A stretch of DNA of 64,000 bases, from the IMG/VR virus record IMGVR_UViG_3300044701_003393; one strand, written 5' to 3'. Source of the stretch: an uncultured virus (IMG/VR IMGVR_UViG_3300044701_003393). Lineage: Duplodnaviria; Heunggongvirae; Uroviricota; Caudoviricetes. The translations under genes were made by a program, and so were the position numbers. Numbering within the stretch: the first letter of the stretch is position 1; every line of letters starts with the position of its first letter. The notes beneath the pieces were generated by a model, which saw only the letters and a program-made list of their open reading frames with translations, ran no database searches and had not been told where the DNA came from. This document shows positions 1 to 64,000 of the stretch, piece after piece.

Positions 1-409
1 CCATCCAACGACCAACGAATGGTGAGATATACGTTGCTCCTGCCTTTGAAGCAAGTATTGCTTGTGCTACAGAGAACACCAGAGTTACATTTGTTTTGAT
101 ACCTTGCTTTGATAAGAAGTTACACGCTTTCAGTCCTTCTACAGTACAAGGAACTTTGATTGTAACTGCTGGTGCAATTGAGTAATACTTTTGTGCTTGT
201 GAAAGCATTTCCTCTGCTTCATCTGCGACAACTTCTGCGGAAATGCTTTCTAACTCTGGAAATGCTTGTGATATATTTTCGATAACTTCTTTTAATTGTC
301 TTCCACTTTTAAGAATCAAAGTGGGATTTGTGGTGACTCCATCCAATAGTCCAGTATCATATGCTGAACCAATTAACGAAACATCTGCTGTGTCTAAAAA
401 GATCTTCAT
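1..409 (-). CDS. talC: Transaldolase (TalC/FSA family), N-terminal part; continues past the window edge
   Basis: Manual translation from ATG at 409: MKIFLDTAD...GVTTNPTLI...IKVPCT...NVTLVFS...TYISPFVGR, the TalC motifs. Not in the ORF track because it is truncated. Confidence 0.95.
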
Positions 410-510
410 AAAAGAAAAAGAACTCATAAGTAATTATAAGAAGTTATACCTATAATGCACTGTTATGTTTTGATCTGCAAATATATAATACTGAGTTTAA
501 AGGAGTATCT

Positions 511-801
511 ATGATTACACTCAAAGACTTCTTTTCAAAACTCAGACTTGGATGGTTATACGTATTTGCATCATTTAAATTGTGGTGCAATTATATGAAA
601 AACGAATCTCAGTTTGACTTTTGGATAGATGGTTTTTATAACTTCGATAATGGTCCAGAAGAACTTGAATTATGTTGGAGTAACTATGAAATTGCAATGA
701 AAAATCAGAAGAAACCAAGAGGTAGAGGGAAACCAAAATATCCCAATAATATGGAAGGTTTTTTAAAGTGGCAAAGTGAGCGTAAAAACCGTTCAACTTA
801 A
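511..801 (+). CDS. Hypothetical protein, 96 aa
   Basis: ORF preceded by AAGGAG ribosome-binding site. Confidence 0.7.
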   Translation: MITLKDFFSKLRLGWLYVFASFKLWCNYMKNESQFDFWIDGFYNFDNGPEELELCWSNYEIAMKNQKKPRGRGKPKYPNNMEGFLKWQSERKNRST

Positions 802-830
802 TATATAATCTGTACACTCTATTGAAAATT

Positions 831-974
831 ATGAATTCAAAAACATTAGTACTTAAAGTACCAGACACTTACACTGCAGAACAAATTGCAACTTTACTTG
901 CAAATACTAAATCTCAACTTCCAGAAGTATCAATTGTAGTAGTTCCTCGTGAAGTAGAAATTTCTTGGTTATAA
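831..974 (+). CDS. Small hypothetical protein, 47 aa (MNSKTLVLKVPD...EISWL)
   Basis: Manually translated ATG..TAA ORF, below the track cutoff. Confidence 0.55.
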   Translation: MNSKTLVLKVPDTYTAEQIATLLANTKSQLPEVSIVVVPREVEISWL

Positions 975-983
975 TCTTATTTA

Positions 984-991
984 CATAAATA
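984..991 (+). promoter_or_regulatory. T4-type late promoter (CATAAATA)
   Basis: Matches NATAAATA just upstream of the first hairpin of the structured leader. Confidence 0.6.
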
Positions 992-995
992 ATCT

Positions 996-1219
996 TGCGA
1001 GGAGCAATCCTCTCATTAGAGATAAGATGTATTACTAAAAGATTCCAAAAATGGTTCTTTCATTAATGCTTCATCTCTAATCGGGTAATACAGTCCGATT
1101 TCAAAGAGAAATAATCCCAGACGATTCACCTATGGTCGTCTGTGGGCTCGATTCGTCTGGCATTATGTCAGGGAGGAATTGGATTGTATTGCTCTCCGAT
1201 TAACCTTTAGGAGAAAAAA
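996..1219 (+). ncRNA. Candidate structured 5' leader RNA, family unknown
   Basis: GAGGA-GCAA-TCCTC hairpin (999-1012); long hairpin 1015-1081; long stem 1078-1102/1176-1202 with G-U pairs; internal hairpins. Confidence 0.6.
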
Positions 1220-2047
1220 ATGGCAGATCCAGTTTATATGCCCGATCCTTGGGCAGCACTCTCAGCACAGCACTCAGACATCCGTAGAGAAGGTTCTGTA
1301 GAGCGTGGTGAGATCCGTTACGATGTTGCTACTCGTTCCGCTGACAACCGTTATGCTAATGCTATCGGTCAAGGCGATATTCGTAGAGAATTAGCAAATG
1401 GTTTTGGTGATACCAGATACGCTATTGCTGAGCATTCAGAAGCAACCAACCGTGATGTTCTGAACGTAGGACATAACACAGCAGTTAAAGTAGACGAAGC
1501 TGCTGATAAAATTCAGCAAAGAGCTACTGATTTCTATATTTCTGGTCAGGCAAGAGATTTTGATCAATCCCGTGATCTTGCTGCTTTAAGAGCAACTCAA
1601 GACCTTGCTGCTCAGAAACTCAGCAGTGAAATTCTTCTTGCCACTGAGAAGACTGCTACTGCTGCTGCACTTGAGTCCGCTAAGGTTGCTGCTGCTGTAG
1701 CACTTGGACAGTCACAACTCAGCAAAGAGATTGCTGAGAGCAAGTATGATCTCAGCAAGCAGGTTTCTTATGAAAATGAGAAGACCCGTGACCTCATCAA
1801 TTCTCTCAAGAATGATGAACTCAATCGTATGCTGATTGAGCGTAACACTGACCTCAACCACTGCCGCCACGACTATTGGGGTGCCAGAGATGGTCTCTTC
1901 AATAGCCAGTTCGCAGCACTGTCTTCACAAGTTAACTCTCAGTTAAATGCTTTAAACAGTCAGATTGCTGAGACCCGTCAGGGTATGGTTAACTTCGGAA
2001 CCATGGCTGGTGTTGGTCAGTCATCAACCAGCAATGCTGTACGCTGA
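1220..2047 (+). CDS. Helical, Ala-rich protein with 11-residue repeats, 275 aa
   Basis: AGGAG RBS; repeats DIRREGSVERG/EIRYDVATRSA/DNRYANAIGQG/DIRRELANGFG/DTRYAIAEHSE. Confidence 0.85.
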   Translation: MADPVYMPDPWAALSAQHSDIRREGSVERGEIRYDVATRSADNRYANAIGQGDIRRELANGFGDTRYAIAEHSEATNRDVLNVGHNTAVKVDEAADKIQQRATDFYISGQARDFDQSRDLAALRATQDLAAQKLSSEILLATEKTATAAALESAKVAAAVALGQSQLSKEIAESKYDLSKQVSYENEKTRDLINSLKNDELNRMLIERNTDLNHCRHDYWGARDGLFNSQFAALSSQVNSQLNALNSQIAETRQGMVNFGTMAGVGQSSTSNAVR

Positions 2048-2065
2048 TTTAGTTCAGTAGTTATC

Positions 2066-2099
2066 AGGGGGAGGTTTTTACCTTCCTCCCCCTTCTTTT
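2066..2099 (+). terminator. Intra-operon hairpin or partial terminator
   Basis: AGGGGGAGG...CCTCCCCCT 9-bp stem followed by TCTTTT. Confidence 0.6.
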
Positions 2100-2113
2100 A
2101 AAGGAGAGTAACT

Positions 2114-2758
2114 ATGGACTCAGCAGAAAGAAGACTTATTGATCTTTACAATCTTCTGGCACAATACCAGAGAAGTAATGATCCAAATCTGTTTGGAAAC
2201 ATTCAGTCTATTCGTGCAGAAATCACGGAGATGCTGAATAGTCGTGGTGGTGGAAATGACAACATTAATATTGTCATAGATGGTGATAACTGCCCCGATG
2301 AGTGCCCTCCAGGTCCACCAGGACCTCCAGGAGAGCAGGGACCACCAGGACCTCCAGGACCCCAAGGAGAACCAGGAGAAGCAGGAGAACAAGGTCCTCC
2401 AGGGGAGCAAGGACCACCAGGACCACAGGGGCCCCCAGGGGAACCAGGAGTGTGTACCTGCAAATGCAAAAGCATCTTGGTTTCAGATGATTATGCTGCT
2501 ACTTGCGATGATTACTATATCGGCGTCAACAGCAACGAACCTGTTACTATTACATTACCTGAAAACTGTACCGATTGTTGTGAGATCATTGTAAAAGCAG
2601 AAATGGGACCACCACTAGGAAATCGTAAAGTTACCGTCACAACTTCCGATGGAGCATTGATTGATGGTGCTGATGATTACATCATCACTACACCTTATGG
2701 CGTTATCACTGTTTTTTGTCGTGAAGGGGATTGGTATATTATCTCAGCAAAATTATAA
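2114..2758 (+). CDS. Collagen-like protein with Cys-rich flanks and a C-terminal beta domain
   Basis: About 15 Gly-X-Y triplets flanked by CPDEC and CTCKCK; AAGGAG RBS. Confidence 0.9.
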
Positions 2759-2760
2759 CA

Positions 2761-3543
2761 ATGAACTTCAACATCAAACCATCTAAACCAGATGAAAGAG
2801 ATTACATTTATAGAAGTGATAGTACAAGTTCCTTTCGGGAATATGTAGATCTTCGTGAGTGGGATACGATTGTTGAATCGCAAGATTCATTAAGCAGTTG
2901 TTCTTCCAATGCACTCACTAATGCATATGAACTATCAGTAAACCAATTATATCCAGAGTATTTCACACATCTCAGTCGGTTGTTTATTTACTATAACACC
3001 CGTGCTGAGTATGGAAATATTCAGGAAGATAATGGAATCTATCTCAGAGATGGTTTGAAATCGTTAGCAAAGTTTGGAGTTTGTTCTGAATCTTTGTGGC
3101 CTTATGATTTAGACAAGTTTGATGATCGTCCAACAGATGAATGCTATGAGGACGCAAAGAAAAGAACAGTTCTAAAGTATCAAAAACTTATCAGTGCTTA
3201 TTATATTACTGAAGTGCTGAATAACAACAAACCTGTTGTATTTGGAATGCAAATTTATGATAGTTTTATGGATCTAAATGAACGTATTTCTACTATACAT
3301 TTTCCTTCCAGAAAAGAAAAAAGTCTTGGTGGACACGCAATGTGTATGGTTGGTTATGATTTAGAAAAGAGATTATTCTTAGCAAAGAATAGTTTTGGAA
3401 CTAGCTGGGGGGATAAGGGATACTGTTGGATTCCTTTTGAATACCTCAAACAAGAAGGATACGACATTTGGACTTTTGACATATCCAACCAAACAGGAGA
3501 CTCAAATGTACTATCCGAGACCTTACTACCCATATTGCCATAG
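2761..3543 (+). CDS. Papain-like (C1A) cysteine protease
   Basis: VDLR..., QDSLSSC (catalytic Cys), GGHAMCMVGYD (His), KNSFG (Asn), WGDKGY; ATG at 2761 preferred over the track start 2731. Confidence 0.9.
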   Translation: MNFNIKPSKPDERDYIYRSDSTSSFREYVDLREWDTIVESQDSLSSCSSNALTNAYELSVNQLYPEYFTHLSRLFIYYNTRAEYGNIQEDNGIYLRDGLKSLAKFGVCSESLWPYDLDKFDDRPTDECYEDAKKRTVLKYQKLISAYYITEVLNNNKPVVFGMQIYDSFMDLNERISTIHFPSRKEKSLGGHAMCMVGYDLEKRLFLAKNSFGTSWGDKGYCWIPFEYLKQEGYDIWTFDISNQTGDSNVLSETLLPILP

Positions 3544-3643
3544 AAGATACTATGACTACTATGATCCTTATTATTATGGGCGTTATCCTTACTACGATAG
3601 ATATTGCCCTTATTATCCTTATTATCCGTACTATCCTTACTAA
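3506..3643 (+). CDS. Tyr/Pro-rich peptide, 45 aa (23 Tyr)
   Basis: AGGAG at 3495-3499 before ATG 3506; MYYPRPYYPYCHRRYYDYYDPYYYGRYPYYDRYCPYYPYYPYYPY. Confidence 0.75.
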   Translation: MYYPRPYYPYCHRRYYDYYDPYYYGRYPYYDRYCPYYPYYPYYPY

Positions 3644-3657
3644 GTAGGAGATTCAAA

Positions 3658-3936
3658 ATGCAATACCACTATCAACCATATCCTTATTATATGAGATATT
3701 ATAATATTGATCCTTATTATTATAGAAGATATTATTACAATCCATACTACAACTATCAAAAAAATATAATTGATAGTCAGATTGCAGATGTAGATCAAAG
3801 TATTAATAACTTTGGAGATATGACTGATGTAATTCAGGATTCTGTGATTAATCAATCAATGCATCCTGCTCCAGAATCTTCTAAGAATCCACCAGATGTT
3901 GTTCCGATAATAGAACCAATTCCTCCAGTATCTTAA
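3658..3936 (+). CDS. Protein with Tyr-rich N-terminus and Pro-rich tail, 92 aa
   Basis: AGGAG RBS before ATG 3658; MQYHYQPYPYYMRYYNIDPYYYRRYYYNPYY... Confidence 0.75.
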   Translation: MQYHYQPYPYYMRYYNIDPYYYRRYYYNPYYNYQKNIIDSQIADVDQSINNFGDMTDVIQDSVINQSMHPAPESSKNPPDVVPIIEPIPPVS

Positions 3937-3942
3937 TACTTT

Positions 3943-3976
3943 AAAAGAGTGATGCTACAGCACCACTCTTTATTTT
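3943..3976. terminator. Bidirectional rho-independent terminator
   Basis: AAAGAGTG...CACTCTTT inverted repeat between convergent genes. Confidence 0.7.
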
Positions 3977-4288
3977 TTATTTCATAAATTCTTCAAGACT
4001 TTCTGAAGAAGGTTCCTTATTCAAGGAAACACAATCATTTAAATAAGTCTTTTCAAGTTCCATCATTTCTTTTGCATCAAGAATAACCCATTCTTTTTTA
4101 ATATCAAGATAGGTTTCCCAAAGAGGTACTCCGTCAGATTCCATTCGCCTATACAGTCTACCTTGATAAGGTTCAAAGTATTGCCCAGAGAAGTGTCGGG
4201 ATACTTTGAGTTTTTGGTTTTTCAGTTCATCCAAAGTTTTTTGGAGATCCGAAATCTGTTGTTCGATTTGTTCAATAGTAAGAGACAT
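3977..4288 (-). CDS. Hypothetical protein
   Basis: 103-aa ORF in a tightly packed minus-strand run. Confidence 0.7.
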   Translation of the reverse strand: MSLTIEQIEQQISDLQKTLDELKNQKLKVSRHFSGQYFEPYQGRLYRRMESDGVPLWETYLDIKKEWVILDAKEMMELEKTYLNDCVSLNKEPSSESLEEFMK

Positions 4289-4292
4289 AATT

Positions 4293-4496
4293 TTATTTTG
4301 ATGTAGTATGTTGCTTTAAGGATATAATGCGATTTTGTAAATCTTCTATGTCCTTGTGAAGGACTTTTACTTCAGTTTCAAGTCTTGCAATATTTACAAC
4401 ATTAGTTGAAACAAATGAAGTCATAACACCAAACCATAACCATAATAGAACTTGAAGGGTTCTAACAATTTCTTTTTGTTTTTTTTTCCATATCAA
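4293..4496 (-). CDS. Hypothetical membrane protein (one TM helix plus coiled coil)
   Basis: Overlaps the upstream ORF by 4 nt; hydrophobic stretch. Confidence 0.55.
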   Translation of the reverse strand: MIWKKKQKEIVRTLQVLLWLWFGVMTSFVSTNVVNIARLETEVKVLHKDIEDLQNRIISLKQHTTSK

Positions 4497-4918
4497 TTGA
4501 CCATTACTTCAAAAAGATTTGTGCTTTCGTCAATCACCAGTTCTTTATCAAATAGTTCTACAAGATCTTCAAAGTAATCTTGAATTGCTTGATAACCCAA
4601 AGAGCATCCCATATCCCAAGCCTTATTAAAAATCTTATCTGCTTTTGGATGCCCTGTCATTCCATATTCTTCAATGAGATCTCTACGAAACTCATCCTGC
4701 AATCTTTTGTTTTCTTCATGATAATGTTTCATATGAGCATTAAATGAAACCTCATCAAGAACCTTCTCTTCTACACATCCCTTTGGAGGTTCAAAATCAT
4801 CTTCAAACTGTCTTTTCATTCCTACCATTACTCCCTTTCGGTAATAATAGATGGTCATATAATCGTCTTTCTTTGGTATTGATACCGAAGTCTCTTGATA
4901 ATATGAAAAAGGTTTCAT
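4493..4918 (-). CDS. Hypothetical protein
   Basis: 141-aa ORF. Confidence 0.75.
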   Translation of the reverse strand: MKPFSYYQETSVSIPKKDDYMTIYYYRKGVMVGMKRQFEDDFEPPKGCVEEKVLDEVSFNAHMKHYHEENKRLQDEFRRDLIEEYGMTGHPKADKIFNKAWDMGCSLGYQAIQDYFEDLVELFDKELVIDESTNLFEVMVN

Positions 4919-5028
4919 TTTTTTATCGTAAAGGACATAAAAAAGACACTACACTTGGTGCCCTTTCTTGACCATAGTATAACAAACCTTTAGATATAGC
5001 GCAAGTCCCATTTGTGGGAAGTGTTGAT

Positions 5029-5057
5029 ATTCTATGCGATTTTTGCATAGTTGTCAA
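5029..5057 (-). promoter_or_regulatory. Sigma70-type early promoter
   Basis: TTGACA-17 nt-TAGAAT. Confidence 0.65.
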
Positions 5058-5129
5058 TATCATATGAATGAAATTACAAACATAAAGATACCAAAGAGTA
5101 TGAAGACTGTAAGGATGAAGAACATATGC

Positions 5130-5249
5130 TTAAAAGTACATCATCGAAAGAGTGAATACAACAAACACAATAACTGTAAATATCATAATTCCTACACCAG
5201 CCCAAACCACCCAGGGCTCCATAGGTTCGTAATCGCGGTTATGAGACAT
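5130..5249 (-). CDS. Small single-TM protein, 39 aa
   Basis: MSHNRDYEPMEPWVVWAGVGIMIFTVIVFVVFTLSMMYF; a second 21-aa hydrophobic ORF follows at 5060-5125. Confidence 0.5.
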   Translation of the reverse strand: MSHNRDYEPMEPWVVWAGVGIMIFTVIVFVVFTLSMMYF

Positions 5250-5823
5250 AAAATTTGAGGTTTTCTAAAAGTGTTTGAAGTTCTTGTAGGGTGGCGTCAT
5301 TTTTGAGAGTGTTTGCTCTATTACTTATGACCCACACATTACCTTTTATGTATCCCTTTGAGGGGTCAATACGATCTAAAGATGGAGAATTTCCTTGCTG
5401 ACTTCCCTTACCACGATGACATTCTAATGGTATTCCAAGAAGAGGACACTTATCTGGAATAATAATATCTTTTTGTTCTATTGCGAAGTCTAATCCTTTC
5501 TGCTTTGCTCTATATTTTGCTCTAGACCACATGGCAGATACTTCATCAATACCTTTCTCCCTCCTTTCTTGATGAAGTTCTTTTAATCTACATCCACAAG
5601 ATTTTATTTCTGCTTTAGATCCTATTATATAATCCTTACGAATTTTGTCCTTTATATTACCACATTCACACTCACATTTAAAATAAATGCTTTTCTTATC
5701 ACTATACTGTTCTAAAATAGTAAGTCTCCCACAAGTCTGACCGACATATGAGAGACTTGATTTAGGGCGACCCCCTTTTAATCGGGGGTCATTTTTTAAT
5801 CCTTTATTCCAAACCATTAGCAT
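5239..5823 (-). mobile_element. Free-standing HNH homing endonuclease downstream of psbD
   Basis: WNKG motif, CECECG/SCGC zinc motifs, SLDRIDPSKGYIKGNVWVISNRAN nuclease motif. Confidence 0.8.
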
Positions 5824-5846
5824 TACCGCAAGTAATACTAATTATA

Positions 5847-6908
5847 TCATAAAGCATTTCCTCGCGGCAATATTTCATCAGGAAACTGGAAGTTTTCGTG
5901 AGGTTGATCTGTAGGAGCCATCCAAGCACGGAGGCCTTCGTTTAATAATATATTTTTTGTGTAAAATGTCTCAAATTCCGGGTCTTCCGCAGCACGAATT
6001 TCCTGACTTACAAAATCATAGGCCCTAAGATTGAGAGCCAAACCAATAATGCCAATAGAACTAGTCCAGAGACCCATAACGGGAACAAAAAGCATGAAAA
6101 AATGTAACCAACGCTTATTGGAAAAAGCAATTCCAAAAATCTGCGACCAGAATCGGTTTGCAGTAACCATCGAATAAGTCTCTTCCTCTTGAGTCGGTTC
6201 AAATGCCTTGAAAGTGTTTGCTTGTTCGCCATCTTCAAATAATGTATTTTCTACAGTTGCTCCATGAATCGCACAGAGCAGTGCTCCACCCAGTATACCA
6301 GCAACTCCCATCATATGGAAGGGGTTGAGGGTCCAGTTGTGGAAACCCTGAAGAAACAGAAGGAACCTAAAGATAGCAGCAACACCAAAGGATGGAGCAA
6401 AGAACCAACTGGATTGACCCAGTGGATACATCAGGAATACAGAAACAAATACAGCGATAGGACCAGAGAATGCGATTGCATTGTAAGGACGGATGCCTAC
6501 AAGACGAGCAATCTCAAACTGTCGAAGCATAAAACCTATAAGAGCGAAGGCTCCGTGGAGCGCCACAAAAGTCCAGAGTCCCCCAAGTTGGCACCACCTG
6601 ACGAAATCCCCTTGAGACTCAGGACCCCAAAGTAGAAGAAGAGAATGACCCATAGCATCTGCAGGCGTCGAAACAGCTGCTGTGAGGAAATTAGCACCCT
6701 CAAGGTAACTAGACGCCAACCCGTGGGTGTACCAGCTTGTAACAAACGTTGTGCCAGTAAGCCAGCCACCAAGGGCCAAATAAGCAGTGGGAAAAAGAAG
6801 TAGTCCAGACCAGCCCACAAATACAAAGCGATCTCGTTTAAGCCAGTCATCCAAGACATCGAACCACCCCCTTTGTGAAATTGGTTGTGAAAGTGTTGAC
6901 GAAACCAT
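5847..6908 (-). CDS. psbD: Photosystem II D2 protein
   Basis: [21 protein letters not shown]...LPRGNAL; GGAGG RBS before ATG 6908. Confidence 0.99.
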
Positions 6909-6931
6909 CAATCCTCCGTAATGATTTGTAA

Positions 6932-6965
6932 TATTTATTGTAATGTTTCTTAATCAGGAAGTCAA
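6932..6965 (-). promoter_or_regulatory. Overlapping early and late promoters for psbD
   Basis: TTGACT-17-TACAAT with AATAAATA overlapping the -10. Confidence 0.6.
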
Positions 6966-7234
6966 TCAGTATAGTTACCTAAAATCTTGGTAATGTTCTG
7001 TGTAATAGGAACTCCACCAATATACTCTTCGATTACTTCATCATCTTTAATGACTAGAAGAGTAGGAGTTGCGGTAACTCCATATTTTTTAGCAAATTGA
7101 AGATCTTCTTCGGCACATCCATCATCAAGAAGAATTTCTTTAATTTGTTCTGTCCTTGGGTCATTCATCGTTTTGAAATACTTTTTGACTAGAATACAAG
7201 GACCGCATTCCGTTTTTGAGAAAAGATAAAGCAT
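6962..7234 (-). CDS. Thioredoxin/glutaredoxin-like protein
   Basis: CGPC active site; YGVTATPTL cis-Pro motif. Confidence 0.85.
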   Translation of the reverse strand: MLYLFSKTECGPCILVKKYFKTMNDPRTEQIKEILLDDGCAEEDLQFAKKYGVTATPTLLVIKDDEVIEEYIGGVPITQNITKILGNYTD

Positions 7235-7287
7235 AAAAAAAGAGGGTTGTTATACCCTCTTAATTATATCAGTTATTAAGTTTTATA

Positions 7288-7659
7288 TCAATAAGCATTT
7301 AGATATTCAATCATTTTTTGAAGTGTTTGAATATTATCTCCAACAAGACCCAGTGCAGTATTGCAGTTATTGCAGAGGACACCGCGAACCTTATTTGTAG
7401 AGTGGCAGTGGTCTATACATTTCTTTGTTAGTTCCACATTACATATCTGACAGTTCTCATTTTTCATAAGTTCTGCGTATTGCTGTTCGGTAAGTTTGAA
7501 CTTCCTACGCATAAATTCGTGAGGTTTATAGTATTGCCTACGATTTTCAGTAGAACACTTTTTACATTTTGGTTGCAACCCAACACTACCAGAAGAATAA
7601 GTTCGTTTATGAAAAGAACTTTCTGGTAGAGATTGATTACACTTAGAACAAACTTTCAT
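7288..7659 (-). mobile_element. Endonuclease VII-family free-standing homing endonuclease (F-CphI-like)
   Basis: CQIC...IDHCH...VRGVLCNNCN motif; directly downstream of psbA; own TATAAATA late promoter at 7686-7693. Confidence 0.85.
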
Positions 7660-7692
7660 TTTTTGTAATGCTTATTTTCTATACTTATTTAT

Positions 7693-7718
7693 AAAAAAAG
7701 AGACCCTTTCGGGTCTCT
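7693..7718 (-). terminator. psbA terminator
   Basis: AGAGACCC-GAAA-GGGTCTCT followed by a T run. Confidence 0.85.
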
Positions 7719-7739
7719 AAAAAACTTATGAAGTTTTTA

Positions 7740-8819
7740 TCAACCGATTGTAGGAGCGGTAAGAGCAACAGGAGTTGCTTCTACGCTTGCAAGATCCAAT
7801 GGAAAGTTATGTGCGTTTCTCTCATGGGACACCTCCATCCCGAGATTGGCACGGTTGAGTACATCAGCCCAGGTATTGATTACCTTACCCTGACTATCAA
7901 CAATACTTTGATTAAAGTTGAAACCATTCAAATTGAAAGCCATCGTAGAAACACCAAGAGCAGTGAACCAGATGCCTACAACGGGCCAGGCAGCGAGGAA
8001 GAAGTGCAGCGAACGAGAGTTGTTGAACGAAGCATATTGGAAGATCAGACGACCAAAGTAACCGTGTGCGGCAACGATGTTATAAGTCTCTTCTTCTTGA
8101 CCGAACTTGTAACCATAGTTCTGCGACTCATTCTCAGTGGTTTCACGAACCAGCGAGGAAGTCACCAGTGAACCGTGCATCGCAGAGAACAGAGAACCAC
8201 CGAAGACACCAGCAACTCCAAGCATATGGAAGGGGTGCATCAGAATGTTATGCTCTGCCTGGAACACAAGCATATAGTTGAAAGTACCAGAGATACCCAG
8301 AGGCATACCATCAGAGAAAGAACCTTGACCGAAAGGATAAACCAGGAAAACAGCAGTAGCAGCAGCAACAGGTGCAGAATATGCTACGCAAATCCAAGGA
8401 CGCATACCAAGACGATAGGAGAGTTCCCACTCACGTCCCATATAAGAGAAAATACCGATGAGGAAGTGGAAGACTACCAGTTGGTAAGGACCACCGTTGT
8501 AAAGCCACTCATCAAGAGAGGCAGCTTCCCAGATGGGATAAAAGTGCAAGCCAATGGCGTTGCTTGAAGGAATAACAGCACCTGAAATGATGTTGTTTCC
8601 GTACATTAGCGAACCAGCAACTGGTTCACGGATGCCGTCAATGTCTACAGGAGGTGCAGCAATGAAGGCGACGATGAAACAAATCGTTGCGGCAAGCAGC
8701 GTTGGAATCATCAGAGTACCGAACCAACCAACATAGAGGCGGTTGTTCGTTGAAGTAACCCACTCGCAGAATTGATCCCAAGTGGAAGTAGAACGTTGTT
8801 GTGAAATTGTAGCAGTCAT
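7740..8819 (-). CDS. psbA: Photosystem II D1 protein, intron-less, Glu130 form
   Basis: Full D1 sequence: [10 protein letters not shown]...[13 protein letters not shown]. Confidence 0.99.
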
Positions 8820-8868
8820 TTTTCGTTAAAGGGTAAGTAAAAGTCCAGGGGGTTCTGGATGTTACAAT

Positions 8869-8940
8869 ATTCCCCACACCACCCTCCAGTGTGGGTATGA
8901 GAGACGTGATTTACCCTCCCATAGGTCTCGGTTAACGGGA
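8869..8940 (-). ncRNA. PhotoRC-II-like cis-regulatory RNA
   Basis: ACCGAGACCTATGGGAGGGTAAATCACGTCTCTCATACCCACACTGGAGGGTGGTGTGGG in the psbA 5' UTR; family recognised from memory, needs Rfam confirmation. Confidence 0.7.
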
Positions 8941-8983
8941 GCACAAAGATTAAGAACCTGTTACATTTCTTAACCCGTTGATG

Positions 8984-9017
8984 TATTTATCATAACAGTT
9001 CGTGAAGAACCTGTCAA
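8984..9017 (-). promoter_or_regulatory. Overlapping early and late promoters for psbA
   Basis: TTGACA-17-TATGAT plus GATAAATA. Confidence 0.7.
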
Positions 9018-9052
9018 CCCCCCTAAATACTCTTGCATCATAAGGACTACTA

Positions 9053-9154
9053 ATGTCTAAGTCGCCTAACAAGAAGTCCAAGAAAGGACCTTCAAAACAA
9101 AATCAAGGTAATGCGACTGCGAAAAAAGCAAAAAATGGTGGTAAGAAAAAGTGA
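9053..9154 (+). CDS. Small Lys-rich basic peptide, 33 aa
   Basis: MSKSPNKKSKKGPSKQNQGNATAKKAKNGGKKK with AAGGA RBS. Confidence 0.6.
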   Translation: MSKSPNKKSKKGPSKQNQGNATAKKAKNGGKKK

Positions 9155-9163
9155 GGTGTCACC

Positions 9164-9355
9164 TTGCCGCGAGAATGGAATACTCCCAAGCGTGAGCCTT
9201 GGAACGCACCGATACATAACATTCTAAAAGCAATAGATAATCACACTCAAGAATACTTTAAGAGTGGTGATGTTTGGCATCTACATAAAGCAGATATGCT
9301 GAGACAATACTTACACGAACTTAAAACTTGGATTCATAAGCAAGAGGGAAAATGA
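9164..9355 (+). CDS. Hypothetical protein
   Basis: GAGGT RBS, TTG start. Confidence 0.65.
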   Translation: MPREWNTPKREPWNAPIHNILKAIDNHTQEYFKSGDVWHLHKADMLRQYLHELKTWIHKQEGK

Positions 9356-9492
9356 AAGATGTCGTTTGGTCTGTTAATATTCTTCTTGGTATTTGTTTGG
9401 TTGGTGTTGCTTGGGCTATCTACAAAATCCTACTCATCGCAAATCAGGAAAATGTATCAGTACAAAATAAAGAAGATTCACAGGGTCATTGA
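9352..9492 (+). CDS. Small TM protein, 46 aa
   Basis: ATGA overlap with the previous ORF; MKDVVWSVNILLGICLVGVAWAIYKILL... Confidence 0.5.
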   Translation: MKDVVWSVNILLGICLVGVAWAIYKILLIANQENVSVQNKEDSQGH

Positions 9493-9793
9493 TGGAGACA
9501 CTGTTGACGTTGATATTGATTTAGGATTTAGCATTACACTCAGACAAAGAGTTCGTCTCAAAGATATTGATGCAGCAGAGACAAGAACTAAAGACTTAGA
9601 AGAAAAGAAAAAAGGTATTGATGCAAGACTTTGGTTAGAAAAAGAACTTGCAAGAGAAGGTGACTGGATTATCGAAACACATAAAGAAGACAAGTACGGA
9701 AGAATACTTGGAGTTCTTTATTGTGTTGGAGATCCAGTCACTGTAAATGAAAGAATGTTAAATGAAGGTATTGCGTATCCTTACATACTATGA
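9452..9793 (+). CDS. Thermonuclease (SNase)-like nuclease
   Basis: RVIDGDTV, RVRLKDIDAAE, DKYGRILG; likely start ATG 9452. Confidence 0.85.
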   Translation: MYQYKIKKIHRVIDGDTVDVDIDLGFSITLRQRVRLKDIDAAETRTKDLEEKKKGIDARLWLEKELAREGDWIIETHKEDKYGRILGVLYCVGDPVTVNERMLNEGIAYPYIL

Positions 9794-11025
9794 GGTCCGT
9801 GATCGAAATGATCTGTAGGAAGATCAAAGTGATCGAAGTGAACCTCTGGGAGATTATCTAATACAACATCAGGAATATGAGTATCAAAATTATCAAGAGG
9901 ATGCTCGTTAGGAATTTCGTGAGTATTAATAACATTTAGATCTACTGGATTTTCTTCTAAGAATCTTCCAACAAAATCATCATAATGTTCACTTGGAGAC
10001 TGATCATTTTCAGCGTTATTGTGATTGAGGGAATTACCTGGAGCATCATCATCTCCGTTCCCCCATCCATTATTTTGCTGTTCATCAGGTTTTCCTCCAC
10101 CATTTCCAGCATTTCCTCCATTACCAGGAGGATCTTTTGGATCATTATTTTGTCCTCCATCATTCTTTGAATCGCCTGGAGGTTGGTTTGGTTCGGGATC
10201 TTGTCCATCTTGGTGATTACCTTTGCCTGGATTGTCTGATGCTCCTGTCTCACCATCCCAAGGGGAATTGCCTACATCTTTATCATTACCAGGATTACCC
10301 CCACCAGGTTCCTCTGGATCTTCAGGTTCTTCAGGTTCCTCTGGATCTTCAGGTTCTTCAGGTTCCTCTGGATCTTCAGGTTCCTCTGGATCTTCAGGTT
10401 CTTCAGGTTCCTCTGGATCTTCAGGATCTTCAGGATCTTCTGGTTCCTCTGGTTCCTCTGGATCTTCAGGTTCTTCAGGTTCTTCAGGTTCCTCTGGATC
10501 TTCAGGTTCTTCAGGTTCTTCAGGTTCCTCTGGATCTTCAGGTTCTTCAGGTGGTGGAGGTGGTGGTGGATCTTCAGGATCAACTGGGGGGTCTACAGGA
10601 GGCTCTGGATCAACTGGAGGATCTACCACATCTTCTTCGATAGGTGGTCCATCACTATTGCTAGAACTATCAGGAACAATATTATTCCCAGGTAAACTGC
10701 TAATAACGACATTTGCGTTTCTTATAGGAGTTGTTGAATCTATTCTTGTATTTTCAATCTCTGGAATATTTCTATTCGCAAAGGAAATATTGTCCCCAGA
10801 AGACCCATAAACGTCCTGAGGAATAATGTCGTTTAATATTGGAGATGTTACTTCTACTTCAGGAACGTTTACAGGATCAACCTGTTCGACTGGAGTATTA
10901 TCTTCACCAATTCCTACAGGTGTATATCCATTAGGATACCTAGATGCAGCATTAGGATCATAAGGGATAGTATCCTGTATTTGCTGATTTGACTTTTGCA
11001 GTTCTTCAAGTTGAAATTCATCCAT
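9781..11025 (-). CDS. Acidic low-complexity protein with Glu/Asp-Pro repeats
   Basis: (EEP/EDP)n tract; GNPGNDKDVG and NNGWGNGDDDAPG motifs; His/Asp-rich tail. Confidence 0.8.
   Translation of the reverse strand: MDEFQLEELQKSNQQIQDTIPYDPNAASRYPNGYTPVGIGEDNTPVEQVDPVNVPEVEVTSPILNDIIPQDVYGSSGDNISFANRNIPEIENTRIDSTTPIRNANVVISSLPGNNIVPDSSSNSDGPPIEEDVVDPPVDPEPPVDPPVDPEDPPPPPPPEEPEDPEEPEEPEEPEDPEEPEEPEEPEDPEEPEEPEDPEDPEDPEEPEEPEDPEEPEDPEEPEEPEDPEEPEEPEDPEEPGGGNPGNDKDVGNSPWDGETGASDNPGKGNHQDGQDPEPNQPPGDSKNDGGQNNDPKDPPGNGGNAGNGGGKPDEQQNNGWGNGDDDAPGNSLNHNNAENDQSPSEHYDDFVGRFLEENPVDLNVINTHEIPNEHPLDNFDTHIPDVVLDNLPEVHFDHFDLPTDHFDHGPHSM
10304..10551. repeat. Tandem 9-bp repeat tract (TCAGGTTCT/TCTGGATCT variants) coding EEP/EDP
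   Basis: Visible tandem repeats. Confidence 0.9.
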
Positions 11026-11062
11026 AATAATAACACCTCAATAAAGTCTATTGTTATTTATT

Positions 11063-11536
11063 TTAAGTTCTTTTCCAAAGATCACCCTCTGCTTTTCTTC
11101 TTCTTGCTAATCCTGCCTCTACATTACTTCCAGGATTTCGGTAAAGATATAAAGCATCAGGAACTTTATCCCATTCCTTATTCTTTAATACTCTAGTTAT
11201 GGTATTAAAATTGGGACCCCCGTAGAAATTAGCACCAAGATTATAAGCAAAAGAAAGAAGTGCTCCTTGTTGATTTTCATTCATCTCATTCCAATAAGGG
11301 ATTTTTTGTAGTGCAGGAATAAATTTTGTTTCAATATCAAACATTAACAGATCATCTGCTTCCTGTTGTGTAATGGTATTACCCATTATAAATCCAGTTC
11401 CATCTTTTCTGCTAGTAGAACCCCAACCTATTGTGATTGGAGCACCTCCAGTCAAAGGATCTGGATATGCTCTTAATTTACAACCTTCAAATACTTTTAT
11501 CAGTTCTACCCCTTTAACTGGAATAGAACTAATTAC
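11063..11536 (-). CDS. GH24 phage lysozyme domain with no canonical start; likely reached by -1 frameshift
   Basis: Frame reads ..GVELIKVFEGCKLRAYPDP..TIGWG..ALLSFAYNLG..GLARRRKAE; the first ATG/GTG/TTG is TTG 11455, after the catalytic Glu. Confidence 0.85.
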   Translation of the reverse strand, partial: VISSIPVKGVELIKVFEGCKLRAYPDPLTGGAPITIGWGSTSRKDGTGFIMGNTITQQEADDLLMFDIETKFIPALQKIPYWNEMNENQQGALLSFAYNLGANFYGGPNFNTITRVLKNKEWDKVPDALYLYRNPGSNVEAGLARRRKAEGDLWKRT

Positions 11537-12234
11537 TTTTTTGCATCAAAAATACGACCCCATCCAGTTCTATCTTTTCCTTTATCCAACCATCGTTGCA
11601 TTAGATCTGATCTCTTATATACAGCACCTTTACCATTTGTAACTGGTCCCGTATATCCATCGTTGAGAGAACCATAAGGATCATTTACAACATAATCATC
11701 ACCTTTCTTACCGATCACTACAAGTAAGTGCCCGCCAGTAGGTGCAGATAAAGAACCGCGATGAAGAATCCCGATAACGACAGGTCTCCCAGCGGCAAGC
11801 TCACGATCAAGATCAGCAAAAGAAAGATTGTAAACAAATCGTGACTTAATACCATAACCTTCCAAAACTTTTGTTTGGACGGTGTGATCAGTCGTATCAC
11901 CAATTGCGAATACCTTTTGAATATAGGCATCATCGCCTGTTGCTCCTTGAAGTGTGCCTGGTTTGAAATACTCTAGACACATCGCACAAGAAGATGAATT
12001 ACAGGTTCTTTGTGCATCTCTGTAATTATCTGTTTGTGGGAACCAAGGAACATTAAGAACTCCTGGAACTACTGGTTCTACTTTTGATCTATAAATTTTT
12101 ATCCAACTCGTTTCATCATCAAGCAAGTCTGGATTTTTAGATTCCAAATCCTTTTCAAACTGCTCTACTGCTGCAACGTGCTTTGGATTTTTAGGATCGT
12201 AGTGTAAAAAGAAATTATGGAGATCTATTTTCAT
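11533..12234 (-). CDS. C39-like peptidase (cell-wall hydrolase)
   Basis: VPWFPQ..CNSSSCAM, GGHLLVVIG, VNDPYG. Confidence 0.85.
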   Translation of the reverse strand: MKIDLHNFFLHYDPKNPKHVAAVEQFEKDLESKNPDLLDDETSWIKIYRSKVEPVVPGVLNVPWFPQTDNYRDAQRTCNSSSCAMCLEYFKPGTLQGATGDDAYIQKVFAIGDTTDHTVQTKVLEGYGIKSRFVYNLSFADLDRELAAGRPVVIGILHRGSLSAPTGGHLLVVIGKKGDDYVVNDPYGSLNDGYTGPVTNGKGAVYKRSDLMQRWLDKGKDRTGWGRIFDAKK

Positions 12235-12264
12235 ATCTTTACCTATTCAGTAAATTTATTTATT

Positions 12265-12289
12265 AAAAAAGGAGGGTTTTAACCCTCCT
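12265..12289 (-). terminator. Rho-independent terminator
   Basis: AGGAGGG-TTAAAA-CCCTCCT followed by a T run. Confidence 0.75.
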
Positions 12290-12295
12290 TCTAAA

Positions 12296-12823
12296 TCACA
12301 CAAGTTCTTTTTCTAGAATTGTAGATTTCACATAATCCAGAACTGCTGTTGGAGTTGTTTCCTCATAAGGATCAGTATCAGCATTATCACGCTGACCTGC
12401 TTCAACAAATAGTTTCTCAATCACACCATTATCTACCACAGCAGCGTAACGCCAACTGCGCTCACCGAAGCCAAGATTTGACTTACGGACGAGCATACCC
12501 ATCGAACGGGTGAAGTATGCATTTCCATCGGGAATCAGTTTTACGTTTTGAATATTTTGGTCTTGAGCCCAAGCGTTCATCACGAAACCATCATTCACAG
12601 AGATACAATAGATTTCATCAATACCAAGTGCTTTGAATTCCTCAAACTTCTCTTCAAAACCAGGGAGTTGGTATGCAGAGCAAGTAGGAGTGAATGCACC
12701 AGGAAGTGAGAAAATCACAACACGCTTTCCGTTGAAGAGTTCGGAAGAAGTGCGAGTTACAAACTCACCTGCCTCACGGAACACAAATTCTACTTGAGGA
12801 ATTTGATAACCTTCGCTACGCAT
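12296..12823 (-). CDS. Peroxiredoxin (Prx5/type II)
   Basis: LPGAFTPTCS, SVNDGFVMNAW, RSWRYA; GGAGG RBS before ATG 12823. Confidence 0.92.
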   Translation of the reverse strand: MRSEGYQIPQVEFVFREAGEFVTRTSSELFNGKRVVIFSLPGAFTPTCSAYQLPGFEEKFEEFKALGIDEIYCISVNDGFVMNAWAQDQNIQNVKLIPDGNAYFTRSMGMLVRKSNLGFGERSWRYAAVVDNGVIEKLFVEAGQRDNADTDPYEETTPTAVLDYVKSTILEKELV

Positions 12824-12887
12824 TTTAACCTCCATAGTATTTTCTTCTTTTTTATTGAAAAAATTAAACATAATTAAAATCTAGTAA

Positions 12888-13007
12888 TCAGAATACACCA
12901 GGAATGATTTGACCTGTCGTGAGATAAGAAGCGGTAGCAGCAATGAAACCAATCATCGCAGCACGACCATTCAGTTTTTCAGCAGCATCAGTAAACAGTT
13001 TATTCAT
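12888..13007 (-). CDS. hli: High-light-inducible protein, 39 aa
   Basis: MNKLFTDAAEKLNGRAAMIGF...TGQIIPGVF; not in the ORF track. Confidence 0.92.
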   Translation of the reverse strand: MNKLFTDAAEKLNGRAAMIGFIAATASYLTTGQIIPGVF

Positions 13008-13279
13008 TTGTTTTCTCCTTGATATGGATGTTGTTGTTTAAGTTCTGGATTAGGTTGCGAGAAAACCATAGGACTTCTGGTTTTATTTTTAATCACAATG
13101 AAAGAATCATTTTGATATGTTACTGTCCCAAATGGTTTCGCCCACTTTGCATTAGCATCTGGATGAGTTGCAGTTCCAGTTACTGCTACACCACCGATTT
13201 CAACAGAAAGTTCATCATCGGTATCCCATCCAAGTTTTTCAAGGGCAAGAGCAAACTGCCCCAACATATTAGCACTCAT
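13004..13279 (-). CDS. Hypothetical protein between hli genes
   Basis: 91-aa ORF coupled to its neighbours. Confidence 0.75.
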   Translation of the reverse strand: MSANMLGQFALALEKLGWDTDDELSVEIGGVAVTGTATHPDANAKWAKPFGTVTYQNDSFIVIKNKTRSPMVFSQPNPELKQQHPYQGENK

Positions 13280-13365
13280 CAGTAAGTTTCTACGACCTTC
13301 TCAACAGCATAACTCAGGAGGACTAAAAAAGCAACCCCTGTAAAGGTGAAGATTGTTTCAGTCAT
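13279..13365 (-). CDS. Small TM peptide, 28 aa
   Basis: MTETIFTFTGVAFLVLLSYAVEKVVETY; TGATG coupling at both ends. Confidence 0.6.
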   Translation of the reverse strand: MTETIFTFTGVAFLVLLSYAVEKVVETY

Positions 13366-13559
13366 CAGAAGACACCGAAGAAGAAGTTACCAGTGATAGC
13401 ATAAGAAATAACACCAGCAACAAAACCGACCATCGCCCAGCGTCCATTAGTTCTCTCCTTGACTTGATTGGGGGTCAGCATTCCGTAGTTCTGATAGTAC
13501 ATTACGGGTTCTTTCGCCCACATATTTTGTTGGCCGTACTCATTAGAAGTTACAGTCAT
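13365..13559 (-). CDS. hli: High-light-inducible protein
   Basis: ERTNGRWAMVGF motif; TTGACT-17-TATAAT promoter upstream. Confidence 0.9.
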   Translation of the reverse strand: MTVTSNEYGQQNMWAKEPVMYYQNYGMLTPNQVKERTNGRWAMVGFVAGVISYAITGNFFFGVF

Positions 13560-13638
13560 TTTCTTTTGTAACGATTTACAACAATATTATATAGGGATTG
13601 TTAAGAAAAGTCAAGTAGGTATTTGTTCGGATTTCCAC

Positions 13639-13665
13639 AAAAAAGCACCCCAGAAAGGGGTGCTT
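13639..13665 (-). terminator. Terminator after the porin gene
   Basis: GCACCCC...GGGGTGC followed by a T run. Confidence 0.75.
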
Positions 13666-13688
13666 CCACTCAACCTATGAGTGTTTTA

Positions 13689-15161
13689 TCAGAACGTGAA
13701 CTTGGTCTGGATTACACCACCCCACTTAGCAGAGTCCTGATAACGCTGATTGTTATCAACGTAGAACAGAGCAGGAGTGATGCTGATGTTATCAGACACT
13801 TGGAACTTGTAGAAGATTTCAACAAGAGTGGCGTCATCTACACCTTTGGTATCAGCAGTAGGTGCTTGACCCACAGCAACTCCAGCAGAGTTACCCTTGA
13901 GGAAGACATCGCTCCACTGAAGACCAGCCATCCAGGACTGACTATCAGTAGCATCAGTAACACCAGTAGTACCATTAACCCAGTTGTAACCGTAACCAGC
14001 ACTGATTGAAGGAATCCAACCAGACTGTTCGGGTTGCCAGTAAGCGTTAACTGCAAGACCATTAGAAGTCTGACCGTCTACAAGAGTACCAGTAGCACCC
14101 AGGAGACCGTTGTAGGAGCGAGGACGGGTGCCTTCAGTACCATAGCGGTATCCAACACCAACACCCCAGTTCTTACCACGATAACCGACTTGACCCAGCA
14201 GGTTCAGAGCACCATCTTCATTGAAGACGCCAGTAGAAGAGTTATCACCGTCCTGAGCGACATAGTTCAGACCAGCAACAAATCCACCATTACCAGCATA
14301 CTGAATACCGAAACCAGCACCGAGTGCCTTATTATATACACCAGGAGTACCAGCAGTAGCAAAGAAGTCAAGGATTTCCGACTTATATGCGGAAGGAACC
14401 CAAGCAATCTCAGTGTTACGGACTTTAGCACCAGCAGTGATGGTGGTAGTGTCGTTAAACACAGGGAACTGATAATACAGACGATCAATAACTACGTTAT
14501 CGCCAACTTCGCTAGAAGTGTTATCTGCTTTATCCAGTTTGAAAAGGGAACCCGAAGAAGCAAAAGGATCCGTGCTGAAGTTAGAAGAACGCAGACGAGT
14601 ACGGAGCAGGTCCTTACCAGTGAAGCTGGTATCGAAGTTCAGACGGACATCATAATTAAATGCGGTGTCGCCAACGTTTCCACCGTCATTAGTTTCAAGT
14701 CCAGGAACTCCACCCAGAACAAAGGTAGCCTCACCACGAAGTTTCGTAGTGGTAGAGAACTGAGTTGCTTCCAGTTGACCGACTTGTGCTTCCAGTTTAT
14801 CTACACGACCACGGATAACGGCAAGTTCTTGAGCGAACTCTGCCTGAAGACGCTTCAGTTCATCGGTAACTTCAGTCACACGATCCAGGCAAGCATTCAG
14901 AAGAGCAGCTGCCTCATAACGGGTCATTGACTGACCACCACCATAAGTGCCGTTAGGATAACCAGCAACACAACCATAACGCTCTACAAGGTTGTTGAGT
15001 GCTTGATATGCCCAATCGGTAGGACGAACATCAGAGAACTGTGAGATGCTCGTAACTTGAGATTCTACATAAGGTCCATAAGTGCCATAGGGTTCTGCGA
15101 ACGCAGCACCAGCGACCAGTGGAGTTGCAGCAAGGGTTGCTGCGAAAGCGGATTTAAACAT
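13689..15161 (-). CDS. Cyanobacterial outer-membrane porin (SLH plus OprB-like, Som type)
   Basis: Signal peptide; FSDVRPTDWAYQAL...GCVAGYP SLH motif; QFSTTTKLRGE; C-terminal Phe; GAGG RBS before ATG 15161. Confidence 0.92.
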   Translation of the reverse strand: MFKSAFAATLAATPLVAGAAFAEPYGTYGPYVESQVTSISQFSDVRPTDWAYQALNNLVERYGCVAGYPNGTYGGGQSMTRYEAAALLNACLDRVTEVTDELKRLQAEFAQELAVIRGRVDKLEAQVGQLEATQFSTTTKLRGEATFVLGGVPGLETNDGGNVGDTAFNYDVRLNFDTSFTGKDLLRTRLRSSNFSTDPFASSGSLFKLDKADNTSSEVGDNVVIDRLYYQFPVFNDTTTITAGAKVRNTEIAWVPSAYKSEILDFFATAGTPGVYNKALGAGFGIQYAGNGGFVAGLNYVAQDGDNSSTGVFNEDGALNLLGQVGYRGKNWGVGVGYRYGTEGTRPRSYNGLLGATGTLVDGQTSNGLAVNAYWQPEQSGWIPSISAGYGYNWVNGTTGVTDATDSQSWMAGLQWSDVFLKGNSAGVAVGQAPTADTKGVDDATLVEIFYKFQVSDNISITPALFYVDNNQRYQDSAKWGGVIQTKFTF

Positions 15162-15270
15162 AAGTACCTCTATATTTTCTCGCAGAGTTTTCCTGCGGAT
15201 GTAAGGAGTTTCGACATAACTCCGTTTATTCAGTGAGTCAACAAGTATTTGAGGTATCGTCACCAGAACG

Positions 15271-15304
15271 TATTTATTGTACGCCAGATTTGATCTGGTG
15301 TCAA
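15271..15304 (-). promoter_or_regulatory. Early and late promoters for the porin gene
   Basis: TTGACA-17-TACAAT with overlapping AATAAATA. Confidence 0.65.
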
Positions 15305-16098
15305 GTGGTCTGTTGTGCTGCTGAGTTTTCAGTTATCCTCCCAAGGTAAGGATCATAATTCATATAGTCTTTAATATTAATATCAGATCCTGCTTGCTGC
15401 CAATAGTTCAACAGAGCATCGTGAGGTGCCTTATGGAAAATTCCAAGATGTTCTGGATGAATTGCAGATCCCATTTCAAGGTTATAAAGGAAAAGAGGAA
15501 TAGTATAAGTTTTACCCGTCTCTAAAATAGTATCTTCAGAAACCGCTCTAGGTTTTACACCATTATCCAATTTGTACTTATCGCCACGAATATGATGCTT
15601 CATCATCTTTGCAGCGTGGTGACGAGTAATCAAATAAATTGCAGCAGAAAAATCGTTGATGAATTTTAAGTGCAACTTAACATGGATATCTCCAGTACAA
15701 ATTGTAGTTAACTGAACACAATCCCAATCATATGGCACTTCAACAAAAAAATCAGTCCAGGTAAAATTCCAATACCTAACAATGTCAAAATTAACATCAT
15801 CCTCAAGAATCAAGCAATAATCATCTGTACTATTTTCATAGAAATGTTTAATTGCTTTGAGATGTGACATACAACACCCCAATTCATTTTGTGACACATT
15901 ATCAGGAATTCTTCCTTTTAAATGACTTGATACATCATCCTCTCTCCCGTCATATCCAGAAATACGAGTATGATTCTCAATTTGCCAATATTTAAATTGG
16001 GTTTCCATATACTCACGCCTGTGAGTATCTGCATCAAGGTTGATCCAGTAAATTTGCGGAATTCCTTTAAGTTTATATGCAGACTTATTCTTGTCCAT
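15301..16098 (-). CDS. Glycosyltransferase family 25
   Basis: IYWINLD..RR, ELGCCMSH, LILEDDV. Confidence 0.85.
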   Translation of the reverse strand: MDKNKSAYKLKGIPQIYWINLDADTHRREYMETQFKYWQIENHTRISGYDGREDDVSSHLKGRIPDNVSQNELGCCMSHLKAIKHFYENSTDDYCLILEDDVNFDIVRYWNFTWTDFFVEVPYDWDCVQLTTICTGDIHVKLHLKFINDFSAAIYLITRHHAAKMMKHHIRGDKYKLDNGVKPRAVSEDTILETGKTYTIPLFLYNLEMGSAIHPEHLGIFHKAPHDALLNYWQQAGSDINIKDYMNYDPYLGRITENSAAQQTT

Positions 16099-16909
16099 CA
16101 ATAATTCTTGTCCAGTCATCGGGAATTAAATCTTTAGTATTGTGATCTTTTGTATATCCAGTTTTACCAAACCACTGGACGGGTGCAATAACTTTTTTAT
16201 TCTCATTAGAAGATAACCAAGCAGCCCACCAAGAATAAGAAGAGTTTGCAATAATAAAATCATTGCAGAGAGACATCAAGCAAAGATCCACTCGATTATC
16301 AGTATTCTCAGAAACCATAAAACGATCATCTGAGAATATCTCTTGAGACTTACACCATTCAGGATCATCAGAAAAAATAATCACACTTCGATCATTATCA
16401 AAATGCTTTAATGCTGCTTTATAATATTCAAGTGGAAGATTAAAATGATTATCGCTATTTACAATATAGTCAGTTCTTCTTACGTGAAGTGCCAGAGGAT
16501 TTTCAATAGAAGAAATCATTTCTTGGCAGGGTTTAAGAATCTCATCCTTAAAAGTAAAATCTTCGCGGATCTCCGACTCAATATGTTTAAAGTATTTTTC
16601 TGTCTGAAAATATCCCTGAAGACTCACATGATCCGGACACATTGAAAAAAGTTCCTCATCGAAATGAAAATATCTTTCTTGAACGGTAGGGGAATGTCCG
16701 TTATTCAGAAGTCCAACATTAACTTTCAGATCAAAAGAATCAAAAAGTTCTGTTCTGAGTTTGTTGCCGATACCATCATCAACTGCTTGAGAATGATTTG
16801 GAATACAAATATCTGCTCCTACATTTCTCGCAATTCCTTTAAGTGAGGCATACTGAAACATTTGGTTTGCCAAACGTCCCATTCTACCTAGTGCATTAAA
16901 ACCAATCAT
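16085..16909 (-). CDS. GT11 alpha-1,2-fucosyltransferase-like
   Basis: GRLANQMFQYA, GYFQTEKYF, HVRRTDY, IIANSSYSWW. Confidence 0.9.
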   Translation of the reverse strand: MIGFNALGRMGRLANQMFQYASLKGIARNVGADICIPNHSQAVDDGIGNKLRTELFDSFDLKVNVGLLNNGHSPTVQERYFHFDEELFSMCPDHVSLQGYFQTEKYFKHIESEIREDFTFKDEILKPCQEMISSIENPLALHVRRTDYIVNSDNHFNLPLEYYKAALKHFDNDRSVIIFSDDPEWCKSQEIFSDDRFMVSENTDNRVDLCLMSLCNDFIIANSSYSWWAAWLSSNENKKVIAPVQWFGKTGYTKDHNTKDLIPDDWTRIIDGQE

Positions 16910-17712
16910 CGTATTTGACTTCTGCGATTTTTTACATAGTCCTGATTTTCATAATATCCCATCAATTGATTTCTGTCAAATGTTTTAATTTGATTCCAAA
17001 GATGGTAGTTATTATTAAAGTTGGGGTTGCTAAACCAAGAATTATGAGTTCTTGAGTGTTCTAAATGGTAGACATAATTATCAATTCTTCCAATACGATT
17101 ACCAAGAACGCTCATACGATAATAAAATTCATCATCCTCACATCCCCAGGAAATAAAGTTTTCATTCATCATATAAGACTCAATATACTTCTTTCGGTTT
17201 ACAAATTGAGTCCATCCAATAGTGGAGTTAGAAAGTGATTTATTCTGATCTAAAATAGAGGTATCCAAAGTGCTTACAAATCTCTCATAGATCTCTGGAC
17301 CGTATGATGCTTTCCATTGATAAATTCCGCATCCATAAGGATAGACTACATCTACTCGATCCTCATTAATTGCAGTATATGCCTGATAATATGAATCGAT
17401 TGGAAGAATACAATCAGCATCATAATTTGCAACAACTTTTGTAGATGATGCAACAATTAAATCATTTAAAACTTTACTTTTACAAAAAAGGGGTTCTTGA
17501 GACTCTTCATACAAATACTCAAGATTTGAAGTATCCACATATTTTCTAATTTCAGGAACTGCTCTAAACTGAAATGTAGGACGACTTGAAACTTCTTTGA
17601 CTATTACCTTTGCAGGAATATGTCTAAGCAAATAAGAGACTGAAGAAATGATATTTCTCAATCTATCTTCAGTCTCAATTCTAGTTGGAATTAAAAAAGT
17701 TAAGTCCATCAT
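16906..17712 (-). CDS. GT2/GT7-like glycosyltransferase
   Basis: DAD motif; NENFISWGCEDDE; YHLEH. Confidence 0.75.
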   Translation of the reverse strand: MMDLTFLIPTRIETEDRLRNIISSVSYLLRHIPAKVIVKEVSSRPTFQFRAVPEIRKYVDTSNLEYLYEESQEPLFCKSKVLNDLIVASSTKVVANYDADCILPIDSYYQAYTAINEDRVDVVYPYGCGIYQWKASYGPEIYERFVSTLDTSILDQNKSLSNSTIGWTQFVNRKKYIESYMMNENFISWGCEDDEFYYRMSVLGNRIGRIDNYVYHLEHSRTHNSWFSNPNFNNNYHLWNQIKTFDRNQLMGYYENQDYVKNRRSQIR

Positions 17713-18578
17713 TTTTGTATTCTCTCCTCTGGAATTGGTTCAATGATCCAAGATTCTGGAATTAAATCTTTAAGATTATTAAATGAAAGATTTTTACCAA
17801 ACCAAGGAGTTTGAGTAATAACTTTTTTGTTTGAATTTTTTTGCAACCAAGCACCCCACCAAGATAGAGAGCTATTTGCAATAATGGCATTACTACACAT
17901 AGACATTAAACATAGATCATAAAATGGAACTAATGATCTTTCCATTTGTCCTGCACCATTTAAAGTTTGATGAGGATAATAAACCCTCGTTTCAGATAGA
18001 TAAAATCTATCACTTTGAAATAGTTTTTGTTCCTTTACCCAGTCAAGATCATCAGAACAAATTAAAACTGGTTGATTGTCCGTGAAATATTTTTCAAAAA
18101 GATATTCATAATGTTCTATTGTTGGCATTGGATACCAATTTGGACGACCAGTATTATCTCCCCTACGAATGTGAAGTAAGGTAATATCTCCCTTAAACTG
18201 ACTCATAAACTCAGCACAAGGTTCATAGATATCATCTTTAAATTGATAGTCTTCACGAATAGACTCTTCAATATGTTTGAAATATTTTTCACTTTGACGA
18301 TATCCATCAATATTTACATTATCAGGACAATCGTTAAATAGTTTTTCATCAAATTCAAATCCAGGTTCATCATAAGTTGGACCATTAACTAGACCTGTAT
18401 GTTTTAAATTAGTAAGTTTAAATGCTTCAAAAAGACCATAATTTGCATATGTAGGAGTATCCTCTGGAGGAATGCACCATTCCAAGTTATTGTTTGATGC
18501 AATTCCTCTCAGAGCAGCATATTGAAACATTTGGTTTCCCAAACGTCCATTTGTTCCAAGACGATTATATCCAATCAC
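17709..18578 (-). CDS. GT11 fucosyltransferase-like, second paralog
   Basis: GRLGNQMFQYA, HIRRGD, IIANSSLSWW. Confidence 0.9.
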   Translation of the reverse strand: MIGYNRLGTNGRLGNQMFQYAALRGIASNNNLEWCIPPEDTPTYANYGLFEAFKLTNLKHTGLVNGPTYDEPGFEFDEKLFNDCPDNVNIDGYRQSEKYFKHIEESIREDYQFKDDIYEPCAEFMSQFKGDITLLHIRRGDNTGRPNWYPMPTIEHYEYLFEKYFTDNQPVLICSDDLDWVKEQKLFQSDRFYLSETRVYYPHQTLNGAGQMERSLVPFYDLCLMSMCSNAIIANSSLSWWGAWLQKNSNKKVITQTPWFGKNLSFNNLKDLIPESWIIEPIPEERIQK

Positions 18579-18600
18579 AGTTTACTCTCTACTATTAATA

Positions 18601-19686
18601 TCAGAAGTTAGGAAGTGGTTCCCAATTAGCAAGTCTTTCCTTTTTTTCAATCTGGTATGAAATCCAATCATAAGTCTTGGCAATACCTTCCTCAAGAGAC
18701 ATTCCATAATCCCATTGAAGTTTTTCACGAATCAGATCATTATTTGAATTGCGACCACGAACACCAAGAGGACCATCAATGTGCTTTTTGGTGATTGTCT
18801 TACCAGCAACTTTAGCGGCAATATCTGCTAGTTGATTAATCGTAACCATTTCCTCAGAACCAATGTTAATAGGTCCCAAGAAGTCAGACTCCATTAGACG
18901 ACGTGTTGCTTCCAGACACTCATCAATATACAAGAATGAACGAGTTTGTTCTCCATCGCCCCAAATCTCAACTTCACCGCCATCTTCTGCATATGCCACT
19001 TTACGACACATTGCAGCAGGAGACTTCTCTTTACCACCTTCCCAAGTGCTCTCAGGACCATAGATGTTATGGAAACGTGCAATACGGCAAGGAATTTCGT
19101 GATTGCGATTAAATGCCAAGTACAGTCGCTCAGAGAATAGTTTTTCCCAACCATATTCAGAATCAGGTCCAGCAGGATAAGCATCCGATTCTTTTAGTCC
19201 AGGATTGTTTACATCCATTTGAGCGTACTCTGGATACATACATGCACTGCTACTGTAGAAAATCTTAGTCTTATTAACTTCCTTTCGAGTATTAAGATTC
19301 AGTTGAGCTTTTAGAATATTGAGGTTGATAGTAGCAGAATTATACATTACCTCAGAATCATTTTCTCCACTGAAAATATATCCAGCTCCACCCATATCAG
19401 CAGCATACTGATAGATCTCATCAAAAGAATCCACATATTTTTCCGGAACCAAATTGTGGAAATTACCAGACTCACCTTTATATTCAATAATTCTGGTAAC
19501 AAAATCAAAATCAGTCAGATCTCCAACAATAAATTCGTTTGCTTGTGTTTTAGAATACTCAGGATACTTAATATCAACACCACGAACCCAGTATCCTTCC
19601 GAACGAAGTCTTTTAACCATATGACTTCCAATAAATCCACCAGCACCGCAAACAAGAGCAGTTTTTTTATATTGACCCATTTTCAT
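18601..19686 (-). CDS. NAD-dependent epimerase (GDP-mannose 3',5'-epimerase-like)
   Basis: GAGGFIG, AADMGGAG, YSSSACMYP, YGWEK, GVRGRNS. Confidence 0.88.
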   Translation of the reverse strand: MKMGQYKKTALVCGAGGFIGSHMVKRLRSEGYWVRGVDIKYPEYSKTQANEFIVGDLTDFDFVTRIIEYKGESGNFHNLVPEKYVDSFDEIYQYAADMGGAGYIFSGENDSEVMYNSATINLNILKAQLNLNTRKEVNKTKIFYSSSACMYPEYAQMDVNNPGLKESDAYPAGPDSEYGWEKLFSERLYLAFNRNHEIPCRIARFHNIYGPESTWEGGKEKSPAAMCRKVAYAEDGGEVEIWGDGEQTRSFLYIDECLEATRRLMESDFLGPINIGSEEMVTINQLADIAAKVAGKTITKKHIDGPLGVRGRNSNNDLIREKLQWDYGMSLEEGIAKTYDWISYQIEKKERLANWEPLPNF

Positions 19687-19743
19687 AAAAAATAAAACCT
19701 CTATGTATAGTAATATGTAAAAGCAAAAATGTCAAGAAAACAT

Positions 19744-20706
19744 TTAAATTATATTTATTTTTTCCTCAATGATGTCCATAACGTATTGTGTATCATTACA
19801 AAATCTTTCAAATTCACTGCAAAGAAAATAATCACATTCAACATCCAGATTATGTGCAAGAGAATCAGTGGGATTATTATTAAATGAAATTATATGTTTA
19901 TTCTTATTCATAAAGTTATCCTTTGTGGCACAAAAACAAAAAGGACCAGATTGCTTTCCGATTATAAGATCACAAAAATTACTCAAATAAGAAATTTCAT
20001 TCAAATCACAAATACCATTTGTTCTATCATTCCAAGGGATGTTAAGGCGAATAGGAATATCATATTTGACGGTAATGTCGTCAGTAAACAATATATTTTT
20101 AATTTCACTATCAAATTTCTTAGTACAAATAAAATCATACTCAGGATACTTTTCGGCAAAATACAAAATAATATCTTTCATATCACCAGGAATTGACTGT
20201 CCTGACATTGGAAATCCATTACAAAATAATATTTTCTTGGTGTTTCCTCTTTCTTCCAAAAACTTTTTATGATTTTCTAAATTAAAACATTCAAAGTTAA
20301 TTTCAGGAACATAATTAGACTTTTCCTTTAACTTCAAAGAAGTCCCAAAAGTATCATTAATTTTCTGAAAAATAAACTCCCATTCCAGACAAAGAAGATC
20401 CAAACTTATTCCAATACCATCAACTTGAAAATATGGAGGTTCAAAAGAACAAGCTGGAGAATAAGCTCCACTCCAAGTATTAATATTGAGAGTATTCTCT
20501 TCTTCTACAAATTTATGTACGTTGTGTTCTAACTTATATTGACCCAAACAAGGAATATTCAAATCCAATAAAACCTTTGGATGATTTTCGTGATAATATC
20601 CAAAATTGAATCCAGTTAATTCTGTTGTTATTTGTCTGACAAATTCTTTACTAGAAAATAAATCACCGCAGTGAAATCCATTAAAAAAGTTTATAGTTTT
20701 GTTCAT
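19744..20706 (-). CDS. Hypothetical protein, possibly glycosyltransferase-like
   Basis: 320-aa AT-rich ORF in the glycan island. Confidence 0.7.
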   Translation of the reverse strand: MNKTINFFNGFHCGDLFSSKEFVRQITTELTGFNFGYYHENHPKVLLDLNIPCLGQYKLEHNVHKFVEEENTLNINTWSGAYSPACSFEPPYFQVDGIGISLDLLCLEWEFIFQKINDTFGTSLKLKEKSNYVPEINFECFNLENHKKFLEERGNTKKILFCNGFPMSGQSIPGDMKDIILYFAEKYPEYDFICTKKFDSEIKNILFTDDITVKYDIPIRLNIPWNDRTNGICDLNEISYLSNFCDLIIGKQSGPFCFCATKDNFMNKNKHIISFNNNPTDSLAHNLDVECDYFLCSEFERFCNDTQYVMDIIEEKINII

Positions 20707-20731
20707 GATTAATTTAGTTCAGATTTATATA

Positions 20732-21898
20732 TTATACATCCATTATTGAAATTAATTTATCAATTCTTTCTTTGTTTACGAACTGACTATTACCAACATA
20801 CACACCGTTTTGGTGAAGAGTAAGGACATTGGGAGTTTCTTTTTTGGTACAAAGTTTATAATTTTTAAATGCAGGATGTAGAAGAATATTTCCACTAATG
20901 ATAGGGCGATATTCTATGCCACTCATTTTTAATTTTTCTTTCACCAAGGAAATAGAAGAACTTTCTTTGGTGATAATAGGAAAACAAAAACTACTATTTC
21001 CCCTTTGGTATTCTGGGATAAAATAGGACTCGGATTTAAAAATTTTTTCCCACCAATACTTAAAATTTTCTTTGCGAATCTGGATGTTTTTATCCAACTT
21101 TTTCAACTGAGACAATCCAAGAACAGCACAAACCTCATGATTTCTAAGATTAAACCCTTCTGTCATAAACAAAAAGGTTGGATCAATATCTGGATTTTCT
21201 TCGGAATACTTTTTAAACATATGAGGAGATGCTTCCCTTGCCATACCATGACTACGCTTCATTCTCATCAACTCATAAAGTTCGGTATTATTCGTACAAA
21301 CAACACCACCTTCGATTGTTGTAATATGATGTCCGAAATAAAAACTAAAAGTCGATCCTACAGAATTTATTCCACGTTTATTTCCATCAGGCCCTCGTAC
21401 ACCATGTGATTCGCATATATCTTCCATAACCAATACGTTTGGAAAAATTTCACGAACCTTTTCCACATTAGAAGAAAGTCCAATCAAATGTGTGATGAAG
21501 ACTGCTTTAATATCCGGATGTTCGGATGCAATATACTTTAATTCATCAATATCAAAAGAAAAATTTCTAAGATTAATATCACAAAAAATAGGTTGAAGAT
21601 TTGCTTGAATTACAGGAGCAATATTAGTCATCCAAGTACAAGATGGAACAAGAACTTTATCCCCATCCTTTAATCCATAATATTCCTTTACGGCAGAAAC
21701 AAGCAAAGTATTTGCGGTGCTGCCGCTAGAAACATATAAAGAATGTTTAACACCTAACCACTCAGACCACTTATTTTCAAATTCACGAACTTTTGGTCCA
21801 TTAGTAAGTTTGTCACTAGTGAGAAGAAACAATGCCATCTTAAAACGATCAGAAAACGTAATCGTGTTTTCCATCAGTGGCCAAGTTGATTTAGACAT
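20732..21898 (-). CDS. DegT/DnrJ-family PLP enzyme, His-type; probable ColD-like 3-dehydratase
   Basis: SSGSTAN, EDICESHG, SFYFGHHITTIEGG with His at the usual Lys position. Confidence 0.8.
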   Translation of the reverse strand: MSKSTWPLMENTITFSDRFKMALFLLTSDKLTNGPKVREFENKWSEWLGVKHSLYVSSGSTANTLLVSAVKEYYGLKDGDKVLVPSCTWMTNIAPVIQANLQPIFCDINLRNFSFDIDELKYIASEHPDIKAVFITHLIGLSSNVEKVREIFPNVLVMEDICESHGVRGPDGNKRGINSVGSTFSFYFGHHITTIEGGVVCTNNTELYELMRMKRSHGMAREASPHMFKKYSEENPDIDPTFLFMTEGFNLRNHEVCAVLGLSQLKKLDKNIQIRKENFKYWWEKIFKSESYFIPEYQRGNSSFCFPIITKESSSISLVKEKLKMSGIEYRPIISGNILLHPAFKNYKLCTKKETPNVLTLHQNGVYVGNSQFVNKERIDKLISIMDV

Positions 21899-22817
21899 AA
21901 TTCTGATTTAAATGATTAACAATTTTTACAATACCTCCTCTTAAGGAAGTTTTTGGTTTCCACCCTAGAGAGTTCAATTTACTAACATCCAAAACTCTTC
22001 TTGGTGCTCCGTTTGGTTTTGATGTATCCCATACTATTTTACCACTATATTCAATAATATTGCAAATCTCATCTACTAACTCCACAATACTAGTTTCAAT
22101 ACCAGTTCCAATATTAATAAACGAATCTGTTTTTTGAGTCATTAAAAATATTGCAGCATCAGCGAGATCATCAGAATACAAAAACTCTCTTTTTGGAGAT
22201 CCGTCACCAAAACATTCAACTTGAGGAACGTTATCTTTTTTTGCTTTCCAAATTCTATAGACCAAACTTGACATTACGTGTGCGTTTGGAGAATCGACTT
22301 TATTTTCTATTCCATATATGTTGCAAGGATTCACAGAAATAAAGTCAGATCCATATTGTTTTTGATATGCCTCACAAAGTTTAATTCCAGATACTTTAGC
22401 AATTGAATAAAACTCGTGAGTTTTTTGAAAGTTACCCATCATTAGATTTTCTTCCTTTATGGGCATAGGACTTTCTTTAGGATAAACGCAGGAAGAAGCA
22501 AAAAACATTAACTTCTTAACATCATACTTATGAGAAGATGAAATTACATTATTTTGAATGTTTAGATTATCCAACAAATAATTCACCGGATTGTTAATAT
22601 TATCCAGTATTCCACCGCACTTTGCTGCAGTTAAAAAAACATACTCAGGTCTTACAGATTCAATAAAATCATCAGTTGCTTGTTGATTTGTAAAATCTAC
22701 AAGATGACGGGTGCCTTTCATAATATTTGTGTAACCTTTACTTTCAAGATTTCGAACAATTGCAGAACCAACCATTCCGTTGGCACCAGCAACTAAGATT
22801 CTAGAATCACTTTTCAT
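21891..22817 (-). CDS. fcl: GDP-L-fucose synthase / ColC-like epimerase-reductase
   Basis: [26 protein letters not shown]; likely start ATG 22817. Confidence 0.88.
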
Positions 22818-23811
22818 TGAGACACATATCCTTAACAAGTTCTTTGAAAGAAATTCTTGGTTTCCAACCCAACTTTTCTTTAGCTTTGGAAGCATCGCCT
22901 AGCAAAGTATCAACCTCAGCAGGTCTAAAATATTTTTCATCAACAATAACTCTTACTAGTCCAGAATTTTTATCAACGCCAATTTCTGTCCCAACATCAG
23001 TAAATTGCCATTCAATATTCATATCAAAATAAGGTGCCGCTTCTTCAACAAACTCACGAACAGAATATTGTTCTCCAGTTGCAATCACATAATCCTCAGG
23101 TTCATCTTGCTGGAGCATTAACCACATTGCTTCTACAAAGTCCTTAGCGTGTCCCCAGTCACGTTTTGCGTTCAGGTTGCCAAGTTTAAGAACGGTTTGC
23201 CTACCCTCAGACATTGCCTTGAGACCTCGGGTAATTTTACGTGTTACAAATGTCTCTCCTCTTCTTGGAGATTCATGGTTGAAGAGAATTCCAGAGCAGG
23301 CATATATTCCATATGCTTCTCGATAATTTTTGGTAGTCCAATATGCATAAAGTTTGGCACAACCATAAGGTGAACGAGGATAAAATGGAGTAGTCTCTTT
23401 CTGAGGAATCTCTTGAACTTTACCAAACATTTCTGAAGTAGATGCTTGATAGATTCTTGTTTTCTTTTCCATTCCTAGAAGACGAACTGCTTCAAGAATG
23501 CGGAGAGTTCCAAGACCATCAACCATACCAGTATATTCAGGAGTTTCAAAAGAAACTTTTACATGACTCTGAGCGCCAAGATTATAAATCTCATCTGGTT
23601 GAACATCCTGAATCACTCTAATAATATTGGTAGAATCATTTAGATCACCGTAGTGTAATGTAATTTTATTAAAAATATGATCAATTCTATCCGTGTTAAT
23701 AGATGATGAACGTCTAATAATACCATGAACTTGGTATCCATTTGATAAAAGAAATTCCGCAAGATATGAACCATCTTGACCCGTAATTCCTGTAATAAGT
23801 GCAACTTTCAT
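22807..23811 (-). CDS. gmd: GDP-mannose 4,6-dehydratase
   Basis: [37 protein letters not shown]. Confidence 0.97.
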
Positions 23812-23820
23812 AAACTTAAC

Positions 23821-24915
23821 CTATGAGATAGTTTCTTCGCTTAAAAATTCCAACACGTCATCAAGTTTATCACATCTCATATCGTAGAAAAATTGTTTTC
23901 TATTTCTTATCTTTTGCATTTTTTCAAAGAAATGCACTTTTTGACATATAAAATCACTGTTGGTAACAACAATCTGATTAGTATCGCAATAATATAATGC
24001 CAAATCCTGAGGACCTGTGCCACTACTAATAAAGTTATTAGACTTATTTGCTACTGTCATCAGAAGTCTGACATCAAGAAAATTAGTCATTGTCACATAA
24101 TGAATGTACTCACTTTCAACATGAGGAAATTCAACCAGATCATCAATGACAACTAAATTTATCTTGTTATCAATATGATACTTGACAATTTTACTATAAA
24201 GTTCAAATCCAACAAATCCAAAGTCAGCAGAACTTTCACTTTCAACTAAAAGATCTTCAATATTCGTTGAAGAATGTCTTCTAGTTTTCCAAGAATTTTT
24301 TACAAAAAAGCAATTGTAATTTTCAATATTAAGTTCTTCGCCCTTTATAAAATCAGAATCCCATAAGTCTAAATCCCAATTTGCCGTTCCCGTTCTGTTC
24401 CATTCTGTGTCTGGAGTATACCAAACACCATCTTCACCTTCAGCATACTTATATCCAGGACCAATAGGCCATCCCAAACTCCAATGCAGTTCCTTTCCTA
24501 TTGGATACAAAACATTTTTAAATACATACCCATCAAACATAGAAACATAGGCATCTTCATCAAAATTACGAATAGTATGCCAGAAAGCAATTCCTCTATC
24601 AGATATGTTTTTAAAATTATTTAAAAGTAATTCTGTTTCTTTATTGTCTTTATATGCCTTCGTAGTATCAATAAAACCATCGAGAGTAACTAAAATATCT
24701 ACGTGTTTTTCATAAAATATTTCATGACCCGGAAAACAAAATCCGATTTTTGGTCCCGTAGATTTAAAATAATCAATAAACATTTCATTGAACATCAATG
24801 CAAGAAAACCATATTCAGTCCAAATGTAGTTTACTAATGAATATTCTTCAGTATTAATCGAATTAAGAATCGGTTTTATCTGATCAATAGAACTAATTTT
24901 TATATACTTAGTCAT
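23821..24915 (-). CDS. Hypothetical protein
   Basis: 364-aa ORF, ATGA-coupled. Confidence 0.75.
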   Translation of the reverse strand: MTKYIKISSIDQIKPILNSINTEEYSLVNYIWTEYGFLALMFNEMFIDYFKSTGPKIGFCFPGHEIFYEKHVDILVTLDGFIDTTKAYKDNKETELLLNNFKNISDRGIAFWHTIRNFDEDAYVSMFDGYVFKNVLYPIGKELHWSLGWPIGPGYKYAEGEDGVWYTPDTEWNRTGTANWDLDLWDSDFIKGEELNIENYNCFFVKNSWKTRRHSSTNIEDLLVESESSADFGFVGFELYSKIVKYHIDNKINLVVIDDLVEFPHVESEYIHYVTMTNFLDVRLLMTVANKSNNFISSGTGPQDLALYYCDTNQIVVTNSDFICQKVHFFEKMQKIRNRKQFFYDMRCDKLDDVLEFLSEETIS

Positions 24916-26084
24916 AAATTTATAATAAAAATTGATTCGGTAACGTATTTTTTATCATCAACAAATTTAACTTTTTCCCCATACGTATCAAGTAAGTAAT
25001 CACAGACTTGAGGAGTAACTCTACTATCATTAAGAATGTAAACGGTATGTCCTCGATCTAGTAAATCAATACATAAACGATATTGCTGACTTTCGGTAAG
25101 AATATCAGTTCCTTTCTTATAAGTGATATATTCAAAATAGAAAGGTTTTCTATCAGAATTCATTTTTTCATAATAATCACAAATAAATCCTGCGTGTTGA
25201 TTATTAATTTCATCAGTTACTGATCCTAAATTATACTCCAGTCCAACCTTTTTAGCAAATGCAGCAAAGGATCTATTATCCCTTGGAAGACAAGGACCAC
25301 CATAACCAAATCCATATCCAAGATACTTTCTGCCAATTCTACTATCAGTTCCTACAGCACTCAGAACAGCAGAAACTTCATCCCCACAACCAGAATGATG
25401 AAGAACATCACCAAGCATATTTGCGTAACTAATTTTAGTCGTCAGGAAACAGTTAATTGCAATCTTAGTTATTTCTGCTGCGGTTGTTGACATCGTACAT
25501 ACGATTGCACGAGTAGTCTGGATTTTATCGTATAACTTTTTAATTTCAGATACAATTCTGTCATTATCTTCAAAAGGATTTGTCCCCAAAAGAACCATAT
25601 CAGCGGTACGAAGATCGTTAATAATAGATCCTTGTGCGATAAATTCTGGATTGTAGAAGACACTTACACAGGAAGGAAGTTGCTTTTTAAAGTTTTCACA
25701 GTCACCAGGATTAGTAGTACATCCAACAACAAAATATTTTTTCTTTGGATTTACTTCGATTTCTTCTTTAATATCTTCTACTACACTCCAAATAGCAGAA
25801 ACATCATAAGAACCATCCTCAAGTGAAGGAGTTGCGACAAGTGTGTAAATTAAATCACACTCACGAATTACTTCTTTATTATCTGTAGTCGCTCTAAAGT
25901 TTTTAGCAACACGAAGAAGGTTTTCTACTTCTGGTTCATTTGTAATAATCTTGCGGTCATTTAGACCATTAACATAATCTTCCCTAATATCAGAAACTAA
26001 AACATCATATCCTGCTGCTTCACATAGAAGAGCAAAACAAATTCCAAGTCTCCCAGCTCCAATTACTCCAATCTTCATACTCAT
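24912..26084 (-). CDS. UDP-glucose/GDP-mannose 6-dehydrogenase family
   Basis: GAGRLG, NPEFIAQG, GYGGPCLPRD. Confidence 0.9.
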   Translation of the reverse strand: MSMKIGVIGAGRLGICFALLCEAAGYDVLVSDIREDYVNGLNDRKIITNEPEVENLLRVAKNFRATTDNKEVIRECDLIYTLVATPSLEDGSYDVSAIWSVVEDIKEEIEVNPKKKYFVVGCTTNPGDCENFKKQLPSCVSVFYNPEFIAQGSIINDLRTADMVLLGTNPFEDNDRIVSEIKKLYDKIQTTRAIVCTMSTTAAEITKIAINCFLTTKISYANMLGDVLHHSGCGDEVSAVLSAVGTDSRIGRKYLGYGFGYGGPCLPRDNRSFAAFAKKVGLEYNLGSVTDEINNQHAGFICDYYEKMNSDRKPFYFEYITYKKGTDILTESQQYRLCIDLLDRGHTVYILNDSRVTPQVCDYLLDTYGEKVKFVDDKKYVTESIFIINL

Positions 26085-26863
26085 TCTCCTTTAAGTTTCG
26101 CTGTAATTAATAAATGCCACCCCAATTTTTTTTCTAAAATTTCAAACATTTCATCAGGCATAACTTCAAACCAAGGTTGTTTTATATATTTTCCTTCCTT
26201 GTATGGTTCAATTTGATAAGGAAAAATATGATCTCTTTCTATAGAAATTACATCAAAATCTTCTGAAAGTAAATCATAAATTTCTTCTTCAGTATATGTA
26301 TAAGCAATAGGACATCCATATTGTGCTTCTGGTTGATCGAGTCCAATACTAATCATATAATTCTTCCAGGACTCGGATGCATACATCATCAACTTAAATA
26401 CACCATCCTTACTCATATACTTACTAACTTCTTTGATTACTTTTTCAGGATGTGGAGTATGGTGGATTACTCCCCAAGAATAAACCAAATGATACTTTTC
26501 TTCCGGAAGAAAGTCAGAAAGATTTTCTGCATTTCCTTGATAGAACTCACCACGTTGATTGTAAACTTCAAATCTTCTTTGTGCCAATGCAAGACTTTCT
26601 TCGGAAAGTTCTACTCCAGTGTAATCTGCACCATACCTAGCAAAATTAATTCCTGCGGTAGCCAAACCACATCCAATTTCCAAAACCTTCTTACCATTCC
26701 ATTCATTAAACTTGGAAAAAGATTTAATATGAGGTTCAACAAAAAATTTTTTATTTTCCACCTCATCAAAATATTCTTTAGTTCCAACTTCTTTTTTAGA
26801 ATGCCTAACATTACAAGGTCTATTGTCCCAGAAGGACTTAACTTCATTAATTGTAGGTTTCAT
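26081..26863 (-). CDS. Class I SAM-dependent methyltransferase
   Basis: VLEIGCGL; VYSWGVIHH. Confidence 0.88.
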   Translation of the reverse strand: MKPTINEVKSFWDNRPCNVRHSKKEVGTKEYFDEVENKKFFVEPHIKSFSKFNEWNGKKVLEIGCGLATAGINFARYGADYTGVELSEESLALAQRRFEVYNQRGEFYQGNAENLSDFLPEEKYHLVYSWGVIHHTPHPEKVIKEVSKYMSKDGVFKLMMYASESWKNYMISIGLDQPEAQYGCPIAYTYTEEEIYDLLSEDFDVISIERDHIFPYQIEPYKEGKYIKQPWFEVMPDEMFEILEKKLGWHLLITAKLKGE

Positions 26864-27783
26864 ATAATTTCAGTATAATCGTAGTTTGCTTTTAATGAAT
26901 TAGGCACAAAAGGTCCATTTGTAAAATTATCTCTAACTATCTTTTGATTGCTATTTAAAAGAGATGCTATCCAAGAAAATGAACTATTAGACATTATGAA
27001 TAAATCAGAATTTGACATATGATAGAGATCACTTATGGGATGATCGTCAATATGAAGTTGAATATTAAAATCGTGAGTTTTAAATTCTAAAAATTCTTCA
27101 AAATTTGTCGTAAATCCTTGAGAATGAATGTGAAGAGTTGTTTTTTGATTTTCAGTATTTTTCTTTAAAAAATCAATGAGATTTTTATATCTAAAAAATT
27201 CACGTTCCCTAACATAATATTCTCTCAACGGAGAAGCAATCTCTGAAGGAATATCATTTGGATTTGATGTTCTAAGATGCAAACAAATATTTACACCATC
27301 ATCAAAATACTTTTCTCCATCAAAAGATAGTTTTTCTCTAATTCGATCAATTCTATCTTTAGTAAATATGTCGTCAAGTTTTTGGTGACATATATTTGAT
27401 ATTTGCCTATGACAATTAGAAAGATTGATTAATATTTTCCTATCACTATTTTTGTGATTCTCGATCAAAGAAAATAATTCATAATTAATATCTGTAATAT
27501 TATAAACTTCGTCCCAACTATTCTTTAAATTTGGAAAATTAAAAAAGGAATCAATCAAATTCATATATTCATTTTCAGAATATCCACTGTAAGAATGATG
27601 AGCAAAATTTGCAGAACCAGGATAAGTAAAATCTACCCCGATGAGGTCTGTAAAAAACCTCAGGAGTAGATGATATTGCATCATGGAACCTATTCCTTCT
27701 GTTCCAAATCCGTCAATCAATGGAATAGTTTTTTTCCAACTATCATCGGAAATTTTATTACTTAAAGTAAGACAAACACTCAT
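26860..27783 (-). CDS. Hypothetical fucosyltransferase-fold-like protein
   Basis: EGIGS..., LHLR, MSNSSFSW. Confidence 0.6.
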   Translation of the reverse strand: MSVCLTLSNKISDDSWKKTIPLIDGFGTEGIGSMMQYHLLLRFFTDLIGVDFTYPGSANFAHHSYSGYSENEYMNLIDSFFNFPNLKNSWDEVYNITDINYELFSLIENHKNSDRKILINLSNCHRQISNICHQKLDDIFTKDRIDRIREKLSFDGEKYFDDGVNICLHLRTSNPNDIPSEIASPLREYYVREREFFRYKNLIDFLKKNTENQKTTLHIHSQGFTTNFEEFLEFKTHDFNIQLHIDDHPISDLYHMSNSDLFIMSNSSFSWIASLLNSNQKIVRDNFTNGPFVPNSLKANYDYTEII

Positions 27784-28520
27784 AGAGTAAAAGTAGGAAT
27801 AGGATTCATTTTATGACTGTTTATAGCATTGAATTTTTTAAGAACTTCTACAGCATCACCTGTACCAAGTTCCATTGCTTCCTCTAAAGCAGAATAAGAA
27901 GCACCGAGTTGATCTTCATCAGTTCTTCCATCATCCCAGAGACCATCAGTAGGAGAGGCATCAATAATGCGTTGATCTACACCAAAATGCCTACCAAGTT
28001 CCCAAACCTCAGTCTTATAGAGATCTGCGATAGGAGCAATATCAACTCCACCGTCACCATATTTAGTATAAAATCCTACACCATAATCCTCAACTTTGTT
28101 TCCTGTACCAACAACAATACCACCAACTGAAGTGGCAACTTGATACAATGTAACCATACGAATACGAGAACGTGTATTGGCAAGAGCATGAGTATCAGTA
28201 CCGAATTCTCTCATCGTGAACTTAAAGGTCTCAAACACTTTAGTGAGATCATACTTTTGAACGATGACATTACTAAAGTTTGCTTGCAACCATTCAAGAT
28301 GGGTATCAGAGAGTGATTCCTGTTCTTCCTTTTGAAGGATAGGCATTCCAAGAGCATAAACTGGAAGACCTGTTTTAGCAGCAAGAGTGGATGAAACGGC
28401 AGAATCAATCCCACCAGAAACACCAATTACAAATGCCTTAATATTAAATTTTTCGGCATATTCTTTTAACCAAGAAACAATGCGAGTTTCAAGATCAGAG
28501 TAATTTGTAATTCGATTCAT
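27780..28520 (-). CDS. nadE: NH3-dependent NAD+ synthetase
   Basis: GVSGGIDS, NTRSRIRM, GTGNKVE, TKYGDGG, TDEDQLG. Confidence 0.95.
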   Translation of the reverse strand: MNRITNYSDLETRIVSWLKEYAEKFNIKAFVIGVSGGIDSAVSSTLAAKTGLPVYALGMPILQKEEQESLSDTHLEWLQANFSNVIVQKYDLTKVFETFKFTMREFGTDTHALANTRSRIRMVTLYQVATSVGGIVVGTGNKVEDYGVGFYTKYGDGGVDIAPIADLYKTEVWELGRHFGVDQRIIDASPTDGLWDDGRTDEDQLGASYSALEEAMELGTGDAVEVLKKFNAINSHKMNPIPTFTL

Positions 28521-28565
28521 TTTTTTACTTAATACTTAATTGCAATTATAGTATGAAAAAATAAG

Positions 28566-28904
28566 TTATGCAACTCTACCGTAGTTATCTTCAATTCTTA
28601 CAATATCATTTTCATCACAAACACCACGTTGAACTTCGATAAAAGTTAATCCTTCCGGACCAGCAGTTGCTCTATGGATGTTTTTTGGTGGAATATGAAA
28701 CCTATCGCCAACAATACAATTTCTAACTTCAAAACCATCGTTAATTATACCACTACCTTGAACCACAATCCAATCTTCCCAACGATTATTATGGTACTGA
28801 AGAGAAAATGATTGATTTGGATTTACATATATTCGTTTTACCTTATAGGTCTCTTCATCACATAAGTTTTCAAAAATCCCCCAAGGTCTTTCTTCTACGT
28901 ACAT
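28566..28904 (-). CDS. Mannose-6-phosphate isomerase type II cupin domain
   Basis: ERPWG, SLQYH..R.E.W, IEVQRG, DIVRIEDNYGR. Confidence 0.88.
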   Translation of the reverse strand: MYVEERPWGIFENLCDEETYKVKRIYVNPNQSFSLQYHNNRWEDWIVVQGSGIINDGFEVRNCIVGDRFHIPPKNIHRATAGPEGLTFIEVQRGVCDENDIVRIEDNYGRVA

Positions 28905-28908
28905 AGTT

Positions 28909-29634
28909 TTAATTATTTGGAATGTAAATTGGATTTGTATTTAGAAATGGAATGTGCTTCACATCATCATTATGAATTCCCTGATACATTAGATATTTCT
29001 CAGCTTTAATATCAAGAACATCAATCAGGTAAGGAACCGATGTATGTACTGTATGAATTTCTTTTGCATTTTCAAGTACTTTGCAATAGTCAAATAAACA
29101 ATAATTAATATCGTTCTCTACAACTGGAAGATCAAATTCTGGAAATTTAAGAATGTTGTTTTTCTTGAGATCAGTGTTTGCATAACGATTAACGTACACA
29201 TATTCAGAATCATCTTTCAGACCCAATACATCATAATAAAGATAATTTTCTCTTTCTATGTTTCGTGTGAATTTAAATCCTTCAGACCATTTAGTCCAAT
29301 CAAGAAAGAGTTGAAGATACTTTGCGTGCATACACATACACGTTTCAGACTCAGAAATTCCAAAATCATTTTTCCAAAAATGGATCATATCCATTCCAAG
29401 ATAAACAAATTGAGGAGATTGAATAATTCCCATTTGTCCATAATATTCCTTTCCAGGAAAATTATCATTTTGAGAGCAAAAATCAATATCAGTAATATAA
29501 TCTTTAATCCAAAGAATACTTTCTCTTAACGGCCAAATAACTTTGTATCCCATTTCAAGATACTTTCTTGCAACATATTGCAGAAAAAATACATCACCAA
29601 TTCCTGCTGGTTGATTAATTAAACAAATTTTCAT
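28909..29634 (-). CDS. Hypothetical, glycosyltransferase-like
   Basis: QPAGIGD N-terminal motif. Confidence 0.65.
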   Translation of the reverse strand: MKICLINQPAGIGDVFFLQYVARKYLEMGYKVIWPLRESILWIKDYITDIDFCSQNDNFPGKEYYGQMGIIQSPQFVYLGMDMIHFWKNDFGISESETCMCMHAKYLQLFLDWTKWSEGFKFTRNIERENYLYYDVLGLKDDSEYVYVNRYANTDLKKNNILKFPEFDLPVVENDINYCLFDYCKVLENAKEIHTVHTSVPYLIDVLDIKAEKYLMYQGIHNDDVKHIPFLNTNPIYIPNN

Positions 29635-29975
29635 TCAACACCTTTATAAAGTTTTACAGAATCTTCCCTCAAAGTTCTTCCCGTGGAAATTGCATTATCT
29701 ACCATTAGATTCACAGCTTGAACCAAACGTGGTCTTTTAACCTTAAAGCAAATGTCAATTTTCTTTTTTAGTTCTGCTATTTCTGCATCTGTTTTTGCTT
29801 CTTGAATTGCATCTTCCAACATCCACATACGAGTATGAAGAATTGAAAGTTTTTCAATTACTTCCCCAAGATTGTCAGTTTCAATGTATTCAACATCAGG
29901 AAGTTCTCTGCGAGAAAGAACTTCATTAATTGTTTCTTCAATACACTTATCAATCAGTTCTCCGAAATTACTCAT
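29631..29975 (-). CDS. Hypothetical helical protein
   Basis: Likely start MSNFGEL at 29975. Confidence 0.7.
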   Translation of the reverse strand: MSNFGELIDKCIEETINEVLSRRELPDVEYIETDNLGEVIEKLSILHTRMWMLEDAIQEAKTDAEIAELKKKIDICFKVKRPRLVQAVNLMVDNAISTGRTLREDSVKLYKGVE

Positions 29976-29979
29976 AGTT

Positions 29980-30567
29980 TCACTCCACGTATGCAAATAG
30001 TTGATAATCATCGACAACTCGATGAGAAGTATATTCTGGAGCAATTCCAAAATATACGGGGACATATTCAATTTTATAATCTTTATTAATAGAAAAAATT
30101 AAATTTTCCAATTCTTCCTTCTTATCAGAAAAGTAAACTGGAATATCATCGATCACAATTGTGTGATTTTTTATCGGATGATCTTTAATGAGTTGAAGTT
30201 CTTCAAATGTAGGAACTCCACCACCCTCATCATGAGCGTCTAACCAAAAACATGCTTTATCATTCACTGCTTCCAGCATTTTAGGCATACATTCTAATGA
30301 AGTTCCAAGATAAAGATTTACATTATCATTTTTTGCAAACCTATCCATACAATGCTGATATCTATCCTGCATGAACTCACAACTTAGAACATACTCAAAT
30401 CCATGATCCAATGCGTACTGAACTCCATGTCCGAGATGTGTTCCAGTTTCAACAAAATATTTGCATCCAAGTTTAACTCCAAAATCCCTAAACAGAAAAG
30501 CGCAAGTTGGTATATTTTTAGACTCTTTTGCATATACCTTCTTGAAGTATTTGTTTTTATCAAACAT
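29980..30567 (-). CDS. Putative methyltransferase-like protein
   Basis: FVETGTHLG, FWLDAH, IVIDD. Confidence 0.6.
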   Translation of the reverse strand: MFDKNKYFKKVYAKESKNIPTCAFLFRDFGVKLGCKYFVETGTHLGHGVQYALDHGFEYVLSCEFMQDRYQHCMDRFAKNDNVNLYLGTSLECMPKMLEAVNDKACFWLDAHDEGGGVPTFEELQLIKDHPIKNHTIVIDDIPVYFSDKKEELENLIFSINKDYKIEYVPVYFGIAPEYTSHRVVDDYQLFAYVE

Positions 30568-31366
30568 AATAATTCTCCCAAATAAAATCTTCTAAAATTT
30601 CCATCTTTTTAGCACGCTCCAAATTGTCCTGAATTGCATCCATTTTACTATAATAGATTTCTTCAGAAACATCAAACTCTTCACTCAATACAATAATACC
30701 ATCAGTATTAAAATGACTACCAATATCTGGTGCTCCAAGATAAACAGGAATTGTTCCTGTTGCGAAACAATCAAGAAGTTTTTCTGTAAAGTATGTTTCA
30801 TACTGACCGTTCTCAATTGCTACCGAGAACATATAGTCACATAATCCTTCTTCTTTATCAGCAATTTCTTTAAATCCGCGACCATAAAGGTCAACTTGTT
30901 CTCCAATCCTCTCTACCCATTCCAACCTTTTAATATGCCCCTCACACATTCTTTTGTTTGAAGAGATCATTGAAATCATTTTTGATTTCTCATAAATTTT
31001 AGGTTCTTTAATCCAAAATCCCTGAGCGGGAACCCACTTAAACTTATCACCAAGATTTAAAAGTCTCTGATCGTGAGTGAAAATAGTCTCATAAGTATTC
31101 TCAACTAACTCACGATTTTCAATAATACTTTCTACAAGTCCAGGTTTAATGAATTTAGATTCAAGCAACCAAAGATATTTTGGTCCCTTCATTTTATCAT
31201 TAATCCCATTATTAATAGTATCATCGATGTAAAAAGTTCCATCACCACCATCTTGAACCCACTCAATATATTTGGATTCTTTTCCATGAACGGAATATCC
31301 CTTGTTACCATTAGTAAGATGGGTAAAAGTATTACCAACTAAGTTAAACTTTTTTTTCATAATCAA
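30560..31366 (-). CDS. GT10-like (alpha-1,3-fucosyltransferase) protein
   Basis: YMFSVAIEN...YFTEKLLDCFATGTIPVYLG. Confidence 0.8.
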   Translation of the reverse strand: MIMKKKFNLVGNTFTHLTNGNKGYSVHGKESKYIEWVQDGGDGTFYIDDTINNGINDKMKGPKYLWLLESKFIKPGLVESIIENRELVENTYETIFTHDQRLLNLGDKFKWVPAQGFWIKEPKIYEKSKMISMISSNKRMCEGHIKRLEWVERIGEQVDLYGRGFKEIADKEEGLCDYMFSVAIENGQYETYFTEKLLDCFATGTIPVYLGAPDIGSHFNTDGIIVLSEEFDVSEEIYYSKMDAIQDNLERAKKMEILEDFIWENYYV

Positions 31367-32268
31367 TATCCATCAGTAAAATAAAAAAGATCATATGAAA
31401 CATCTGGGTTCATAGACAATGCAGAAAGAAACATATTACTACTACTACCAATAATGAGATCGGTTTTACTGGATAAAATTACATCTAGAAAGGCATTCTG
31501 ATATTCAATTGCATACTCATCATCAGTCATAGATTCCTGATTAGAAGGTCTTCCACCTTTCCAATCAATATCAGTAGAAAGTCTTGGTCTTTCAGCACAA
31601 ATGCACCTATTACCAAAAACACTTTTAAACTCATCAACAAACGGTTGAATCATTGTGGTTAAGAGAACAGCATCATAATCATCTATTTTACTCTTAACTG
31701 AGTCGATAGCATGTTCTACAACGTTGGTTATTCCTTGATAATGCCCCGAATGCCTTAGCATAATAGACATTACTTTTTTTCCCTCTATTAGTTTTTCTTC
31801 TTCTTTTGCTTTTTGATTAAAATGATCCAGAAGTTTAAACTTATTCCACTGTCGATTTAAAGCTACTCTTGTTTTGCTAATATTTTCCAGGTCAACATAC
31901 TGCTCTTTTTTACTACCTCTACCATCATATTTTAGAGTATCTTCTGGATAAAATTTTAGTTCAGATTTTATATCTGCAGGATAAGCTTCAAAATAAGTAA
32001 ACTCTTTTGGATATTCTTTTACCATATACTCATTTGGTTCAAAAAAATCAAAAAGAACGTTTTTTTCCAAAACCTCATCAAAATTATTTACTTCAGAAGA
32101 CTTCAACCACCTATAGTTTGAATAGCTGCTACCGGGGTAATGAGTTTTATTTCTTGTGTGAAGTGAAAGATTTATTTCTCCATCTGATCTTTCTGCGGTT
32201 TCCATCCATGCAAGTTGCAGAAGAAATCCACTAAAAACTCCCGCACAATTTCCAGCAATTACATTCAT
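31363..32268 (-). CDS. Hypothetical, NodZ/O-fucosyltransferase-like
   Basis: AGVFS N-terminus; LDVILSSKTDLIIGSSSN. Confidence 0.55.
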   Translation of the reverse strand: MNVIAGNCAGVFSGFLLQLAWMETAERSDGEINLSLHTRNKTHYPGSSYSNYRWLKSSEVNNFDEVLEKNVLFDFFEPNEYMVKEYPKEFTYFEAYPADIKSELKFYPEDTLKYDGRGSKKEQYVDLENISKTRVALNRQWNKFKLLDHFNQKAKEEEKLIEGKKVMSIMLRHSGHYQGITNVVEHAIDSVKSKIDDYDAVLLTTMIQPFVDEFKSVFGNRCICAERPRLSTDIDWKGGRPSNQESMTDDEYAIEYQNAFLDVILSSKTDLIIGSSSNMFLSALSMNPDVSYDLFYFTDGY

Positions 32269-32301
32269 CGAAAATAACTAAACGCCATCTATATATGATA
32301 C

Positions 32302-32328
32302 AAAAAAAGGAGGTTGTTGTCAACCTCC
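32302..32328 (-). terminator. Terminator overlapping a sigma70 promoter for the glycan island
   Basis: GGAGGTTG-ACAA-CAACCTCC-T7; contains TTGACA-17-TATCAT. Confidence 0.7.
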
Positions 32329-32339
32329 AATAATTAATT

Positions 32340-32436
32340 CAGGCTCGCCACCAATTCTTTAACTGGAAATTGGAAACCAGGCGGAGAAAGAATTCCCCAT
32401 CCGCACCACCAATTCTTGAGAGAAATTGGAAACTCA
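32340..32436 (-). ncRNA. manA/wcaG-like cyanophage structured RNA, 3' modules
   Basis: Two repeated GTTTCCAATTTC...AAGAATTGGTGGYG modules around a GCGGA...TCCGC hairpin; family recalled, not searched. Confidence 0.65.
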
Positions 32437-32631
32437 GAAAGACATTTTTTTAGAAAGTCTCTCAATAAGATTATTAACCTTTGCTTCTAAAGCAGAAAGT
32501 CTATCTTCATCAATATTATCTGAACTAGAATCGCTGAACTTTTCTTCAAGATTTTGAAGACGAGTCTCAACACTTTTATCGTATTCGGACATATAAGGTT
32601 TATCCGAAGATGTTGATTTTTTAACTGTCAT
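32434..32631 (-). CDS. Hypothetical coiled-coil protein
   Basis: 65-aa ORF. Confidence 0.65.
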   Translation of the reverse strand: MTVKKSTSSDKPYMSEYDKSVETRLQNLEEKFSDSSSDNIDEDRLSALEAKVNNLIERLSKKMSF

Positions 32632-32697
32632 TTTTATTAGTAAAAAACTCTCAATTTATTTAGTTTTAAGGGGTCGTGTTGACTCCACCACTTAGTT

Positions 32698-32925
32698 TTA
32701 TGAAACTAAGAAAAGTTGGGATAACTTTGATATTTCGGAGATACCAAAGAAAGCGCATAAGAATAGCACATCCCAAAGTTTAAGTTTAATTGCAAAAGGT
32801 ACTGTGAGTAATCCCCCAACAACTTTTAACATTAAACCATATTTAAAATCTCCCCATAACATAGTTTGATAACCAATAATGAGAAGAAGATTACCAAGAT
32901 ATCGTAAGATACTTGTTTTTGACAT
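32698..32925 (-). CDS. Small membrane protein
   Basis: 75 aa with three hydrophobic segments. Confidence 0.7.
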   Translation of the reverse strand: MSKTSILRYLGNLLLIIGYQTMLWGDFKYGLMLKVVGGLLTVPFAIKLKLWDVLFLCAFFGISEISKLSQLFLVS

Positions 32926-32972
32926 TAGGGGTTTGCTCCCGACCAGTGCTGTTAAAGTCCATCCGTGACTAT

Positions 32973-33206
32973 TTAATCATCATCCCTTACATAACAAGGA
33001 ACTCTATCTGGATCTAACCATTTCGCATACTCAATGTCTTCCATAGCGGTAGTACATTGAAGACCATTATCAAAAAGATAAATGTCGTTCCAGCGTTTGG
33101 TATAGTAATTTTGTTTCTGTAAACGATAATCAGGTTTACCGTTGATTTCAAGGATACCTGCTTCCACGAAGCGATATCCTTCACGTTCCAGAAGAACTTT
33201 TGTCAT
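32973..33206 (-). CDS. Hypothetical protein
   Basis: 77-aa ORF, ATGA-coupled. Confidence 0.75.
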   Translation of the reverse strand: MTKVLLEREGYRFVEAGILEINGKPDYRLQKQNYYTKRWNDIYLFDNGLQCTTAMEDIEYAKWLDPDRVPCYVRDDD

Positions 33207-33469
33207 GCAACTTCAACGGATTCAAGATCGGCAAGAACATATTCCATAAGCATTTCATAATCATCCAGAGGATCACCCGAGAACACTACACCTTCGTTTT
33301 CATAGTAACGGCGAACCTTTTTGTAGAGTTTCGGATTCTTTACATCAAGGTAGAAATCACCATTTGCTGCACCGCGAAGGGTTTGAACGTCTTTCTTGAA
33401 TTTAGAAGTGAGAGTCATTGTTTTGATTGTTGACCTTGTTATTATAGAGTGTTGATGTTTGAAAGTCAA
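33203..33469 (-). CDS. Hypothetical protein; true start probably internal (MTLTSKF)
   Basis: ORF track. Confidence 0.7.
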   Translation of the reverse strand: MTFKHQHSIITRSTIKTMTLTSKFKKDVQTLRGAANGDFYLDVKNPKLYKKVRRYYENEGVVFSGDPLDDYEMLMEYVLADLESVEVA

Positions 33470-33494
33470 GTAGGACGCTTTGGGAAGTGTCTGA

Positions 33495-33567
33495 TGCTGG
33501 TTGTCGGGATCGAACCGACCTATCTTGCCTTATGAGGGCAGTGCTTTCGCCAGAGAGCTAAACCAGC
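33495..33567 (-). tRNA. tRNA with CAT anticodon (Met or Ile2)
   Basis: GCTGGTT...AACCAGC-A cloverleaf; loop CT-CAT-AA; GGTTCGATCC T arm. Confidence 0.88.
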
Positions 33568-33977
33568 GTTTGTAAAAACTCTCCCCAACTATCACCATAA
33601 TGTAATATATGATGGCAGTTATGACAAAGAAGATCACATTTATCTACTTCTTCTTTGATAGTGTCCCATTTCCTATTAGCAAAAGATCTTCCATCAAGTT
33701 TTAATTCTTTTTGAGAAGGATCTCTATGATGAAAGCATAGAGTTGCTGGCCTATCTTCACCACAAGTTTGACACTTAGCACCTTTATATTGAAGTGCTTT
33801 CCATTTATTGGAATATGCACGTTCTTTTTGTTCAGTATAAGTGTTTCTGTTCATAACACAAGGATCATTTCTATATCTCCATTTCATTCGGCAAGTTTCA
33901 TTACAATAGAGTTTTGCTCTTCCACCTTTTCGTGGATGTTGTTCAACTTCTTTACCGCAGGATTTACAGATAATCAT
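33558..33977 (-). mobile_element. HNH-type homing endonuclease in the tRNA region
   Basis: CQTCG...CFHHRDP...CDLLCHNCH; TATAAATA late promoter at 34004-34011. Confidence 0.75.
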
Positions 33978-34176
33978 TTTGGTTATGAACGTATACATAC
34001 ACCTATTTATAATAAATGTATGTTGGAGGAGAGATCCATACAGTGAAACAGAAGCGCAATACAAGTCATAGGTCTGTTTCGCACCGACTTGCAGCTGGGG
34101 TTTTTCACTCTCCTTTTTTCAAGTAGGTTTTCTGTTGCTTATCCTAAAAAACCCACTACAAAATGGATAAGCAAAG

Positions 34177-34248
34177 TAGGACTGCTGAGACTTGAACTCA
34201 GTTCACACCGTTATAAGCAGTGGGCCTTAACCCATAGGCGACAGTCCC
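34177..34248 (-). tRNA. tRNA-Ile (TAT)
   Basis: CACTG-CT-TAT-AA-CGGTG anticodon arm; full cloverleaf. Confidence 0.9.
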
Positions 34249-34287
34249 TTAAGACCAGATCTATAGTAGCGGACCTGGAACGCTCTG

Positions 34288-34521
34288 TCAAGACCCTTCT
34301 TCGTGGTCTGTGTGAATCTTGACTATCTCTTCAAGATCCACATTTGCTTCGTTACATATACTAACCACTTCTTTGTAAGGAACCATTACTGCATTTCCGT
34401 GTTGACTTTTGATGAGTAGTGTCTCACCGCTTTCTACTCTATTCATAAGGTTATCAAAATCTGCTTGAAACTCTTCAATTGTAAAGGATGGAAGTTTTTC
34501 GATTTCTGGATTCATTTTCAT
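34288..34521 (-). CDS. Hypothetical protein (Phd-like N-terminus)
   Basis: FTIEEFQADFDNLMNRVESGE...IK. Confidence 0.6.
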   Translation of the reverse strand: MKMNPEIEKLPSFTIEEFQADFDNLMNRVESGETLLIKSQHGNAVMVPYKEVVSICNEANVDLEEIVKIHTDHEEGS

Positions 34522-34537
34522 AAAGTGATTTTATGAG

Positions 34538-34611
34538 TCCGAGTTGCAGGATTCGAACCTGCGACCCTCTGCTCCCAAAGCAGATGCGCTACCAAACTGC
34601 GCTAAACCCGG
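34538..34611 (-). tRNA. tRNA-Pro (TGG)
   Basis: TCTGC-TT-TGG-GA-GCAGA anticodon arm. Confidence 0.92.
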
Positions 34612-34728
34612 TTACTTGTCTCTATGTATAAACATAATACCAGCAAATGGTACGATTGTCAACCCGCACCCGCAGAGAAAAAGAAAAAATGGATTTGCTG
34701 CGAGTGCTTCTACGATATGGAAAATCAT
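34612..34728 (-). CDS. Small TM protein, 38 aa; one of several tiny ORFs at 34612-35260
   Basis: MIFHIVEALAANPFFLFLCGCGLTIVPFAGIMFIHRDK. Confidence 0.5.
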   Translation of the reverse strand: MIFHIVEALAANPFFLFLCGCGLTIVPFAGIMFIHRDK

Positions 34729-34910
34729 TTTATATATGCGTGATCTAGGGACCAAATGATTAACAATCCTATTATACCAAAGATTGTGAGTGCTGTATAG
34801 ATGCGGTCATTCATCGTCTTCGTCCTCGTATGTAGAAGGTTCTTCAAAAAGTTCATTCATCTTTTGTTGTAAAACTCTTTTTAGTAGTTCTTCTAAATCT
34901 TCTTCTGACA

Positions 34911-35114
34911 TTAGTTTAACGTGATCTTAAGCCAAGGTAAGAGTGGGGGAATAATACCAATCAGTCTCAGTAGTCCCTCAGCAAATAAAGCAAGAACCAC
35001 CCAACCGACGCACATACTAATGATAGAAGCATTACGGTTGTGTCGTCGTATTGCTGCATCAATCATCTCCTGAACTTCTGAACGAGTAATAAATTCGTCT
35101 TGAGGTTCCATCAC
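34911..35114 (-). CDS. Small membrane protein
   Basis: 67 aa with one TM helix. Confidence 0.7.
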   Translation of the reverse strand: MMEPQDEFITRSEVQEMIDAAIRRHNRNASIISMCVGWVVLALFAEGLLRLIGIIPPLLPWLKITLN

Positions 35115-35372
35115 TTCTCATCTCCAAGAAATTTTGCAAGAGGATCTCTACGGGTTTTAACTATCTCAACTGCTCTTTTATAGAACATATTATCAGTGTT
35201 ACCAGAAGCCTCAAAAGTTTCTTTGATCTTCACCCAATTATCATAGGTGCGTTGATCCATTTTTCTAGTTCGTATTACTACTATATACTAGTTCTGGACT
35301 TTTGAACGTCAACGATTTGTGTTCAAAGAGTAACACTGTTGAAGAGAATCTTAAATTTTTAATGCTTCTTAA

Positions 35373-35457
35373 CGGAAAGGGTGGGATTCGAACCCACGGA
35401 TGCTTTCACATCGCCAGTTTTCAAGACTGGAGCCTTCAACCACTCGACCACCTTTCC
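35373..35457 (-). tRNA. tRNA-Ser (TGA)
   Basis: CCAGT-CT-TGA-AA-ACTGG; long variable arm. Confidence 0.93.
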
Positions 35458-35469
35458 AATATTCAGTTC

Positions 35470-35721
35470 TTAACGAACTTCAAAATCAAGACGCCTAACT
35501 TTACGCTGGCGACGTGCTTCTTGCCAAGCAATATCTTGAGAAGTCAGCACACCTTTTTTTTGATTTTCTTTTAAAGAGTTTAGCATAACAATGCGAGATA
35601 AGTCAAGTGCCGAAATCTTATCTCCACGAATTGTTGCCATATTCGGACATCCACAAGTAACTGTTTTTGAGTGGTGTCCTGTTAGTTCTCTATTACAATC
35701 TTTGCATCTTATTGATAACAT
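35470..35721 (-). CDS. Hypothetical Zn-ribbon protein
   Basis: CKDC...CGCPN. Confidence 0.7.
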   Translation of the reverse strand: MLSIRCKDCNRELTGHHSKTVTCGCPNMATIRGDKISALDLSRIVMLNSLKENQKKGVLTSQDIAWQEARRQRKVRRLDFEVR

Positions 35722-35736
35722 TGTTCTTCATCCTCA

Positions 35737-36171
35737 TCACTGTAAATGTGATCTTAATTGCCATACAAACTTACCGTGAGATTCCATTAAATCTTGAACT
35801 AGATTAGCAGTTGCATAAGACTTTTGTTGCTCTGCTTCTTCCGAAATCTCTACCATCAACTCACAAAACTTAGTGTTATTATCCAGAAGTTCTTGAAGCA
35901 TATCTTTTGCTCCAGATGAACTTGCTGCCTCTTTAATTTGTGTAACCTCAAGCATTCTTGAAAGAGAACTTAATGGTTTTACATTTAAGTATCTCATATG
36001 TTCGGAGAGTCTGTCAATCTCTTCAAACATCGTTTCATACTGTCCGCCAAAGAGTTGATGTAGTTGAGTAAAATCTTCTCCAACTACATTCCAGTGAAAC
36101 GCCCAAGTTTTATGAAATAAAACAAAAAGTGATGACTGAGCATCACTTAAGAGTTTAAACAGTTTTTCCAT
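35737..36171 (-). CDS. dps: Dps / ferritin-like protein
   Basis: FHWNVVGEDFTQLHQLF, IDRLSEH, HGKFVWQL. Confidence 0.9.
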   Translation of the reverse strand: MEKLFKLLSDAQSSLFVLFHKTWAFHWNVVGEDFTQLHQLFGGQYETMFEEIDRLSEHMRYLNVKPLSSLSRMLEVTQIKEAASSSGAKDMLQELLDNNTKFCELMVEISEEAEQQKSYATANLVQDLMESHGKFVWQLRSHLQ

Positions 36172-36201
36172 TATACTCTTTTTGTATTTATTTATCAAGT
36201 A

Positions 36202-36274
36202 TGCCCGATATAGGTTCCGCCCCTACCGATGCCTGCTTGTAAGGCAGGTCCCTTCACTAGCTGGGTCATCGGGC
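36202..36274 (-). tRNA. tRNA-Val (TAC) with atypical T loop
   Basis: CCTGC-CT-TAC-AA-GCAGG; T loop GGCGGAA. Confidence 0.8.
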
Positions 36275-36280
36275 AAAAGG

Positions 36281-36353
36281 TCCTCTGTCTAGGAATCGAA
36301 CCTAGTTTCCAAGTGCATTGTCTGCCTGTCCTTACCAATAGACTACCAGAGGA
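36281..36353 (-). ncRNA. tRNA-like RNA with a non-canonical anticodon arm
   Basis: TCCTCTG/CAGAGGA acceptor, D loop TGGTAA, CTAGG-TTCGATT-CCTAG T arm; no 5-bp/7-nt anticodon arm. Confidence 0.65.
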
Positions 36354-36588
36354 TGTGGTAGGTGTTGGGGACTTTACCTATGTCCCCACTCTTTACATTC
36401 ACCCAAGCACCAGTTTAAACATCGACCTGGGGAGAGGTTTTGGCACCTACGAAGGTTTCCAATAGCCGTTCTTATCTCCCATAAGGAAGATGTAGGTATC
36501 GAACCTACAAAGGACAGTCCCTAACGGAACTGCTGGGAATTCCACCCAGAACCAATATGAAAGAATCGGACATTTCCAACCCTTTCAA

Positions 36589-36660
36589 CTCCACAACCTG
36601 GATTCGAACCAGGGACCAAAAGATTAACAGTCTTCTGCGCTACCGCTGCGCCATTGTGGA
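36589..36660 (-). tRNA. tRNA-Asn (GTT)
   Basis: GAAGA-CT-GTT-AA-TCTTT. Confidence 0.92.
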
Positions 36661-36680
36661 ATAAGAACCCGAAGGTTCAG

Positions 36681-36751
36681 AGCGGGTAACCGGAATCGAA
36701 CCGGTGACTCCAACTTGGAAGGATGGCATTTTACCCCTAAACTATACCCGC
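36681..36751 (-). tRNA. tRNA-Gly (TCC)
   Basis: GCGGGTA acceptor; CT-TCC-AA loop. Confidence 0.92.
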
Positions 36752-36791
36752 TTATGAGACAATCATAAACCTTTTGAGTTTGATTGTCAAG

Positions 36792-36876
36792 TGCCCGAAA
36801 CAGGATTTGAACCTGTAAGCCGTCGTAGGGCGATAGGACCTAAACCTATTGCGTTTGCCAATTCCGCCATTCGGGC
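36792..36876 (-). tRNA. tRNA-Leu (TAG)
   Basis: ATAGG-TT-TAG-GT-CCTAT; variable arm. Confidence 0.92.
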
Positions 36877-36960
36877 AAGATGGAGTAAGTGTGATATACC
36901 TCATAAGGATATAACAGAGACTTACTCTCTATTACTTTTATATATGGAGATAAACTCCAA

Positions 36961-37032
36961 CAGGCTCACCTGGAATCGAACCAGGGACATTCGCTTAGAA
37001 GGCGAAGGTTATATCCGCTTAACTATGAGCCC
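36961..37032 (-). tRNA. tRNA-Arg (TCT)
   Basis: TTCGC-CT-TCT-AA-GCGAA. Confidence 0.92.
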
Positions 37033-37228
37033 ATATAAGTTGGAAACGCATAAGACAGTGCCTTATGTATATTACCAGAAGTGTTAGAGGACTTCCGAAC
37101 CAACAAAACAATCATACCAGGTTAGGATTTGATCGTCAAGTGAGTGTCGCGTGGTTGTGAATCTAAATTAAACCTTTTTAATAAGTGCCCCACTGGATCT
37201 TATCTTAAGGTTTAAACCGCGACATATT

Positions 37229-37690
37229 CTATTTTACAGGTTCTTCCTTACAGGTGTCAAGCCACGGAGCACAAAGTCTCATTTCTCCTCCTAGTTTCTT
37301 ACACTCTTCAGTGTAACATATAGAAGCTTCTGGAGCCTTCTCTATCAACCGTGGCAAAGGTATTCTAGGGGTTCCAGAGTCCCCTGTCAAGCGTTCATAG
37401 TCATATATGGCTTGATCTACTTTGTTTTTGATGATAAAATCTAATAACTTCTCATCATTCCTAAACTTCTCATTCAAATCCTCTCCAAATTCAATTCCCA
37501 GTTCCTGTTGAATAAGCGTAATAAACTTCCAAAGATCTTCTTGAGATAATTTAAAATATCCCGCAATAGCAACTACAATACTTGATGTAATAAAAGCGAT
37601 TACCATCGCCTTAGTAATACCGAATATATTAACTTTTCCACCTTTGATAGTGAAAAGTTTAATCATTATATTCCTCCAGAGACTTATCAA
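37229..37690 (-). CDS. Hypothetical membrane-anchored protein
   Basis: TM segment; C-terminal CYTEEC..CAPW. Confidence 0.7.
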   Translation of the reverse strand: MISLWRNIMIKLFTIKGGKVNIFGITKAMVIAFITSSIVVAIAGYFKLSQEDLWKFITLIQQELGIEFGEDLNEKFRNDEKLLDFIIKNKVDQAIYDYERLTGDSGTPRIPLPRLIEKAPEASICYTEECKKLGGEMRLCAPWLDTCKEEPVK

Positions 37691-37943
37691 TAACTCTATC
37701 TATACGATATTTTAATAACTCTTCATCTTGAATAATATAATCATTAATAACATCAATAGTCCCGATTCTCAATTGAATCTCATCCATTAAATTAAAAGCC
37801 TTTCTTTTCTCAACTCCAGGAATCAAAGAAATCAAGTCTAAAGATCCGTGAATAATTGCACCTATCTTTATCCATTCCTTTAGAGATTTTTTTTCTTTAC
37901 CAAACTTAAATTCAAAGATATTAAACTTACTGTTGCTCATCAA
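37659..37943 (-). CDS. Hypothetical protein
   Basis: ORF track. Confidence 0.65.
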   Translation of the reverse strand: MMSNSKFNIFEFKFGKEKKSLKEWIKIGAIIHGSLDLISLIPGVEKRKAFNLMDEIQLRIGTIDVINDYIIQDEELLKYRIDRVIDKSLEEYND

Positions 37944-38220
37944 AAAAATCCTCTAGAGCATCATCTAATATTTGTTCTGGATCAATTTTCTTTCTAGGTT
38001 CTCTCATCTTTTTGGTATCAAAAGTTAGAGTCGGCGTTATAGACCCATCTGCTTCTACTTTTAACTTTGTTCCAAATGGAGTTCCTTTTGGTTGTATCTC
38101 TACCTGATTATAAGAGTTTAATTTAACTTCACCTATATCAGTTTCTACTTTTAAATATCCTGTTCTAGCAGCAATATTAACTATGTCTTCTGGTTCTTGT
38201 GGAAGATTATCAATAGACAT
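37927..38220 (-). CDS. Hypothetical protein
   Basis: ORF track; late promoter AATAAATA upstream. Confidence 0.7.
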   Translation of the reverse strand: MSIDNLPQEPEDIVNIAARTGYLKVETDIGEVKLNSYNQVEIQPKGTPFGTKLKVEADGSITPTLTFDTKKMREPRKKIDPEQILDDALEDFFDEQQ

Positions 38221-38255
38221 AAGAGGAGAGCATACACTCCCCTCTATTTATTTTA

Positions 38256-38453
38256 TCAAGCAGATGCCTTTGCTTCTTTTCTGGCAGTCTTCTCTTCTGA
38301 GATTTCTGACCTACGTGCTTTTGCAAGTTTAGTCAGTTCTTGAAGTGCTTTACGGGCTCTGGTGCCAGCAGCACTGTTTCCATTCGCAAATTTTTCATCC
38401 TCAGATTGCCAAGTCGCAAATGCATCAGCAATTTGTTGTGCAGTTTCAGACAT
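38256..38453 (-). CDS. Histone H1-like (Hc1-type) small basic protein
   Basis: GNSAAGTRARKALQELTKLAKARR; GAGGGG RBS before ATG 38453. Confidence 0.75.
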   Translation of the reverse strand: MSETAQQIADAFATWQSEDEKFANGNSAAGTRARKALQELTKLAKARRSEISEEKTARKEAKASA

Positions 38454-38525
38454 AATACCCCTCAAAAAAATAATTAGGATTAAGTATATATGCACTAAAA
38501 AGGGGAGTGTATACTCCCCTTACAA

Positions 38526-39149
38526 TCAAACTTCTACCTGAATCAGTCGGTTGGCATAATCATGAGCATACGAAGTGCGGGCACCATGATGCCCCCAACC
38601 AATCCAACTATACGCATAGTCCATATAACGATTGATAGACTTGCCAGGAGTTTTCATCCTTTCTTCAATTCGTCTCCATTGGACTTCAGTTGTAAGATAA
38701 CGAAGTTGCGTATCAAGTGATGATGGAGAACCACCATACCTTTTAGCAAAATCACCCAATCCATAATAACGATCGGCAGATGTCCATTGAATCAGTCCAT
38801 AACCGCGGCCGCAGTTATTCCAACTGGTTCTGCTACCACCTTCACAAATGTTAGGAATAAAAGTTGATTCCTGACGAATGTTACCCATGATGGTAGCAAG
38901 GGCGTTTCTGTCTTTAATACCACGGTCCTGGAAATATGCCAGGGCAGCATTTTCATGTTCATTACACCCTTTACAAATTAGCCTTTTCTCTTTTGGCTTT
39001 TCGGGAGCAACCTCTAGGATCGCTGTCTTCTCTGGTTCAAACTCCTTAATAATAGAATATTTTGGAGCACTTGCAGATGATGGCAGTGTTGCCGTTATGG
39101 TTGTAACCGATGCCAGAAGGGGCAGGGCTACAGTAAAGACGTTAAGCAT
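38526..39149 (-). CDS. Phage tail-lysozyme-like (lysozyme2) exported hydrolase
   Basis: Signal-like N-terminus; ATIMGNIRQES, GYGLIQWT. Confidence 0.8.
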   Translation of the reverse strand: MLNVFTVALPLLASVTTITATLPSSASAPKYSIIKEFEPEKTAILEVAPEKPKEKRLICKGCNEHENAALAYFQDRGIKDRNALATIMGNIRQESTFIPNICEGGSRTSWNNCGRGYGLIQWTSADRYYGLGDFAKRYGGSPSSLDTQLRYLTTEVQWRRIEERMKTPGKSINRYMDYAYSWIGWGHHGARTSYAHDYANRLIQVEV

Positions 39150-39305
39150 TAAAATTAATAGAACTCTACATCCGTATAGAGAAAGCGCACATCCCCTTTC
39201 TCAAGGGGCAGTCTCCACGGCTCTAAATCAAGTATCAAAGTCTCATAATAAAAAACCCTGCTCATAACAGGGATTTTAGCATTATAAGTTTTTATTTAGA
39301 GTTTG

Positions 39306-39479
39306 TCAATCTTCTGGTTCTAAGGAAACAATTTCAAGTTCATCTCCTTCTGGTTCAATCCACTCATAGAACTCAGCAAGAATTGCACGGGCATCTTCCT
39401 TTTCAATACTCATATCCGCAGCACGGTCAAGAGACCACCCTCGCACATGAGCAACAATATCTTCAGTCGTTGCGTTCAT
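39306..39479 (-). CDS. Small hypothetical protein
   Basis: Likely start MNATTEDIV. Confidence 0.6.
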   Translation of the reverse strand: MNATTEDIVAHVRGWSLDRAADMSIEKEDARAILAEFYEWIEPEGDELEIVSLEPED

Positions 39480-39906
39480 AATAATCTTTTCGGAAGTACC
39501 TGTTGAGGATGTTGCTATTGTAGTACCTTGGGGTTCCGTCGTCAAGTCCTTCGGTAAGGACGTTATGGGCGAATAACTGTCTGGTTTCCTCAAAGTTTGT
39601 TTTGCCCTTTGTTTTATGTAATGATAAGATAGTTCGACTAAAATTTTCTCTGCCAAATTTGTCAATGTCTTCTTTAAGTTCCGGACAAGACCCATAATAC
39701 TCCTTCCAGTTGGACTCGGATTTTACTTTTCGTTTTTTCCCCTTAGGAGTTCTAAAACTCCAAAAATATTTTCTACCAATATATTCCCTACCATTGAGAT
39801 TGTTTTGAATATGATAAACAAAACCAAAATGATCTTGAATATCACTAGACTCAAAAACCTTTCCATTATAGGTCCAAGGGTTTTCATAGTCAATATCTGT
39901 ACTCAT
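39463..39906 (-). CDS. GIY-YIG-like nuclease
   Basis: GFVYHIQN...YIGRK, YYGS, YYN. Confidence 0.75.
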   Translation of the reverse strand: MSTDIDYENPWTYNGKVFESSDIQDHFGFVYHIQNNLNGREYIGRKYFWSFRTPKGKKRKVKSESNWKEYYGSCPELKEDIDKFGRENFSRTILSLHKTKGKTNFEETRQLFAHNVLTEGLDDGTPRYYNSNILNRYFRKDYYERND

Positions 39907-40051
39907 CAATAATATCAAGAACTTCGTTCAGATATTTATGAGCGAGTCCTTTCATATCCATATCATGCCTAATATGTTCATTATACAAATTATTTTTTAG
40001 TTTTAAAACGCGAACTTTTAACTCATCTTTTGTAAGTTGATTCTTAGACAT
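39890..40051 (-). CDS. Small hypothetical protein, 53 aa
   Basis: Manual translation MSKNQLTKDELKVR...DEYRY. Confidence 0.55.
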   Translation of the reverse strand: MSKNQLTKDELKVRVLKLKNNLYNEHIRHDMDMKGLAHKYLNEVLDIIDEYRY

Positions 40052-40190
40052 AAAAAAAGGAGGTATAACCTCCTATATCTATTCATTTGCACCTAACCAT
40101 TCCCTACAAAAGTCATAATCTCCAAACATAAACTCATCGCATTCTGCTGCCTCTTTATAGGCATTTAGAATTGCTTCCTCGCACCATTCA

Positions 40191-41387
40191 TCATAATTGG
40201 AATCCTGCGAAAGTATTTTTGGTAACATCCTGCTTAATGCCTCCAACTACATAGGATTCTACCTCAGTTTCCTGTGGAGCAACCTGAAGACCTTTGGAAG
40301 AAATCCAGTGCTGGGTCCAAGGAAGTGGGTTGTTATTTGCAGAAATATCATATTGGGGTTTAAGACCAATCGCTTTAAGTCTACGATTAGCAATCCACTC
40401 AACATATTGCTGAAGAAGTTTATCATTGAGTCCAATCATACTGCCATCTTTAAAAAGATAATCAGCCCACTTCTTTTCTTCATTTACAGCACGATCGAAC
40501 ATTTTATAAACCCATTCTTCCTCTTCTTTAGCAATTTGTTTCATTTCAGGATCATCACCTTCTCTCCACTTATTCAGAATATTCTGAGTAAGTGCTAGGT
40601 GTTGATTTTCATCCCTTGCAATAAGAGAAATAATTTTTGCTGATCCTTCCATGAGCTTGAGTTCACCAAAGGCGAAACTACAAGCAAAACTAACGTAGAA
40701 GCGAATGCCTTCAAGAATATTAACGTTTGCGACTGCTCTATACAGTTTTCGTTTAACATCTGTGAGTGTCTCTTTTGCGGTTTGTACTCCCTCAAGTCTA
40801 AACATCCAATCACTGGATGTCCCATAAGTTTGTGCTGATTGAATGAAGTCGTCATATGACTCTGTAACGCTTCTAGCACGCTCTAGAATGCGCTCGTCAC
40901 CGATGATGGTATCAAAGACCTCAGAAGGGTCGGAATAAACATTCTTGATGATGTAGGTATAGGATCGTGAATGGATCATTTCCATAAATCCCCACACTTC
41001 CATACAGGCTTCCAGTTCAGGAAGAGAACAGTAAGGAATAAATGCCATACCAGGACCACGACCTTGAACGGAATCAAGCATAATCTGATACTTCAAATTG
41101 GAAGTATAGATATGCTTTTGTTCTGGTCGTAAAGTCTGATAATCTCCACGATCCTTCTGGAGAGAAACCTCTTCGGGTCTCCAAAAGTATCCAAGTTGTT
41201 GAGTTGTTAATTTATCAAAGATAGGGTATTTGTATGAATCATATCTTTGAATTCCAAGAGGTTTGCCAAAAAACATTGGTTGTTTTTTGGTATCAACCTT
41301 TTCAGTATTAAATACCGTCATTCCTTTAATATTTGTTTGTTGGTCTTCCGTGGAAGAAACTTTAAAATCAAACTGCGCAGGATTCAC
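40191..41387 (-). CDS. nrdB: Ribonucleotide reductase class Ia beta subunit
   Basis: FWRPEE, LDSVQGR, EMIHSRSY, EGIRFYVSF, RDENQH, VAPQETE. Confidence 0.97.
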   Translation of the reverse strand: MNPAQFDFKVSSTEDQQTNIKGMTVFNTEKVDTKKQPMFFGKPLGIQRYDSYKYPIFDKLTTQQLGYFWRPEEVSLQKDRGDYQTLRPEQKHIYTSNLKYQIMLDSVQGRGPGMAFIPYCSLPELEACMEVWGFMEMIHSRSYTYIIKNVYSDPSEVFDTIIGDERILERARSVTESYDDFIQSAQTYGTSSDWMFRLEGVQTAKETLTDVKRKLYRAVANVNILEGIRFYVSFACSFAFGELKLMEGSAKIISLIARDENQHLALTQNILNKWREGDDPEMKQIAKEEEEWVYKMFDRAVNEEKKWADYLFKDGSMIGLNDKLLQQYVEWIANRRLKAIGLKPQYDISANNNPLPWTQHWISSKGLQVAPQETEVESYVVGGIKQDVTKNTFAGFQL

Positions 41388-43668
41388 ACTCTCCCTCCTC
41401 TACTGAACTTAACTCATTAAGAAGACTTTCCAATTCGGACTTCTTCTCTTCTACCACTTCATCAGTCTTAATATCATATGTATTTTGATAATAAGAAGTT
41501 TTCCATCCGTACTTGTATGTAGTCAGAAAATCATTTGCCATTACTGAAGTAGGAACTTCATTGTTGGCATAATTTTCTGGATTATACGACCAGTTTCCAG
41601 AAATCGCTTGATCGAAGAATTTTTGCATAACTGCAACAATATTAATATACCCACGGTTGCTAGGCATATCCCACAGAAGCGTATAATTGTTCTTAAGGGT
41701 TTGATACTGTGGAACAATCTGCTTGAGAGGTCCTTTTTTGGACTTTTTAACGGACAGGTAATCTCTAGGTGGTTCGATTCCATTAGTTGCGTTTGACACA
41801 ACGGAACTGCTCTCCGATGGCATCTGTGCGGACAGTGTTGAGTGCCTGAGACCGTGCTCCAGGATCGATGACCTAAGAGATTTCCAATCGTGTTCATAAT
41901 CAATGGAAGTGATTTCGTCTACATCTTTTTTATAGGTATCAATTGGAAGAATACCATCAGCATACTTAGTACGTCCAAAGTATTCACAATGACCTTTTTC
42001 TTTAGCAAGTTGATTGGATGCTTTCAGAAGGTAGTACTGGAAAGACTCAGAAAGTCCATGAACTGCATCCCATGCTTCTTGAGAATCATAATTAAATCCA
42101 AGTTTAGCAAGATAATGTGCCAATCCAATAAACCCAACACCAAGAGAACGACGTGCCTTAGTGGCGATTTCTGCCGCTGCTACGGGGTATTTTTGATAGT
42201 CAATCAACTCATCCAATCCACGAACAGAAAGATCACAGAGTTCTTCAAGTTCCTCATCAGACTTTACTTTGCCAACGTTAATAGCGGAGAGAATACAGAG
42301 AGCGATCTCACCCATATTATCATCAATATGCTGAATAGGATCTGTTGGAAGAGTGATCTCCTGACAGAGATTACTCATATTTACTTTATCCTTGAAAGAA
42401 GAGTGTGAATTGCAGTGATCGATATTCATAATGTAGACACGACCCGTTTCCGCACGTTCCTTAAGGAGGTTAAGAATGAGTTCTTGCGCTTTAATAGTCT
42501 TTTTCTTAATGGACGGATCTTTTTCATACGAAACGTAGAGATCATCAAAATCAGAGAATCCGAAACGATCATATAGTCCAGGTACATCATGTGGGGAGAA
42601 AAGCGTGATCTCACCATCCTGAATGAACCTCTCATAGAAGAGTTTGCTGATTTGAATGCTGTAGTCAAGTTTGCGAACACGATTATCCTCCGTACCTTTA
42701 TTGTTTTTCAGCACTAGGATGTCTTCGATTTCTTGGTGCCAGATTGGGAAGTGGACAGTTGCTGATCCACCACGGATGCCATTTTGAGTGCAGCATCGGA
42801 CAGTTGCCTCAAACTTTTTGAGGAATGGAACAACACCTGTGTGCTGAACTTCTCCACCTCTGATTTTACTGTTGATGCCACGGATGCGGCCTGCGTTGAT
42901 ACCGATGCCCGCCCTCTGTGCAACATACCTACCAATTGCCATATCAGAGCTAAAGATAGAATCGAGGGTGTCATCAACATCAACAAGAACACAGCTAGCA
43001 AACTGTCGAAGTGGAGTTCTAACCCCCGCCATGATAGGTGTGGGAATGTTGATTTTGTGCTTTGAGATTGCGTCATAGTACCTCTTAACATATGACATAC
43101 GGGTTTCTTTTGGATACTCTGCAAAAATAGTCAGAGCAATCATCATATACATGAACTGAGGAGTTTCATATACTCCACCACCACTACGATCTTGAACCAA
43201 GTACTTATCAACTACTTGGCGAAGACCTGCATAAGTGAAGAGATAATCACGACTATGATCGATATATGAATCGGCACGTTCAATTTCTTCTCTAGAGTAT
43301 TTGTTAAAAATATCATCATCATACACTTGAGCATTTACACAAGTATAGATGTGTTGCTCTAGTGTTGGAATTTCTTTCATTCTTCCATACAATTGCTTTC
43401 GGACTGCAAATAAAAGCAGACGAGCAGCAACATACTGATAATTTGGATGATCCAAATCAATAAGGTCAGAAGCAGAACGAATCAAAATTTCCTGAATTTC
43501 TGCTGTTGTAATTCCATCATAAAACTGAATACCAGAAGTCATTTCAACTTGACTAGCAGAGACTCCAGCAAGACCCTTACACGCCTCTTCAACCATCAAA
43601 TGCATTTTATCTAGGTCAAGAGATTCAATTCGACCATCACGCTTTTTAACTTTGGTTCCGTTGCTCAT
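41368..43668 (-). CDS. nrdA: Ribonucleotide reductase class Ia alpha subunit
   Basis: ATP cone; FASCVL, SNLCQEI, C-terminal CESC; uninterrupted. Confidence 0.98.
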   Translation of the reverse strand: MSNGTKVKKRDGRIESLDLDKMHLMVEEACKGLAGVSASQVEMTSGIQFYDGITTAEIQEILIRSASDLIDLDHPNYQYVAARLLLFAVRKQLYGRMKEIPTLEQHIYTCVNAQVYDDDIFNKYSREEIERADSYIDHSRDYLFTYAGLRQVVDKYLVQDRSGGGVYETPQFMYMMIALTIFAEYPKETRMSYVKRYYDAISKHKINIPTPIMAGVRTPLRQFASCVLVDVDDTLDSIFSSDMAIGRYVAQRAGIGINAGRIRGINSKIRGGEVQHTGVVPFLKKFEATVRCCTQNGIRGGSATVHFPIWHQEIEDILVLKNNKGTEDNRVRKLDYSIQISKLFYERFIQDGEITLFSPHDVPGLYDRFGFSDFDDLYVSYEKDPSIKKKTIKAQELILNLLKERAETGRVYIMNIDHCNSHSSFKDKVNMSNLCQEITLPTDPIQHIDDNMGEIALCILSAINVGKVKSDEELEELCDLSVRGLDELIDYQKYPVAAAEIATKARRSLGVGFIGLAHYLAKLGFNYDSQEAWDAVHGLSESFQYYLLKASNQLAKEKGHCEYFGRTKYADGILPIDTYKKDVDEITSIDYEHDWKSLRSSILEHGLRHSTLSAQMPSESSSVVSNATNGIEPPRDYLSVKKSKKGPLKQIVPQYQTLKNNYTLLWDMPSNRGYINIVAVMQKFFDQAISGNWSYNPENYANNEVPTSVMANDFLTTYKYGWKTSYYQNTYDIKTDEVVEEKKSELESLLNELSSVEEGECESCAV

Positions 43669-44639
43669 ATTTTCTTCCAAGTAGTAAATTTTAGTTTTGC
43701 TTCTAATCCAGAATAAGTATTTAATTCTATCACAGACTGAACGTCCAGTCCAGATAGTACCATCTCATTAATGTCTTTCTCTTTTATTGATGAAGGCCAG
43801 ACAACGACCCTTTCTCCTCTGTCAATAACGCGGGAGATTCTTGAATGGATTTCTGCATTACGTGGTTCGTTATCGTAAATCCAAACACACCTGTCAATAC
43901 CCCACTTACTAACATCACCATCAGCTCCACATAAAGCAATCGCGTTGCGAATGAATGTTGAGTCAAATGGACCTTCGGTGATGTAGACAGTTTCAGTTTT
44001 TTGTATTTCATCGAGACCATAGATTTTTGGGGCATCATCATTTAACATCACGGTGATATATTTAATCTTATTTGGACCAAGTGCTCTTCCTTGAAATCCG
44101 ACTAGAGTATTTTGATAGAACAAAGGAATAATAATCCTTGGTTCATCTCTTTCTGTGCTGTCGAATGTTTGTTGGAGAGAATTAGTCCACTCCTTAAATT
44201 TGTCGGTATAATAAAATTTATCCGGATTTAATTTTCTCTTTTCTAAGTAAGATTTTGCTATGGAATTCTCAGATGCTTTCGGTAAATCTAACTTAGGTTT
44301 AAACTTCGGTGCTTCGAAATTAAATTTCGGTTCATCTACAATAAAGTTTTTACCAGTATTTCCATCTTTAAATTTTTCGAATGTATATTGTTTGTAAATT
44401 ACTGGATCTAATTGTTTGAGAAAATTATTAAAGGAAATATTAAGTCCGCAATTATGACACTTAAAGTTTGTATTACTTTTGACTTGATACAAATATCCCC
44501 GTGCTTTATTCTTATTCTTCTGCGAGTCTCCACAAATAGGGCAGCGAAAGTTGTAGAGATTGTGCTTTACTTTCTTAAACTTTTGAAATCGCGCAGAAAT
44601 CAAATTGATGTACTTTACATCAACAAAGTCCATAATCAA
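43665..44639 (-). CDS. gp61: DNA primase (T4 gp61-like)
   Basis: RCPICGDS..CHNC zinc finger; EGPFDS; DNEPRN. Confidence 0.95.
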   Translation of the reverse strand: MIMDFVDVKYINLISARFQKFKKVKHNLYNFRCPICGDSQKNKNKARGYLYQVKSNTNFKCHNCGLNISFNNFLKQLDPVIYKQYTFEKFKDGNTGKNFIVDEPKFNFEAPKFKPKLDLPKASENSIAKSYLEKRKLNPDKFYYTDKFKEWTNSLQQTFDSTERDEPRIIIPLFYQNTLVGFQGRALGPNKIKYITVMLNDDAPKIYGLDEIQKTETVYITEGPFDSTFIRNAIALCGADGDVSKWGIDRCVWIYDNEPRNAEIHSRISRVIDRGERVVVWPSSIKEKDINEMVLSGLDVQSVIELNTYSGLEAKLKFTTWKKI

Positions 44640-44802
44640 ACAGTATCCAGTTGATGTATTCTACCAGTTTATTTGGACTTGTCAAGGCAAAGTGAAGTGA
44701 TGATTCCAGTCCACTTCACAACAGAATTTGTTGTTTTTTGTAGGGTGTAGAGAGTAACTTTCTTTTGAGTTTTCATTGGCTCTAACGCCAACACTCAACT
44801 AT

Positions 44803-45264
44803 TTATTTTTGTCGTATCTGTACTTGAGGTGTGTCTGGAGTTAAAAAATCAACAACCATATGAGATTGTGAAAATGCAAAAGAAACAACCGCAAAAACCC
44901 CAACTATTATCCAACGATATTTTACAAATTCTTCTAATTTATTTTCTACCTTTTCTATTCTTTTTGATACTTCTTCGTGCTGATCTTTATTTTCAACTCT
45001 TAATTCTTCAATAACTCTACCAATATAATCATCTGTTTTGTGACACTGCTCTATTCTTTCTTCATGAACGGCGAGCATCTTATTAATATTTTGACTTGCC
45101 TTTCCCATTATCTGTATTGCTTCATCAATCTTATTAATCATAGTTTCATAAGCGGAAAGGCGCTCTTCCAATACTGCAATTTTAGTGTCAGCAGATGTAT
45201 TTTGATTAAACATTTTTTTGAGGTGATTATTTCTCCTACTACCTCTATGAAACAAAAACCTCAA
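44803..45264 (-). CDS. Coiled-coil membrane protein; start probably MFNQN
   Basis: Coiled coil plus C-terminal TM helix. Confidence 0.7.
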   Translation of the reverse strand: MRFLFHRGSRRNNHLKKMFNQNTSADTKIAVLEERLSAYETMINKIDEAIQIMGKASQNINKMLAVHEERIEQCHKTDDYIGRVIEELRVENKDQHEEVSKRIEKVENKLEEFVKYRWIIVGVFAVVSFAFSQSHMVVDFLTPDTPQVQIRQK

Positions 45265-45276
45265 GTAGTATTGAAA

Positions 45277-45489
45277 TTATTTATCCTTTACCCATCTTCT
45301 ATAATTTGGTTTGATTCTTCTAAAATCTACTGTTCCATCCTTCTTCTTTTTTCCCATCAAAGGATCAAATCCAGCAACAGGTCCCTTTGGATCCGCAGAA
45401 CCAGAAAATCCACCAGAAGCACCTGGAGCATTTGCAACCATTTGCTCTCTTATAATTGAAACAATCCAATCAAGCTTCTTCTTTTCCAT
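45277..45489 (-). CDS. Hypothetical protein
   Basis: ORF track. Confidence 0.65.
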   Translation of the reverse strand: MEKKKLDWIVSIIREQMVANAPGASGGFSGSADPKGPVAGFDPLMGKKKKDGTVDFRRIKPNYRRWVKDK

Positions 45490-45862
45490 TGTAGATCTTA
45501 TATAATTGTTCTAAGCAATATAAATCAACTTGGATGTTATGAATATAACACTTGGGATACTCTGGAAGTTTATTCAAGAATATTATAAAACTTTTCATAG
45601 AAGACCAAAGATCTTTTTCTATTTTAAAAAACAACATTGGAGTTGCTGCTTCACCAAAGATATTATAAAGGACAATAAAATGATTTAAAATCAGGTGAGT
45701 TTTGAGCTCACCTGATTTTTTGTATCTCTTCAGCAACCTTTTGATATATTTAAAATGATTTAAATCTTTTTCAAAGTCTTCTTTTGTAACCGCTTGTGGG
45801 TTCTCATAATGTTTAATAGCAAATAAGAGAAAATTACTCTCATTCAATTCATTAAAAATCAT
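45470..45862 (-). CDS. Conserved T4-like hypothetical protein
   Basis: FAIKHYENP...FKYIKRLL..LILNH. Confidence 0.8.
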   Translation of the reverse strand: MIFNELNESNFLLFAIKHYENPQAVTKEDFEKDLNHFKYIKRLLKRYKKSGELKTHLILNHFIVLYNIFGEAATPMLFFKIEKDLWSSMKSFIIFLNKLPEYPKCYIHNIQVDLYCLEQLYKIYNGKEEA

Positions 45863-45868
45863 ATATTA

Positions 45869-46633
45869 TCAGACAGGAGTTGGATAAAGAATTCCGTCAG
45901 ATCCAGTTGTAATTCCAGACATTGCAACTAAAGTTTCAGTCTTAACTCTGAAGTTTCCTTGGCAGTCAATGTAGGTTGTTACTCCAACCCATCCAGCGTG
46001 AGCGTACCCACTGTATCCAACTGCAACATAATCAGTTGTTGTAGAAATTCCATAAACTTGACGGTCATATCCATCAGTATATCTCTTAAATGTCAGAGTA
46101 TCTCCCGTCGCAATTCCAGCAGAAATTGTAGATGCAAGAGTAATGCTGGTAACTCCAACAACAGAAATGCGAATGTTGCTTGAGTTATTTAAAAGTAAAT
46201 CGCCAGCAATCAAACCAGATGGAGGAACAACAGGAATAACTGAAGTTCCAATATTAGCATTTGTAGTTGCTGTTCCCGTAATAGCTAAAGTTGCTAATGA
46301 TGGGGCAGCATCATTAGCATTACTAAAGGTACTGTCTAGAACTGTGTAACTAGGAAGTTCGCTAATATAGAAAGATGTTCCTGCAATTGCTGCTCCACTT
46401 AGTCCTGCAGTAGATCCAATAGTTAATAATGTATCACTTGTAATACCAACGATCACAGCATCTCCGAAGTAGGTGCCACCGCCACCACGAATACCAAATC
46501 TAATCACATCTCCAGTTGCAGCCGCACCAACTCTTCCGAAAGTAGTTCCGGTTCCAGTGACCTCAAGAGTACTATAATTTAATGATACTGTACCACCAGA
46601 ACCAACATTGTCATTGTTTCCCCAGAGTGCCAT
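45869..46633 (-). CDS. Putative virion structural protein
   Basis: MALWG start; Gly/Thr-rich; HAGWV...RVKTETLVAM. Confidence 0.7.
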   Translation of the reverse strand: MALWGNNDNVGSGGTVSLNYSTLEVTGTGTTFGRVGAAATGDVIRFGIRGGGGTYFGDAVIVGITSDTLLTIGSTAGLSGAAIAGTSFYISELPSYTVLDSTFSNANDAAPSLATLAITGTATTNANIGTSVIPVVPPSGLIAGDLLLNNSSNIRISVVGVTSITLASTISAGIATGDTLTFKRYTDGYDRQVYGISTTTDYVAVGYSGYAHAGWVGVTTYIDCQGNFRVKTETLVAMSGITTGSDGILYPTPV

Positions 46634-46725
46634 TCTTTTTACCTTTTCTAAATTTATTCGTAGAAATATTTATAAAAAATAGAGACCCCAAAAATGAGGT
46701 CTCTTTAAGAGTTTATAAAGAAATA

Positions 46726-46911
46726 TCAAGGAGTTGGATCAACTGCACCACCATCTTCCGCCTTTTTGCGAACTTGTTGCAAAATAAATGAAAGGATTCC
46801 GTTTGCTTTGACTTTTGGATTCGCGCCAAGAAACTCAGAAATAATAAGTAGAATCGTTAAAATTGCTGCTTCATTTGCTTTATAAAAAGCAAGTAGTGCT
46901 CCAATTGACAT
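46726..46911 (-). CDS. Small membrane protein
   Basis: GAGG RBS; hydrophobic. Confidence 0.65.
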   Translation of the reverse strand: MSIGALLAFYKANEAAILTILLIISEFLGANPKVKANGILSFILQQVRKKAEDGGAVDPTP

Positions 46912-46954
46912 AATGACCTCCTATAAGTATAACCTAAAACTATTTAGGATTTTT

Positions 46955-48676
46955 TCACCCAAAACTAGATACTGAAGTTCCAGCTGGAGTTTGTCTAAGG
47001 GTTTGTAGTTCCTTCGTCTTAAGAGTTACTGCTGCTGATTTTGCTCTTTGTGCTGCTGCTTTTGCCTTTGCGTCCTGATTTGCTTGTTGAGACTGTTGAG
47101 GTTGAGCCTGCGTTTTTGGTTGAATTTCCATTGCCTGCTCTGCCATTCTTTTAGCCATTTTAGTAGCAGTAGCATACATCACTTCTTTACCACGACCAGG
47201 ATATCTCTTTTCAAAGTCTGGTGCTTTTGACTTCATCGACTTTACAATTCTTTCCTTTTCTTTTGTTTCAGCAGTACTTAAGACCTTTTCATCAATCTGA
47301 ACGCTTTCACTTCTTACAGATGCAAGCAAATCATCTAACTTTGACTTTCTCTTTCTTTTTGGTGCAGTAGTTGCCTTTGCCTTTGGTGCTGCTGCTTTTT
47401 TAGTTTTTGCTTTTGCTTTTGGTGGAGTTGTCTCACTTCCAGCCCAGGGATCTGGTGATTTTTCTGCTTTCTTTTTAGATGGTGGAGTATAAGATCCACT
47501 GCTTACTTTTTCCTTCTGACCTGCACCAGCACCACGATAGGTTGATGGTTTTCTTGCTGCAGTATGTGGTTTTTTGTCTCCGCCTTCCATCTTACGTGCA
47601 ACACCCAATGCACCCTTAGCAACTTTTCTTGCACCAGTTGCTACTGCTTGTTTTGCTGCTTTCTTAGCACCACGAACTTTACTAGAAAGTTTTTGTCTTG
47701 CAAGTCTTGCTACTGCTCCCACAAGATTTTTTCTCTTCTTCTCTCCAGTTGGAGTATCATGACCGTAGGTTACAGTTGCTTCAGTTAAAGCATACTCAAT
47801 TGCCTCTTCAATATCATCTTCTTCATATCCTTCTTCTAGAAGTTCATCATAAACGCTTTCAACAACATAATCCATTTCATCAATCTCTACCATCTCAAGT
47901 AGAGTTCCACCAAGATTTTCTACTGCCTCACCCATAGATGGGTTAATCTTGATTTTATTATTTACTTTCTTTTCAGTAATTTTTTGATCGTTCTGCTCTT
48001 TATCAACGACATCCATTACTTCAGAAAGGTCTTGTCTCCAATTTGAGAAACCTTCTTTAATTTTTTTCTTTTTCTTAAACTTACCAGATACTTCTCCTTC
48101 CTCATATCCCTTTCCATCACCATCATCATCCCACCATCTCTTCACTTCTTTTGCTTCGTGAGTTGAGATTGCCTTACCGATTGCCTTTCTACGGTTCTTA
48201 AGATACTTGTCGGCGTTGGTGTTCTTCTTACCATCATTATCAACATCATCATCTTCGTGCCCTACGGGATCGAGTGCTTCGTCAAACTTCTTTGCTGCTG
48301 CTGCCGCCATGCTCTTATAAGCATCAGTCTTCTTCATATCTTCAACTGCCTTTTCGTTTGCTTCACGACGCTTCTTCATATCGGTCTCAAGATGTGAAGT
48401 TTCATCAACTACATTTTCCTCTTCTTTGATTGGAGAGACAGTAACAACTCTCCTCTTTGCTTGCTTACTATAAAGTCTTTCTGCTTGTGCTCTCTTCTTC
48501 TTTGCCTTTGCTGCTACCTTGGGATCACCACCACTCAATCCAGCAAGAATACCAGCTCTCTTTCCTGCTTCTTTTGATGCTCTTAGAGCAAGATCAGCAG
48601 AAACTTCGGTTACACAATCTGATGCAACCTGCTCCAGATACACTCTGGAAATATCGTTCAGAGGATTAATAGACAT
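46955..48676 (-). CDS. Large charged protein, putative internal virion protein
   Basis: Alternating acidic and Lys/Ala-rich blocks. Confidence 0.75.
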   Translation of the reverse strand: MSINPLNDISRVYLEQVASDCVTEVSADLALRASKEAGKRAGILAGLSGGDPKVAAKAKKKRAQAERLYSKQAKRRVVTVSPIKEEENVVDETSHLETDMKKRREANEKAVEDMKKTDAYKSMAAAAAKKFDEALDPVGHEDDDVDNDGKKNTNADKYLKNRRKAIGKAISTHEAKEVKRWWDDDGDGKGYEEGEVSGKFKKKKKIKEGFSNWRQDLSEVMDVVDKEQNDQKITEKKVNNKIKINPSMGEAVENLGGTLLEMVEIDEMDYVVESVYDELLEEGYEEDDIEEAIEYALTEATVTYGHDTPTGEKKRKNLVGAVARLARQKLSSKVRGAKKAAKQAVATGARKVAKGALGVARKMEGGDKKPHTAARKPSTYRGAGAGQKEKVSSGSYTPPSKKKAEKSPDPWAGSETTPPKAKAKTKKAAAPKAKATTAPKRKRKSKLDDLLASVRSESVQIDEKVLSTAETKEKERIVKSMKSKAPDFEKRYPGRGKEVMYATATKMAKRMAEQAMEIQPKTQAQPQQSQQANQDAKAKAAAQRAKSAAVTLKTKELQTLRQTPAGTSVSSFG

Positions 48677-48677
48677 C

Positions 48678-49982
48678 TTAATAAGTACTTGCTTTCTTTG
48701 CCTTATACTTATTTATGAAATTGACTCCGTATGCCTTACCACCTTTCTGAAGATACTGACTATTGGTTCCTATTACTCCTGGGGTCATTTTTGCATAATG
48801 CTTAAATGCACCCAAAGTTCCCACCAAAGTATTTGGATGCGTCTTATCTCTCATTGGACTATCCATTTTCACTTCAGTATATTCCATCAAATCCTTAATC
48901 CAAGATTTAAACATATAACCTTCTTCTGTTACACAGATTAAATGATTGGTTCCTCTACGCATTACTTCACCAATCAACCCAGTATTTAAGTTCTCAACCT
49001 TATCTCCAATTCTAAAAATTCTACCTCTCACATAATTTTCACGAAGATTTCTCATATCACATTTTGGAGCAATCTCCCAGAGATTATAACTCTCCTTTTT
49101 GACTTTTGATGCTTTCTTCGCACCCATTCCCTGACGAACTGCATCAAAGAGTGTTTGAGTATCTCCATCATCCAATGTCTTTGGAGTTCCTCTACGGAAT
49201 GATGCAAAGTCATTATCCATTACCGCCTTTCTCATCTTGGATGCAGACATTCCTTCTACACCTTCAGCATCTGCATCACGAACACCGGCGGAGATTACAC
49301 GAATTTGATCGAAGGTATAAAGATCTCCATTGTACTTTTGCGCTAGGTTCTCAAACTCTGCCTGACGATCAGAACCAACAACAATGTTTACACTTGTGTA
49401 TCCATCTTCGTTAGCAGAAACAAGAACGTTAAAGATGGTCTTCATCTCATCATCGTTAATGATGTTATCCTTAAACTCAGGGAACATCCTCTTCATAAAC
49501 GAAACTTTTTTATTTGGATCCAATGGATTTTTCTTTGGATCTTGAGATCTTGATGGATAGATCTTAATGTCTCCACCAGCAGAAATTCTCTTTGCAGACT
49601 TTAGAAGTTTTTCGTGTCCGACTGTTGGTGGATTAAAACGACCAAATACGACAGTCAGTGGTGGAAGTTCCTGTTGTTGCTCTTGGTCCTGTGGTGCTGC
49701 TCCAGGTGCTTGAGGGGCGGCAGGAGCGGGTGCTTGTGCTCCTTGAGGTTGCTGAGGCATAGGGGCTGCACCTGACTGCCTTGGTGCTGCAGCGGGTTCC
49801 TGTGCTCCTGCTGCTTGGCGACCATCAATGAACTTCAGTTTTCCTTTATCAGTTCTTGCTACGACTTTACCAGAACGATCCAACCAACCGCCGTGACCGT
49901 CTCCTTTCAAACCCATTTTTTGAGCCTGCTGAGATGCTTGTGATTGTGTTGCTTCTGATAAAAATGTAAAGAAACTCTTCAT
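48678..49982 (-). CDS. Cytidylyltransferase-like nucleotidyltransferase
   Basis: FGRFNPPTVGHEKL, VVGSDR, MSASKMR. Confidence 0.88.
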   Translation of the reverse strand: MKSFFTFLSEATQSQASQQAQKMGLKGDGHGGWLDRSGKVVARTDKGKLKFIDGRQAAGAQEPAAAPRQSGAAPMPQQPQGAQAPAPAAPQAPGAAPQDQEQQQELPPLTVVFGRFNPPTVGHEKLLKSAKRISAGGDIKIYPSRSQDPKKNPLDPNKKVSFMKRMFPEFKDNIINDDEMKTIFNVLVSANEDGYTSVNIVVGSDRQAEFENLAQKYNGDLYTFDQIRVISAGVRDADAEGVEGMSASKMRKAVMDNDFASFRRGTPKTLDDGDTQTLFDAVRQGMGAKKASKVKKESYNLWEIAPKCDMRNLRENYVRGRIFRIGDKVENLNTGLIGEVMRRGTNHLICVTEEGYMFKSWIKDLMEYTEVKMDSPMRDKTHPNTLVGTLGAFKHYAKMTPGVIGTNSQYLQKGGKAYGVNFINKYKAKKASTY

Positions 49983-50008
49983 ATTGTTTAATCTTATACC
50001 TTTATTTA

Positions 50009-51346
50009 TTATTCTAACTTTATGTAAGGTGCTGAAAAACTTGCTTGAGAACTTGCGTAAAGATATAAATCCTTTACAACTTCATCTGCTTTATCTTTAT
50101 TTGCATTCTTAATTGTCAATAGTAATCTCATAACCAAATACTTAGAATATCTATATTTGTTTGATTTGGATTGAATTGTTGACGCCATAGCATCAAGATC
50201 TCCACTTTTTATCAATCCATAATCCACCATCATTTTTGATATATCTTTGGCGTGTTTCTCAGTATTTTGTTCCGCTAACCTAGCAGACTCTTGCGATGAA
50301 GGTAGTTCTTTAAATCCGTGTCTTTTTAAAATATAGTTTAATGGACCAAGAGAAACTTTACCTTGATTTGCAGACGCTCCTTTAATTTCTCCCTGCCATC
50401 CAGTCAATGAAGTTTCTCCACCAAAACTTCTAAATTGAATTTTTTCACTTGGAGCAGATCCCCATTGAATATAACCATCCATAGCATCTAAATTTGTAGT
50501 AGTTCCTTTAAATGATGCTGTTGTTATTTTTTTATCTGTTGGAAAATTTTTTGGTGTTATTTTTGCCTTACCACTTTCATTCTTCTTCAAAGAAACTCCT
50601 ATCACCTTTTTACTTTGAATGTACTCAAACATTTTTTCATTCAGTCCCTTAAGAGTTTTTTCTTCTGATATATCTCTGATGGCAGAAGAATCCGAAATCA
50701 TGTATATATCAGCAGGACTCCATTTATTAAGATTACCAAAAGCACGTTCTTCTCTATTAATTTTAGTAAACGTATTTTCTATAATTTCTACAGATTTTGA
50801 TCCTCTATGAAAAGTATATTTTCCACTTCCACCATACATCTTAAATAAGGCATTAGCACCTGCTATAGATGACTCTATCCAATCATCAGGTAAATCATTC
50901 ACCATTTTTTGAAAACTTTCATCAGTATCAGCAGTTGCGAGTGCTTTTTGAAAGTTTTCTTTTGTTAAATCTTTATTTGTAATTTCCCTTTTCAAAACAT
51001 TAAATGCCATCGCAGCATACAAAGCCTGAGATGATTCGGCTAACTTAGTTACTGCTGCACCAGCACCTGATCCACCACCTGCACCTTTTTTATATATTAA
51101 CTTTATAATAGATTTTGATTTTTTTAATTCTATTTTAGTTACTGGAAAAGAAGATTCGCTTTTATCAATTTCATTAACAAATTGAACTCCTCTTTTCTTA
51201 AGTTCTTTGGATATAAGATCTTGTGCTTCTGCTCTCTGAGAAGCAATTATTCTGATTTTATCTACCTTTGGACCAGCTTTAACTACTTTAGTTTGGTAGT
51301 TTTTTAAAGCAATATTTACAGCTAGCAATACTTCAGTATCTGTCAT
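50009..51346 (-). CDS. Hypothetical protein, possible PD-(D/E)xK nuclease
   Basis: KWSPADIY...IGVSLKK; AT-rich; next to tRNA-Ala. Confidence 0.6.
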   Translation of the reverse strand: MTDTEVLLAVNIALKNYQTKVVKAGPKVDKIRIIASQRAEAQDLISKELKKRGVQFVNEIDKSESSFPVTKIELKKSKSIIKLIYKKGAGGGSGAGAAVTKLAESSQALYAAMAFNVLKREITNKDLTKENFQKALATADTDESFQKMVNDLPDDWIESSIAGANALFKMYGGSGKYTFHRGSKSVEIIENTFTKINREERAFGNLNKWSPADIYMISDSSAIRDISEEKTLKGLNEKMFEYIQSKKVIGVSLKKNESGKAKITPKNFPTDKKITTASFKGTTTNLDAMDGYIQWGSAPSEKIQFRSFGGETSLTGWQGEIKGASANQGKVSLGPLNYILKRHGFKELPSSQESARLAEQNTEKHAKDISKMMVDYGLIKSGDLDAMASTIQSKSNKYRYSKYLVMRLLLTIKNANKDKADEVVKDLYLYASSQASFSAPYIKLE

Positions 51347-51375
51347 TTTTAATGACTATTTACTTATATTTAGAA

Positions 51376-51448
51376 TGGAGAATAGGGGACTCGAACCCCT
51401 CACCCCCGCCGTGCAAAGGCGGTGCTCTACCAAATGAGCTAATTCCCC
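51376..51448 (-). tRNA. tRNA-Ala (TGC)
   Basis: GGGGAAT acceptor with G3-U70; CCGCC-TT-TGC-AC-GGCGG. Confidence 0.93.
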
Positions 51449-51517
51449 GAGTTCAGATATTATAAAACCCTCTCGACTAAAAGTCAAGAGGGTTAGAGCA
51501 ACCTTCCGATTTATTTA

Positions 51518-51703
51518 TCAAACACCAACTACAGCACCAATACTATCATCAAGTTGTTGAATGACTTCACGAACATCAGCAATTCGCGGAGGAACACTTA
51601 CTTCATCATATGTGTATCCTTTTTGTGCTTCAAAAAGAATTTGACGAACTGCTGCTGCTTGACGAGCATCCATTTTAATAGTTACTTGTTTTTCTTTAGT
51701 CAC
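51518..51703 (-). CDS. Hypothetical protein
   Basis: GTGA overlap with mazG. Confidence 0.7.
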   Translation of the reverse strand: MTKEKQVTIKMDARQAAAVRQILFEAQKGYTYDEVSVPPRIADVREVIQQLDDSIGAVVGV

Positions 51704-52113
51704 AGGTCTCCCTCCACACGATTTTCGGAACGATAAACATCAAAAGTACCTTCAGGATAACGAGCACTCAGTTTCTCATAGTTCATTTGAAGAATTTCTT
51801 CAAAGTTAGTATCAAGAGCCATAAATGCTTGAGAGAGATACCAACAGATATCACCAAGTTCACGCTTCAGGTGAAAAGCATTCTCTTCGTTATAAGGTTT
51901 ACCTTGAAGAACAATCTTTTTAACAACTTCAGTAAACTCACCTGCTTCTGCACTCATACCTAGTGCAGCAGTCAGAAGACGAGGAACATCAGCATCTGCA
52001 GTTGCTTCCAGTTCCGCAATACGAGCAAGAAGTGCTGCTAGATCACTACTTGCAGGACTTGTAGTTTGACGAACGAATTCAATATATTTGTTTGTATCAA
52101 TAACTTGAGTCAT
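51700..52113 (-). CDS. mazG: MazG-like NTP pyrophosphohydrolase
   Basis: EAGEFTEVVKK, ELGDICWY, NYEKLSARY; likely start ATG 52113. Confidence 0.92.
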   Translation of the reverse strand: MTQVIDTNKYIEFVRQTTSPASSDLAALLARIAELEATADADVPRLLTAALGMSAEAGEFTEVVKKIVLQGKPYNEENAFHLKRELGDICWYLSQAFMALDTNFEEILQMNYEKLSARYPEGTFDVYRSENRVEGDL

Positions 52114-52114
52114 A

Positions 52115-53491
52115 TTAGAATTTAAATCCTTCAAATGATTTTTTAGGTTTCTTTTCCTCATAATCATACTCTTCTTCCTTTCCAGAGTCAAGTATGTCTT
52201 GTTGGGCGGATTGTTCGCAGTCATAAAGACGCATTTTTGCCCTATCAATTCCAACCACAAACCTCTTGTGAATGGTTGGGTCATTATAACGATTCTTAAG
52301 TTGTTTTACGAGAATCTGTCCCAGACCCTCCAACTCTTCAGTGCTAATAAGGGCAAACATAAGGTCAGCAGTAGCAGGAAGACCAAAGGACTCAGAAGTA
52401 TCAGTAAGTTCAACATCAGAACTACCATAACCTGAGCGAGTGGTCTGAGTAGCGGAGACAATCGGGACATTAAACTCAACTGCGAGCCCCCTAAGTTCCT
52501 CAGCAATTGCCTTGACAAATGTATAAGAATTGATGTTGCTGTTTCCGCGATACCTAGAGGAAGCACAAATATTAAGGTAATCAATAAAAATAATATCAGG
52601 TCTAAATGACTTCTTAAGTGCAAGTTCATTAAGAAGTGACTTAAAGTGTCCTGCATGTGCGGAAGCAGTAGGATATTCCTTAATTATAAGTGTTCCTTGG
52701 GTCTTCTTTGCAAGATTATTGACCTTATTCTCAAACATTTGTTTGGGAAGATCAACAATATCTTGAATAGGAACATTCAAGAGGTTTGCATCAATTCTTT
52801 CAGCAATGCGCTCTTCTGCCATTTCCAACGTAATGTAGAGAACGTTCCTCCCTTGGAGCAAGACGGAGCTAGCAACATGGCACATGAATAGAGACTTGCC
52901 GACACCCGTACCAGCAAGAGCGATATTAAGAGTCTTATTAGGGAGACCGCCTTTGGTAATTTTGTTAAAGTATTCAAGATCAAATTCAATTTTATCCTCC
53001 TTTTTGTGATATGACTCATATCTTTGTTCGTAATCCTGTAAGTAATCGTGACCTATATGAGTATCAAAACTTACAGCAAGAGCATCAGAAAGAATAGAAG
53101 GAATACTATCTCTATTTTTCTTTTCATCTTTACCGTCAGCAATATGAATTGACTCCATAAGTGCAAGATAAATTGCACGATCACGACACCATTTTTCAGT
53201 ACAATCAACCAACCAATTAAACTCAACTGGAACATCTTCAAGAGAAGAAATAAGATGAATGATATCTTTAAAAGAAGTATCATTAATATCCTGCCGCTTC
53301 TCTACCTCAATACAAAGGACTTCTTTGGTTGCTGGTTGATTATATTCCTGAACGAAAGAAAGTATTTCTTCAAATACAATCTTTTGATTTTGATCTTCAA
53401 AATATTCAGATTTGATAAATGGTATTACTTTTCGGACATATTCTTCATTATGTAACAGGTTTCTAAGAATTAGAAACTCAACTTTCTCCAT
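52115..53491 (-). CDS. gp41: Replicative helicase (gp41)
   Basis: AGTGVGKS, LEMAEE, IDYLNI, QLKNRY. Confidence 0.96.
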   Translation of the reverse strand: MEKVEFLILRNLLHNEEYVRKVIPFIKSEYFEDQNQKIVFEEILSFVQEYNQPATKEVLCIEVEKRQDINDTSFKDIIHLISSLEDVPVEFNWLVDCTEKWCRDRAIYLALMESIHIADGKDEKKNRDSIPSILSDALAVSFDTHIGHDYLQDYEQRYESYHKKEDKIEFDLEYFNKITKGGLPNKTLNIALAGTGVGKSLFMCHVASSVLLQGRNVLYITLEMAEERIAERIDANLLNVPIQDIVDLPKQMFENKVNNLAKKTQGTLIIKEYPTASAHAGHFKSLLNELALKKSFRPDIIFIDYLNICASSRYRGNSNINSYTFVKAIAEELRGLAVEFNVPIVSATQTTRSGYGSSDVELTDTSESFGLPATADLMFALISTEELEGLGQILVKQLKNRYNDPTIHKRFVVGIDRAKMRLYDCEQSAQQDILDSGKEEEYDYEEKKPKKSFEGFKF

Positions 53492-54485
53492 AACTAAATT
53501 CCTTTCGTGCGATTTCGTCCAACTGTTGCATTACTTCTTCAGTGAAATATACTTCAGGTTCTTTCAGAATCTGTTTAGCATAAATCTTCTTACCATCAAT
53601 CTCATAGCGTCCTGCTACATTCTTCCAAAGTCCTCCAATCTCTCCAAGTTCAAGAAGACCGTAGTAACGATCAAGACCACGCTCATCATAATAAAGACGA
53701 ACCTCAACATCTTTATTCTCTTTACTCAAACGCGATTTAGCAGTCTTAGCCTTGATAATATTTCCGACCACTTCCGTTCCATCCTTTTCTTTTTTCTTTG
53801 AGAGATAAATGATTGTAGAGGCTGCGTATTTGAGTCCAGAACCTCCTCCCATTTCTTTCGTTGGTACATAAGCTCCGATGACATCGTATGTATGATTTGT
53901 GACAATGAGTGGAACATTTGCTTGACCTAGTTTAAGTGTTAGCATTCGGAAAGCACCTTTGATAAGTTGCGATTTAGTCATATCACGAACTTGCTTATCA
54001 TTCAGTGCATCAGTAATCTCTTTCTCTGTAGAAAGCATACCCAGAGAGTCTAACACAAACATGCAAGGACTACGTTCCCCTTCGGGTTTCTTCATATAAA
54101 GATCAACTGCTTTAAGAGCCTTACTGCGGAATTCTTCTACGGTGACAACATTAACCACGACAAGGCGTGATGTGTCAATGCCGCGTGACTCCAGGAGAGA
54201 CTTTGTAATGGCAGCCTCAGTATCAAAATAGAGACAATAACCATCGGGATTATTATCAAGAAAATTCTTAACCACGGCGAGACTGAAGAAAGTCTTTCCA
54301 GTAGAAGACTCTCCAGCAATAGCAGTAATTTTATTCCCAGATACACCACCAAAGATGCTACCCGAAACCAGTGCATTAAAAATATACGAACCCGTGTCAA
54401 CATAGATCTCCGTCTCATCAATATCCGATGCTAACTTTGTATAGTCATCACCAATTTCTTTTACAATATCTTTAAGAAAATCCAT
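53478..54485 (-). CDS. uvsX: RecA-like recombinase UvsX
   Basis: AGESSTGKT, LDSLGML, MGGGSG. Confidence 0.95.
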   Translation of the reverse strand: MDFLKDIVKEIGDDYTKLASDIDETEIYVDTGSYIFNALVSGSIFGGVSGNKITAIAGESSTGKTFFSLAVVKNFLDNNPDGYCLYFDTEAAITKSLLESRGIDTSRLVVVNVVTVEEFRSKALKAVDLYMKKPEGERSPCMFVLDSLGMLSTEKEITDALNDKQVRDMTKSQLIKGAFRMLTLKLGQANVPLIVTNHTYDVIGAYVPTKEMGGGSGLKYAASTIIYLSKKKEKDGTEVVGNIIKAKTAKSRLSKENKDVEVRLYYDERGLDRYYGLLELGEIGGLWKNVAGRYEIDGKKIYAKQILKEPEVYFTEEVMQQLDEIARKEFSYGES

Positions 54486-55843
54486 TAGGCAAAAAATGAA
54501 TCAAGGTTTACTGTCTTTTCCATATTCCACCCAATAATATCAAGAATAACTTTGAGTGGTTCTAGAAATGCTTTCTCAAATTGTAATTCATAATCTATGT
54601 ATTTGTCAAGATTCAGTTCCTTGGGAAACTCCTGAATAAATGAGATTACATTCTCATGAATCGTATTTGGTTTCTTGAGGTAAACAAACTTGATCTTTTC
54701 TCCGTTCTGAATCAAAGAATATTTTCCAGTCAGGTTATTTTCTTTGACATAATAATTAAAGAGAAGTGCTCCACGAACATGAATCGGAGTTCCCTTTACA
54801 TAAATTTGAGAGTGTGATGTATATTTCTGAACGTCAGACGCAGAACGTGGGAATGAGATTTCTTCAGGTGGTAATTTCTTAAATTTATTGCGGAAATCAT
54901 CAATAAACTGAATCATATCATCTTCACTTCCACTCATCAGAATATTAAATGCTTCTTTCAGCATCTTACGACAAGGAGCAGGAGTAGAAGATTTGATTGC
55001 TTCAATACCCTTGATTTTCAGTTTGGGTGATTCATATCGAACACCTTCACTATCCCATACACTCAGAATGTATCGTTTCTTCGCAGTCCAAATACCACGT
55101 TCAGCAATACACTCACGCTTCATAATCATCTTCTGATCGTAAGCGTTTACATAATTCGCCAATTCTTGATAAGAACTTTCAATATATTTTTCAAGTTCCA
55201 CTTGACACACCTTATCAAGGAACGAAACAATGTCTTGAGTAGTTTTCTCTCTTCCTTTGAATACAGTTTCAACCAAAGGACCCATATTGAGATAGATAGA
55301 ATCAGTATCAGAAGCAATAACATAATCTTCACCATCTGTTTTAAGAATTTTGTTTATGTAGGAGTTCATCTTATTCATAATCCACTGAATTGAAACCTTA
55401 CCGGAAAGAGTAATCGCTTCAGCGTTTGCTAGTTTATAGTAACGGAAATACTGATTGCCAATAGCACCATAAGCAGAGTTAAGCTGAATCTTCCTCGCCA
55501 TTTGGATGTTATTACATCGCGCAATTTCCTTTTCCAACTCTTTTGTTTTAGTCTTCTCATACTGTTGTTCTGCAGCAAGCATCTTCTTCTTGAAGATCAC
55601 ACGTTCATTGTAGATCTTCTCCATCAGTTCAGGAAGAAAACCATTTACTCTACGATAAAGTGCTCCGTTTGCAGTAATAGTCAAATTGACTTTTCGCAAA
55701 GGTTCTAAATCCAATTCTTGATTAAGAAGTTTATCAACATTCACTTGATTAGAAAGTTCTCTTACTTTCTTAAGTGCTTCCAATTCCTCTTTAATTTCTT
55801 GAGGAGACATTTGACGAACATCTTTCCACATATTATTATTCAT
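54485..55843 (-). CDS. gp43: DNA polymerase gp43, C-terminal half (fingers, palm, thumb)
   Basis: ANGALY, KIQLNSAYG, ASDTDS, KKRY. Confidence 0.93.
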   Translation of the reverse strand: MNNNMWKDVRQMSPQEIKEELEALKKVRELSNQVNVDKLLNQELDLEPLRKVNLTITANGALYRRVNGFLPELMEKIYNERVIFKKKMLAAEQQYEKTKTKELEKEIARCNNIQMARKIQLNSAYGAIGNQYFRYYKLANAEAITLSGKVSIQWIMNKMNSYINKILKTDGEDYVIASDTDSIYLNMGPLVETVFKGREKTTQDIVSFLDKVCQVELEKYIESSYQELANYVNAYDQKMIMKRECIAERGIWTAKKRYILSVWDSEGVRYESPKLKIKGIEAIKSSTPAPCRKMLKEAFNILMSGSEDDMIQFIDDFRNKFKKLPPEEISFPRSASDVQKYTSHSQIYVKGTPIHVRGALLFNYYVKENNLTGKYSLIQNGEKIKFVYLKKPNTIHENVISFIQEFPKELNLDKYIDYELQFEKAFLEPLKVILDIIGWNMEKTVNLDSFFA

Positions 55844-56379
55844 AGTATTTTAGTAATTTTTTTAATACCAAACTCTTTTAATCTTTGTTTAATCAATACT
55901 TCACTACAATTATAATGTTCGGCAATTTGCTTCCTTGTCTTATTCTCAATAATATACAATTTTCTCAAATCTTCACTTTCAATTTTATAAGTTCTATTTT
56001 GTCTCATAGTTTCTCTATACCTTTGACGGGTATTTTCACTCATAGGATATGATTTACCTTTTACTCTACCACCACTTTTTTTTGAAATATTATAAAGTGT
56101 TCCACCTTCACTTATCAATTTATACTTTTCAATAAGTTCTTCTTCTAAGACTAAACATTCTTTTTTTGTTCCCTCAAAAATCTTTTCAACAAATGGTTCT
56201 CTTCCCGACAAAAAAATAGATTTTATTTTACCATAGAAAGATGGATAATTTGCATCATATGGCATATAAGAACTTGGTTTTAAGTGAGCCCACATTCTAT
56301 ACCCCTGCCCCATACCAACATAAAAAACTTTATCATCATCTTTGTATTGATAAACATACATAGGATACTCTCTTTTCAT
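55840..56379 (-). mobile_element. GIY-YIG-type homing endonuclease inserted within gp43
   Basis: YVYQY...FYVGMG..R..H, conserved Glu, LYN, C-terminal HTH; TATAAATA at 56399-56406. Confidence 0.8.
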
Positions 56380-56406
56380 TTATAAACTATCTATATCCTA
56401 TTTATA

Positions 56407-57678
56407 TTATAGCATACTTTCGAGTTCTGCAATCCTCTTATTTACATCATCCATACTCACAAGAGTTTCTGGGGATATTGAGTATTGCATAATAAGGTGG
56501 GGATAAAGGCTGTTCAAATCGAAACTTACAACATAATCATACATACCAGAAATAGGTTCTTTTACATAAGCACCTTCATACTTTTCATCTTTCTTAGTCT
56601 TGTTCTTTGGGGGGATTACAATGTTCTTCTTCTTGAGATATGTGTAGATGATATTATCCCACATACGAACCTGATAAAACACATCAGCATAATTCACCTT
56701 TGCGTCATATGCCATCGTCAGAGCAAGTTCAATCAGTTTCATCTTGTCTTCCAGACGGTCAACAAGTTCTACGTCAATGATGTTATATTCAATGAACTTC
56801 TGCCATCCTTTGGTGTAGAAATCTTTGAATGTATCAAACTCAGAGTGATCCAGTTTTTTCTGTCCCAGTTCCACTTCAGCAATATAATCTAGACGATAAG
56901 ATTCCTGAACTTTATAAGTAAATTTCTTATAAAGATCCAAATAGTCAAGTTGAGTCAAACCACCTACATCAAATGTGGTGTGCTTGCGTCCATTGATGAA
57001 TACTTCACCCTCAGTCACAAGTCCCCAGTTAGAGAACCGTTTCATCAGTTTCTCACCAAGAACACGATTCAGTCTCTTACAGATATAAGGAACGTCATAC
57101 ATCTGGATGTTCCATCCTGTAATCACATCAGGAACATCCACCATCCAATAATTGATGAAGTGATTGAGAAGTTCATACTCAGAGGGGCAATGATGATAAG
57201 TCACATCCTTGCGGGTGTTATTGAATGGTTTAACTCCCCAAGTAATAATCTTCTTTGTTGTATAATCCTGAATAGAGATAGAAAGGATTTCTTCAGATGC
57301 AGATTCTACATCAGGGAATCCTGCTTCTGATGCAACCTCAATATCTAGAGTTACAAGTTTGATTTTACTGATATCAAACTTAATTTCATCGTCCGGATAT
57401 TTTTCCGAAATGTATTGGTAGATATAACGGTCATTTCCGTAGATCTCAAATCCATCTACACTTTCATACTTATTATAAAATTCACGACAGTCACGAACTG
57501 TTCCCGGATTTACTGGTTCAACTGCTTCGCCACTTAATGTTCGATATTTAGAATCTTTTTTAGTTTTCACATAAAGAGTTGGGAAGAACTCATCTCTTGT
57601 TTCAAATCTTTTTCCATTTTCTACCCCACGAACCAAAAACTGATTTCCAATCAATTGAACATTAGTATAAAATCTCAT
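56407..57678 (-). CDS. gp43: DNA polymerase gp43, N-terminal half (exonuclease plus motif A)
   Basis: LDIEV, TGWNI..YD, YNIIDV, SFDLNSLYPH..ISPET. Confidence 0.93.
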   Translation of the reverse strand: MRFYTNVQLIGNQFLVRGVENGKRFETRDEFFPTLYVKTKKDSKYRTLSGEAVEPVNPGTVRDCREFYNKYESVDGFEIYGNDRYIYQYISEKYPDDEIKFDISKIKLVTLDIEVASEAGFPDVESASEEILSISIQDYTTKKIITWGVKPFNNTRKDVTYHHCPSEYELLNHFINYWMVDVPDVITGWNIQMYDVPYICKRLNRVLGEKLMKRFSNWGLVTEGEVFINGRKHTTFDVGGLTQLDYLDLYKKFTYKVQESYRLDYIAEVELGQKKLDHSEFDTFKDFYTKGWQKFIEYNIIDVELVDRLEDKMKLIELALTMAYDAKVNYADVFYQVRMWDNIIYTYLKKKNIVIPPKNKTKKDEKYEGAYVKEPISGMYDYVVSFDLNSLYPHLIMQYSISPETLVSMDDVNKRIAELESML

Positions 57679-57932
57679 TCCTTAATCAAATCCTCATATT
57701 TTTCAAGAAGTGTTGGAGTTGGATCAGAGAGTGTGAGAATCTTGTCCGAACTCATCATAAATGTATCTTGTTTAGTATAACCCATTAGGAAAGGTTCTAA
57801 TGTTTTATCTTTAGTGACTGTGAATGGTTTAACTAACTTACAGTCAGGTTCTCCAATATCAGCACTTACCTCTTCAATCTGGGTTATTAGAATTTGATTG
57901 TTCGTTAATAACAATACTTTGATTAGTTTCAT
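57675..57932 (-). CDS. Hypothetical protein
   Basis: ORF track; ATGA-coupled to gp43. Confidence 0.75.
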   Translation of the reverse strand: MKLIKVLLLTNNQILITQIEEVSADIGEPDCKLVKPFTVTKDKTLEPFLMGYTKQDTFMMSSDKILTLSDPTPTLLEKYEDLIKE

Positions 57933-58263
57933 CTTCTTTAATACCTAATACTTGAGTTTCATACATTTGTTTAAGACTTTCAACAGGATCTAAAACTGTA
58001 ACAATAGAATTTGGAGAAAGTTCAATTGTAGTTAGTTGTTCTTTTGCCAATGATAACATAGAAGGCCAACGACGAAGTGAGATGCTTACTTTATTTTCAT
58101 TATCCCCATCATCCTCTTGATCTAAAATTTTGTAAGTTCCATTAACAAATACATTGCAGGGATTCTCTAAAACATAACAGACTAATTTATCCTGAAAATA
58201 ACCCTCCTTTATTTCAGAAACAATGTTTTCTCCAGATTGCAACAAAATAAGTTTAACAGACAT
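57874..58263 (-). CDS. Hypothetical protein
   Basis: MSVKLILLQSGENIVS N-terminus. Confidence 0.7.
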   Translation of the reverse strand: MSVKLILLQSGENIVSEIKEGYFQDKLVCYVLENPCNVFVNGTYKILDQEDDGDNENKVSISLRRWPSMLSLAKEQLTTIELSPNSIVTVLDPVESLKQMYETQVLGIKEDETNQSIVINEQSNSNNPD

Positions 58264-58361
58264 TTTTTTCTTGTACCTCCAAATATTCTAGCAACAAAAA
58301 AAGGAGGAGTCAACCTGGATTGTGCCAGGTGCTCCTCTGCGCCGACGATATTCAATTCTAT

Positions 58362-58541
58362 TTATTCTCCACCATCTCCCCCACTTCCATCTCCACCATC
58401 TCCATTACCACCAGCACTTGAGCGACTTCTTACAGGAACTGCTTTTCTTTTTGGAATTTTTTTTGATTTTCCTCCAGAATAAACAGTGTGAGGAATTGCA
58501 TTTTTATATGCAATTTCTTTGAACTCTTCGAAAGATTTCAT
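58362..58541 (-). CDS. Small protein with Gly-rich tail, 59 aa
   Basis: Manual translation MKSFEEFKEIAY...GGDGGE; CTAAATA upstream. Confidence 0.6.
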   Translation of the reverse strand: MKSFEEFKEIAYKNAIPHTVYSGGKSKKIPKRKAVPVRSRSSAGGNGDGGDGSGGDGGE

Positions 58542-58553
58542 TTTTATTTTTAT

Positions 58554-58988
58554 TTAGAGATAATCTTTACGAGTATGATGTTCTGGAACAATCTTACCAA
58601 GAACAATAGTTAACAATCCATCCTCGAAAGTGACATCCTTGATTGTTGTGTCATCGGATAATGTCCATGCTCTCTTAAAACTTCTTTGAGCCAATCCCTT
58701 ATGGACGTAGCGGGTATCAGTTTCTCGGTCTTCCTTTTGTCCTTCAACAAAAAGTTTTCCATACTCTGTGTATACATAAACCTCCTCCTTCTTAAATCCG
58801 GCAAGTGCAAGTTCTAAGCGAGATTCTACATTGCTTACTTGAACAAGATTGTATGGCGGATAATTAGAGGTAGTTTCATGAAGATTGAATAGGCGATCAA
58901 AATATTCGTCCATTCCAATACTGTTGCGAGTAATCTTATCCAACAAAGTAGAAAGATCCGCAGTAGTATATCGTGAAAGGTTAGTCAT
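58554..58988 (-). CDS. hsp20: Small heat-shock protein Hsp20
   Basis: NYPPYN, ELALAGF, HKGLAQRSF, DGLL; AGGAG RBS. Confidence 0.95.
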   Translation of the reverse strand: MTNLSRYTTADLSTLLDKITRNSIGMDEYFDRLFNLHETTSNYPPYNLVQVSNVESRLELALAGFKKEEVYVYTEYGKLFVEGQKEDRETDTRYVHKGLAQRSFKRAWTLSDDTTIKDVTFEDGLLTIVLGKIVPEHHTRKDYL

Positions 58989-59149
58989 TATGGTAGCTCC
59001 TTTTTAAAGCGAGTTTGTGTTTTGTGGACCCTCTCGGCATCCATAATATAATTATACAAGATAAGAAAAAAAGAGGTACGGAAAAAACCGAACCTCTTTT
59101 TAGGGTGTTCCGAACTTTTGTAGAGACCGCACGAAAGTCTCAAATATAT

Positions 59150-59587
59150 TTATTCGGTTTCTACACCCTTTCCCTTTTTACCAATATTATATTTTTGTTC
59201 CAGAATCCAATCGCCTTTATCTTTATAAGAAAGAACTTTGATCTGATTCAATGGTGCAATATCAGATACAGAATCTTCCTTTACAACTGTAATCAGTCCC
59301 CAGTCAGAAAGAAGACGTGCGATACGGTTGCGACGCTGAACGTCATTTACTGTAAGGTTTGCGTGTTTACCGTCGAGAGCAAATAGTTCCTTAAAATGAA
59401 CGATGTAGTATCTTCCCTGCTTATGCAGAATATGGCAAGATTGGTAGAGTTTTTTCTCTTTACGTGATGCGACTCCGATTCGGGTCAAAGTTTCACGAAC
59501 TTTCAGAAAGTCATCAGGTTCATTAAGAATTACCTCTACCATTTGGTCTTGAGACCAATTAACAGTAGGTTCTACCGTAGTAGTCAT
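59150..59587 (-). CDS. regA: Translational repressor RegA
   Basis: FLKVRETLTRIG, QSCHILHKQG, HFKELFALDG. Confidence 0.97.
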   Translation of the reverse strand: MTTTVEPTVNWSQDQMVEVILNEPDDFLKVRETLTRIGVASRKEKKLYQSCHILHKQGRYYIVHFKELFALDGKHANLTVNDVQRRNRIARLLSDWGLITVVKEDSVSDIAPLNQIKVLSYKDKGDWILEQKYNIGKKGKGVETE

Positions 59588-59952
59588 TTTGTTCCTCCAA
59601 TATCAAGTCGTTTTTTAATGAAAGTAAGTTGTTCTTTTGTCAGGATTTTCAGTGCTTGAGATGCTTTTTCATTACTATAACCATAGTATTGTTTTACACA
59701 TTCTAAGTCCGTGATCTTATCCTTGCGGAGCCAGGGAGAAAATCTCTTCCGTTTCCTTAGACTATTTAGATAAAACGAATATTGCATACCTTTGTCAAGA
59801 TGATGATTCATATTCATTTCATTAGCAAAAAGAACAGAATCAATATGACCCGCTAAGCATTTATTGATAATAAATGGAGGATATTCTTTGATATTTTCCG
59901 ACAGATCTTCTTTTGTAAAATTAATTGAGTTCAACCAATCCTTCAATTCCAT
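59584..59952 (-). CDS. gp62: Clamp loader small subunit (gp62)
   Basis: MELKDWLNSIN, YPPFIIN, ANEMN, YYGYS. Confidence 0.9.
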   Translation of the reverse strand: MELKDWLNSINFTKEDLSENIKEYPPFIINKCLAGHIDSVLFANEMNMNHHLDKGMQYSFYLNSLRKRKRFSPWLRKDKITDLECVKQYYGYSNEKASQALKILTKEQLTFIKKRLDIGGTK

Positions 59953-60775
59953 AATTAAAAAGTAGCAGTTCCTTTCTTTGTTTTTGCTCTCGCATATATT
60001 CACCAACAGAACGCATCGTATAAGTCAGGTCAAACTCAGCAGCATTCCATTTTTCACCTAAGAAGCGATCTTTAACAAGTTGATTCGTATTATAACTTAC
60101 CAACATATCCATATTGTTGGAATTGCAATCAGCAGCAAACTTATCGTGATCAAATCCTTTATGCATTGATCCCTTATTCCCATAGAGATTATCCTTAATA
60201 TCATAAGGAGGATCGAGATACATAAAAGCATCCTTGTTTCCATCCATCAGATAATCATAGGAGTAATTAGTTATACGCCAATGTTCTATAAGTTTAGAGT
60301 ACTCGGGGAGTTTTTCAATTCCACGAACAGAAAAATTAGAGTTACTTGCTTGTGCCGAAAAAGAAGAACTTTCAGTAAGACCACTAAAAGAACACTTATT
60401 TACAATATAAAATCTCACAGCACGTTCGAAATCACCAGTGTTTGGATCATTTAAGATCTGCTTTGAGATATCAAAAAGACCCCTAGCAGATTCTGGGTTG
60501 GGGCAAACACTTTTGAAGTGAAGTAGATGTTCTTTCAGTTCTTCCCCAAACATCTGGAGTTGTTGCCAGAAGATTACAAGAGGAGGATAAAGATCATTGA
60601 CCCAAATCTTTAGATCTGGATATTTTTTTGTAATATGAATTGCAACAGATCCTCCACCAAGAAATGGTTCACGGAACTCATCATAGTTACGAAGATCTGG
60701 AAAGTAAGGATCCATCTTTACACAAGCACGGGACTTACCGCCGGGATACCTTAGGGGTGTCTTAAGAGATTTCAT
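59921..60775 (-). CDS. dam: DNA adenine methyltransferase (Dam/D12 class)
   Basis: LRYPGGKS, EPFLGGGS, YLDPPY. Confidence 0.92.
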   Translation of the reverse strand: MKSLKTPLRYPGGKSRACVKMDPYFPDLRNYDEFREPFLGGGSVAIHITKKYPDLKIWVNDLYPPLVIFWQQLQMFGEELKEHLLHFKSVCPNPESARGLFDISKQILNDPNTGDFERAVRFYIVNKCSFSGLTESSSFSAQASNSNFSVRGIEKLPEYSKLIEHWRITNYSYDYLMDGNKDAFMYLDPPYDIKDNLYGNKGSMHKGFDHDKFAADCNSNNMDMLVSYNTNQLVKDRFLGEKWNAAEFDLTYTMRSVGEYMREQKQRKELLLFNYGIEGLVELN

Positions 60776-61716
60776 TTGAATTCACACTCACACATAATTT
60801 CAGTTAGTGCCGCTAGGAGGTTAATTTCCTGATCAGCCACGAACGCACATTGGTATTGATACTTAGCAATAACAAGAACGGCAGCAGGGATAGATTGGGG
60901 TGAAAGGCAATCATAAGAGGCGTCATAAATCCTGCGAAGTAGATGAGAAGCATCGTTATCCAAGTTAGAGACCACCCACTTACGGACTTCTGGGAAGTTC
61001 TTCTCCTTGAGGTTCTTGACGAGTTCATTTACAGAGATGTCTGAGAAAGATGCAAGAATGCCCGAGTCGATTTTTCCTCCCGTAGCGTACCTCTGACACT
61101 CGTTAAGGACCCTACGAAAGTCTGGGAAGTGCTTTGATACAAGTTCAGCAAGGACTTTTTGATCGTACTCAATCTTTTCCTGATCCAGGATCGTTTGGAG
61201 ACGTTGGAAGAAACTTCCTGCAAGTTGAACCCGTTGCTTCCCTTTGATGGTGAAGTCAATGACGGCACATCGGGAATGAAGAGGTTCAATGATCTTGTTC
61301 TTGTAATTGCAAGTGAAGATGAATCGGCAGTTGCTATAAAATGCCTCAATATTTGCCCGTAGTAGGAGTTGTACATCTGAGGTTGTGTTGTCACTCTCAT
61401 CCACAATGATGACTTTGTGCCTACCATTTCCTTGAAGAGATACGGTCGAAGCAAAGTTCTTTGCTTGGTTCCTGACAGTATCCAAGAAACGCCCTTCGTC
61501 GGATCCGTTGATGACATAGTAATCTGCTCCTAATTGTTCGCATAGTGCCTTGGCAATAGTTGTTTTCCCAATGCCCGGAGGACCAGACAATAGTAGATTG
61601 GGAATTTCACCTTTATTAATAAAGTCCAAAAAAGTTTTTTTAGTATCCTCTGGAAGAATACAATCCTCTACTTTTTTTGGTCTCCACTTTTCCACCCACA
61701 AAAAATTGTCACTCAT
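60772..61716 (-). CDS. gp44: Clamp loader large subunit (gp44)
   Basis: LWVEKWRP, GPPGIGKT, IVDESD, LHSRC. Confidence 0.95.
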   Translation of the reverse strand: MSDNFLWVEKWRPKKVEDCILPEDTKKTFLDFINKGEIPNLLLSGPPGIGKTTIAKALCEQLGADYYVINGSDEGRFLDTVRNQAKNFASTVSLQGNGRHKVIIVDESDNTTSDVQLLLRANIEAFYSNCRFIFTCNYKNKIIEPLHSRCAVIDFTIKGKQRVQLAGSFFQRLQTILDQEKIEYDQKVLAELVSKHFPDFRRVLNECQRYATGGKIDSGILASFSDISVNELVKNLKEKNFPEVRKWVVSNLDNDASHLLRRIYDASYDCLSPQSIPAAVLVIAKYQYQCAFVADQEINLLAALTEIMCECEFK

Positions 61717-62165
61717 CAATAAACTCCATTTAATACATTCCAAATACTTTTTTGACTTTTTCCCATAATATCAGCAACTTGTCTTTGGGACAATCCCTGA
61801 CTGGAAAGATTCATAATTTCTCCTTTCACGTCAGGTTCCATTTGAACTACTGCTTTTCTTGGATTTGATTTTCCAATTTGAGACCTTCTTGTGTTTTCTG
61901 AACGAGGCAACCATCTCAAGTTTTCAACTTTGTTGTTGGTTTTATTTTCATCAATATGGTCTATACACCAATCTATACCTTTTGGTCTTGGTTCCCCCCA
62001 ACATTCTACCACAAGTTGATGAAGTCGTTTTTCACGAACTACAACATAACCATCTCTTTTATCAACTCTTCCAATAGGTTTTACATTTAGAATTTTACCA
62101 CAAGCACTTACATAAATGTCTGGATAAGTTTTTGATTGTTTGTAGGTAATTCCGTTGAGTTCCAT
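61716..62165 (-). mobile_element. HNH homing endonuclease with C-terminal HTH
   Basis: LHQLV..IDHIDENKTNNKVENLRW; TATAAATA at 62187-62194. Confidence 0.85.
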
Positions 62166-62225
62166 TAGAAGAGTAATAACTATTATTATTTATAACCAAA
62201 CGACATTTGATGTAGTTTGGAATAA

Positions 62226-62489
62226 TCACTCATCCACCAGTTTCTCCAATTTTAACTTATTTTGCAGAAGTTGAATGTTTGCTTCCAATTTTTCAATGTT
62301 CTTTTGAACCTCAGGATTACTTTGATTGAGTTCTTTGAGTGTAGATGCAAACTCAAGTTGAGATTTCAGTTGCCCTTGCAAAAATTTGATTTGTGCTTGT
62401 GTAAGTTCAGTCATTTTCACTCCAATACTCTTCATAATCAATAAAATCTCTGGGTTCAGTATAAGGGTCTTCACAACCAGTATAGGCAT
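62226..62489 (-). CDS. Hypothetical coiled-coil protein; start probably MTELTQ
   Basis: ORF track. Confidence 0.55.
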   Translation of the reverse strand: MPILVVKTLILNPEILLIMKSIGVKMTELTQAQIKFLQGQLKSQLEFASTLKELNQSNPEVQKNIEKLEANIQLLQNKLKLEKLVDE

Positions 62490-62673
62490 ACATTTTGTTA
62501 TTCATCTTATACCAATCGTGGTTGAGACAATACCAAAAATCCATAATATACCAATCATAAAAACCCAAACTTTCTTTATCTTTAAGTGCCCAAATTAGGG
62601 TTCTATCTGGAAGGGTCATCCAGATTTTCCATTTATCAAAGATTATTCGTGTGAGTTTCATAATCAAATCCAA
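62407..62673 (-). CDS. Hypothetical protein
   Basis: ORF track. Confidence 0.55.
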   Translation of the reverse strand: MDLIMKLTRIIFDKWKIWMTLPDRTLIWALKDKESLGFYDWYIMDFWYCLNHDWYKMNNKMYAYTGCEDPYTEPRDFIDYEEYWSEND

Positions 62674-63176
62674 TCAGGTTTTCGTTCTGGCATACGAAGA
62701 TAATTAGATGCAACCCAAGGTTTGCTGCTAATGTACATCTTGTAAGCAGTAAAAGTATCAATAGTTGTGTCCAGTTTAAATTCATCTGGCATCGCACGGG
62801 CAAATGGAGTTACTTCAGTAATCTTACCTTTGGGGAAAAGATAGTAAGCATCTACAAGTGTCTTGTAGCACGAATGAACTTTATTATAACGCAAAGTGTA
62901 CTCGTCACACAAGTTCAACCCGTGCTTAATCAACCAATAGGCATTGTGAATACTTTCTAAGGCCCATTTGGTGCAGGGATGATTGCGAAAAGCACCCTTT
63001 TCAGTTTTGTAAGGTGTCTCATCAGATTTATAAAGATAACCATACCCATGACCCCACTTTTCAGATGCTACAATAGACAGCATTTGACAGCACTCTAGTG
63101 GCATCTTGACAACGTGCTTATCGGGAAGGCAGATAGCACTTTCAGCAGGCCAAGGGGAAGTTACAAAGATGTTCAT
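62664..63176 (-). CDS. Pyrimidine-dimer DNA glycosylase (DenV-like) family protein
   Basis: MNIF...DKHVVKMPLECCQML, NHPCTKW. Confidence 0.8.
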   Translation of the reverse strand: MNIFVTSPWPAESAICLPDKHVVKMPLECCQMLSIVASEKWGHGYGYLYKSDETPYKTEKGAFRNHPCTKWALESIHNAYWLIKHGLNLCDEYTLRYNKVHSCYKTLVDAYYLFPKGKITEVTPFARAMPDEFKLDTTIDTFTAYKMYISSKPWVASNYLRMPERKPDWI

Positions 63177-63838
63177 CCGAAAGTAGAATCAGGTTCCAGA
63201 GCAATATAATAGCACAGGTCGTGGTTCTTGGATTGAAACCGTGACAAAAGTTTTTGTGACACAACCACCTCATAGGTCCCAGGAAGAATCTTGATGTTCT
63301 CTACTTTGAAGTTGAATGTAAAGACGCTATCAGTCTCACCAACAACGATAGAGAAATCGTTGGAAGTGTCGTTCTTCTTGTCACGAACAACCAGTTTTAC
63401 AACACCTGCTTCACCAACAGCAGAAATATCAGGAAGTTGATAAACCGCTGCTGCTTTCAGAAGTTTATCCATTTGCTCCGTAGAGAGTTCAAAACAAACA
63501 TCTTCACTAGGAAGATTGATTTCTTTGTCTGGAGGAGTAACGATTACACTAGGGTCGGCAAAGAAATACTTAGACCGCATTTTACCTTCACGAATGACGA
63601 CATAACCATCATTTCCAAAGTCCAGTTCAGGTGCTTTGTGAAGACCAAGACCATTCAGAAACTGGTTAAGGTCATAGATACCAAAGTCACGAGGGAACTC
63701 TTCAGTAATTGTTGCTTCCGCAAGAATGTTCTTCATCACACTGATTGTGCGAAGTTTGTTTCCTTCCTTAAAGAGAATAGATTGATTGATACCAGAGAAG
63801 TTTTTCAGGACCGAAAGAGTTTTATCAGAAAGTTTCAT
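63173..63838 (-). CDS. gp45: Sliding clamp (gp45)
   Basis: MKLSDKTLSVLKNFSGINQS, FGIYDLNQFL, YYIALE. Confidence 0.96.
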   Translation of the reverse strand: MKLSDKTLSVLKNFSGINQSILFKEGNKLRTISVMKNILAEATITEEFPRDFGIYDLNQFLNGLGLHKAPELDFGNDGYVVIREGKMRSKYFFADPSVIVTPPDKEINLPSEDVCFELSTEQMDKLLKAAAVYQLPDISAVGEAGVVKLVVRDKKNDTSNDFSIVVGETDSVFTFNFKVENIKILPGTYEVVVSQKLLSRFQSKNHDLCYYIALEPDSTFG

Positions 63839-63843
63839 AATAA

Positions 63844-64000
63844 TCAGCGAAATTCAGAGAGACCATTATCTTGACGAGAGTAGTGACCGTCAAAGTGAAG
63901 AAGGAGCATAGCATAGTGAATGACTTTCAGCAAATCACGCTTATTGCGTCCATCCTTATCACCATAACGAGAACCATATTTTAAAATATTTGCCTGACAG
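63844..64000 (-). CDS. DUF3310-like protein, 3' end only
   Basis: Manual translation ...NILKYGSRYGDKDG...DLLKVIHYA. Confidence 0.7.
   Translation of the reverse strand, partial: CQANILKYGSRYGDKDGRNKRDLLKVIHYAMLLLHFDGHYSRQDNGLSEFR

Follow-up and report, generated by a model that had tools for sequence, protein, structure and literature searches.

A conserved five-gene cassette of large uncultured phages encodes a predicted helical rod, a collagen-like protein and tyrosine-rich peptides

What might a phage build from a helical repeat protein, a collagen-like protein, a papain-type protease and two tyrosine-rich products encoded side by side? The question is raised by a 64,000-nucleotide stretch of DNA, here called the window, from an uncultured virus of the Caudoviricetes (IMG/VR record IMGVR_UViG_3300044701_003393). 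A sequence-only reading had proposed a protease-matured, cross-linked and UV-absorbing coat or occlusion-like matrix, with Bacillus spore coats as the model. We find that the five-gene cassette is a conserved module of large uncultured phages, and we tentatively read it, with a probability of roughly 0.4, as a kit with which large T4-type phages make an accessory virion fibre or whisker. A literature search found no description of this cassette.

Layout and control signals of the cassette

The cassette consists of five co-oriented genes on the + strand, at positions 1220–3936 (Table 1), and all of the parts first noticed in it are present: an 11-residue periodicity, a Cys-flanked collagen tract, a papain catalytic set and a 45-aa peptide in which 51% of residues are Tyr. 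As had been claimed, these genes run against the prevailing direction. Counting non-overlapping ORFs of 110 aa or more, the window has 60 of 65 on the − strand, which leaves five on the +: g1, g2, g3, the g5 frame and 9359–9793. Two more small + strand ORFs (511–801 and 822–974) lie upstream of the promoter 8-mer, so the + strand block exceeds five genes. An AGGAG motif precedes g1, g2, g4 and g5, in agreement with the four ribosome-binding sites described earlier. The g3 gene starts 2 nt past the g2 stop codon without an AGGAG, and g4 overlaps the end of g3 by 38 nt, its AGGAG lying 7 nt upstream of the ATG. The neighbourhood of the cassette within the window holds the auxiliary host-type genes talC, psbD and psbA. 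No signal peptide was evident in any cassette product when the N-termini were read by eye. PADLOC matched none of the five cassette proteins, and NCBIfam searches matched the collagen tract alone, far under the cut-offs.

Table 1. Genes and control elements of the cassette, with window coordinates
Feature	Position	Strand	Size or basis
T4-late-type promoter 8-mer CATAAATA (putative)	984–991	+	match to T4 late consensus
Conserved structured 5′ leader RNA of g1	992–1219	+	RNAalifold, covariation, covariance model
g1, long helical rod with 11-residue repeat and invariant C-terminal tag	1220–2047	+	275 aa
GC-rich hairpin and U-rich run after g1 (attenuator or partial terminator)	2066–2100	+	fold energy
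g2, collagen-like fibre protein	2114–2758	+	214 aa
g2 parts: N-terminal helical hairpin, Cys-flanked GXY tract, gp9/gp10-type C-terminal domain			
g3, papain-family C1 cysteine peptidase	2761–3543	+	260 aa from ATG
g4, Tyr-rich peptide	3506–3643	+	45 aa, 51% Tyr, two Cys
g5, Tyr-rich N-terminus, g1-type tag, Pro-rich tail	3658–3936	+	92 aa
Two-way terminator-like hairpin, between g5 and the convergent gene 3977–4288	3944–3971	both	

The window 8-mer CATAAATA agrees with TATAAATA at 7 of 8 positions; our ground for calling it a promoter is what we take to be the T4 late consensus. In all 16 leader-bearing sources such an 8-mer directly adjoins the leader (12 with TATAAATA, one, the window itself, with CATAAATA and three with ACTAAATA). 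The view of a self-contained cassette behind a predicted late-type promoter and a structured leader is supported. RNAalifold of ten leader sequences gave 61 pairs. Cells of the alignment were paired in 95.9% of cases, compared to 38–54% when the partners were slid, and double-sided pair changes numbered 15, compared to 2–4 with slid partners, a value matched by 0 of 500 shuffles. The covariance model of the leader gave one match per source, always directly before g1, in 16 of 40 sources; the 243-nt leader, which shows covariation, was found solely at this place. Rfam 15 gave no match to it at E up to 1 when positions 400–4600 were scanned. In its final helix the AAGGAG ribosome site is base-paired to a CUUUCU tract, part of which is missing from the window. 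Distant versions of the module carry, in place of the leader, a LuxR-type regulator that is not in the window. A C-terminal LuxR/GerE helix-turn-helix was recognized in all four upstream-gene proteins tested (57.9–60.3 bits against a cut-off of 23.5), and the LuxR-type gene cluster occurs in 14 of 45 distinct loci.

The hairpin reported after g1 is indeed present (2066–2093, −18.3 kcal/mol, z −3.7), and a comparable hairpin recurs 3′ of g1 in most related loci examined, its sequence varying by lineage. At the right-hand boundary, where a bidirectional terminator had been postulated, the hairpin folds on both strands (−12.9 kcal/mol on +, z −5.6; −16.5 kcal/mol on −, z −6.0) and is trailed by U runs on both.

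Conservation of the module and its carriers

Module counts come from the 37 distinct IMG/VR loci in which the DNA extends far enough downstream. The g1 and g2 genes were paired in 37 of 37 complete modules, the protease was present in 23 and absent from 14, and a Tyr-rich ORF was present in 29 and absent from eight. All three classes occurred together in 20 of the 37 loci, with g1 identity down to 35% and with changes in gene order. The recurrence of the gene order in dozens of loci goes beyond chance, and synteny of the cassette across many phages is supported. Since 14 of 37 complete modules are without the protease, its action as a maturase cannot be obligatory, which weakens the idea of a protease-matured coat.

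The carriers are T4-type phages of about 160–400 kb, and four of five carrier records encode a gp23-type capsid protein. The window itself belongs to a large T4-like cyanophage. Some carriers are without photosystem genes, and the cyanophage setting first assumed does not hold for the module as a whole. In two complete genomes, the C-terminal domain of g2 (the knob) and the tag at the end of g1 are confined to the module. By sequence search, no cultured-phage homologue of g1 or of the g2 knob was found, bar one weak knob match to an unannotated Silvanigrella phage record, and consequently no virion proteome bears on these families. Neither tblastn of g1 nor megablast of positions 900–4100 gave a match among phage records, from which those near the window's own genome were possibly excluded.

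Predicted structures and relatives of the products

Residues 66–112 of g2 match the Pfam Collagen family (PF01391; 42 bits against a cut-off of 27.2, E 7.7e-11). This GXY tract is bracketed by Cys64 and Cys118, which are nearly invariant in 31 homologues, and the GXY number ranges from 6 to 24 among relatives. Among the PHROGs, 21 match this tract, and most of them are tail-fibre families. A GXY triple-helix tract placed between non-collagen end domains is likewise found in collagen-like fibre proteins of phages and prophages, such as the E. coli O157:H7 prophage collagens (PMC3368898). Compared to these proteins, g2 is short, has Cys clusters at both tract ends and a gp9/gp10-type C-terminal domain, and lies outside the tail gene cluster, always beside g1.

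The knob is the best conserved part of g2 and was modelled by AF2 with pLDDT above 90 across residues 119–214. In this predicted model its fold is that of gp9/gp10/TSP4, known from virion fibres and spikes, with Z scores of about 12. Such domains attach fibres to the particle or link them together. VIA gave Z scores of 12.4 for 24qj, 12.2 for CBA120 TSP4, 11.7 for a KP1 baseplate protein, 10.6 for the Pa223 capsid spike and 9.2 for a chaperone-substrate entry, and every strong solved match on residues 114–214 was a virion fibre, spike or baseplate protein. Superposed on T4 gp9/gp10, the N-terminal XD domains of CBA120 TSP4 (PDB 1qex, 5iv5, 2fl8, 7rej, 7rfv) and the Pa223 capsid spike (9ny6), the model of residues 114–214 gave Z scores of 10.6–12.2 and an rmsd of 2.2–2.8 Å over 93–96 residues, with a sequence identity of just 13–23%. 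Unlike those domains, it sits C-terminal to a collagen stalk, without a baseplate context. Foldseek matches to the knob included the T4 baseplate entry 5iv5 and gp9 (E 1.9e-6 to 1e-3). At least 432 viral fold matches of g2 were found in BFVD, including Gp9/Gp10 baseplate protein, minor tail proteins, collagen-repeat proteins, an Atu_ph07 protein and one giant-virus protein annotated as BclB C-terminal domain protein. PHROG matches of the knob were weak (tail-fibre proximal subunit, baseplate protein). Many relatives also carry a paralogue, g2b.

For g1, AF2 predicted a single helix spanning residues 10–263 (254 residues, mean pLDDT 80). Its self-similarity is maximal at shifts of 11 and 22, and its hydrophobic period is 3.66, a hendecad periodicity (power 43.5 at a period of 3.667 against 14.1 at 3.5). 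Homologues differ in length in steps of 11 aa, and their C-terminal ~25 residues hardly vary at overall identities of 33–88%. The relatives form 924 clusters at 90% identity, all of them named hypothetical and none with a Pfam family. A BFVD fold search gave nothing below E 4, and protein atlas matches were unnamed viral clusters only. To the earlier question of whether g1 and g2 are ordinary tail-fibre components the answer is divided: the g2 knob has a fibre, spike or baseplate fold, which counts in part against the original reading, and g1 has no structural relative. The tag pattern of g1 gave no confirmed locus in 185,579 prokaryote genomes, and a weak search did not find the tag in proteins of more than 482 aa. 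T4 fibritin (wac) was considered for g1 and does not fit, since g1 has no Pfam match and a hendecad rather than a heptad (3.5) period; a recognisable foldon is also lacking. We also dropped the idea that g1 and the collagen are parallel parts of matched length, as their lengths do not co-vary (Spearman −0.33, p 0.058, 34 length pairs). A complex prediction with three g2 chains and three g1 chains (residues 180–275) scored 0.00 and carries no weight either way.

A helix of this kind could also serve inside the infected cell and not in the particle, with g1 forming an intermediate-filament-like filament, or coating membranes or granules as an 11/3 amphipathic helix, and with the Tyr-rich peptides recruited via the tag. 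Apolipoproteins, perilipins and LEA proteins coat membranes or granules through 11/3 amphipathic helices, and the two g1 features in question, a 3.66 period along the whole helix and self-similarity at 11 and 22 residues, are common to membrane-coating 11-mer helices and hendecad filament proteins. Dedicated regulation of the cassette and its position among talC, psbD and psbA are consistent with such a role. However, g1 matched no LEA, apolipoprotein or filament family in Pfam or NCBIfam, its obligatory partner g2 combines a collagen stalk and a virion-type knob with no obvious intracellular role, and a late promoter suits particle assembly. We regard this intracellular role as quite unlikely.

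The g4 peptide has 23 Tyr among its 45 residues, and in g5 Tyr makes up 48% of residues 1–33. Both Tyr-rich ORFs are conserved and show a coding-type substitution pattern. Differences by codon position numbered 1204, 1030 and 2123 among 15 distinct g4 homologues, the third position being about two-fold above the others, and 5639, 4584 and 7531 among 21 distinct g5 homologues, again with the third position enriched. Searches of Pfam, PHROG and NCBIfam gave no family for g4. Profile comparison with hhalign placed g5 residues 34–68 onto g1 residues 241–275 (probability 96.4%, E 1.3e-9). By this alignment, g1 and the Tyr-rich g5 have in common a homologous 35-aa tag, which in g1 is C-terminal. It is rich in Q, N and G, and its profile collects 168 representative clusters at 50% identity, in two size classes.

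These features bear directly on the coat or matrix first proposed, in which the products would assemble by themselves into a cross-linked layer around particles, either within the cell or once it has lysed: g1 would be the bulk, the collagen and the Tyr/Cys-rich proteins the cross-linkers, and the protease the maturase. A tag common to a large and a small subunit suits co-polymerization, an abundance of g1 over the other products is implied by the hairpin that follows its gene in most of the loci examined, and the lack of evident signal peptides implies cytoplasmic or post-lysis assembly. Cys clusters flank the collagen tract and g4 adds two more Cys to its tyrosines; UV absorption and cross-linking might follow, as read from composition alone. 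Bacillus spore coats and exosporia do contain collagen-like and Tyr-rich proteins (BclA, CotC and relatives), and the cassette resembles them in combining a collagen-like protein with small Tyr-rich ones. The likeness did not carry over to families: Pfam and NCBIfam placed no cassette component in a spore-coat or exosporium family and gave nothing relevant for g1, g4 or g5. No family at all was assigned to g4 or g5, the best knob matches are virion proteins and the g1 tag pattern is absent from the prokaryote genomes searched. Moreover, family searches of the module genes found no tyrosine-oxidising or transglutaminase gene, the protease is optional, and our literature search found no report of an occlusion-type matrix for tailed phages, nor do we know of one. 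A matrix or coat is thus less supported than a virion fibre, and we consider it unlikely.

The g3 protein belongs to the Pfam Peptidase_C1 family (PF00112; 48.4 bits against a cut-off of 20.7). Its closest solved chain is 3ois (E 7.7e-37, g3 residues 7–238; database name 'Cysteine protease'), which we take to be xylellain. All of the 11 homologues compared keep residues Q41, C47, H192 and N210, which are in register with 3ois, as in xylellain-type bacterial C1 peptidases, so the C1A protease with intact Cys, His and Asn stands as originally described. Unlike 3ois, g3 is without the first ~36 residues of that chain and lies in a phage operon. Only 28 residues precede the mature-domain alignment (cathepsin S aligned from g3 residue 29), which leaves no room for a propeptide; with neither propeptide nor a signal peptide seen by eye at the N-terminus, g3 does not look like a secreted C1A zymogen. 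Six bacterial C1 loci have a small downstream ORF, presumably a chagasin-type inhibitor, that has no counterpart in the phage module. The C1 gene of Burkholderia phage FLC9 was rejected as a module, being a lone gene among oppositely oriented genes.

There are 379 bacterial relatives of g3, at about 40% identity, and in none of the 80 loci kept was a module gene found beside the bacterial homologue, so that these neighbourhoods offer no lead to function. The separation would fit a set of independent accessory genes that merely travel together, in which a fibre gene, a protease strayed from bacteria and low-complexity ORFs would share no function, as would the fact that some modules lack the protease and some lack the Tyr-rich ORFs. 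Against this, g1 and g2 are never separated, all three classes persist together in more than half of the complete modules despite changes in gene order, g1 and g5 have a homologous tag, knob and tag occur only within the module in two complete genomes, and one promoter, one leader and one terminator frame the genes. We find such chance company very unlikely.

An accessory virion fibre as the tentative reading

Several observations point to a fibre: the virion-type fold of the g2 knob, a collagen tract matching tail-fibre PHROGs, g1 modelled as one 254-residue helix with a period of 3.66, and 11-mer and GXY numbers that vary among relatives, as in exposed fibres. To these we add the late-type 8-mer beside every leader, the strict pairing of g1 with g2, the gp23-type capsid protein in four of five carrier records and the existence of T4-superfamily jumbo phages with hairy whiskers. 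We propose that a T4-type late promoter would drive one transcript through the dedicated structured leader late in infection, and that the hairpin after g1 would pass only part of the transcripts, leaving g1 in excess. The g1 protein would form long rods with hendecad periodicity, about 38 nm if the helix is straight. A short collagen triple helix would form from g2, with Cys clusters locking both ends, and its C-terminal β-sandwich would be of the type that joins fibres to virions or to each other, as in T4 gp9/gp10, CBA120 TSP4 and the capsid spike. The tag may dock g1 and g5 on one common site, and the C1 peptidase, where present, may process one of the components, by trimming or maturation. 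The outcome would be an appendage resembling a whisker or hair, to which the Tyr/Arg/Pro-rich peptides could lend a sticky surface.

Hairy whiskers have been described for the jumbo phages Atu_ph07 and vB_PcaM_CBB, and the genes behind them are unknown (PMC6102473, PMC5259590). Like those whiskers and T4 fibritin, the proposed g1 appendage would be long and thin, made of elongated helical protein and borne on T4-superfamily particles. The carriers of the cassette are known from sequence, and the virion placement of its products is inferred. Other observations sit less well with a fibre. In the complete relative G006 the module, at about 34–36 kb, is far from the structural genes, with gp23 at about 99 kb. 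Controls of its own, whether leader or LuxR-type gene, are unusual for structural genes, and the knob is conserved, where a receptor binder would be expected to vary. An excess of g1, as implied by the hairpin, would suit a bulk polymer equally, and g1 is without a structural relative, its 3.66 period suiting an 11/3 amphipathic helix as well. Finally, the protease and the Tyr-rich ORF are absent from some modules.

Type IV pilins with their prepilin peptidase, and sortase-built pili, offer an analogy of mechanism: their major and minor subunits have one conserved segment in common, and a dedicated peptidase acts on that segment. The cassette resembles these systems in having g1 as a potential, highly expressed major and g5 as a potential minor subunit, one terminal segment in common and a cysteine peptidase in the operon. 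It differs in that no sequence or fold relation exists, the tag is C-terminal and Q/N/G-rich, and no membrane or secretion component is present. One could accordingly picture an undescribed phage polymer, improbable as we judge it, in which the hendecad rod g1 and Tyr/Arg/Pro-rich g5-class subunits co-assemble via the tag. The tag would then be a cross-β zipper, or a site where the papain-type enzyme cuts or ligates in a sortase-like manner. Disulfide-locked collagen fibres would decorate the polymer, which would have the dedicated RNA leader or LuxR-type regulator as its switch and would serve as a hair coat on the particle or as an extracellular adhesive mesh.

The cassette is abundant in metagenomes, as its many g1 clusters attest, and has neither a cultured representative nor an annotation. 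A tag carried by two unlike proteins, half-tyrosine peptides, an optional papain-type enzyme and a new covarying leader can each be studied independently of the final structure. Many genes in the large T4-type phages that infect aquatic bacteria have no assigned use. If the products do form an extra fibre, the genes behind whisker-like or hair-like appendages would be named, and these structures influence how particles adsorb, aggregate and survive in water.

Organization of the cassette and its leader RNA

The five ORFs proposed by the sequence-only reading were all found where it had placed them, as were AGGAG sites before g1, g2, g4 and g5; g3 has no AGGAG and starts 2 bases past the g2 stop. 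The 11-mer repeat claimed for g1 was borne out by self-similarity maxima at shifts of 11 and 22 and by the lengths of its relatives, which change by 11-residue steps. Pfam agreed with the collagen tract in g2 and matched g3 to Peptidase_C1. As described, g4 and g5 are Tyr-rich (23 Tyr among 45 residues, and 48% Tyr over the first 33 residues, respectively), and they are conserved, with substitutions showing a coding pattern in the Tyr frame. The same reading had proposed that these genes build a cross-linked, protease-matured coat or matrix, an idea that we consider unlikely. Two small co-oriented ORFs lie 5' of the promoter.

Features of the window and of related loci (L, IMG/VR loci with cassette relatives; L129, bacterial locus with a g3 homologue)
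Feature	Location	Strand	Remarks
Small ORF	511-801	+	hydrophobic N-terminal stretch and basic KKPRGRGKPKYP stretch; kept in 10 loci
Small ORF	822-974	+	seen in 3 other loci
Promoter-like 8-mer	984-991		CATAAATA
Leader	992-1219		243-position RNA; also L001:5763-6003, L015:3572-3814
g1	1220-2047	+	11-residue-repeat rod
g2	2114-2758	+	collagen-like
g3	2761-3543	+	papain-type (C1) peptidase
g4	3506-3643	+	Tyr-rich
g5	3658-3936	+	Tyr-rich
194-aa ORF	5239-5823	-	between cassette flank and psbD; no Pfam match at E up to 1e-5; C-terminus resembles HNH-type homing endonuclease (judged by eye); relative beside psbD in L011
Phage lysozyme gene	11063-11455		
Second cysteine-peptidase-like gene	11533-12234	-	Pfam Peptidase_C39_2, E 4.4e-13; adjoins lysozyme gene
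Porin-like phage gene	13689-15263	-	S-layer homology and OprB domains; borders sugar/LPS cluster
Sugar/LPS biosynthesis cluster	15301-32268	-	~17 kb
LuxR/GerE gene	L036:5140-5901, L037:5110-5835, L038:4919-5680, L034:4624-5724		C-terminal helix-turn-helix
g2b	L005:7501-8109, L036:8180-8803, L047:7629-8258		~203-210 aa; between g2 and g3
Acidic-tail gene	L036:7548-8165, L041:9541-10200, L049:8047-8529		7 distant loci; ~75-aa conserved N-terminus, acidic low-complexity tail
140-aa protein gene	L005:9300-9719 and 7 other loci		DUF7201 coiled coil, hydrophobic C-terminal segment
Ferritin/Dps-like gene	L022:9859-10290, L024:3408-3839, L028:4542-4973		Pfam Ferritin, E 1.1e-21
108-aa ORF	L129:5753-6079 and 5 others		3' of peptidase

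The promoter-like 8-mer claimed to the left of the genes is present, and the predicted bidirectional terminator folds as a hairpin on both strands, between g5 and a convergent gene. The hairpin described after g1 was also found, with a U-rich run. In most loci examined, g1 is followed by a GC hairpin and U run whose sequence varies, which points to g1 being made in greater amount than the downstream products.

A 228-nt stretch separates the 8-mer from g1; it is conserved and structured, with 61 pairs. In this leader 95.9% of cells are paired, compared to 38-54% with partners slid, and 15 pairs changed on both sides, compared to 2-4 when slid; 0 of 500 shuffles reached this. A covariance model found the leader in 16 of 40 sources (6 of the 16 not in its building set), once per source and always before g1, and in all 16 the 8-mer abuts it. 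The model gave no second copy over the 64-kb window, and the leader had no match in Rfam. Its last helix pairs a pyrimidine tract, partly lost in the window, to the ribosome site, and this masking suggests riboswitch-like or thermometer-like control. Distant modules lack the leader; in its place, 14 of 45 loci have a LuxR/GerE gene, immediately upstream and co-oriented, the N-terminal domain of which has no family match.

Conservation and genome setting

In IMG/VR, relatives of g1 were found at 52 loci and relatives of g3 at 33, mostly on the same contigs. Removal of identical loci left 45, of which 37 have at least 4.5 kb past g1. Synteny, which the sequence-only reading had set as a check, was found in these 37 to varying extents: g1 occurs with g2 in all, and g2, g3 and a Tyr-rich ORF occur together in 20. 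Taken singly, a C1 peptidase is present in 23/37, a small ORF of 20% Tyr or more in 29/37, and a short ORF bearing the tag, a 35-aa segment common to g1 and g5, in 25/37. The order is g1, g2, (g2b), g3, g4, g5 in close relatives and g1, g2, Tyr-rich gene, unknown gene, g2b, g3 at 33-48% g1 identity; in nearly all loci the block opposes flanking minus-strand genes. Additional genes accompany some modules: the acidic-tail gene, without a family match; after g5 in some close relatives, the DUF7201 protein, with a weak PHROG holin match and missing from the window; and, after the module in one sub-lineage, the ferritin/Dps-like gene.

The window comes from a large T4-type cyanophage. Its minus strand carries talC, psbD, psbA, lysozyme, nrdAB, gp41-type, UvsX-type, gp43, gp44 and gp45 genes and an extended cluster of sugar and LPS genes. 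The closest record, a 115-kb fragment, has 76% of sampled words in common with it, and a close cassette relative sits in a complete genome of 258,362 bp that has terminal repeats, a photosystem gene and a gp23-type capsid gene. Among four records of distant carriers (250-400 kb), three have a gp23-type capsid gene and none has a photosystem gene; one of the four is rated 100% complete. The module thus extends beyond cyanophages. A search of 185,579 prokaryote genomes for the g1 tag pattern yielded 0 confirmed loci, and tblastn of g1 against 50,697 phage records, a set from which near-identical records may be missing, found no match. The cassette was not described in the literature searched, which excludes most subscription journals.

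Tag, rod and knob, and what the cassette may build

Clustering by blastp grouped g5 with g1, and profile comparison placed g5 34-68 on g1 241-275 (probability 96.4%, E 1.3e-9, 43% identity). This tag is nearly invariant in g1, the remainder of which falls to 33% identity. Its profile matched 168 representative clusters among 1.84 billion proteins. The 150 clusters listed include rods of ~180-450 aa that terminate in the tag and peptides of ~50-130 aa, mostly with Tyr/Arg/Pro-rich N-termini; three very long proteins, without a clean matched stretch, are also among the matches listed. In two complete genomes tag and knob, the g2 C-terminal domain, are confined to the module. Because the tag is shared and the genes co-occur, their association by chance is the least likely of the readings we weighed.

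The g1 model is a single helix from residue 10 to 263 with a hydrophobic period of 3.66, not 3.5. That g1 is an intracellular filament or membrane-coating protein seems to us about as unlikely as the matrix. For g3, the nearest structure is PDB 3ois (E 7.7e-37), with catalytic residues in register. It has 379 bacterial relatives, in whose neighbourhoods no module genes were found. Of the 80 bacterial loci that have a g3 homologue, 6 carry after the peptidase an ORF that we take to resemble a chagasin-type cysteine-peptidase inhibitor.

In the predicted structure of g2, two helices at the N-terminus are followed by a collagen stretch of low confidence and a C-terminal beta-sandwich modelled with confidence; this last domain, the knob, is the most conserved part of g2. 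The knob matched the phage Solidus tailspike, the CBA120 TSP4 N-terminal region, a Klebsiella phage baseplate protein and the Pa223 capsid spike, to which Foldseek added T4 baseplate and gp9. Its matches among predicted viral structures number at least 432, including Gp9/Gp10 baseplate protein, minor tail proteins and collagen-repeat proteins. Of the two proteins that might have matched ordinary fibre parts, g2 resembles virion fibre and spike domains through its knob; no structural relative of g1 was found. Many related loci encode a second protein ending in the same knob, g2b, which is not in the window; unlike that of g2, its stalk is non-collagen, and its N-terminus is, we presume, reminiscent of tail-fibre N-termini.

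The published account of Atu_ph07, a T4-related jumbo phage, describes capsid-associated hairy whiskers and states that such structures are known from few phages (PMC6102473). An accessory fibre or whisker kit is opposed by the distance of the module from structural genes, by regulation dedicated to it and by the implied g1 excess, and the cassette is known here from genes, not particles. Functions of other kinds take the probability left over from the named readings. The strongest functional clue is the knob, akin to virion fibre and spike domains, taken with the putative late promoter and the rod-like model of g1. Our tentative preference, with a probability of about 0.4, is therefore for an accessory fibre or whisker kit.

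Follow-up and report, generated by a model that had tools for sequence, protein, structure and literature searches.

Positions 997-1219 on the plus strand of the window, by which we mean the whole 64,000-nucleotide stretch of viral DNA analysed here, form a 5' leader of about 223 nt between a late promoter octamer and the start codon of gene 1. This leader is a conserved, covarying, plus-strand folded RNA. It represents a new RNA family alongside the orphan leaders of cyanophages and is well supported as an RNA. As to its role, we lean on balance towards a cis-acting 5' leader of a late message, which would stabilise the message and tune its translation while some of its helices would dock a factor.

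The core genes in the window identify its source as a T4-like freshwater cyanophage (cyanomyovirus). The replication and regulatory genes include gp43 (a split polymerase), gp44/62, gp45, gp41, gp61, UvsX and a RegA-like translational repressor. Further genes are those of the photosystem II reaction centre (psbA; two genes), talC (transaldolase), ribonucleotide reductase and Hsp20. An Rfam search placed two RNAs already known from cyanophages, wcaG and PhotoRC-II, and nine tRNAs elsewhere in the window. Upstream of the stretch flagged by the original prediction a small ORF ends at 974, and downstream of it lies the 275-codon ORF at 1220-2047, which is gene 1. There are stop codons in all three frames of the leader in all 25 homologous leaders compared, so the leader is non-coding, and a leader peptide was rejected since no peptide is kept across the 25 leaders. 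The N-terminal extensions of some database proteins read through the leader in differing frames, and they look like start-calling artefacts.

The plus-strand fold of positions 975-1225 has an energy of -85.1 kcal/mol (z -6.27), and none of 200 shuffled sequences folded as well. The minus strand of the same stretch reaches -64.7 kcal/mol (z -3.66). In a comparison of 255-nt stretches ending 33 nt into the gene, gene 1 has a value of -88.5 kcal/mol versus a median of -49.6 kcal/mol for the 17 other genes of the window that bear a Shine-Dalgarno (SD) sequence.

Covariation was counted in a MAFFT alignment of 25 distinct full-length leaders, which was fitted to no structure and from which duplicates and six further matches cut by contig ends had been excluded. 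The counted structure consists of 71 pairs taken from the window's own minimum-energy fold. In this alignment 92.3% of the 1,743 cells are paired, compared with 36.2-48.8% when the structure is slid by one to three columns, a gap that is inflated by the source of the structure; changes on both sides of a pair are the stronger evidence. Such both-side changes are found at 23 of the 71 pairs (6-10 in the slid versions) and in 73 cells (13-15 in the slid versions), counted over related sequences of one phage clade in which some changes were inherited and counted repeatedly. For four of the five measures none of 500 shuffles matched the observed value, and for the fifth, further pair types, 58 of 500 did. 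RNAalifold, run on an earlier alignment of 14 sequences, returned P1, P2b/c and P3 independently. When the alignment is read on the opposite strand, the pairing drops to 85.0%, and the 176 G-U cells stand against 48 A-C cells. This G-U excess and the loss of pairing on the opposite strand indicate that the plus strand is the RNA. That gene 1 is preceded by a structured RNA of some 220 nt on the plus strand, with G-U pairs that favour this strand, was the original prediction; it is borne out by the fold, the pairing and the covariation, and it has come through the comparison with shuffled controls that it called for.

Invariant columns make up 75 of the 242 columns of the 25 leaders, and the identity of the leaders to the window is 0.77-0.89 over aligned columns. 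One example of the relation to the coding sequence is the locus L029, which shares 0.85 identity with the window in the leader, 0.72 in the coding sequence and 0.55 in the protein. The sequence comparison suggests that the leader is under purifying selection, being as well conserved as coding sequence, and better conserved than it in loci with a diverged protein.

Three hairpins, P1, P2 and P3, follow each other in series, without a multi-helix junction in 18 of the 25 leaders. P1 (999-1012, plus strand) is a predicted 5'-terminal hairpin of 5 bp, identified by fold and covariation, and has the sequence GAGGA-GCAA-UCCUC; the GCAA-tetraloop hairpin proposed at this place is present. Four of its five pairs show both-side changes and 93.6% of its cells are paired, while the loop varies between GCAA, GAAA, AAAA, GAGA, UUUA and GUCCCA. 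A GNRA tetraloop-receptor contact of P1 was considered and rejected, since the loop is not kept as GNRA and UAUGG is not conserved.

P2 (1015-1081, plus strand) is an irregular hairpin composed of P2a (1015-1021/1075-1081), P2b (1026-1034/1064-1072) and P2c (1038-1046/1053-1060). It corresponds to the long hairpin predicted at these positions, which is present in the minimum-energy fold. Three pairs of P2a show both-side changes, and so do two pairs of P2c, in the leaders L022 and L028. In P2b no pair changes on both sides, seven of the eight pairs never vary and a pyrimidine-pyrimidine mismatch is conserved. Of the 25 leaders, only 4-6 retain the two innermost pairs found in the window (1022-1023 with 1073-1074). 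Furthermore, seven of the 25 leaders have an additional hairpin of 50-59 nt on the 3' side of P2, where it separates P2b from P2a.

P3 (1085-1192, plus strand) is a long irregular hairpin with the parts P3a (1085-1102/1175-1192), P3b (1108-1127/1150-1169) and P3c (1129-1135/1140-1146). The original prediction had a long stem of 1078-1102 with 1176-1202 here. The part of it that is conserved is P3a, with both-side changes at nine of 18 pairs; the outer seven pairs (1078-1084/1196-1202) are perfect in the window and in L001, L090 and L100 and do not hold up across the family, with 64.7% of cells paired and 388 of 500 shuffles as good. In P3b, three pairs change on both sides, nine show no variation at all and pairing holds in 97.2% of cells; in P3c two pairs show both-side changes. 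CAGACGA (1118-1124) had been proposed to pair with either of two TCGTCTG copies. In the minimum-energy fold it pairs with the second copy (1153-1159) as part of P3b, and this pairing covaries: at 1122:1155 the C-G pair is replaced by G-U in eight leaders, so that the C-to-G change is matched by a G-to-U change in 8/8 leaders having it. The first copy retains the pairing only in part, in 85.6% of cells; covariation is slight there, and the central pair (columns 210:229) is non-standard in six of the 25 leaders.

P1, P2a, P3a and P3c are structure-only elements, and P2b and the lower part of P3b are invariant in sequence. The latter two share a common plan of G-C, A-U, a conserved mismatch and an A/U-rich run, in which the mismatch is of the pyrimidine-pyrimidine type in P2b and of the A-G type in P3b. 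P3 has about 35-40 stacked pairs and P2 about 22, and there are conserved internal mismatches in both. The leaders of phage T7 and of lambda N are the comparisons for processing by RNase III, and cleavage at a site of this type in P2 or P3 could yield the mature message and change how stable it is or how it is translated. The long helices with their conserved internal mismatches are in line with such a site, as is the invariant sequence within them, which is expected of a recognised site. Any binding factor would explain the invariance equally well, however, and in our judgement an RNase III-type processing site is quite improbable.

The leader had also been described as possibly switchable, on account of mutually exclusive pairings. 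This part of the original prediction is mostly unsupported: no conserved mutually exclusive pairing from a sensor to the SD or to a terminator was found, and the values for the following candidates are no better than those of the controls. GAGCAAT with ATTGCTC is kept in 63.4% of cells, versus up to 60% in slid versions, a level reached by 92 of 500 shuffles. TCTCC with the SD is present in the minimum-energy fold of the window, but family-wide it is kept in 64.5% of cells, with 129 of 500 shuffles as good, and the 64.7% of the outer seven pairs falls in the same range. A strict stack scan for pseudoknots gave only invariant or purine-pyrimidine-tract complementarities and no convincing covariation outside the main helices.

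Besides these candidates, there is an alternative hairpin CUGGCA-UUA-UGUCAG at 1157-1171, which is possible in 98% of cells and has no both-side change. All substitutions in this stretch fit both the alternative hairpin and P3b, and P3b has compensatory changes at three pairs. Moreover, UAAUGCY, the 3' strand of P2b, matches GGCAUUA of the 3' strand of P3b over seven pairs, each of them complementary in at least 85% of cells. Such dual pairing constraints might alternatively account for the invariance of the two helices.

The same observations bear on a small-molecule riboswitch, in which P2 and P3 would form the ligand domain and the ligand would shift the pairing near the SD. The core is highly conserved and has invariant nucleotides in internal loops and mismatches, a peripheral hairpin occurs in only a minority of leaders (seven of 25), as in many riboswitch families, the SD is predicted to be masked, and the substitutions at 1157-1171 are compatible with both P3b and the alternative hairpin. 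Cyanophages carry other orphan candidates as well, namely wcaG and manA (PMC2864571), and wcaG is found in the window. Against this, 18 of the 25 leaders lack a multi-helix junction, no pseudoknot has support, the proposed expression-platform pairings are not conserved and the alternative hairpin lacks both-side changes. The gene served encodes a late rod-like protein and not a metabolic or transport protein, a context that suggests no ligand. We regard a riboswitch of this kind as rather unlikely.

Upstream of P1, a T4-type late promoter octamer, CATAAATA, is located at 984-991 on the plus strand and was recognised by its conservation in the family and its fixed spacing. The octamer reads TATAAATA in 20 of the 25 leaders, ACTAAATA in four and CATAAATA in one, which is the window. 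The spacing from the octamer to the first paired base of P1 is 5-8 nt and amounts to 7 nt in 19 of the 25 leaders. Mean pairwise identity (14 sequences, 91 pairs) is 0.39 upstream of the octamer versus 0.77 from the octamer to the start codon; conservation sets in at the octamer and is then unbroken to the ATG. The ATAAATA core is not enriched in the window, with 23 sites versus 23.8 expected from shuffles, and all 23 sites are on the strand of the local genes. Late promoter sites of the gp55 type have been described for cyanomyoviruses in PMC5931967. A T4-type late transcription unit is characterised by a TATAAATA-like element at about -10, combined with the T4 core genes; here the octamer stands at a fixed spacing, and T4-like replication genes are found in the same window. 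In T4, late transcription begins about 6-7 nt past the octamer. By analogy with this rule the transcript would start at about position 997, and with this start P1 would be 5'-terminal, with its stem at about +1 to +2. In the metatranscriptome run X22, the coding region of a relative is found in three short contigs with a depth of 2.5-8, none of them over 800-1222, and these data, which are contigs and not reads, are uninformative on whether the leader is transcribed.

Gene 1 (1220-2047, plus strand) encodes a protein of 275 aa that is predicted to be one long helix. It belongs to no Pfam family and has a weak match to the unnamed phrog_9415 in PHROGs. No function could be derived from PDB sequences or from the ESM Atlas, where only unnamed viral clusters were found. 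Out of 8000 scored candidates, 924 have an E-value of at most 0.001, and the 120 among the matches listed are all unnamed or annotated as 'hypothetical protein'. AlphaFold, run with 30 relatives, predicts a helix from residue 10 to 262 followed by a disordered tail (mean pLDDT 80.2, pTM 0.26), and the C-terminal tail is almost invariant, even among very distant phages. In this model the gene 1 product is rod-like; the gene is probably a structural one. Gene 2 encodes a collagen-like protein and gene 3 a papain-family peptidase.

Between gene 1 and gene 2, the terminator scan detected a terminator-like hairpin at 2067-2089 on the plus strand, and in each of the 12 homologous loci inspected, a G+C-rich hairpin with a U run comes after this gene. 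The interval between the two genes is without an ATAAATA core, the sole plus-strand site of the window being at 985. By analogy with put of phage HK022, the leader might be a polymerase-modifying antitermination RNA, of which two hairpins would allow read-through of the terminator between gene 1 and gene 2. Two conserved stem-loops do lie directly 3' of the promoter, a terminator-like hairpin separates gene 1 from the collagen-like gene 2 in 12/12 loci, and gene 2, with no ATAAATA core of its own, would depend on read-through. However, the leader has no similarity to the Rfam antiterminator families, and partial read-through of a terminator requires no special RNA. The host-type boxA, GAACCTTGAAAA (PMC8461337), is moreover absent from the leader at up to two mismatches. 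An antitermination RNA is, on this analogy, very unlikely.

We next describe where the leader occurs. Among the isolate phage records there was neither a DNA match to the leader nor a protein match to gene 1, and relatives of the gene 1 protein are encoded at 52 loci in IMG/VR. By blastn and nhmmer, the leader is recognisable upstream of relatives with a protein identity of about 45% or more and not upstream of more distant ones. Two degenerate patterns, derived independently from P2 and from P3, pick out nearly the same set of 29-31 viral contigs, with a single site in each contig. With the P2 pattern, 18 metagenome stretches were found as well, but no match among 185,579 prokaryote species genomes. 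The best DNA-bearing public runs carry the label of a freshwater or lake metagenome.

We found 74 leader-bearing loci, duplicates of the same contigs included, of which ten are cut by contig ends; in all 64 testable loci a homologue of gene 1 is positioned directly downstream. One locus (L024) still has the gene but just a leader remnant, and two others (L016 and L018) have no leader, which means that gene 1 can exist without it. Three distant loci with TATAAATA (L030, L031 and L032) have different leaders of about 180-230 nt with z-scores of -3.05, -2.47 and -5.27, respectively, and a separate motif is common to the leaders of L031 and L032. The homologues in other large phages are preceded by a TTTAAGTA-like element, then a single hairpin and then an SD. 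Structured leaders thus recur on gene 1 in non-homologous forms, which argues for a cis role tied to gene expression.

The original prediction had left room for a stand-alone ncRNA that merely adjoins gene 1. The fold is strong and self-contained, and since in ten of the 74 loci the contig breaks off inside the leader or shortly past it, the leader is often assembled apart from the gene. Neither reading of the sequence nor the terminator scan found a terminator between P3 and the gene 1 start codon, however, and conservation is continuous from the promoter to the ATG. The leader runs terminator-free into a strong ribosome-binding site, gene 1 follows wherever this can be tested (64/64), and a second copy was never found, the window itself holding one copy. 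A stand-alone ncRNA is the reading to which we give hardly any chance.

The SD, GGAGA at 1210-1214, and the start codon at 1220-1222 were read in the sequence of the plus strand. A pyrimidine tract (CUUUCUUUUCCUU or similar) is located directly 5' of AAGGAGA in 24 of the 25 leaders, and the window is without most of it. Partition function calculations from the inferred start to +33 give the SD a predicted unpaired probability of 0.02 in the window and a median of 0.03 in the homologues, taken over 22 rows that include one invalid row, the truncated L071. The median for 17 other genes of the window is 0.43, with none of the 17 at or below 0.05. The SD is predicted to be paired in all 21 leaders folded. 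Its partner is the adjacent UUUUCC tract in 12 of them, an upstream UCUCC in three (the window included), the 3' strand of P1 in three and other segments in three. The local SD hairpin has no covariation and is kept in 89.5% of cells versus 58-82% in slid registers. Masking of the SD is therefore best described as a consistent prediction of the folding model. In the window the UCUCC at 1193-1197 (plus strand) is the specific partner of the SD in the minimum-energy fold, and it may stand in for the lost pyrimidine tract. The 3' strand of P2c was rejected as an anti-SD, since the compensatory changes in L022 and L028 keep P2c and abolish the complementarity to the SD.

In the reading that we favour, of a stabilising and translation-tuning leader acting in cis, the T4-type late machinery would start the transcript about 6-7 nt past CATAAATA. 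The transcript would then carry P1 at its 5' end, followed by P2, P3, a short single-stranded linker, the pyrimidine tract, the SD and the start codon of gene 1, which would open a late fibre-like cassette. P1 as a 5' clamp, together with the compact body of the leader, would shield the message from 5'-end-dependent decay by the host RNase E. According to PMC9692554, PMC3113571 and PMC10939160, host RNase E is raised in phage infection; duplexes protect RNA against this enzyme, whose cyanobacterial form senses 5' ends. P2b and the lower P3b would serve as a tandem docking platform for a putative trans-acting factor, which is likelier to be a protein than a metabolite. With the SD in weak pairing with nearby pyrimidines, translation would be tuned rather than simply on.

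The 75 invariant positions and the never-varying helices exceed the need of a stabiliser alone. A bolder reading would make the leader a new ligand- or protein-responsive RNA switch, present only in lake cyanophages, that times the production of an accessory virion fibre. Such a switch would sense, via P2b and P3b, either the condition of the cell during infection or how much of its own rod protein is present, and the invariance of these two helices would come from competing pairings. We consider this unlikely, though not negligible.

The group of orphan cyanophage leaders (wcaG, manA, PhotoRC) gains a large member, which sits on a late, probably structural and non-metabolic gene and comes from abundant uncultured lake phages. 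The leader is a compact study object of about 220 nt whose helices are defined and whose compensatory pairs are named, and it can be used to ask how T4-like cyanophages control the stability and translation of late messages under RNase E induction. If the invariant helices bind a ligand or a protein, it would be a new class of regulatory RNA; otherwise it would be a natural multi-hairpin stabilising leader.

Comparison with Rfam 15 by cmscan, a check that had been suggested from the outset, gave no match for 984-1225 at gathering thresholds. The best sub-threshold scores are those of snoJ33 (19.2 bits vs 45) and freshwater-2 (17.4 vs 49.9), and manA-II scores 16.2 bits on the opposite strand of the leader, compared with a gathering score of 100. 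Searching 20 homologous loci at gathering thresholds gave only tRNAs, and the other leader classes of the gene 1 family belong to no Rfam family either. Full-text searches for the core strings and for cyanophage leader motifs, which covered open papers in their main text, found no description of this leader.

With freshwater-2 (RF02980), which matches at 1156-1222 and is the highest-scoring cis-regulatory family below threshold, the leader shares a freshwater origin and a near-identical ribosome-binding stretch, AAGGAGAAAAcAAAUG, at its end. The sub-threshold score is carried by this ribosome-binding site and one short hairpin, however, and none of the 20 loci reaches the gathering score. The orphan cyanophage motifs wcaG (RF01761), manA (RF01745) and PhotoRC-II (RF01717) are described in Weinberg et al. 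2010 (PMC2864571). Like them, the leader is a covarying structured RNA in the presumed 5' UTR of a cyanomyovirus gene, with no known ligand. Unlike them, it is about twice as long and built from serial hairpins, it has no sequence or model similarity to them, and it is positioned after a late promoter and before a rod-like gene instead of a metabolic or photosynthesis gene.

Among bacterial and phage mRNAs, the ompA leader is an example of a 5'-terminal stabilising stem-loop. P1 resembles stabilisers of this type in that it is predicted about 0-2 nt from the inferred 5' end and has a stem that covaries and a loop that varies, whereas P2 and P3 are far more conserved in sequence than a mere stabiliser needs. 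Late genes of phage T4 have inhibitory hairpins at their translation initiation regions, and here too the SD is predicted to be paired in the late message of a T4-like phage. In contrast to the T4 hairpins, the pyrimidine partner of the SD is weak, non-covarying and variable in position, and a large conserved domain lies upstream, outside the SD pairing.

The junction between gene 1, which encodes the rod protein, and the collagen-like gene 2 is itself predicted to fold. Folding of window 2048-2124 gave an energy of -29 kcal/mol (z -2.87) and an outer stem that pairs ~2051-2064 with ~2108-2120. The terminator-like hairpin (2067-2089) sits inside this outer stem, and in the predicted fold the Shine-Dalgarno sequence (SD) and the start codon of gene 2 are buried by it. 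The nested fold, with covariation in its G+C hairpin, recurs in all 12 of the homologous loci examined. From the folding model, this looks like an arrangement in which gene 2 would be translationally coupled to gene 1, in addition to terminator read-through.

The C-terminal ~25 residues of the rod protein (window 1220-2047), ending in ETRQGMVNFGTMAGVGQSSTSNNVR, are nearly invariant across phages in the alignment A4, while the rest of the protein is just 33-45% identical among the same phages. Its N-terminal part contains DIRRE-containing repeats, which vary in number. Three database entries for the protein (P0026, P0086 and P0120) carry N-terminal extensions of 22-30 residues, which correspond to the translated leader in differing frames. 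These extensions probably reflect wrong start calls.

Compared with 24 relatives over 984-1219, the window is alone in missing ~10 nt of the pyrimidine tract that precedes the SD. At the same site, one contig of the public sequencing run X1 has a longer form of the tract, with CTTTCCCTTA inserted behind position 1208. The contig ends inside the leader or within 21 nt after it in 10 of the 74 leader-bearing loci (L058, L063, L071, L075, L083-L085, L089, L091 and L092). The conserved leader may be an assembly break point where related strains co-occur.

Elsewhere in the window, the gp43-type DNA polymerase is split into two ORFs (56407-57675 and 54485-55840), with a homing-endonuclease-like ORF (55840-56376) between them. 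Several more HNH or homing endonuclease ORFs are dispersed across the window, some of which adjoin the two photosystem II genes, for example at 5239-5820 and 7288-7656.

Other long leaders, of ~180-230 nt and unrelated in sequence to that of the window, are found upstream of distant gene 1 homologues at L030:2818-3003, L031:2702-2934 and L032:2757-2946. All three loci also possess a TATAAATA promoter. The L031 and L032 leaders share the block CGGTA(A/G)CGGCGACG...CACCGT...AGTCTT and matched no Rfam family at E-values up to 0.01; the L030 leader matched none at gathering thresholds.

In eight loci of other large phages (L035, L036, L038, L040, L042, L043, L048 and L051), a TTTAAGTA-like element lies ~60-90 nt 5' of the start codon and is followed by a few bases, a single hairpin, the SD and the gene 1 homologue. 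This combination may represent a further type of promoter, whose transcript would have a hairpin at its 5' terminus. The base of the hairpin stem, often (A/T)(T)(G/A)AGAG...CTCT(C/A)A(T), resembles P2a, the base helix of hairpin P2 in the window leader (TTAGAG/CTCTAA).

Follow-up and report, generated by a model that had tools for sequence, protein, structure and literature searches.

Probable programmed −1 ribosomal frameshifting fuses a peptidase to a lysozyme in a lysin gene of a T4-like cyanophage

The minus strand of the 64,000-nt viral sequence analysed here (IMG/VR IMGVR_UViG_3300044701_003393; the whole stretch is hereafter called the window) carries a gene of a freshwater T4-like cyanophage (Kyanoviridae) that very probably specifies a cell-wall lysin of two domains by means of programmed −1 ribosomal frameshifting, judging from the locus and its relatives. 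Most ribosomes would stay in the 0 frame and end at a TAA, yielding a 233-aa protein that consists of an N-terminal module and a papain-like cysteine peptidase. A fraction would pause with tRNA-Lys on the AAA and AAG of a slippery A_AAA_AAG heptamer, held by a downstream hairpin, move back by one nucleotide, pair anew with AAA AAA and resume in the −1 frame at GTA. Such a shift would yield a 390-aa peptidase-linker-GH24 lysozyme with the junction ...FDAKK-VISSIPVKGVELIK..., and lysozyme would be made solely as a C-terminal addition to the peptidase. We infer the ribosomal shift itself, the proportion in which the two products arise and a joint action of the isoforms in host lysis; the anatomy of the locus can be read directly from the window.

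The 0-frame ORF (11533..12234, minus strand; 233 aa, stop included in the coordinates) matched Pfam PF13529 (Peptidase_C39_2) with residues 60–187, covering the full profile (positions 1–143; E = 4.4e-13, 50.5 bits against a cut-off of 24), and a profile search placed the ORF on positions 1–235 of phrog_3617 (E = 6.5e-91). The top Foldseek match of its AF2 model (pLDDT 72) was 3erv, a C39-like peptidase (E = 2.7e-5), and matches to 3erv, the PCAT1 peptidase domain and staphopain had E values of 1e-5 to 1e-3 with modest TM scores (0.35–0.5). A PDB sequence search with the peptidase returned nothing at E values up to 1. Cys78, Cys83, His169 and Asp185 were invariant in 50 homologs, either cysteine being a candidate nucleophile, and the model had a pLDDT of <50 around residues 66–80. 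By profile and modelled structure, the 0-frame product is thus classed as a predicted peptidase C39-like protein with a papain-like fold. Outside the Pfam domain, the N-terminal ~50 aa (12082..12234, minus strand) form a predicted helical module that was modelled confidently (pLDDT 81–94 over residues 1–40). In phage DSL-LC03 this module is found at the N terminus of the lysozyme, which is encoded separately there (48% identity over 50 aa; E = 7e-13); DSL-LC03 is the sole exception among start-codon relatives, whose ~55-aa lysozyme N-terminal extension otherwise showed no BLASTP similarity to the peptidase's module.

The −1-frame continuation (11063..11536, minus strand; 157 residues after the shift, stop included in the coordinates) comprises a 9-residue linker and a domain that matched Pfam PF00959 over profile positions 2–125 of 125 (E = 1.2e-22; 80.9 bits against a cut-off of 22.3) and positions 245–404 of phrog_3617 (E = 9e-59), and by these matches we identify it as a predicted GH24 phage lysozyme. 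Its translation contains the Glu of FEG, the Asp of AYPD and the Thr of TIGWG, which we take to be the GH24 catalytic motifs by assignment from T4 lysozyme; the Glu was kept in all junctions listed. The PHROG families matched by the locus carry the label endolysin, although the protein may instead belong to the virion. The predicted shifted product adds 157 residues to 233, for 390 aa with the junction ...FDAKK|VISSIPVK. Counted from the heptamer, the lysozyme ORF was full length (150–179 aa) in 75/79 relatives, and the remaining 4 ended at contig ends.

At the junction, the peptidase ORF ends GAT GCA AAA AAG TAA in both the ORF list and the translation, which phases the heptamer A_AAA_AAG (11536..11542, minus strand) as GCA AAA AAG directly ahead of the 0-frame stop TAA (11533..11535, minus strand). 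The −1 frame is closed by a TGA (11546..11548, minus strand) 3 nt upstream of the heptamer, so a productive shift is confined to the heptamer. Past this TGA the −1 frame reads CKKVISSIPVKGVELIKVFEGC... and stays open until a stop at 11065–11063, the two ORFs overlapping by 10 nt (likewise 10 nt in 59/82 heptamer loci), and no ATG, GTG or TTG was found in the window between the TGA and the Glu of FEG. These observations bear out every sequence statement of the initial annotation on the peptidase-then-lysozyme layout, the heptamer and stop positions and the lack of a canonical start ahead of the catalytic Glu. No clear Shine-Dalgarno-like stimulator emerged upstream of the heptamer; by eye, a UGGGG (Gly-Trp-Gly codons, conserved for protein reasons) ends 15 nt before it. 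The tRNA-Lys set of the host matters for slippage on AAG; the window's own 10 phage tRNAs do not include a tRNA-Lys. We rejected heptamer frequency as evidence: AAAAAAG occurs 48 times in this AT-rich window against 42.45 expected, and 25/100 shuffles reached 48. The heptamer alone is therefore at chance level, and the case for frameshifting is carried by comparative evidence.

For that comparison we assembled homologous loci from both isolates and IMG/VR, 126 of them distinct. The lysozyme lay in the −1 frame in 100 of the 126, although these loci are related by descent and such counts overstate the number of independent observations. Among the best 80 IMG/VR loci, 78 held both domains and all 78 had the lysozyme in the −1 frame; across 194 records, 142 were −1 frame, 33 in-frame, 1 +1 frame, 1 of reversed domain order and 17 incomplete. 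An in-frame slippery heptamer was present within the overlap in 82/100 distinct −1 loci, and this arrangement is directly seen to be kept down to ~54% peptidase identity. The stop stood 0 codons behind the heptamer in 67, 1 codon in 12 and 2 codons in 3, and the −1 frame opened 3 nt upstream of the heptamer in 74/82. S-PM2 and S-CAM7 share the arrangement, the S-PM2 layout being equal in the original and resequenced records; public records annotate the lysozyme as a fragment of 72 aa (S-PM2) or 90 aa (S-CAM7), or show two unrelated genes. As a separate observation on the window, its porin matched only Gloeocapsopsis and a Nostocaceae MAG in the genome collection, at 31–34% identity.

Heptamer and start codon are complementary in their distribution. 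All 18 −1 loci that have no heptamer have a start codon of their own (overlapping the stop in 17, with DSL-LC03 as a separate gene), and none of the 100 −1 loci was without both. Conversely, 50/82 heptamer loci have no ATG, GTG or TTG ahead of the lysozyme domain; the other 32 have some such −1-frame codon upstream of it, near the stop in 11, and independent initiation may occur there. The heptamers themselves were 78 A_AAA_AAG, 1 A_AAA_AAA and 3 U_UUU_UUU. Codon choice across the relatives indicates that the synonymous sites of the heptamer are under constraint: the codon preceding Lys-Lys specifies A, V, T or I, yet its third base was A in 79/79 (35% background), and Lys-Lys was spelled AAA AAG in 78/79, against a background of 58% AAA.

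Downstream of the heptamer, minimum-free-energy folding gave a hairpin of 14 pairs with a 7-nt loop (11499..11533, minus strand), one pair longer than the 13-bp stem at 11532–11500 proposed initially. The 81-nt stretch folds at −21 kcal/mol (z = −4.63), and an equally good fold occurred in 0/200 shuffles. In the window this stem begins 2 nt past the heptamer, closer than the usual spacing of 5–9 nt between heptamer and stem, although the part conserved in relatives begins 5 nt past it. Within the 55 nt behind the heptamer, z was < −2 in 68/82 heptamer loci (median −3.5), with the largest stem beginning 4–8 nt behind the heptamer in 49/82 and 0–3 nt behind it in 29/82. Such a fold was found in only 2/18 start-codon relatives and 1/17 plain in-frame fusions. 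The 3′ arm of the hairpin coincides with the G-V-E-L codons at the start of the lysozyme domain, and plain in-frame fusions that have no fold still encode the same lysozyme N-terminus, which serves as a control. Relatives fell into three stem-sequence families plus two one-off stems (L067 and S-CAM7), in two registers. Compensatory double changes were observed directly in all three families, at 4/11 pairs of the conserved consensus stem (24 relatives) in one and at 3/9 and 2/8 pairs in the others; by this comparison the hairpin is maintained by covariation, beyond sequence conservation. No known RNA family came near its gathering score within 11350–11700 (best 22 bits against a threshold of 50), and a promoter and terminator scan of 10900–12400 gave nothing. 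The initial annotation had read the locus as a programmed −1 frameshift and expected homologs to keep heptamer, stop and hairpin; that reading now gains the support of conservation, covariation and start-codon complementarity across these sequences.

On the tree, the heptamer layout prevails in a 101-row clade and is basal to it. Supported branches force at least 7 switches to coupled starts; the series also includes 3 switches to in-frame fusion. Among distinct in-frame forms, 17/25 have neither the heptamer nor a significant hairpin. An A7 run occurs in 5 relatives (L108–L112, 2 distinct junctions), which keep the hairpin, are placed inside clades with the predicted frameshift and give the KKVE junction predicted from the shift; the junction of variant L107 also fits. 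By their sequences these A7 loci look like derived, fixed fusions and not the normal state. The in-frame ACG-2014f and L107 retain the heptamer, a hairpin and an immediate −1 stop. The S-CAM7 lineage is nested among in-frame fusions and bears a U_UUU_UUU heptamer two codons further upstream (in a T run 8 long), followed after a 5-nt spacer by a hairpin of its own, and lacks a start codon. It is possible, though we hold this only tentatively, that selection for two isoforms in a set ratio, free peptidase and peptidase-lysozyme, was satisfied repeatedly via different encodings. On that reading −1 frameshifting would have arisen at least twice, with A_AAA_AAG in the large freshwater/estuarine clade and with U_UUU_UUU in the S-CAM7 lineage; a shift in ACG-2014f and L107 would yield the short form, as in dnaX; and the shared ~50-aa module, duplicated in DSL-LC03, may bring the isoforms together as a heteromeric lysin.

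An identical protein would result if RNA polymerase instead added one A within the A6 run (or one U within the U8 of S-CAM7) and so produced an in-frame mRNA. The shift site is a homopolymer run whose length changes in the natural A7 variants and reaches 8 T in S-CAM7; against this, six As are short for efficient polymerase slippage, known cases of which use runs of ~9, and the seventh base is G in 78/79 rather than a continuation of the A run. A covarying hairpin 5 nt downstream that disappears precisely in loci with a start codon is moreover the hallmark of a ribosomal stimulator, and we know of no role for a downstream hairpin in nucleotide insertion. Transcriptional slippage is thus improbable. 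Among RNA-library runs, X20 alone had any share (0.06 of words), and it yielded a single contig, 11301–11478, which stops short of the junction. Nor do we favour a lysozyme made alone, whether from a non-canonical start (ATT, CTG and ATA are present in the window) or by reinitiation after the TAA, with the hairpin serving translational coupling. The ATGA/GTGA overlaps in relatives show that the two genes can be expressed as separate, coupled units, and the start codons near the stop of 11 heptamer loci fit it as well, but 50 distinct loci offer no ATG, GTG or TTG at all. For the independent ATT or CTG start that the initial annotation had named among its possible refutations, no conserved codon was found: most relatives read GTA GAA for the window's GTA ATT. 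Initiation also leaves the fixed synonymous sites of the heptamer unexplained, the linker amino acids are conserved with natural in-frame fusions (e.g. ..SKYD(I/V)P.KG), and relatives with a real start codon have a weak hairpin or none, all of which makes separate synthesis very unlikely.

A further alternative is a former fusion that lost one A, by mutation or in assembly, and left the lysozyme unexpressed; in-frame fused homologs do exist (phrog_3617, ACG-2014f), and the A7 relatives are one base away from the A6 layout. The initial annotation had asked about homopolymer length in this respect. Three independent studies supplied contigs that span the A6 run with no indel, the agreement of these contigs excludes sequencing error, and an A7 run occurs in a few relatives, the 5 above; we rejected sequencing or assembly error on these contigs and on the resequenced S-PM2 record, which is the same. 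A broken gene is also at odds with a layout found in 82 distinct sequences down to ~54% peptidase identity, with full-length lysozyme ORFs wherever contigs extend far enough, and with the basal position of the heptamer layout in its clade, and we regard it as hardly credible. Programmed −1 ribosomal frameshifting remains the reading we prefer.

Several known systems resemble this arrangement. Like E. coli dnaX (tau/gamma), it pairs an identical A_AAA_AAG with a stem-loop downstream, and the two products have their N-terminal part in common. The dnaX signal includes a downstream hairpin and an upstream Shine-Dalgarno-like stimulator, the stimulator not being obligatory. In dnaX, however, the shift meets a stop and gives a shorter protein, whereas here it would add a whole catalytic domain; the dnaX-like topology is seen in the relatives ACG-2014f and L107. 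IS3-family elements (IS911/IS150 type) likewise have A_AAA_AAG close to where the upstream ORF ends, with a 0-frame stop soon after and a downstream structure. Their orfA-orfB pairs have a −1 ORF that lacks an efficient start of its own, giving OrfA and an OrfAB fusion, but they encode the transposase of mobile elements rather than a phage cell-wall hydrolase and have no sequence relationship to this locus. The tail assembly chaperones G/GT offer a phage-conserved −1 frameshift that yields a short and a C-terminally extended protein in a fixed ratio, its position kept while sequences diverge (Xu, Hendrix and Duda 2004, as cited in PMC5506516); they differ in acting in tail assembly, not lysis, and in having variable slippery sequences. 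A recent preprint gives A_AAA_AAG as the dnaX heptamer and reports 14–16% shifting on this heptamer alone in cell-free E. coli assays (bioRxiv 10.1101/2025.10.02.679949). In-frame fusions of related cyanophages (phrog_3617; ACG-2014f gp209, 405 aa) and the reversed lysozyme-peptidase fusion of S-CREM1 (393 aa) have both catalytic domains and the N-terminal module in common with the window, whose ORFs correspond to positions 1–235 and 245–404 of the 405-position phrog_3617 profile; unlike the window, each is one ordinary ORF. For genes 39/40 of Alteromonas phage vB_AspP-H4/4, a genome announcement proposes a −1 shift, at a slippery sequence, out of the endolysin gene and into the next ORF; its passage on these genes offers no comparative or structural support (PMC5658483). 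That phage is a podophage, and the product encoded downstream is an internal virion protein instead of a further wall hydrolase.

A full-text search of the literature outside subscription journals (where the first genome paper and the virion proteome paper on S-PM2 appeared) found no report of a frameshift at this lysin. We are confident, from the comparison of sequences, that the locus joins a known class, the bacterial-type programmed −1 frameshift sites, and that existing annotations overlook it. Annotation as a fragment or as two genes means that the protein is missed or cut short in gene catalogues and metagenome annotations. For the study of recoding, the relatives provide a large natural series of 82 distinct sites with several stem solutions and a second, independent heptamer, useful for asking how frameshift signals arise, get tuned and disappear. 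Host lysis by T4-like cyanophages is poorly known, and a T4 review lists S-PM2, Syn9, P-SSM2 and P-SSM4 as phages in which no gene e is apparent (PMC3014915). The peptidase-lysozyme is likely the main wall hydrolase of T4-like cyanophages, and in many of these phages, including the model phage S-PM2, recoding would be the only route to lysozyme.

The peptidase ORF (233 aa, minus strand) runs from an ATG at 12234 to a TAA at 11535-11533, carries a Peptidase_C39_2 domain (residues 60-187; Pfam, E 4.4e-13) and ends GAT GCA AAA AAG TAA, which puts a slippery heptamer, A_AAA_AAG, in phase with the 0 frame at 11542-11536. Shifted back by one base, the -1 frame meets a TGA at 11548-11546, from which it reads CKKVISSIPVKGVELIKVFEGCKLRAYPDP... 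and stays open to a stop at 11065-11063, encoding a full-length GH24 phage lysozyme (PF00959, E 1.2e-22, profile positions 2-125 of 125); this frame contains no ATG, GTG or TTG between the TGA and the catalytic Glu. Directly 3' of the 0-frame stop lies a hairpin of 14 pairs (11533-11499; z -4.63; 0/200 shuffles as stable), and the window's minimum-free-energy stem reaches to 2 nt from the heptamer through three extra weak pairs. The initial annotation had described this GCA AAA AAG TAA end with its heptamer, the TGA ahead of it, a -1 frame open into a lysozyme without its own start and a hairpin right behind the stop; because all of these check out, that description is accurate. This anatomy alone is not yet compelling, the heptamer being near chance frequency (48 copies of AAAAAAG in the window vs 42 expected). 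Homopolymer runs are also places of sequencing errors and frameshift mutations.

The initial annotation had allowed that a run of seven A's would make the junction an in-frame fusion. Such runs do exist in in-frame relatives (loci L108-L112), but contigs from three studies have no indel at the window's A run: those of public sequencing runs X1 and X2 span 11259-11563 with zero differences, and that of X9, a different strain with 11 substitutions, spans 11110-11812 without a gap. An IMG/VR record with 76% of the window k-mers has the same 1172 bases, identical, and was left out as independent evidence, since it could represent this genome itself or a sister of it. The junction of phage S-PM2 is the same in its original record and in that of a resequenced deletion mutant.

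We then assembled 193 homologous loci: 7 GenBank phages, 1 near-identical record and IMG/VR relatives retrieved with the window peptidase (80 of 375), the ACG-2014f fusion (80 of 357) and the S-CAM7 peptidase (25). Both domains were placed by tblastn and their frames compared by script. Across the 194 records including the window, the lysozyme was in the -1 frame in 142, in frame in 33 and in the +1 frame in 1 (DSL-LC02; separate genes, ORF between); 1 had the domains in reversed order (S-CREM1) and 17 were incomplete. These records include contigs fetched twice, and collapsing identical peptidase-to-lysozyme DNA left 126 distinct sequences (100 -1, 25 in-frame, 1 +1). The PHROG profile phrog_3617 (405 positions) covers both window ORFs (positions 1-235 and 245-404), so the two domains are a single protein in some phages.

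The heptamer, a nearby 0-frame stop and the hydrolase in the -1 frame, whose retention in homologs the initial annotation had proposed as a check, are kept in 82 of the 100 distinct -1 sequences, with the phased heptamer in a short overlap (78 A_AAA_AAG, 1 A_AAA_AAA, 3 U_UUU_UUU). Fifty of these 82 have no ATG, GTG or TTG anywhere ahead of the lysozyme domain; the linker of 21 contains one, usually a Val or Leu codon within the 3' arm, and 11 have one near the stop. All 18 heptamer-less sequences have a start codon, which in 17 overlaps the peptidase stop (ATGA or GTGA type) and in DSL-LC03 belongs to a separate gene ~100 nt downstream; 0/100 lack both heptamer and start codon. Heptamer and start codon are thus distributed in a complementary way. 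In L146, a GTG-start form, the heptamer has decayed to GCA GCA AAG. Several start-codon relatives (L055, L060, L065, L078, L083, L158 and similar) have an extra N-terminal extension of ~55 aa on the lysozyme (MTIKFIDAVKNHKDL...), in which BLASTP found no similarity to the peptidase N-terminal module.

Between heptamer and 0-frame stop stand 0 codons in 67, 1 in 12 and 2 in 3 of the 82 sequences, and the -1 frame opens 3 nt ahead of the heptamer in 74/82; the productive window is therefore essentially the heptamer itself. The codon preceding Lys-Lys (n = 79) is GCA in 40, GTA in 34, ACA in 4 and ATA in 1, so that its third base is A in 79/79 despite the varying amino acid, against 35% A-ending Ala/Val/Thr codons in the same ORFs. 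For Lys-Lys, 78/79 use AAA AAG, as against 58% AAA elsewhere. This codon choice shows constraint on the site at the nucleotide level.

Nearly all heptamer junctions fold into a stem in which the beginning of the variable linker pairs with the opening codons of the lysozyme domain. One stem family, which includes the window and S-PM2, pairs AGTTCTAYTCC with GGRGTAGAACT, a second TCAACAYCACA with TGTGGTGTTGA and a third GCCAACYAAC with GTTRGTTGGC; further stem sequences include one-off solutions such as L067. The stems occur in two registers, one codon apart, and the conserved stem starts 5 nt behind the heptamer. RNAalifold found compensatory double changes in 4/11, 3/9 and 2/8 pairs of the three larger families (for example GC 16 / AU 6; UA 12 / CG 7; AU 14 / GC 9). 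Folding the 55 nt that follow the heptamer, or the corresponding position in the controls, gave z < -2 in 68 of 82 heptamer sequences (median -3.5), as opposed to 2 of 18 start-codon relatives (median -0.9) and 1 of 17 plain in-frame fusions (median -0.5). The lysozyme N-terminus encoded by both control groups is the same, so the fold is not a by-product of coding constraint. Most heptamer-bearing homologs keep the hairpin, the further point that the initial annotation had proposed to check. S-SRM01, which has both heptamer and ATG, showed no hairpin (-2 kcal/mol).

In S-CAM7 and two IMG/VR relatives, the peptidase finishes ...GTT TTT TTT CCA CAG TAG; the lysozyme lies in the -1 frame without a start codon ahead of it. 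Their U_UUU_UUU lies two codons upstream of the place of the window's A_AAA_AAG. After a spacer of 5 nt comes a hairpin particular to this lineage (GTAGAACC paired with GGTTCTAC; in L170, changed to GTAGAGCC). These features suggest a second, independent frameshift site. In a quick FastTree of the peptidase domain (126 rows, built without the junction columns, midpoint rooting), this lineage sits inside a 25-row clade (SH-like support 100) that otherwise holds only in-frame fusions. A_AAA_AAG sites fill the other, 101-row clade as the prevailing state, including its earliest branches under this rooting. The tree requires 5 frame changes and 13 changes in heptamer presence. Supported branches force at least 7 switches to a coupled start, and 3 switches lead to in-frame forms (L107, L108, L112); being drawn from a quick, midpoint-rooted tree, the directions are provisional.

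Among the 25 distinct in-frame forms, 17 are ordinary fusions without heptamer and hairpin. L108-L111 and L112 read GTA AAA AAA GTA GAA, which adds one A to the frameshift layout and leaves the hairpin intact; their junction ...KKVE... is exactly the predicted shift product. L107 and the ACG-2014f group (L007, L089-L092; close relatives of one another) are in frame and keep A_AAA_AAG, followed 5-6 nt later by a hairpin; their -1 stop lies one codon behind the site (AAA AAA GTC TGA). As in dnaX, a shift in this in-frame gene would give a short form, here the peptidase, which we offer as a lead only.

We consider it very probable that the ribosome shifts -1 on A_AAA_AAG, stimulated by the downstream hairpin and perhaps by the adjacent stop, and so would make both a 233-aa peptidase and a 390-aa peptidase-lysozyme. 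The programmed fusion put forward in the initial annotation is supported at the sequence level by heptamer/start exclusion, fixed synonymous sites and the covarying hairpin. The signal is the textbook bacterial -1 type of dnaX and IS3 elements, for which the mechanism is the same. Polymerase slippage would yield the same protein, yet it leaves the covarying hairpin and the conserved G unexplained, and we hold it to be very improbable.

Independent initiation or re-initiation of the lysozyme, a rival the initial annotation had itself named, seems very improbable: there is no conserved start whatever among the relatives, the synonymous sites are fixed, and linker amino acids are conserved with natural fusions. 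A pseudogene or an error can be excluded with near certainty, given the intact A run in three studies and a lysozyme ORF that is complete from the heptamer (150-179 aa) in 75/79, the other 4 ending at contig ends. In E. coli cell-free assays, bare A_AAA_AAG gave 14-16% shifting (bioRxiv 10.1101/2025.10.02.679949).

The peptidase model (pLDDT 72, poorly modelled round the invariant Cys) matched the C39-like peptidase 3erv (E 2.7e-5), the PCAT1 and ComA peptidase domains, staphopain and the pseudomurein endoisopeptidase PeiR in Foldseek (TM scores 0.35-0.5), and its fold is predicted to be papain-like. Across 50 homologs, Cys78, Cys83 and His169 do not vary. Residues 1-50 make up a helical module of their own that is modelled with confidence. 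Because the separately encoded lysozyme of DSL-LC03 is headed by a copy of this module (48% identity, E 7e-13), each catalytic domain may need one; in the window, fusion is the lysozyme's only route to it. The PHROGs that match carry the label endolysin, making the enzyme a putative endolysin.

Phage-collection matches to the region were only Kyanoviridae Synechococcus myoviruses (61 records, 60-80% nucleotide identity), and the public runs with it are freshwater and lake metagenomes (19 DNA runs with at least half of the sampled words; 20 runs from 16 studies with any part). The adjoining genes (peroxiredoxin, a high-light-inducible-type small protein, an OprB/SLH porin, a tRNA cluster) fit a cyanophage, and synteny is that of DSL-LC02 and DSL-LC03. 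The outer-membrane porin (13689-15263, minus strand; 524 aa, OprB-family barrel plus SLH domain) has its only genome-collection relatives in Gloeocapsopsis and a Nostocaceae MAG (31-34% identity); in DSL-LC03, an 'autotransporter outer membrane beta-barrel' gene adjoins the lysin genes. Ten tRNA genes (Met, Ile(tat), Pro, Ser, His(atg), Asn, Gly, Leu, Arg, Ala) lie at 33495-37033 and 51376-51448 (minus strand), nine in one cluster, with no tRNA-Lys among them.

An 11-pair hairpin with a U run behind it (12250-12305, minus strand; z -4.0) separates the peroxiredoxin gene from the peptidase and looks like an intrinsic terminator, although a consensus scan for terminators did not call it. A short way downstream, 23 nt ahead of the peptidase ATG, AATAAATA (12264-12257) resembles the T4-type late promoter motif TATAAATA. 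A 414-aa ORF (9781-11025, minus strand) with a long central Pro/Glu/Asp repeat tract (PEEPEDPEEPEE...) and no match in Pfam or PHROG begins 38 nt downstream of the lysozyme stop, and may be co-transcribed with the lysin, since the terminator scan found none between them. On the opposite strand, 9359-9793 (+) encodes a 144-aa protein with a staphylococcal-nuclease domain and a hydrophobic N-terminus.

A full-text literature search, which did not reach subscription-journal S-PM2 papers, yielded no account of frameshifting in any cyanophage lysin, so the case is new as far as found. Among the nearest items is a one-sentence proposal, for an Alteromonas podophage, of a -1 shift that leaves an endolysin gene and enters an internal virion protein gene (PMC5658483). 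S-SRM01 and the DSL phages are annotated as two genes. In S-PM2 (L002, NC_006820; 2457-2675) and S-CAM7 (L006; 1742-2014), C-terminal lysozyme fragments of 72 and 90 aa, beginning at internal Met codons, are labelled 'putative lysin' or 'lysin' in GenBank, leaving about 270 nt and 240 nt unannotated. A ribosomal_slippage join could correct both records.
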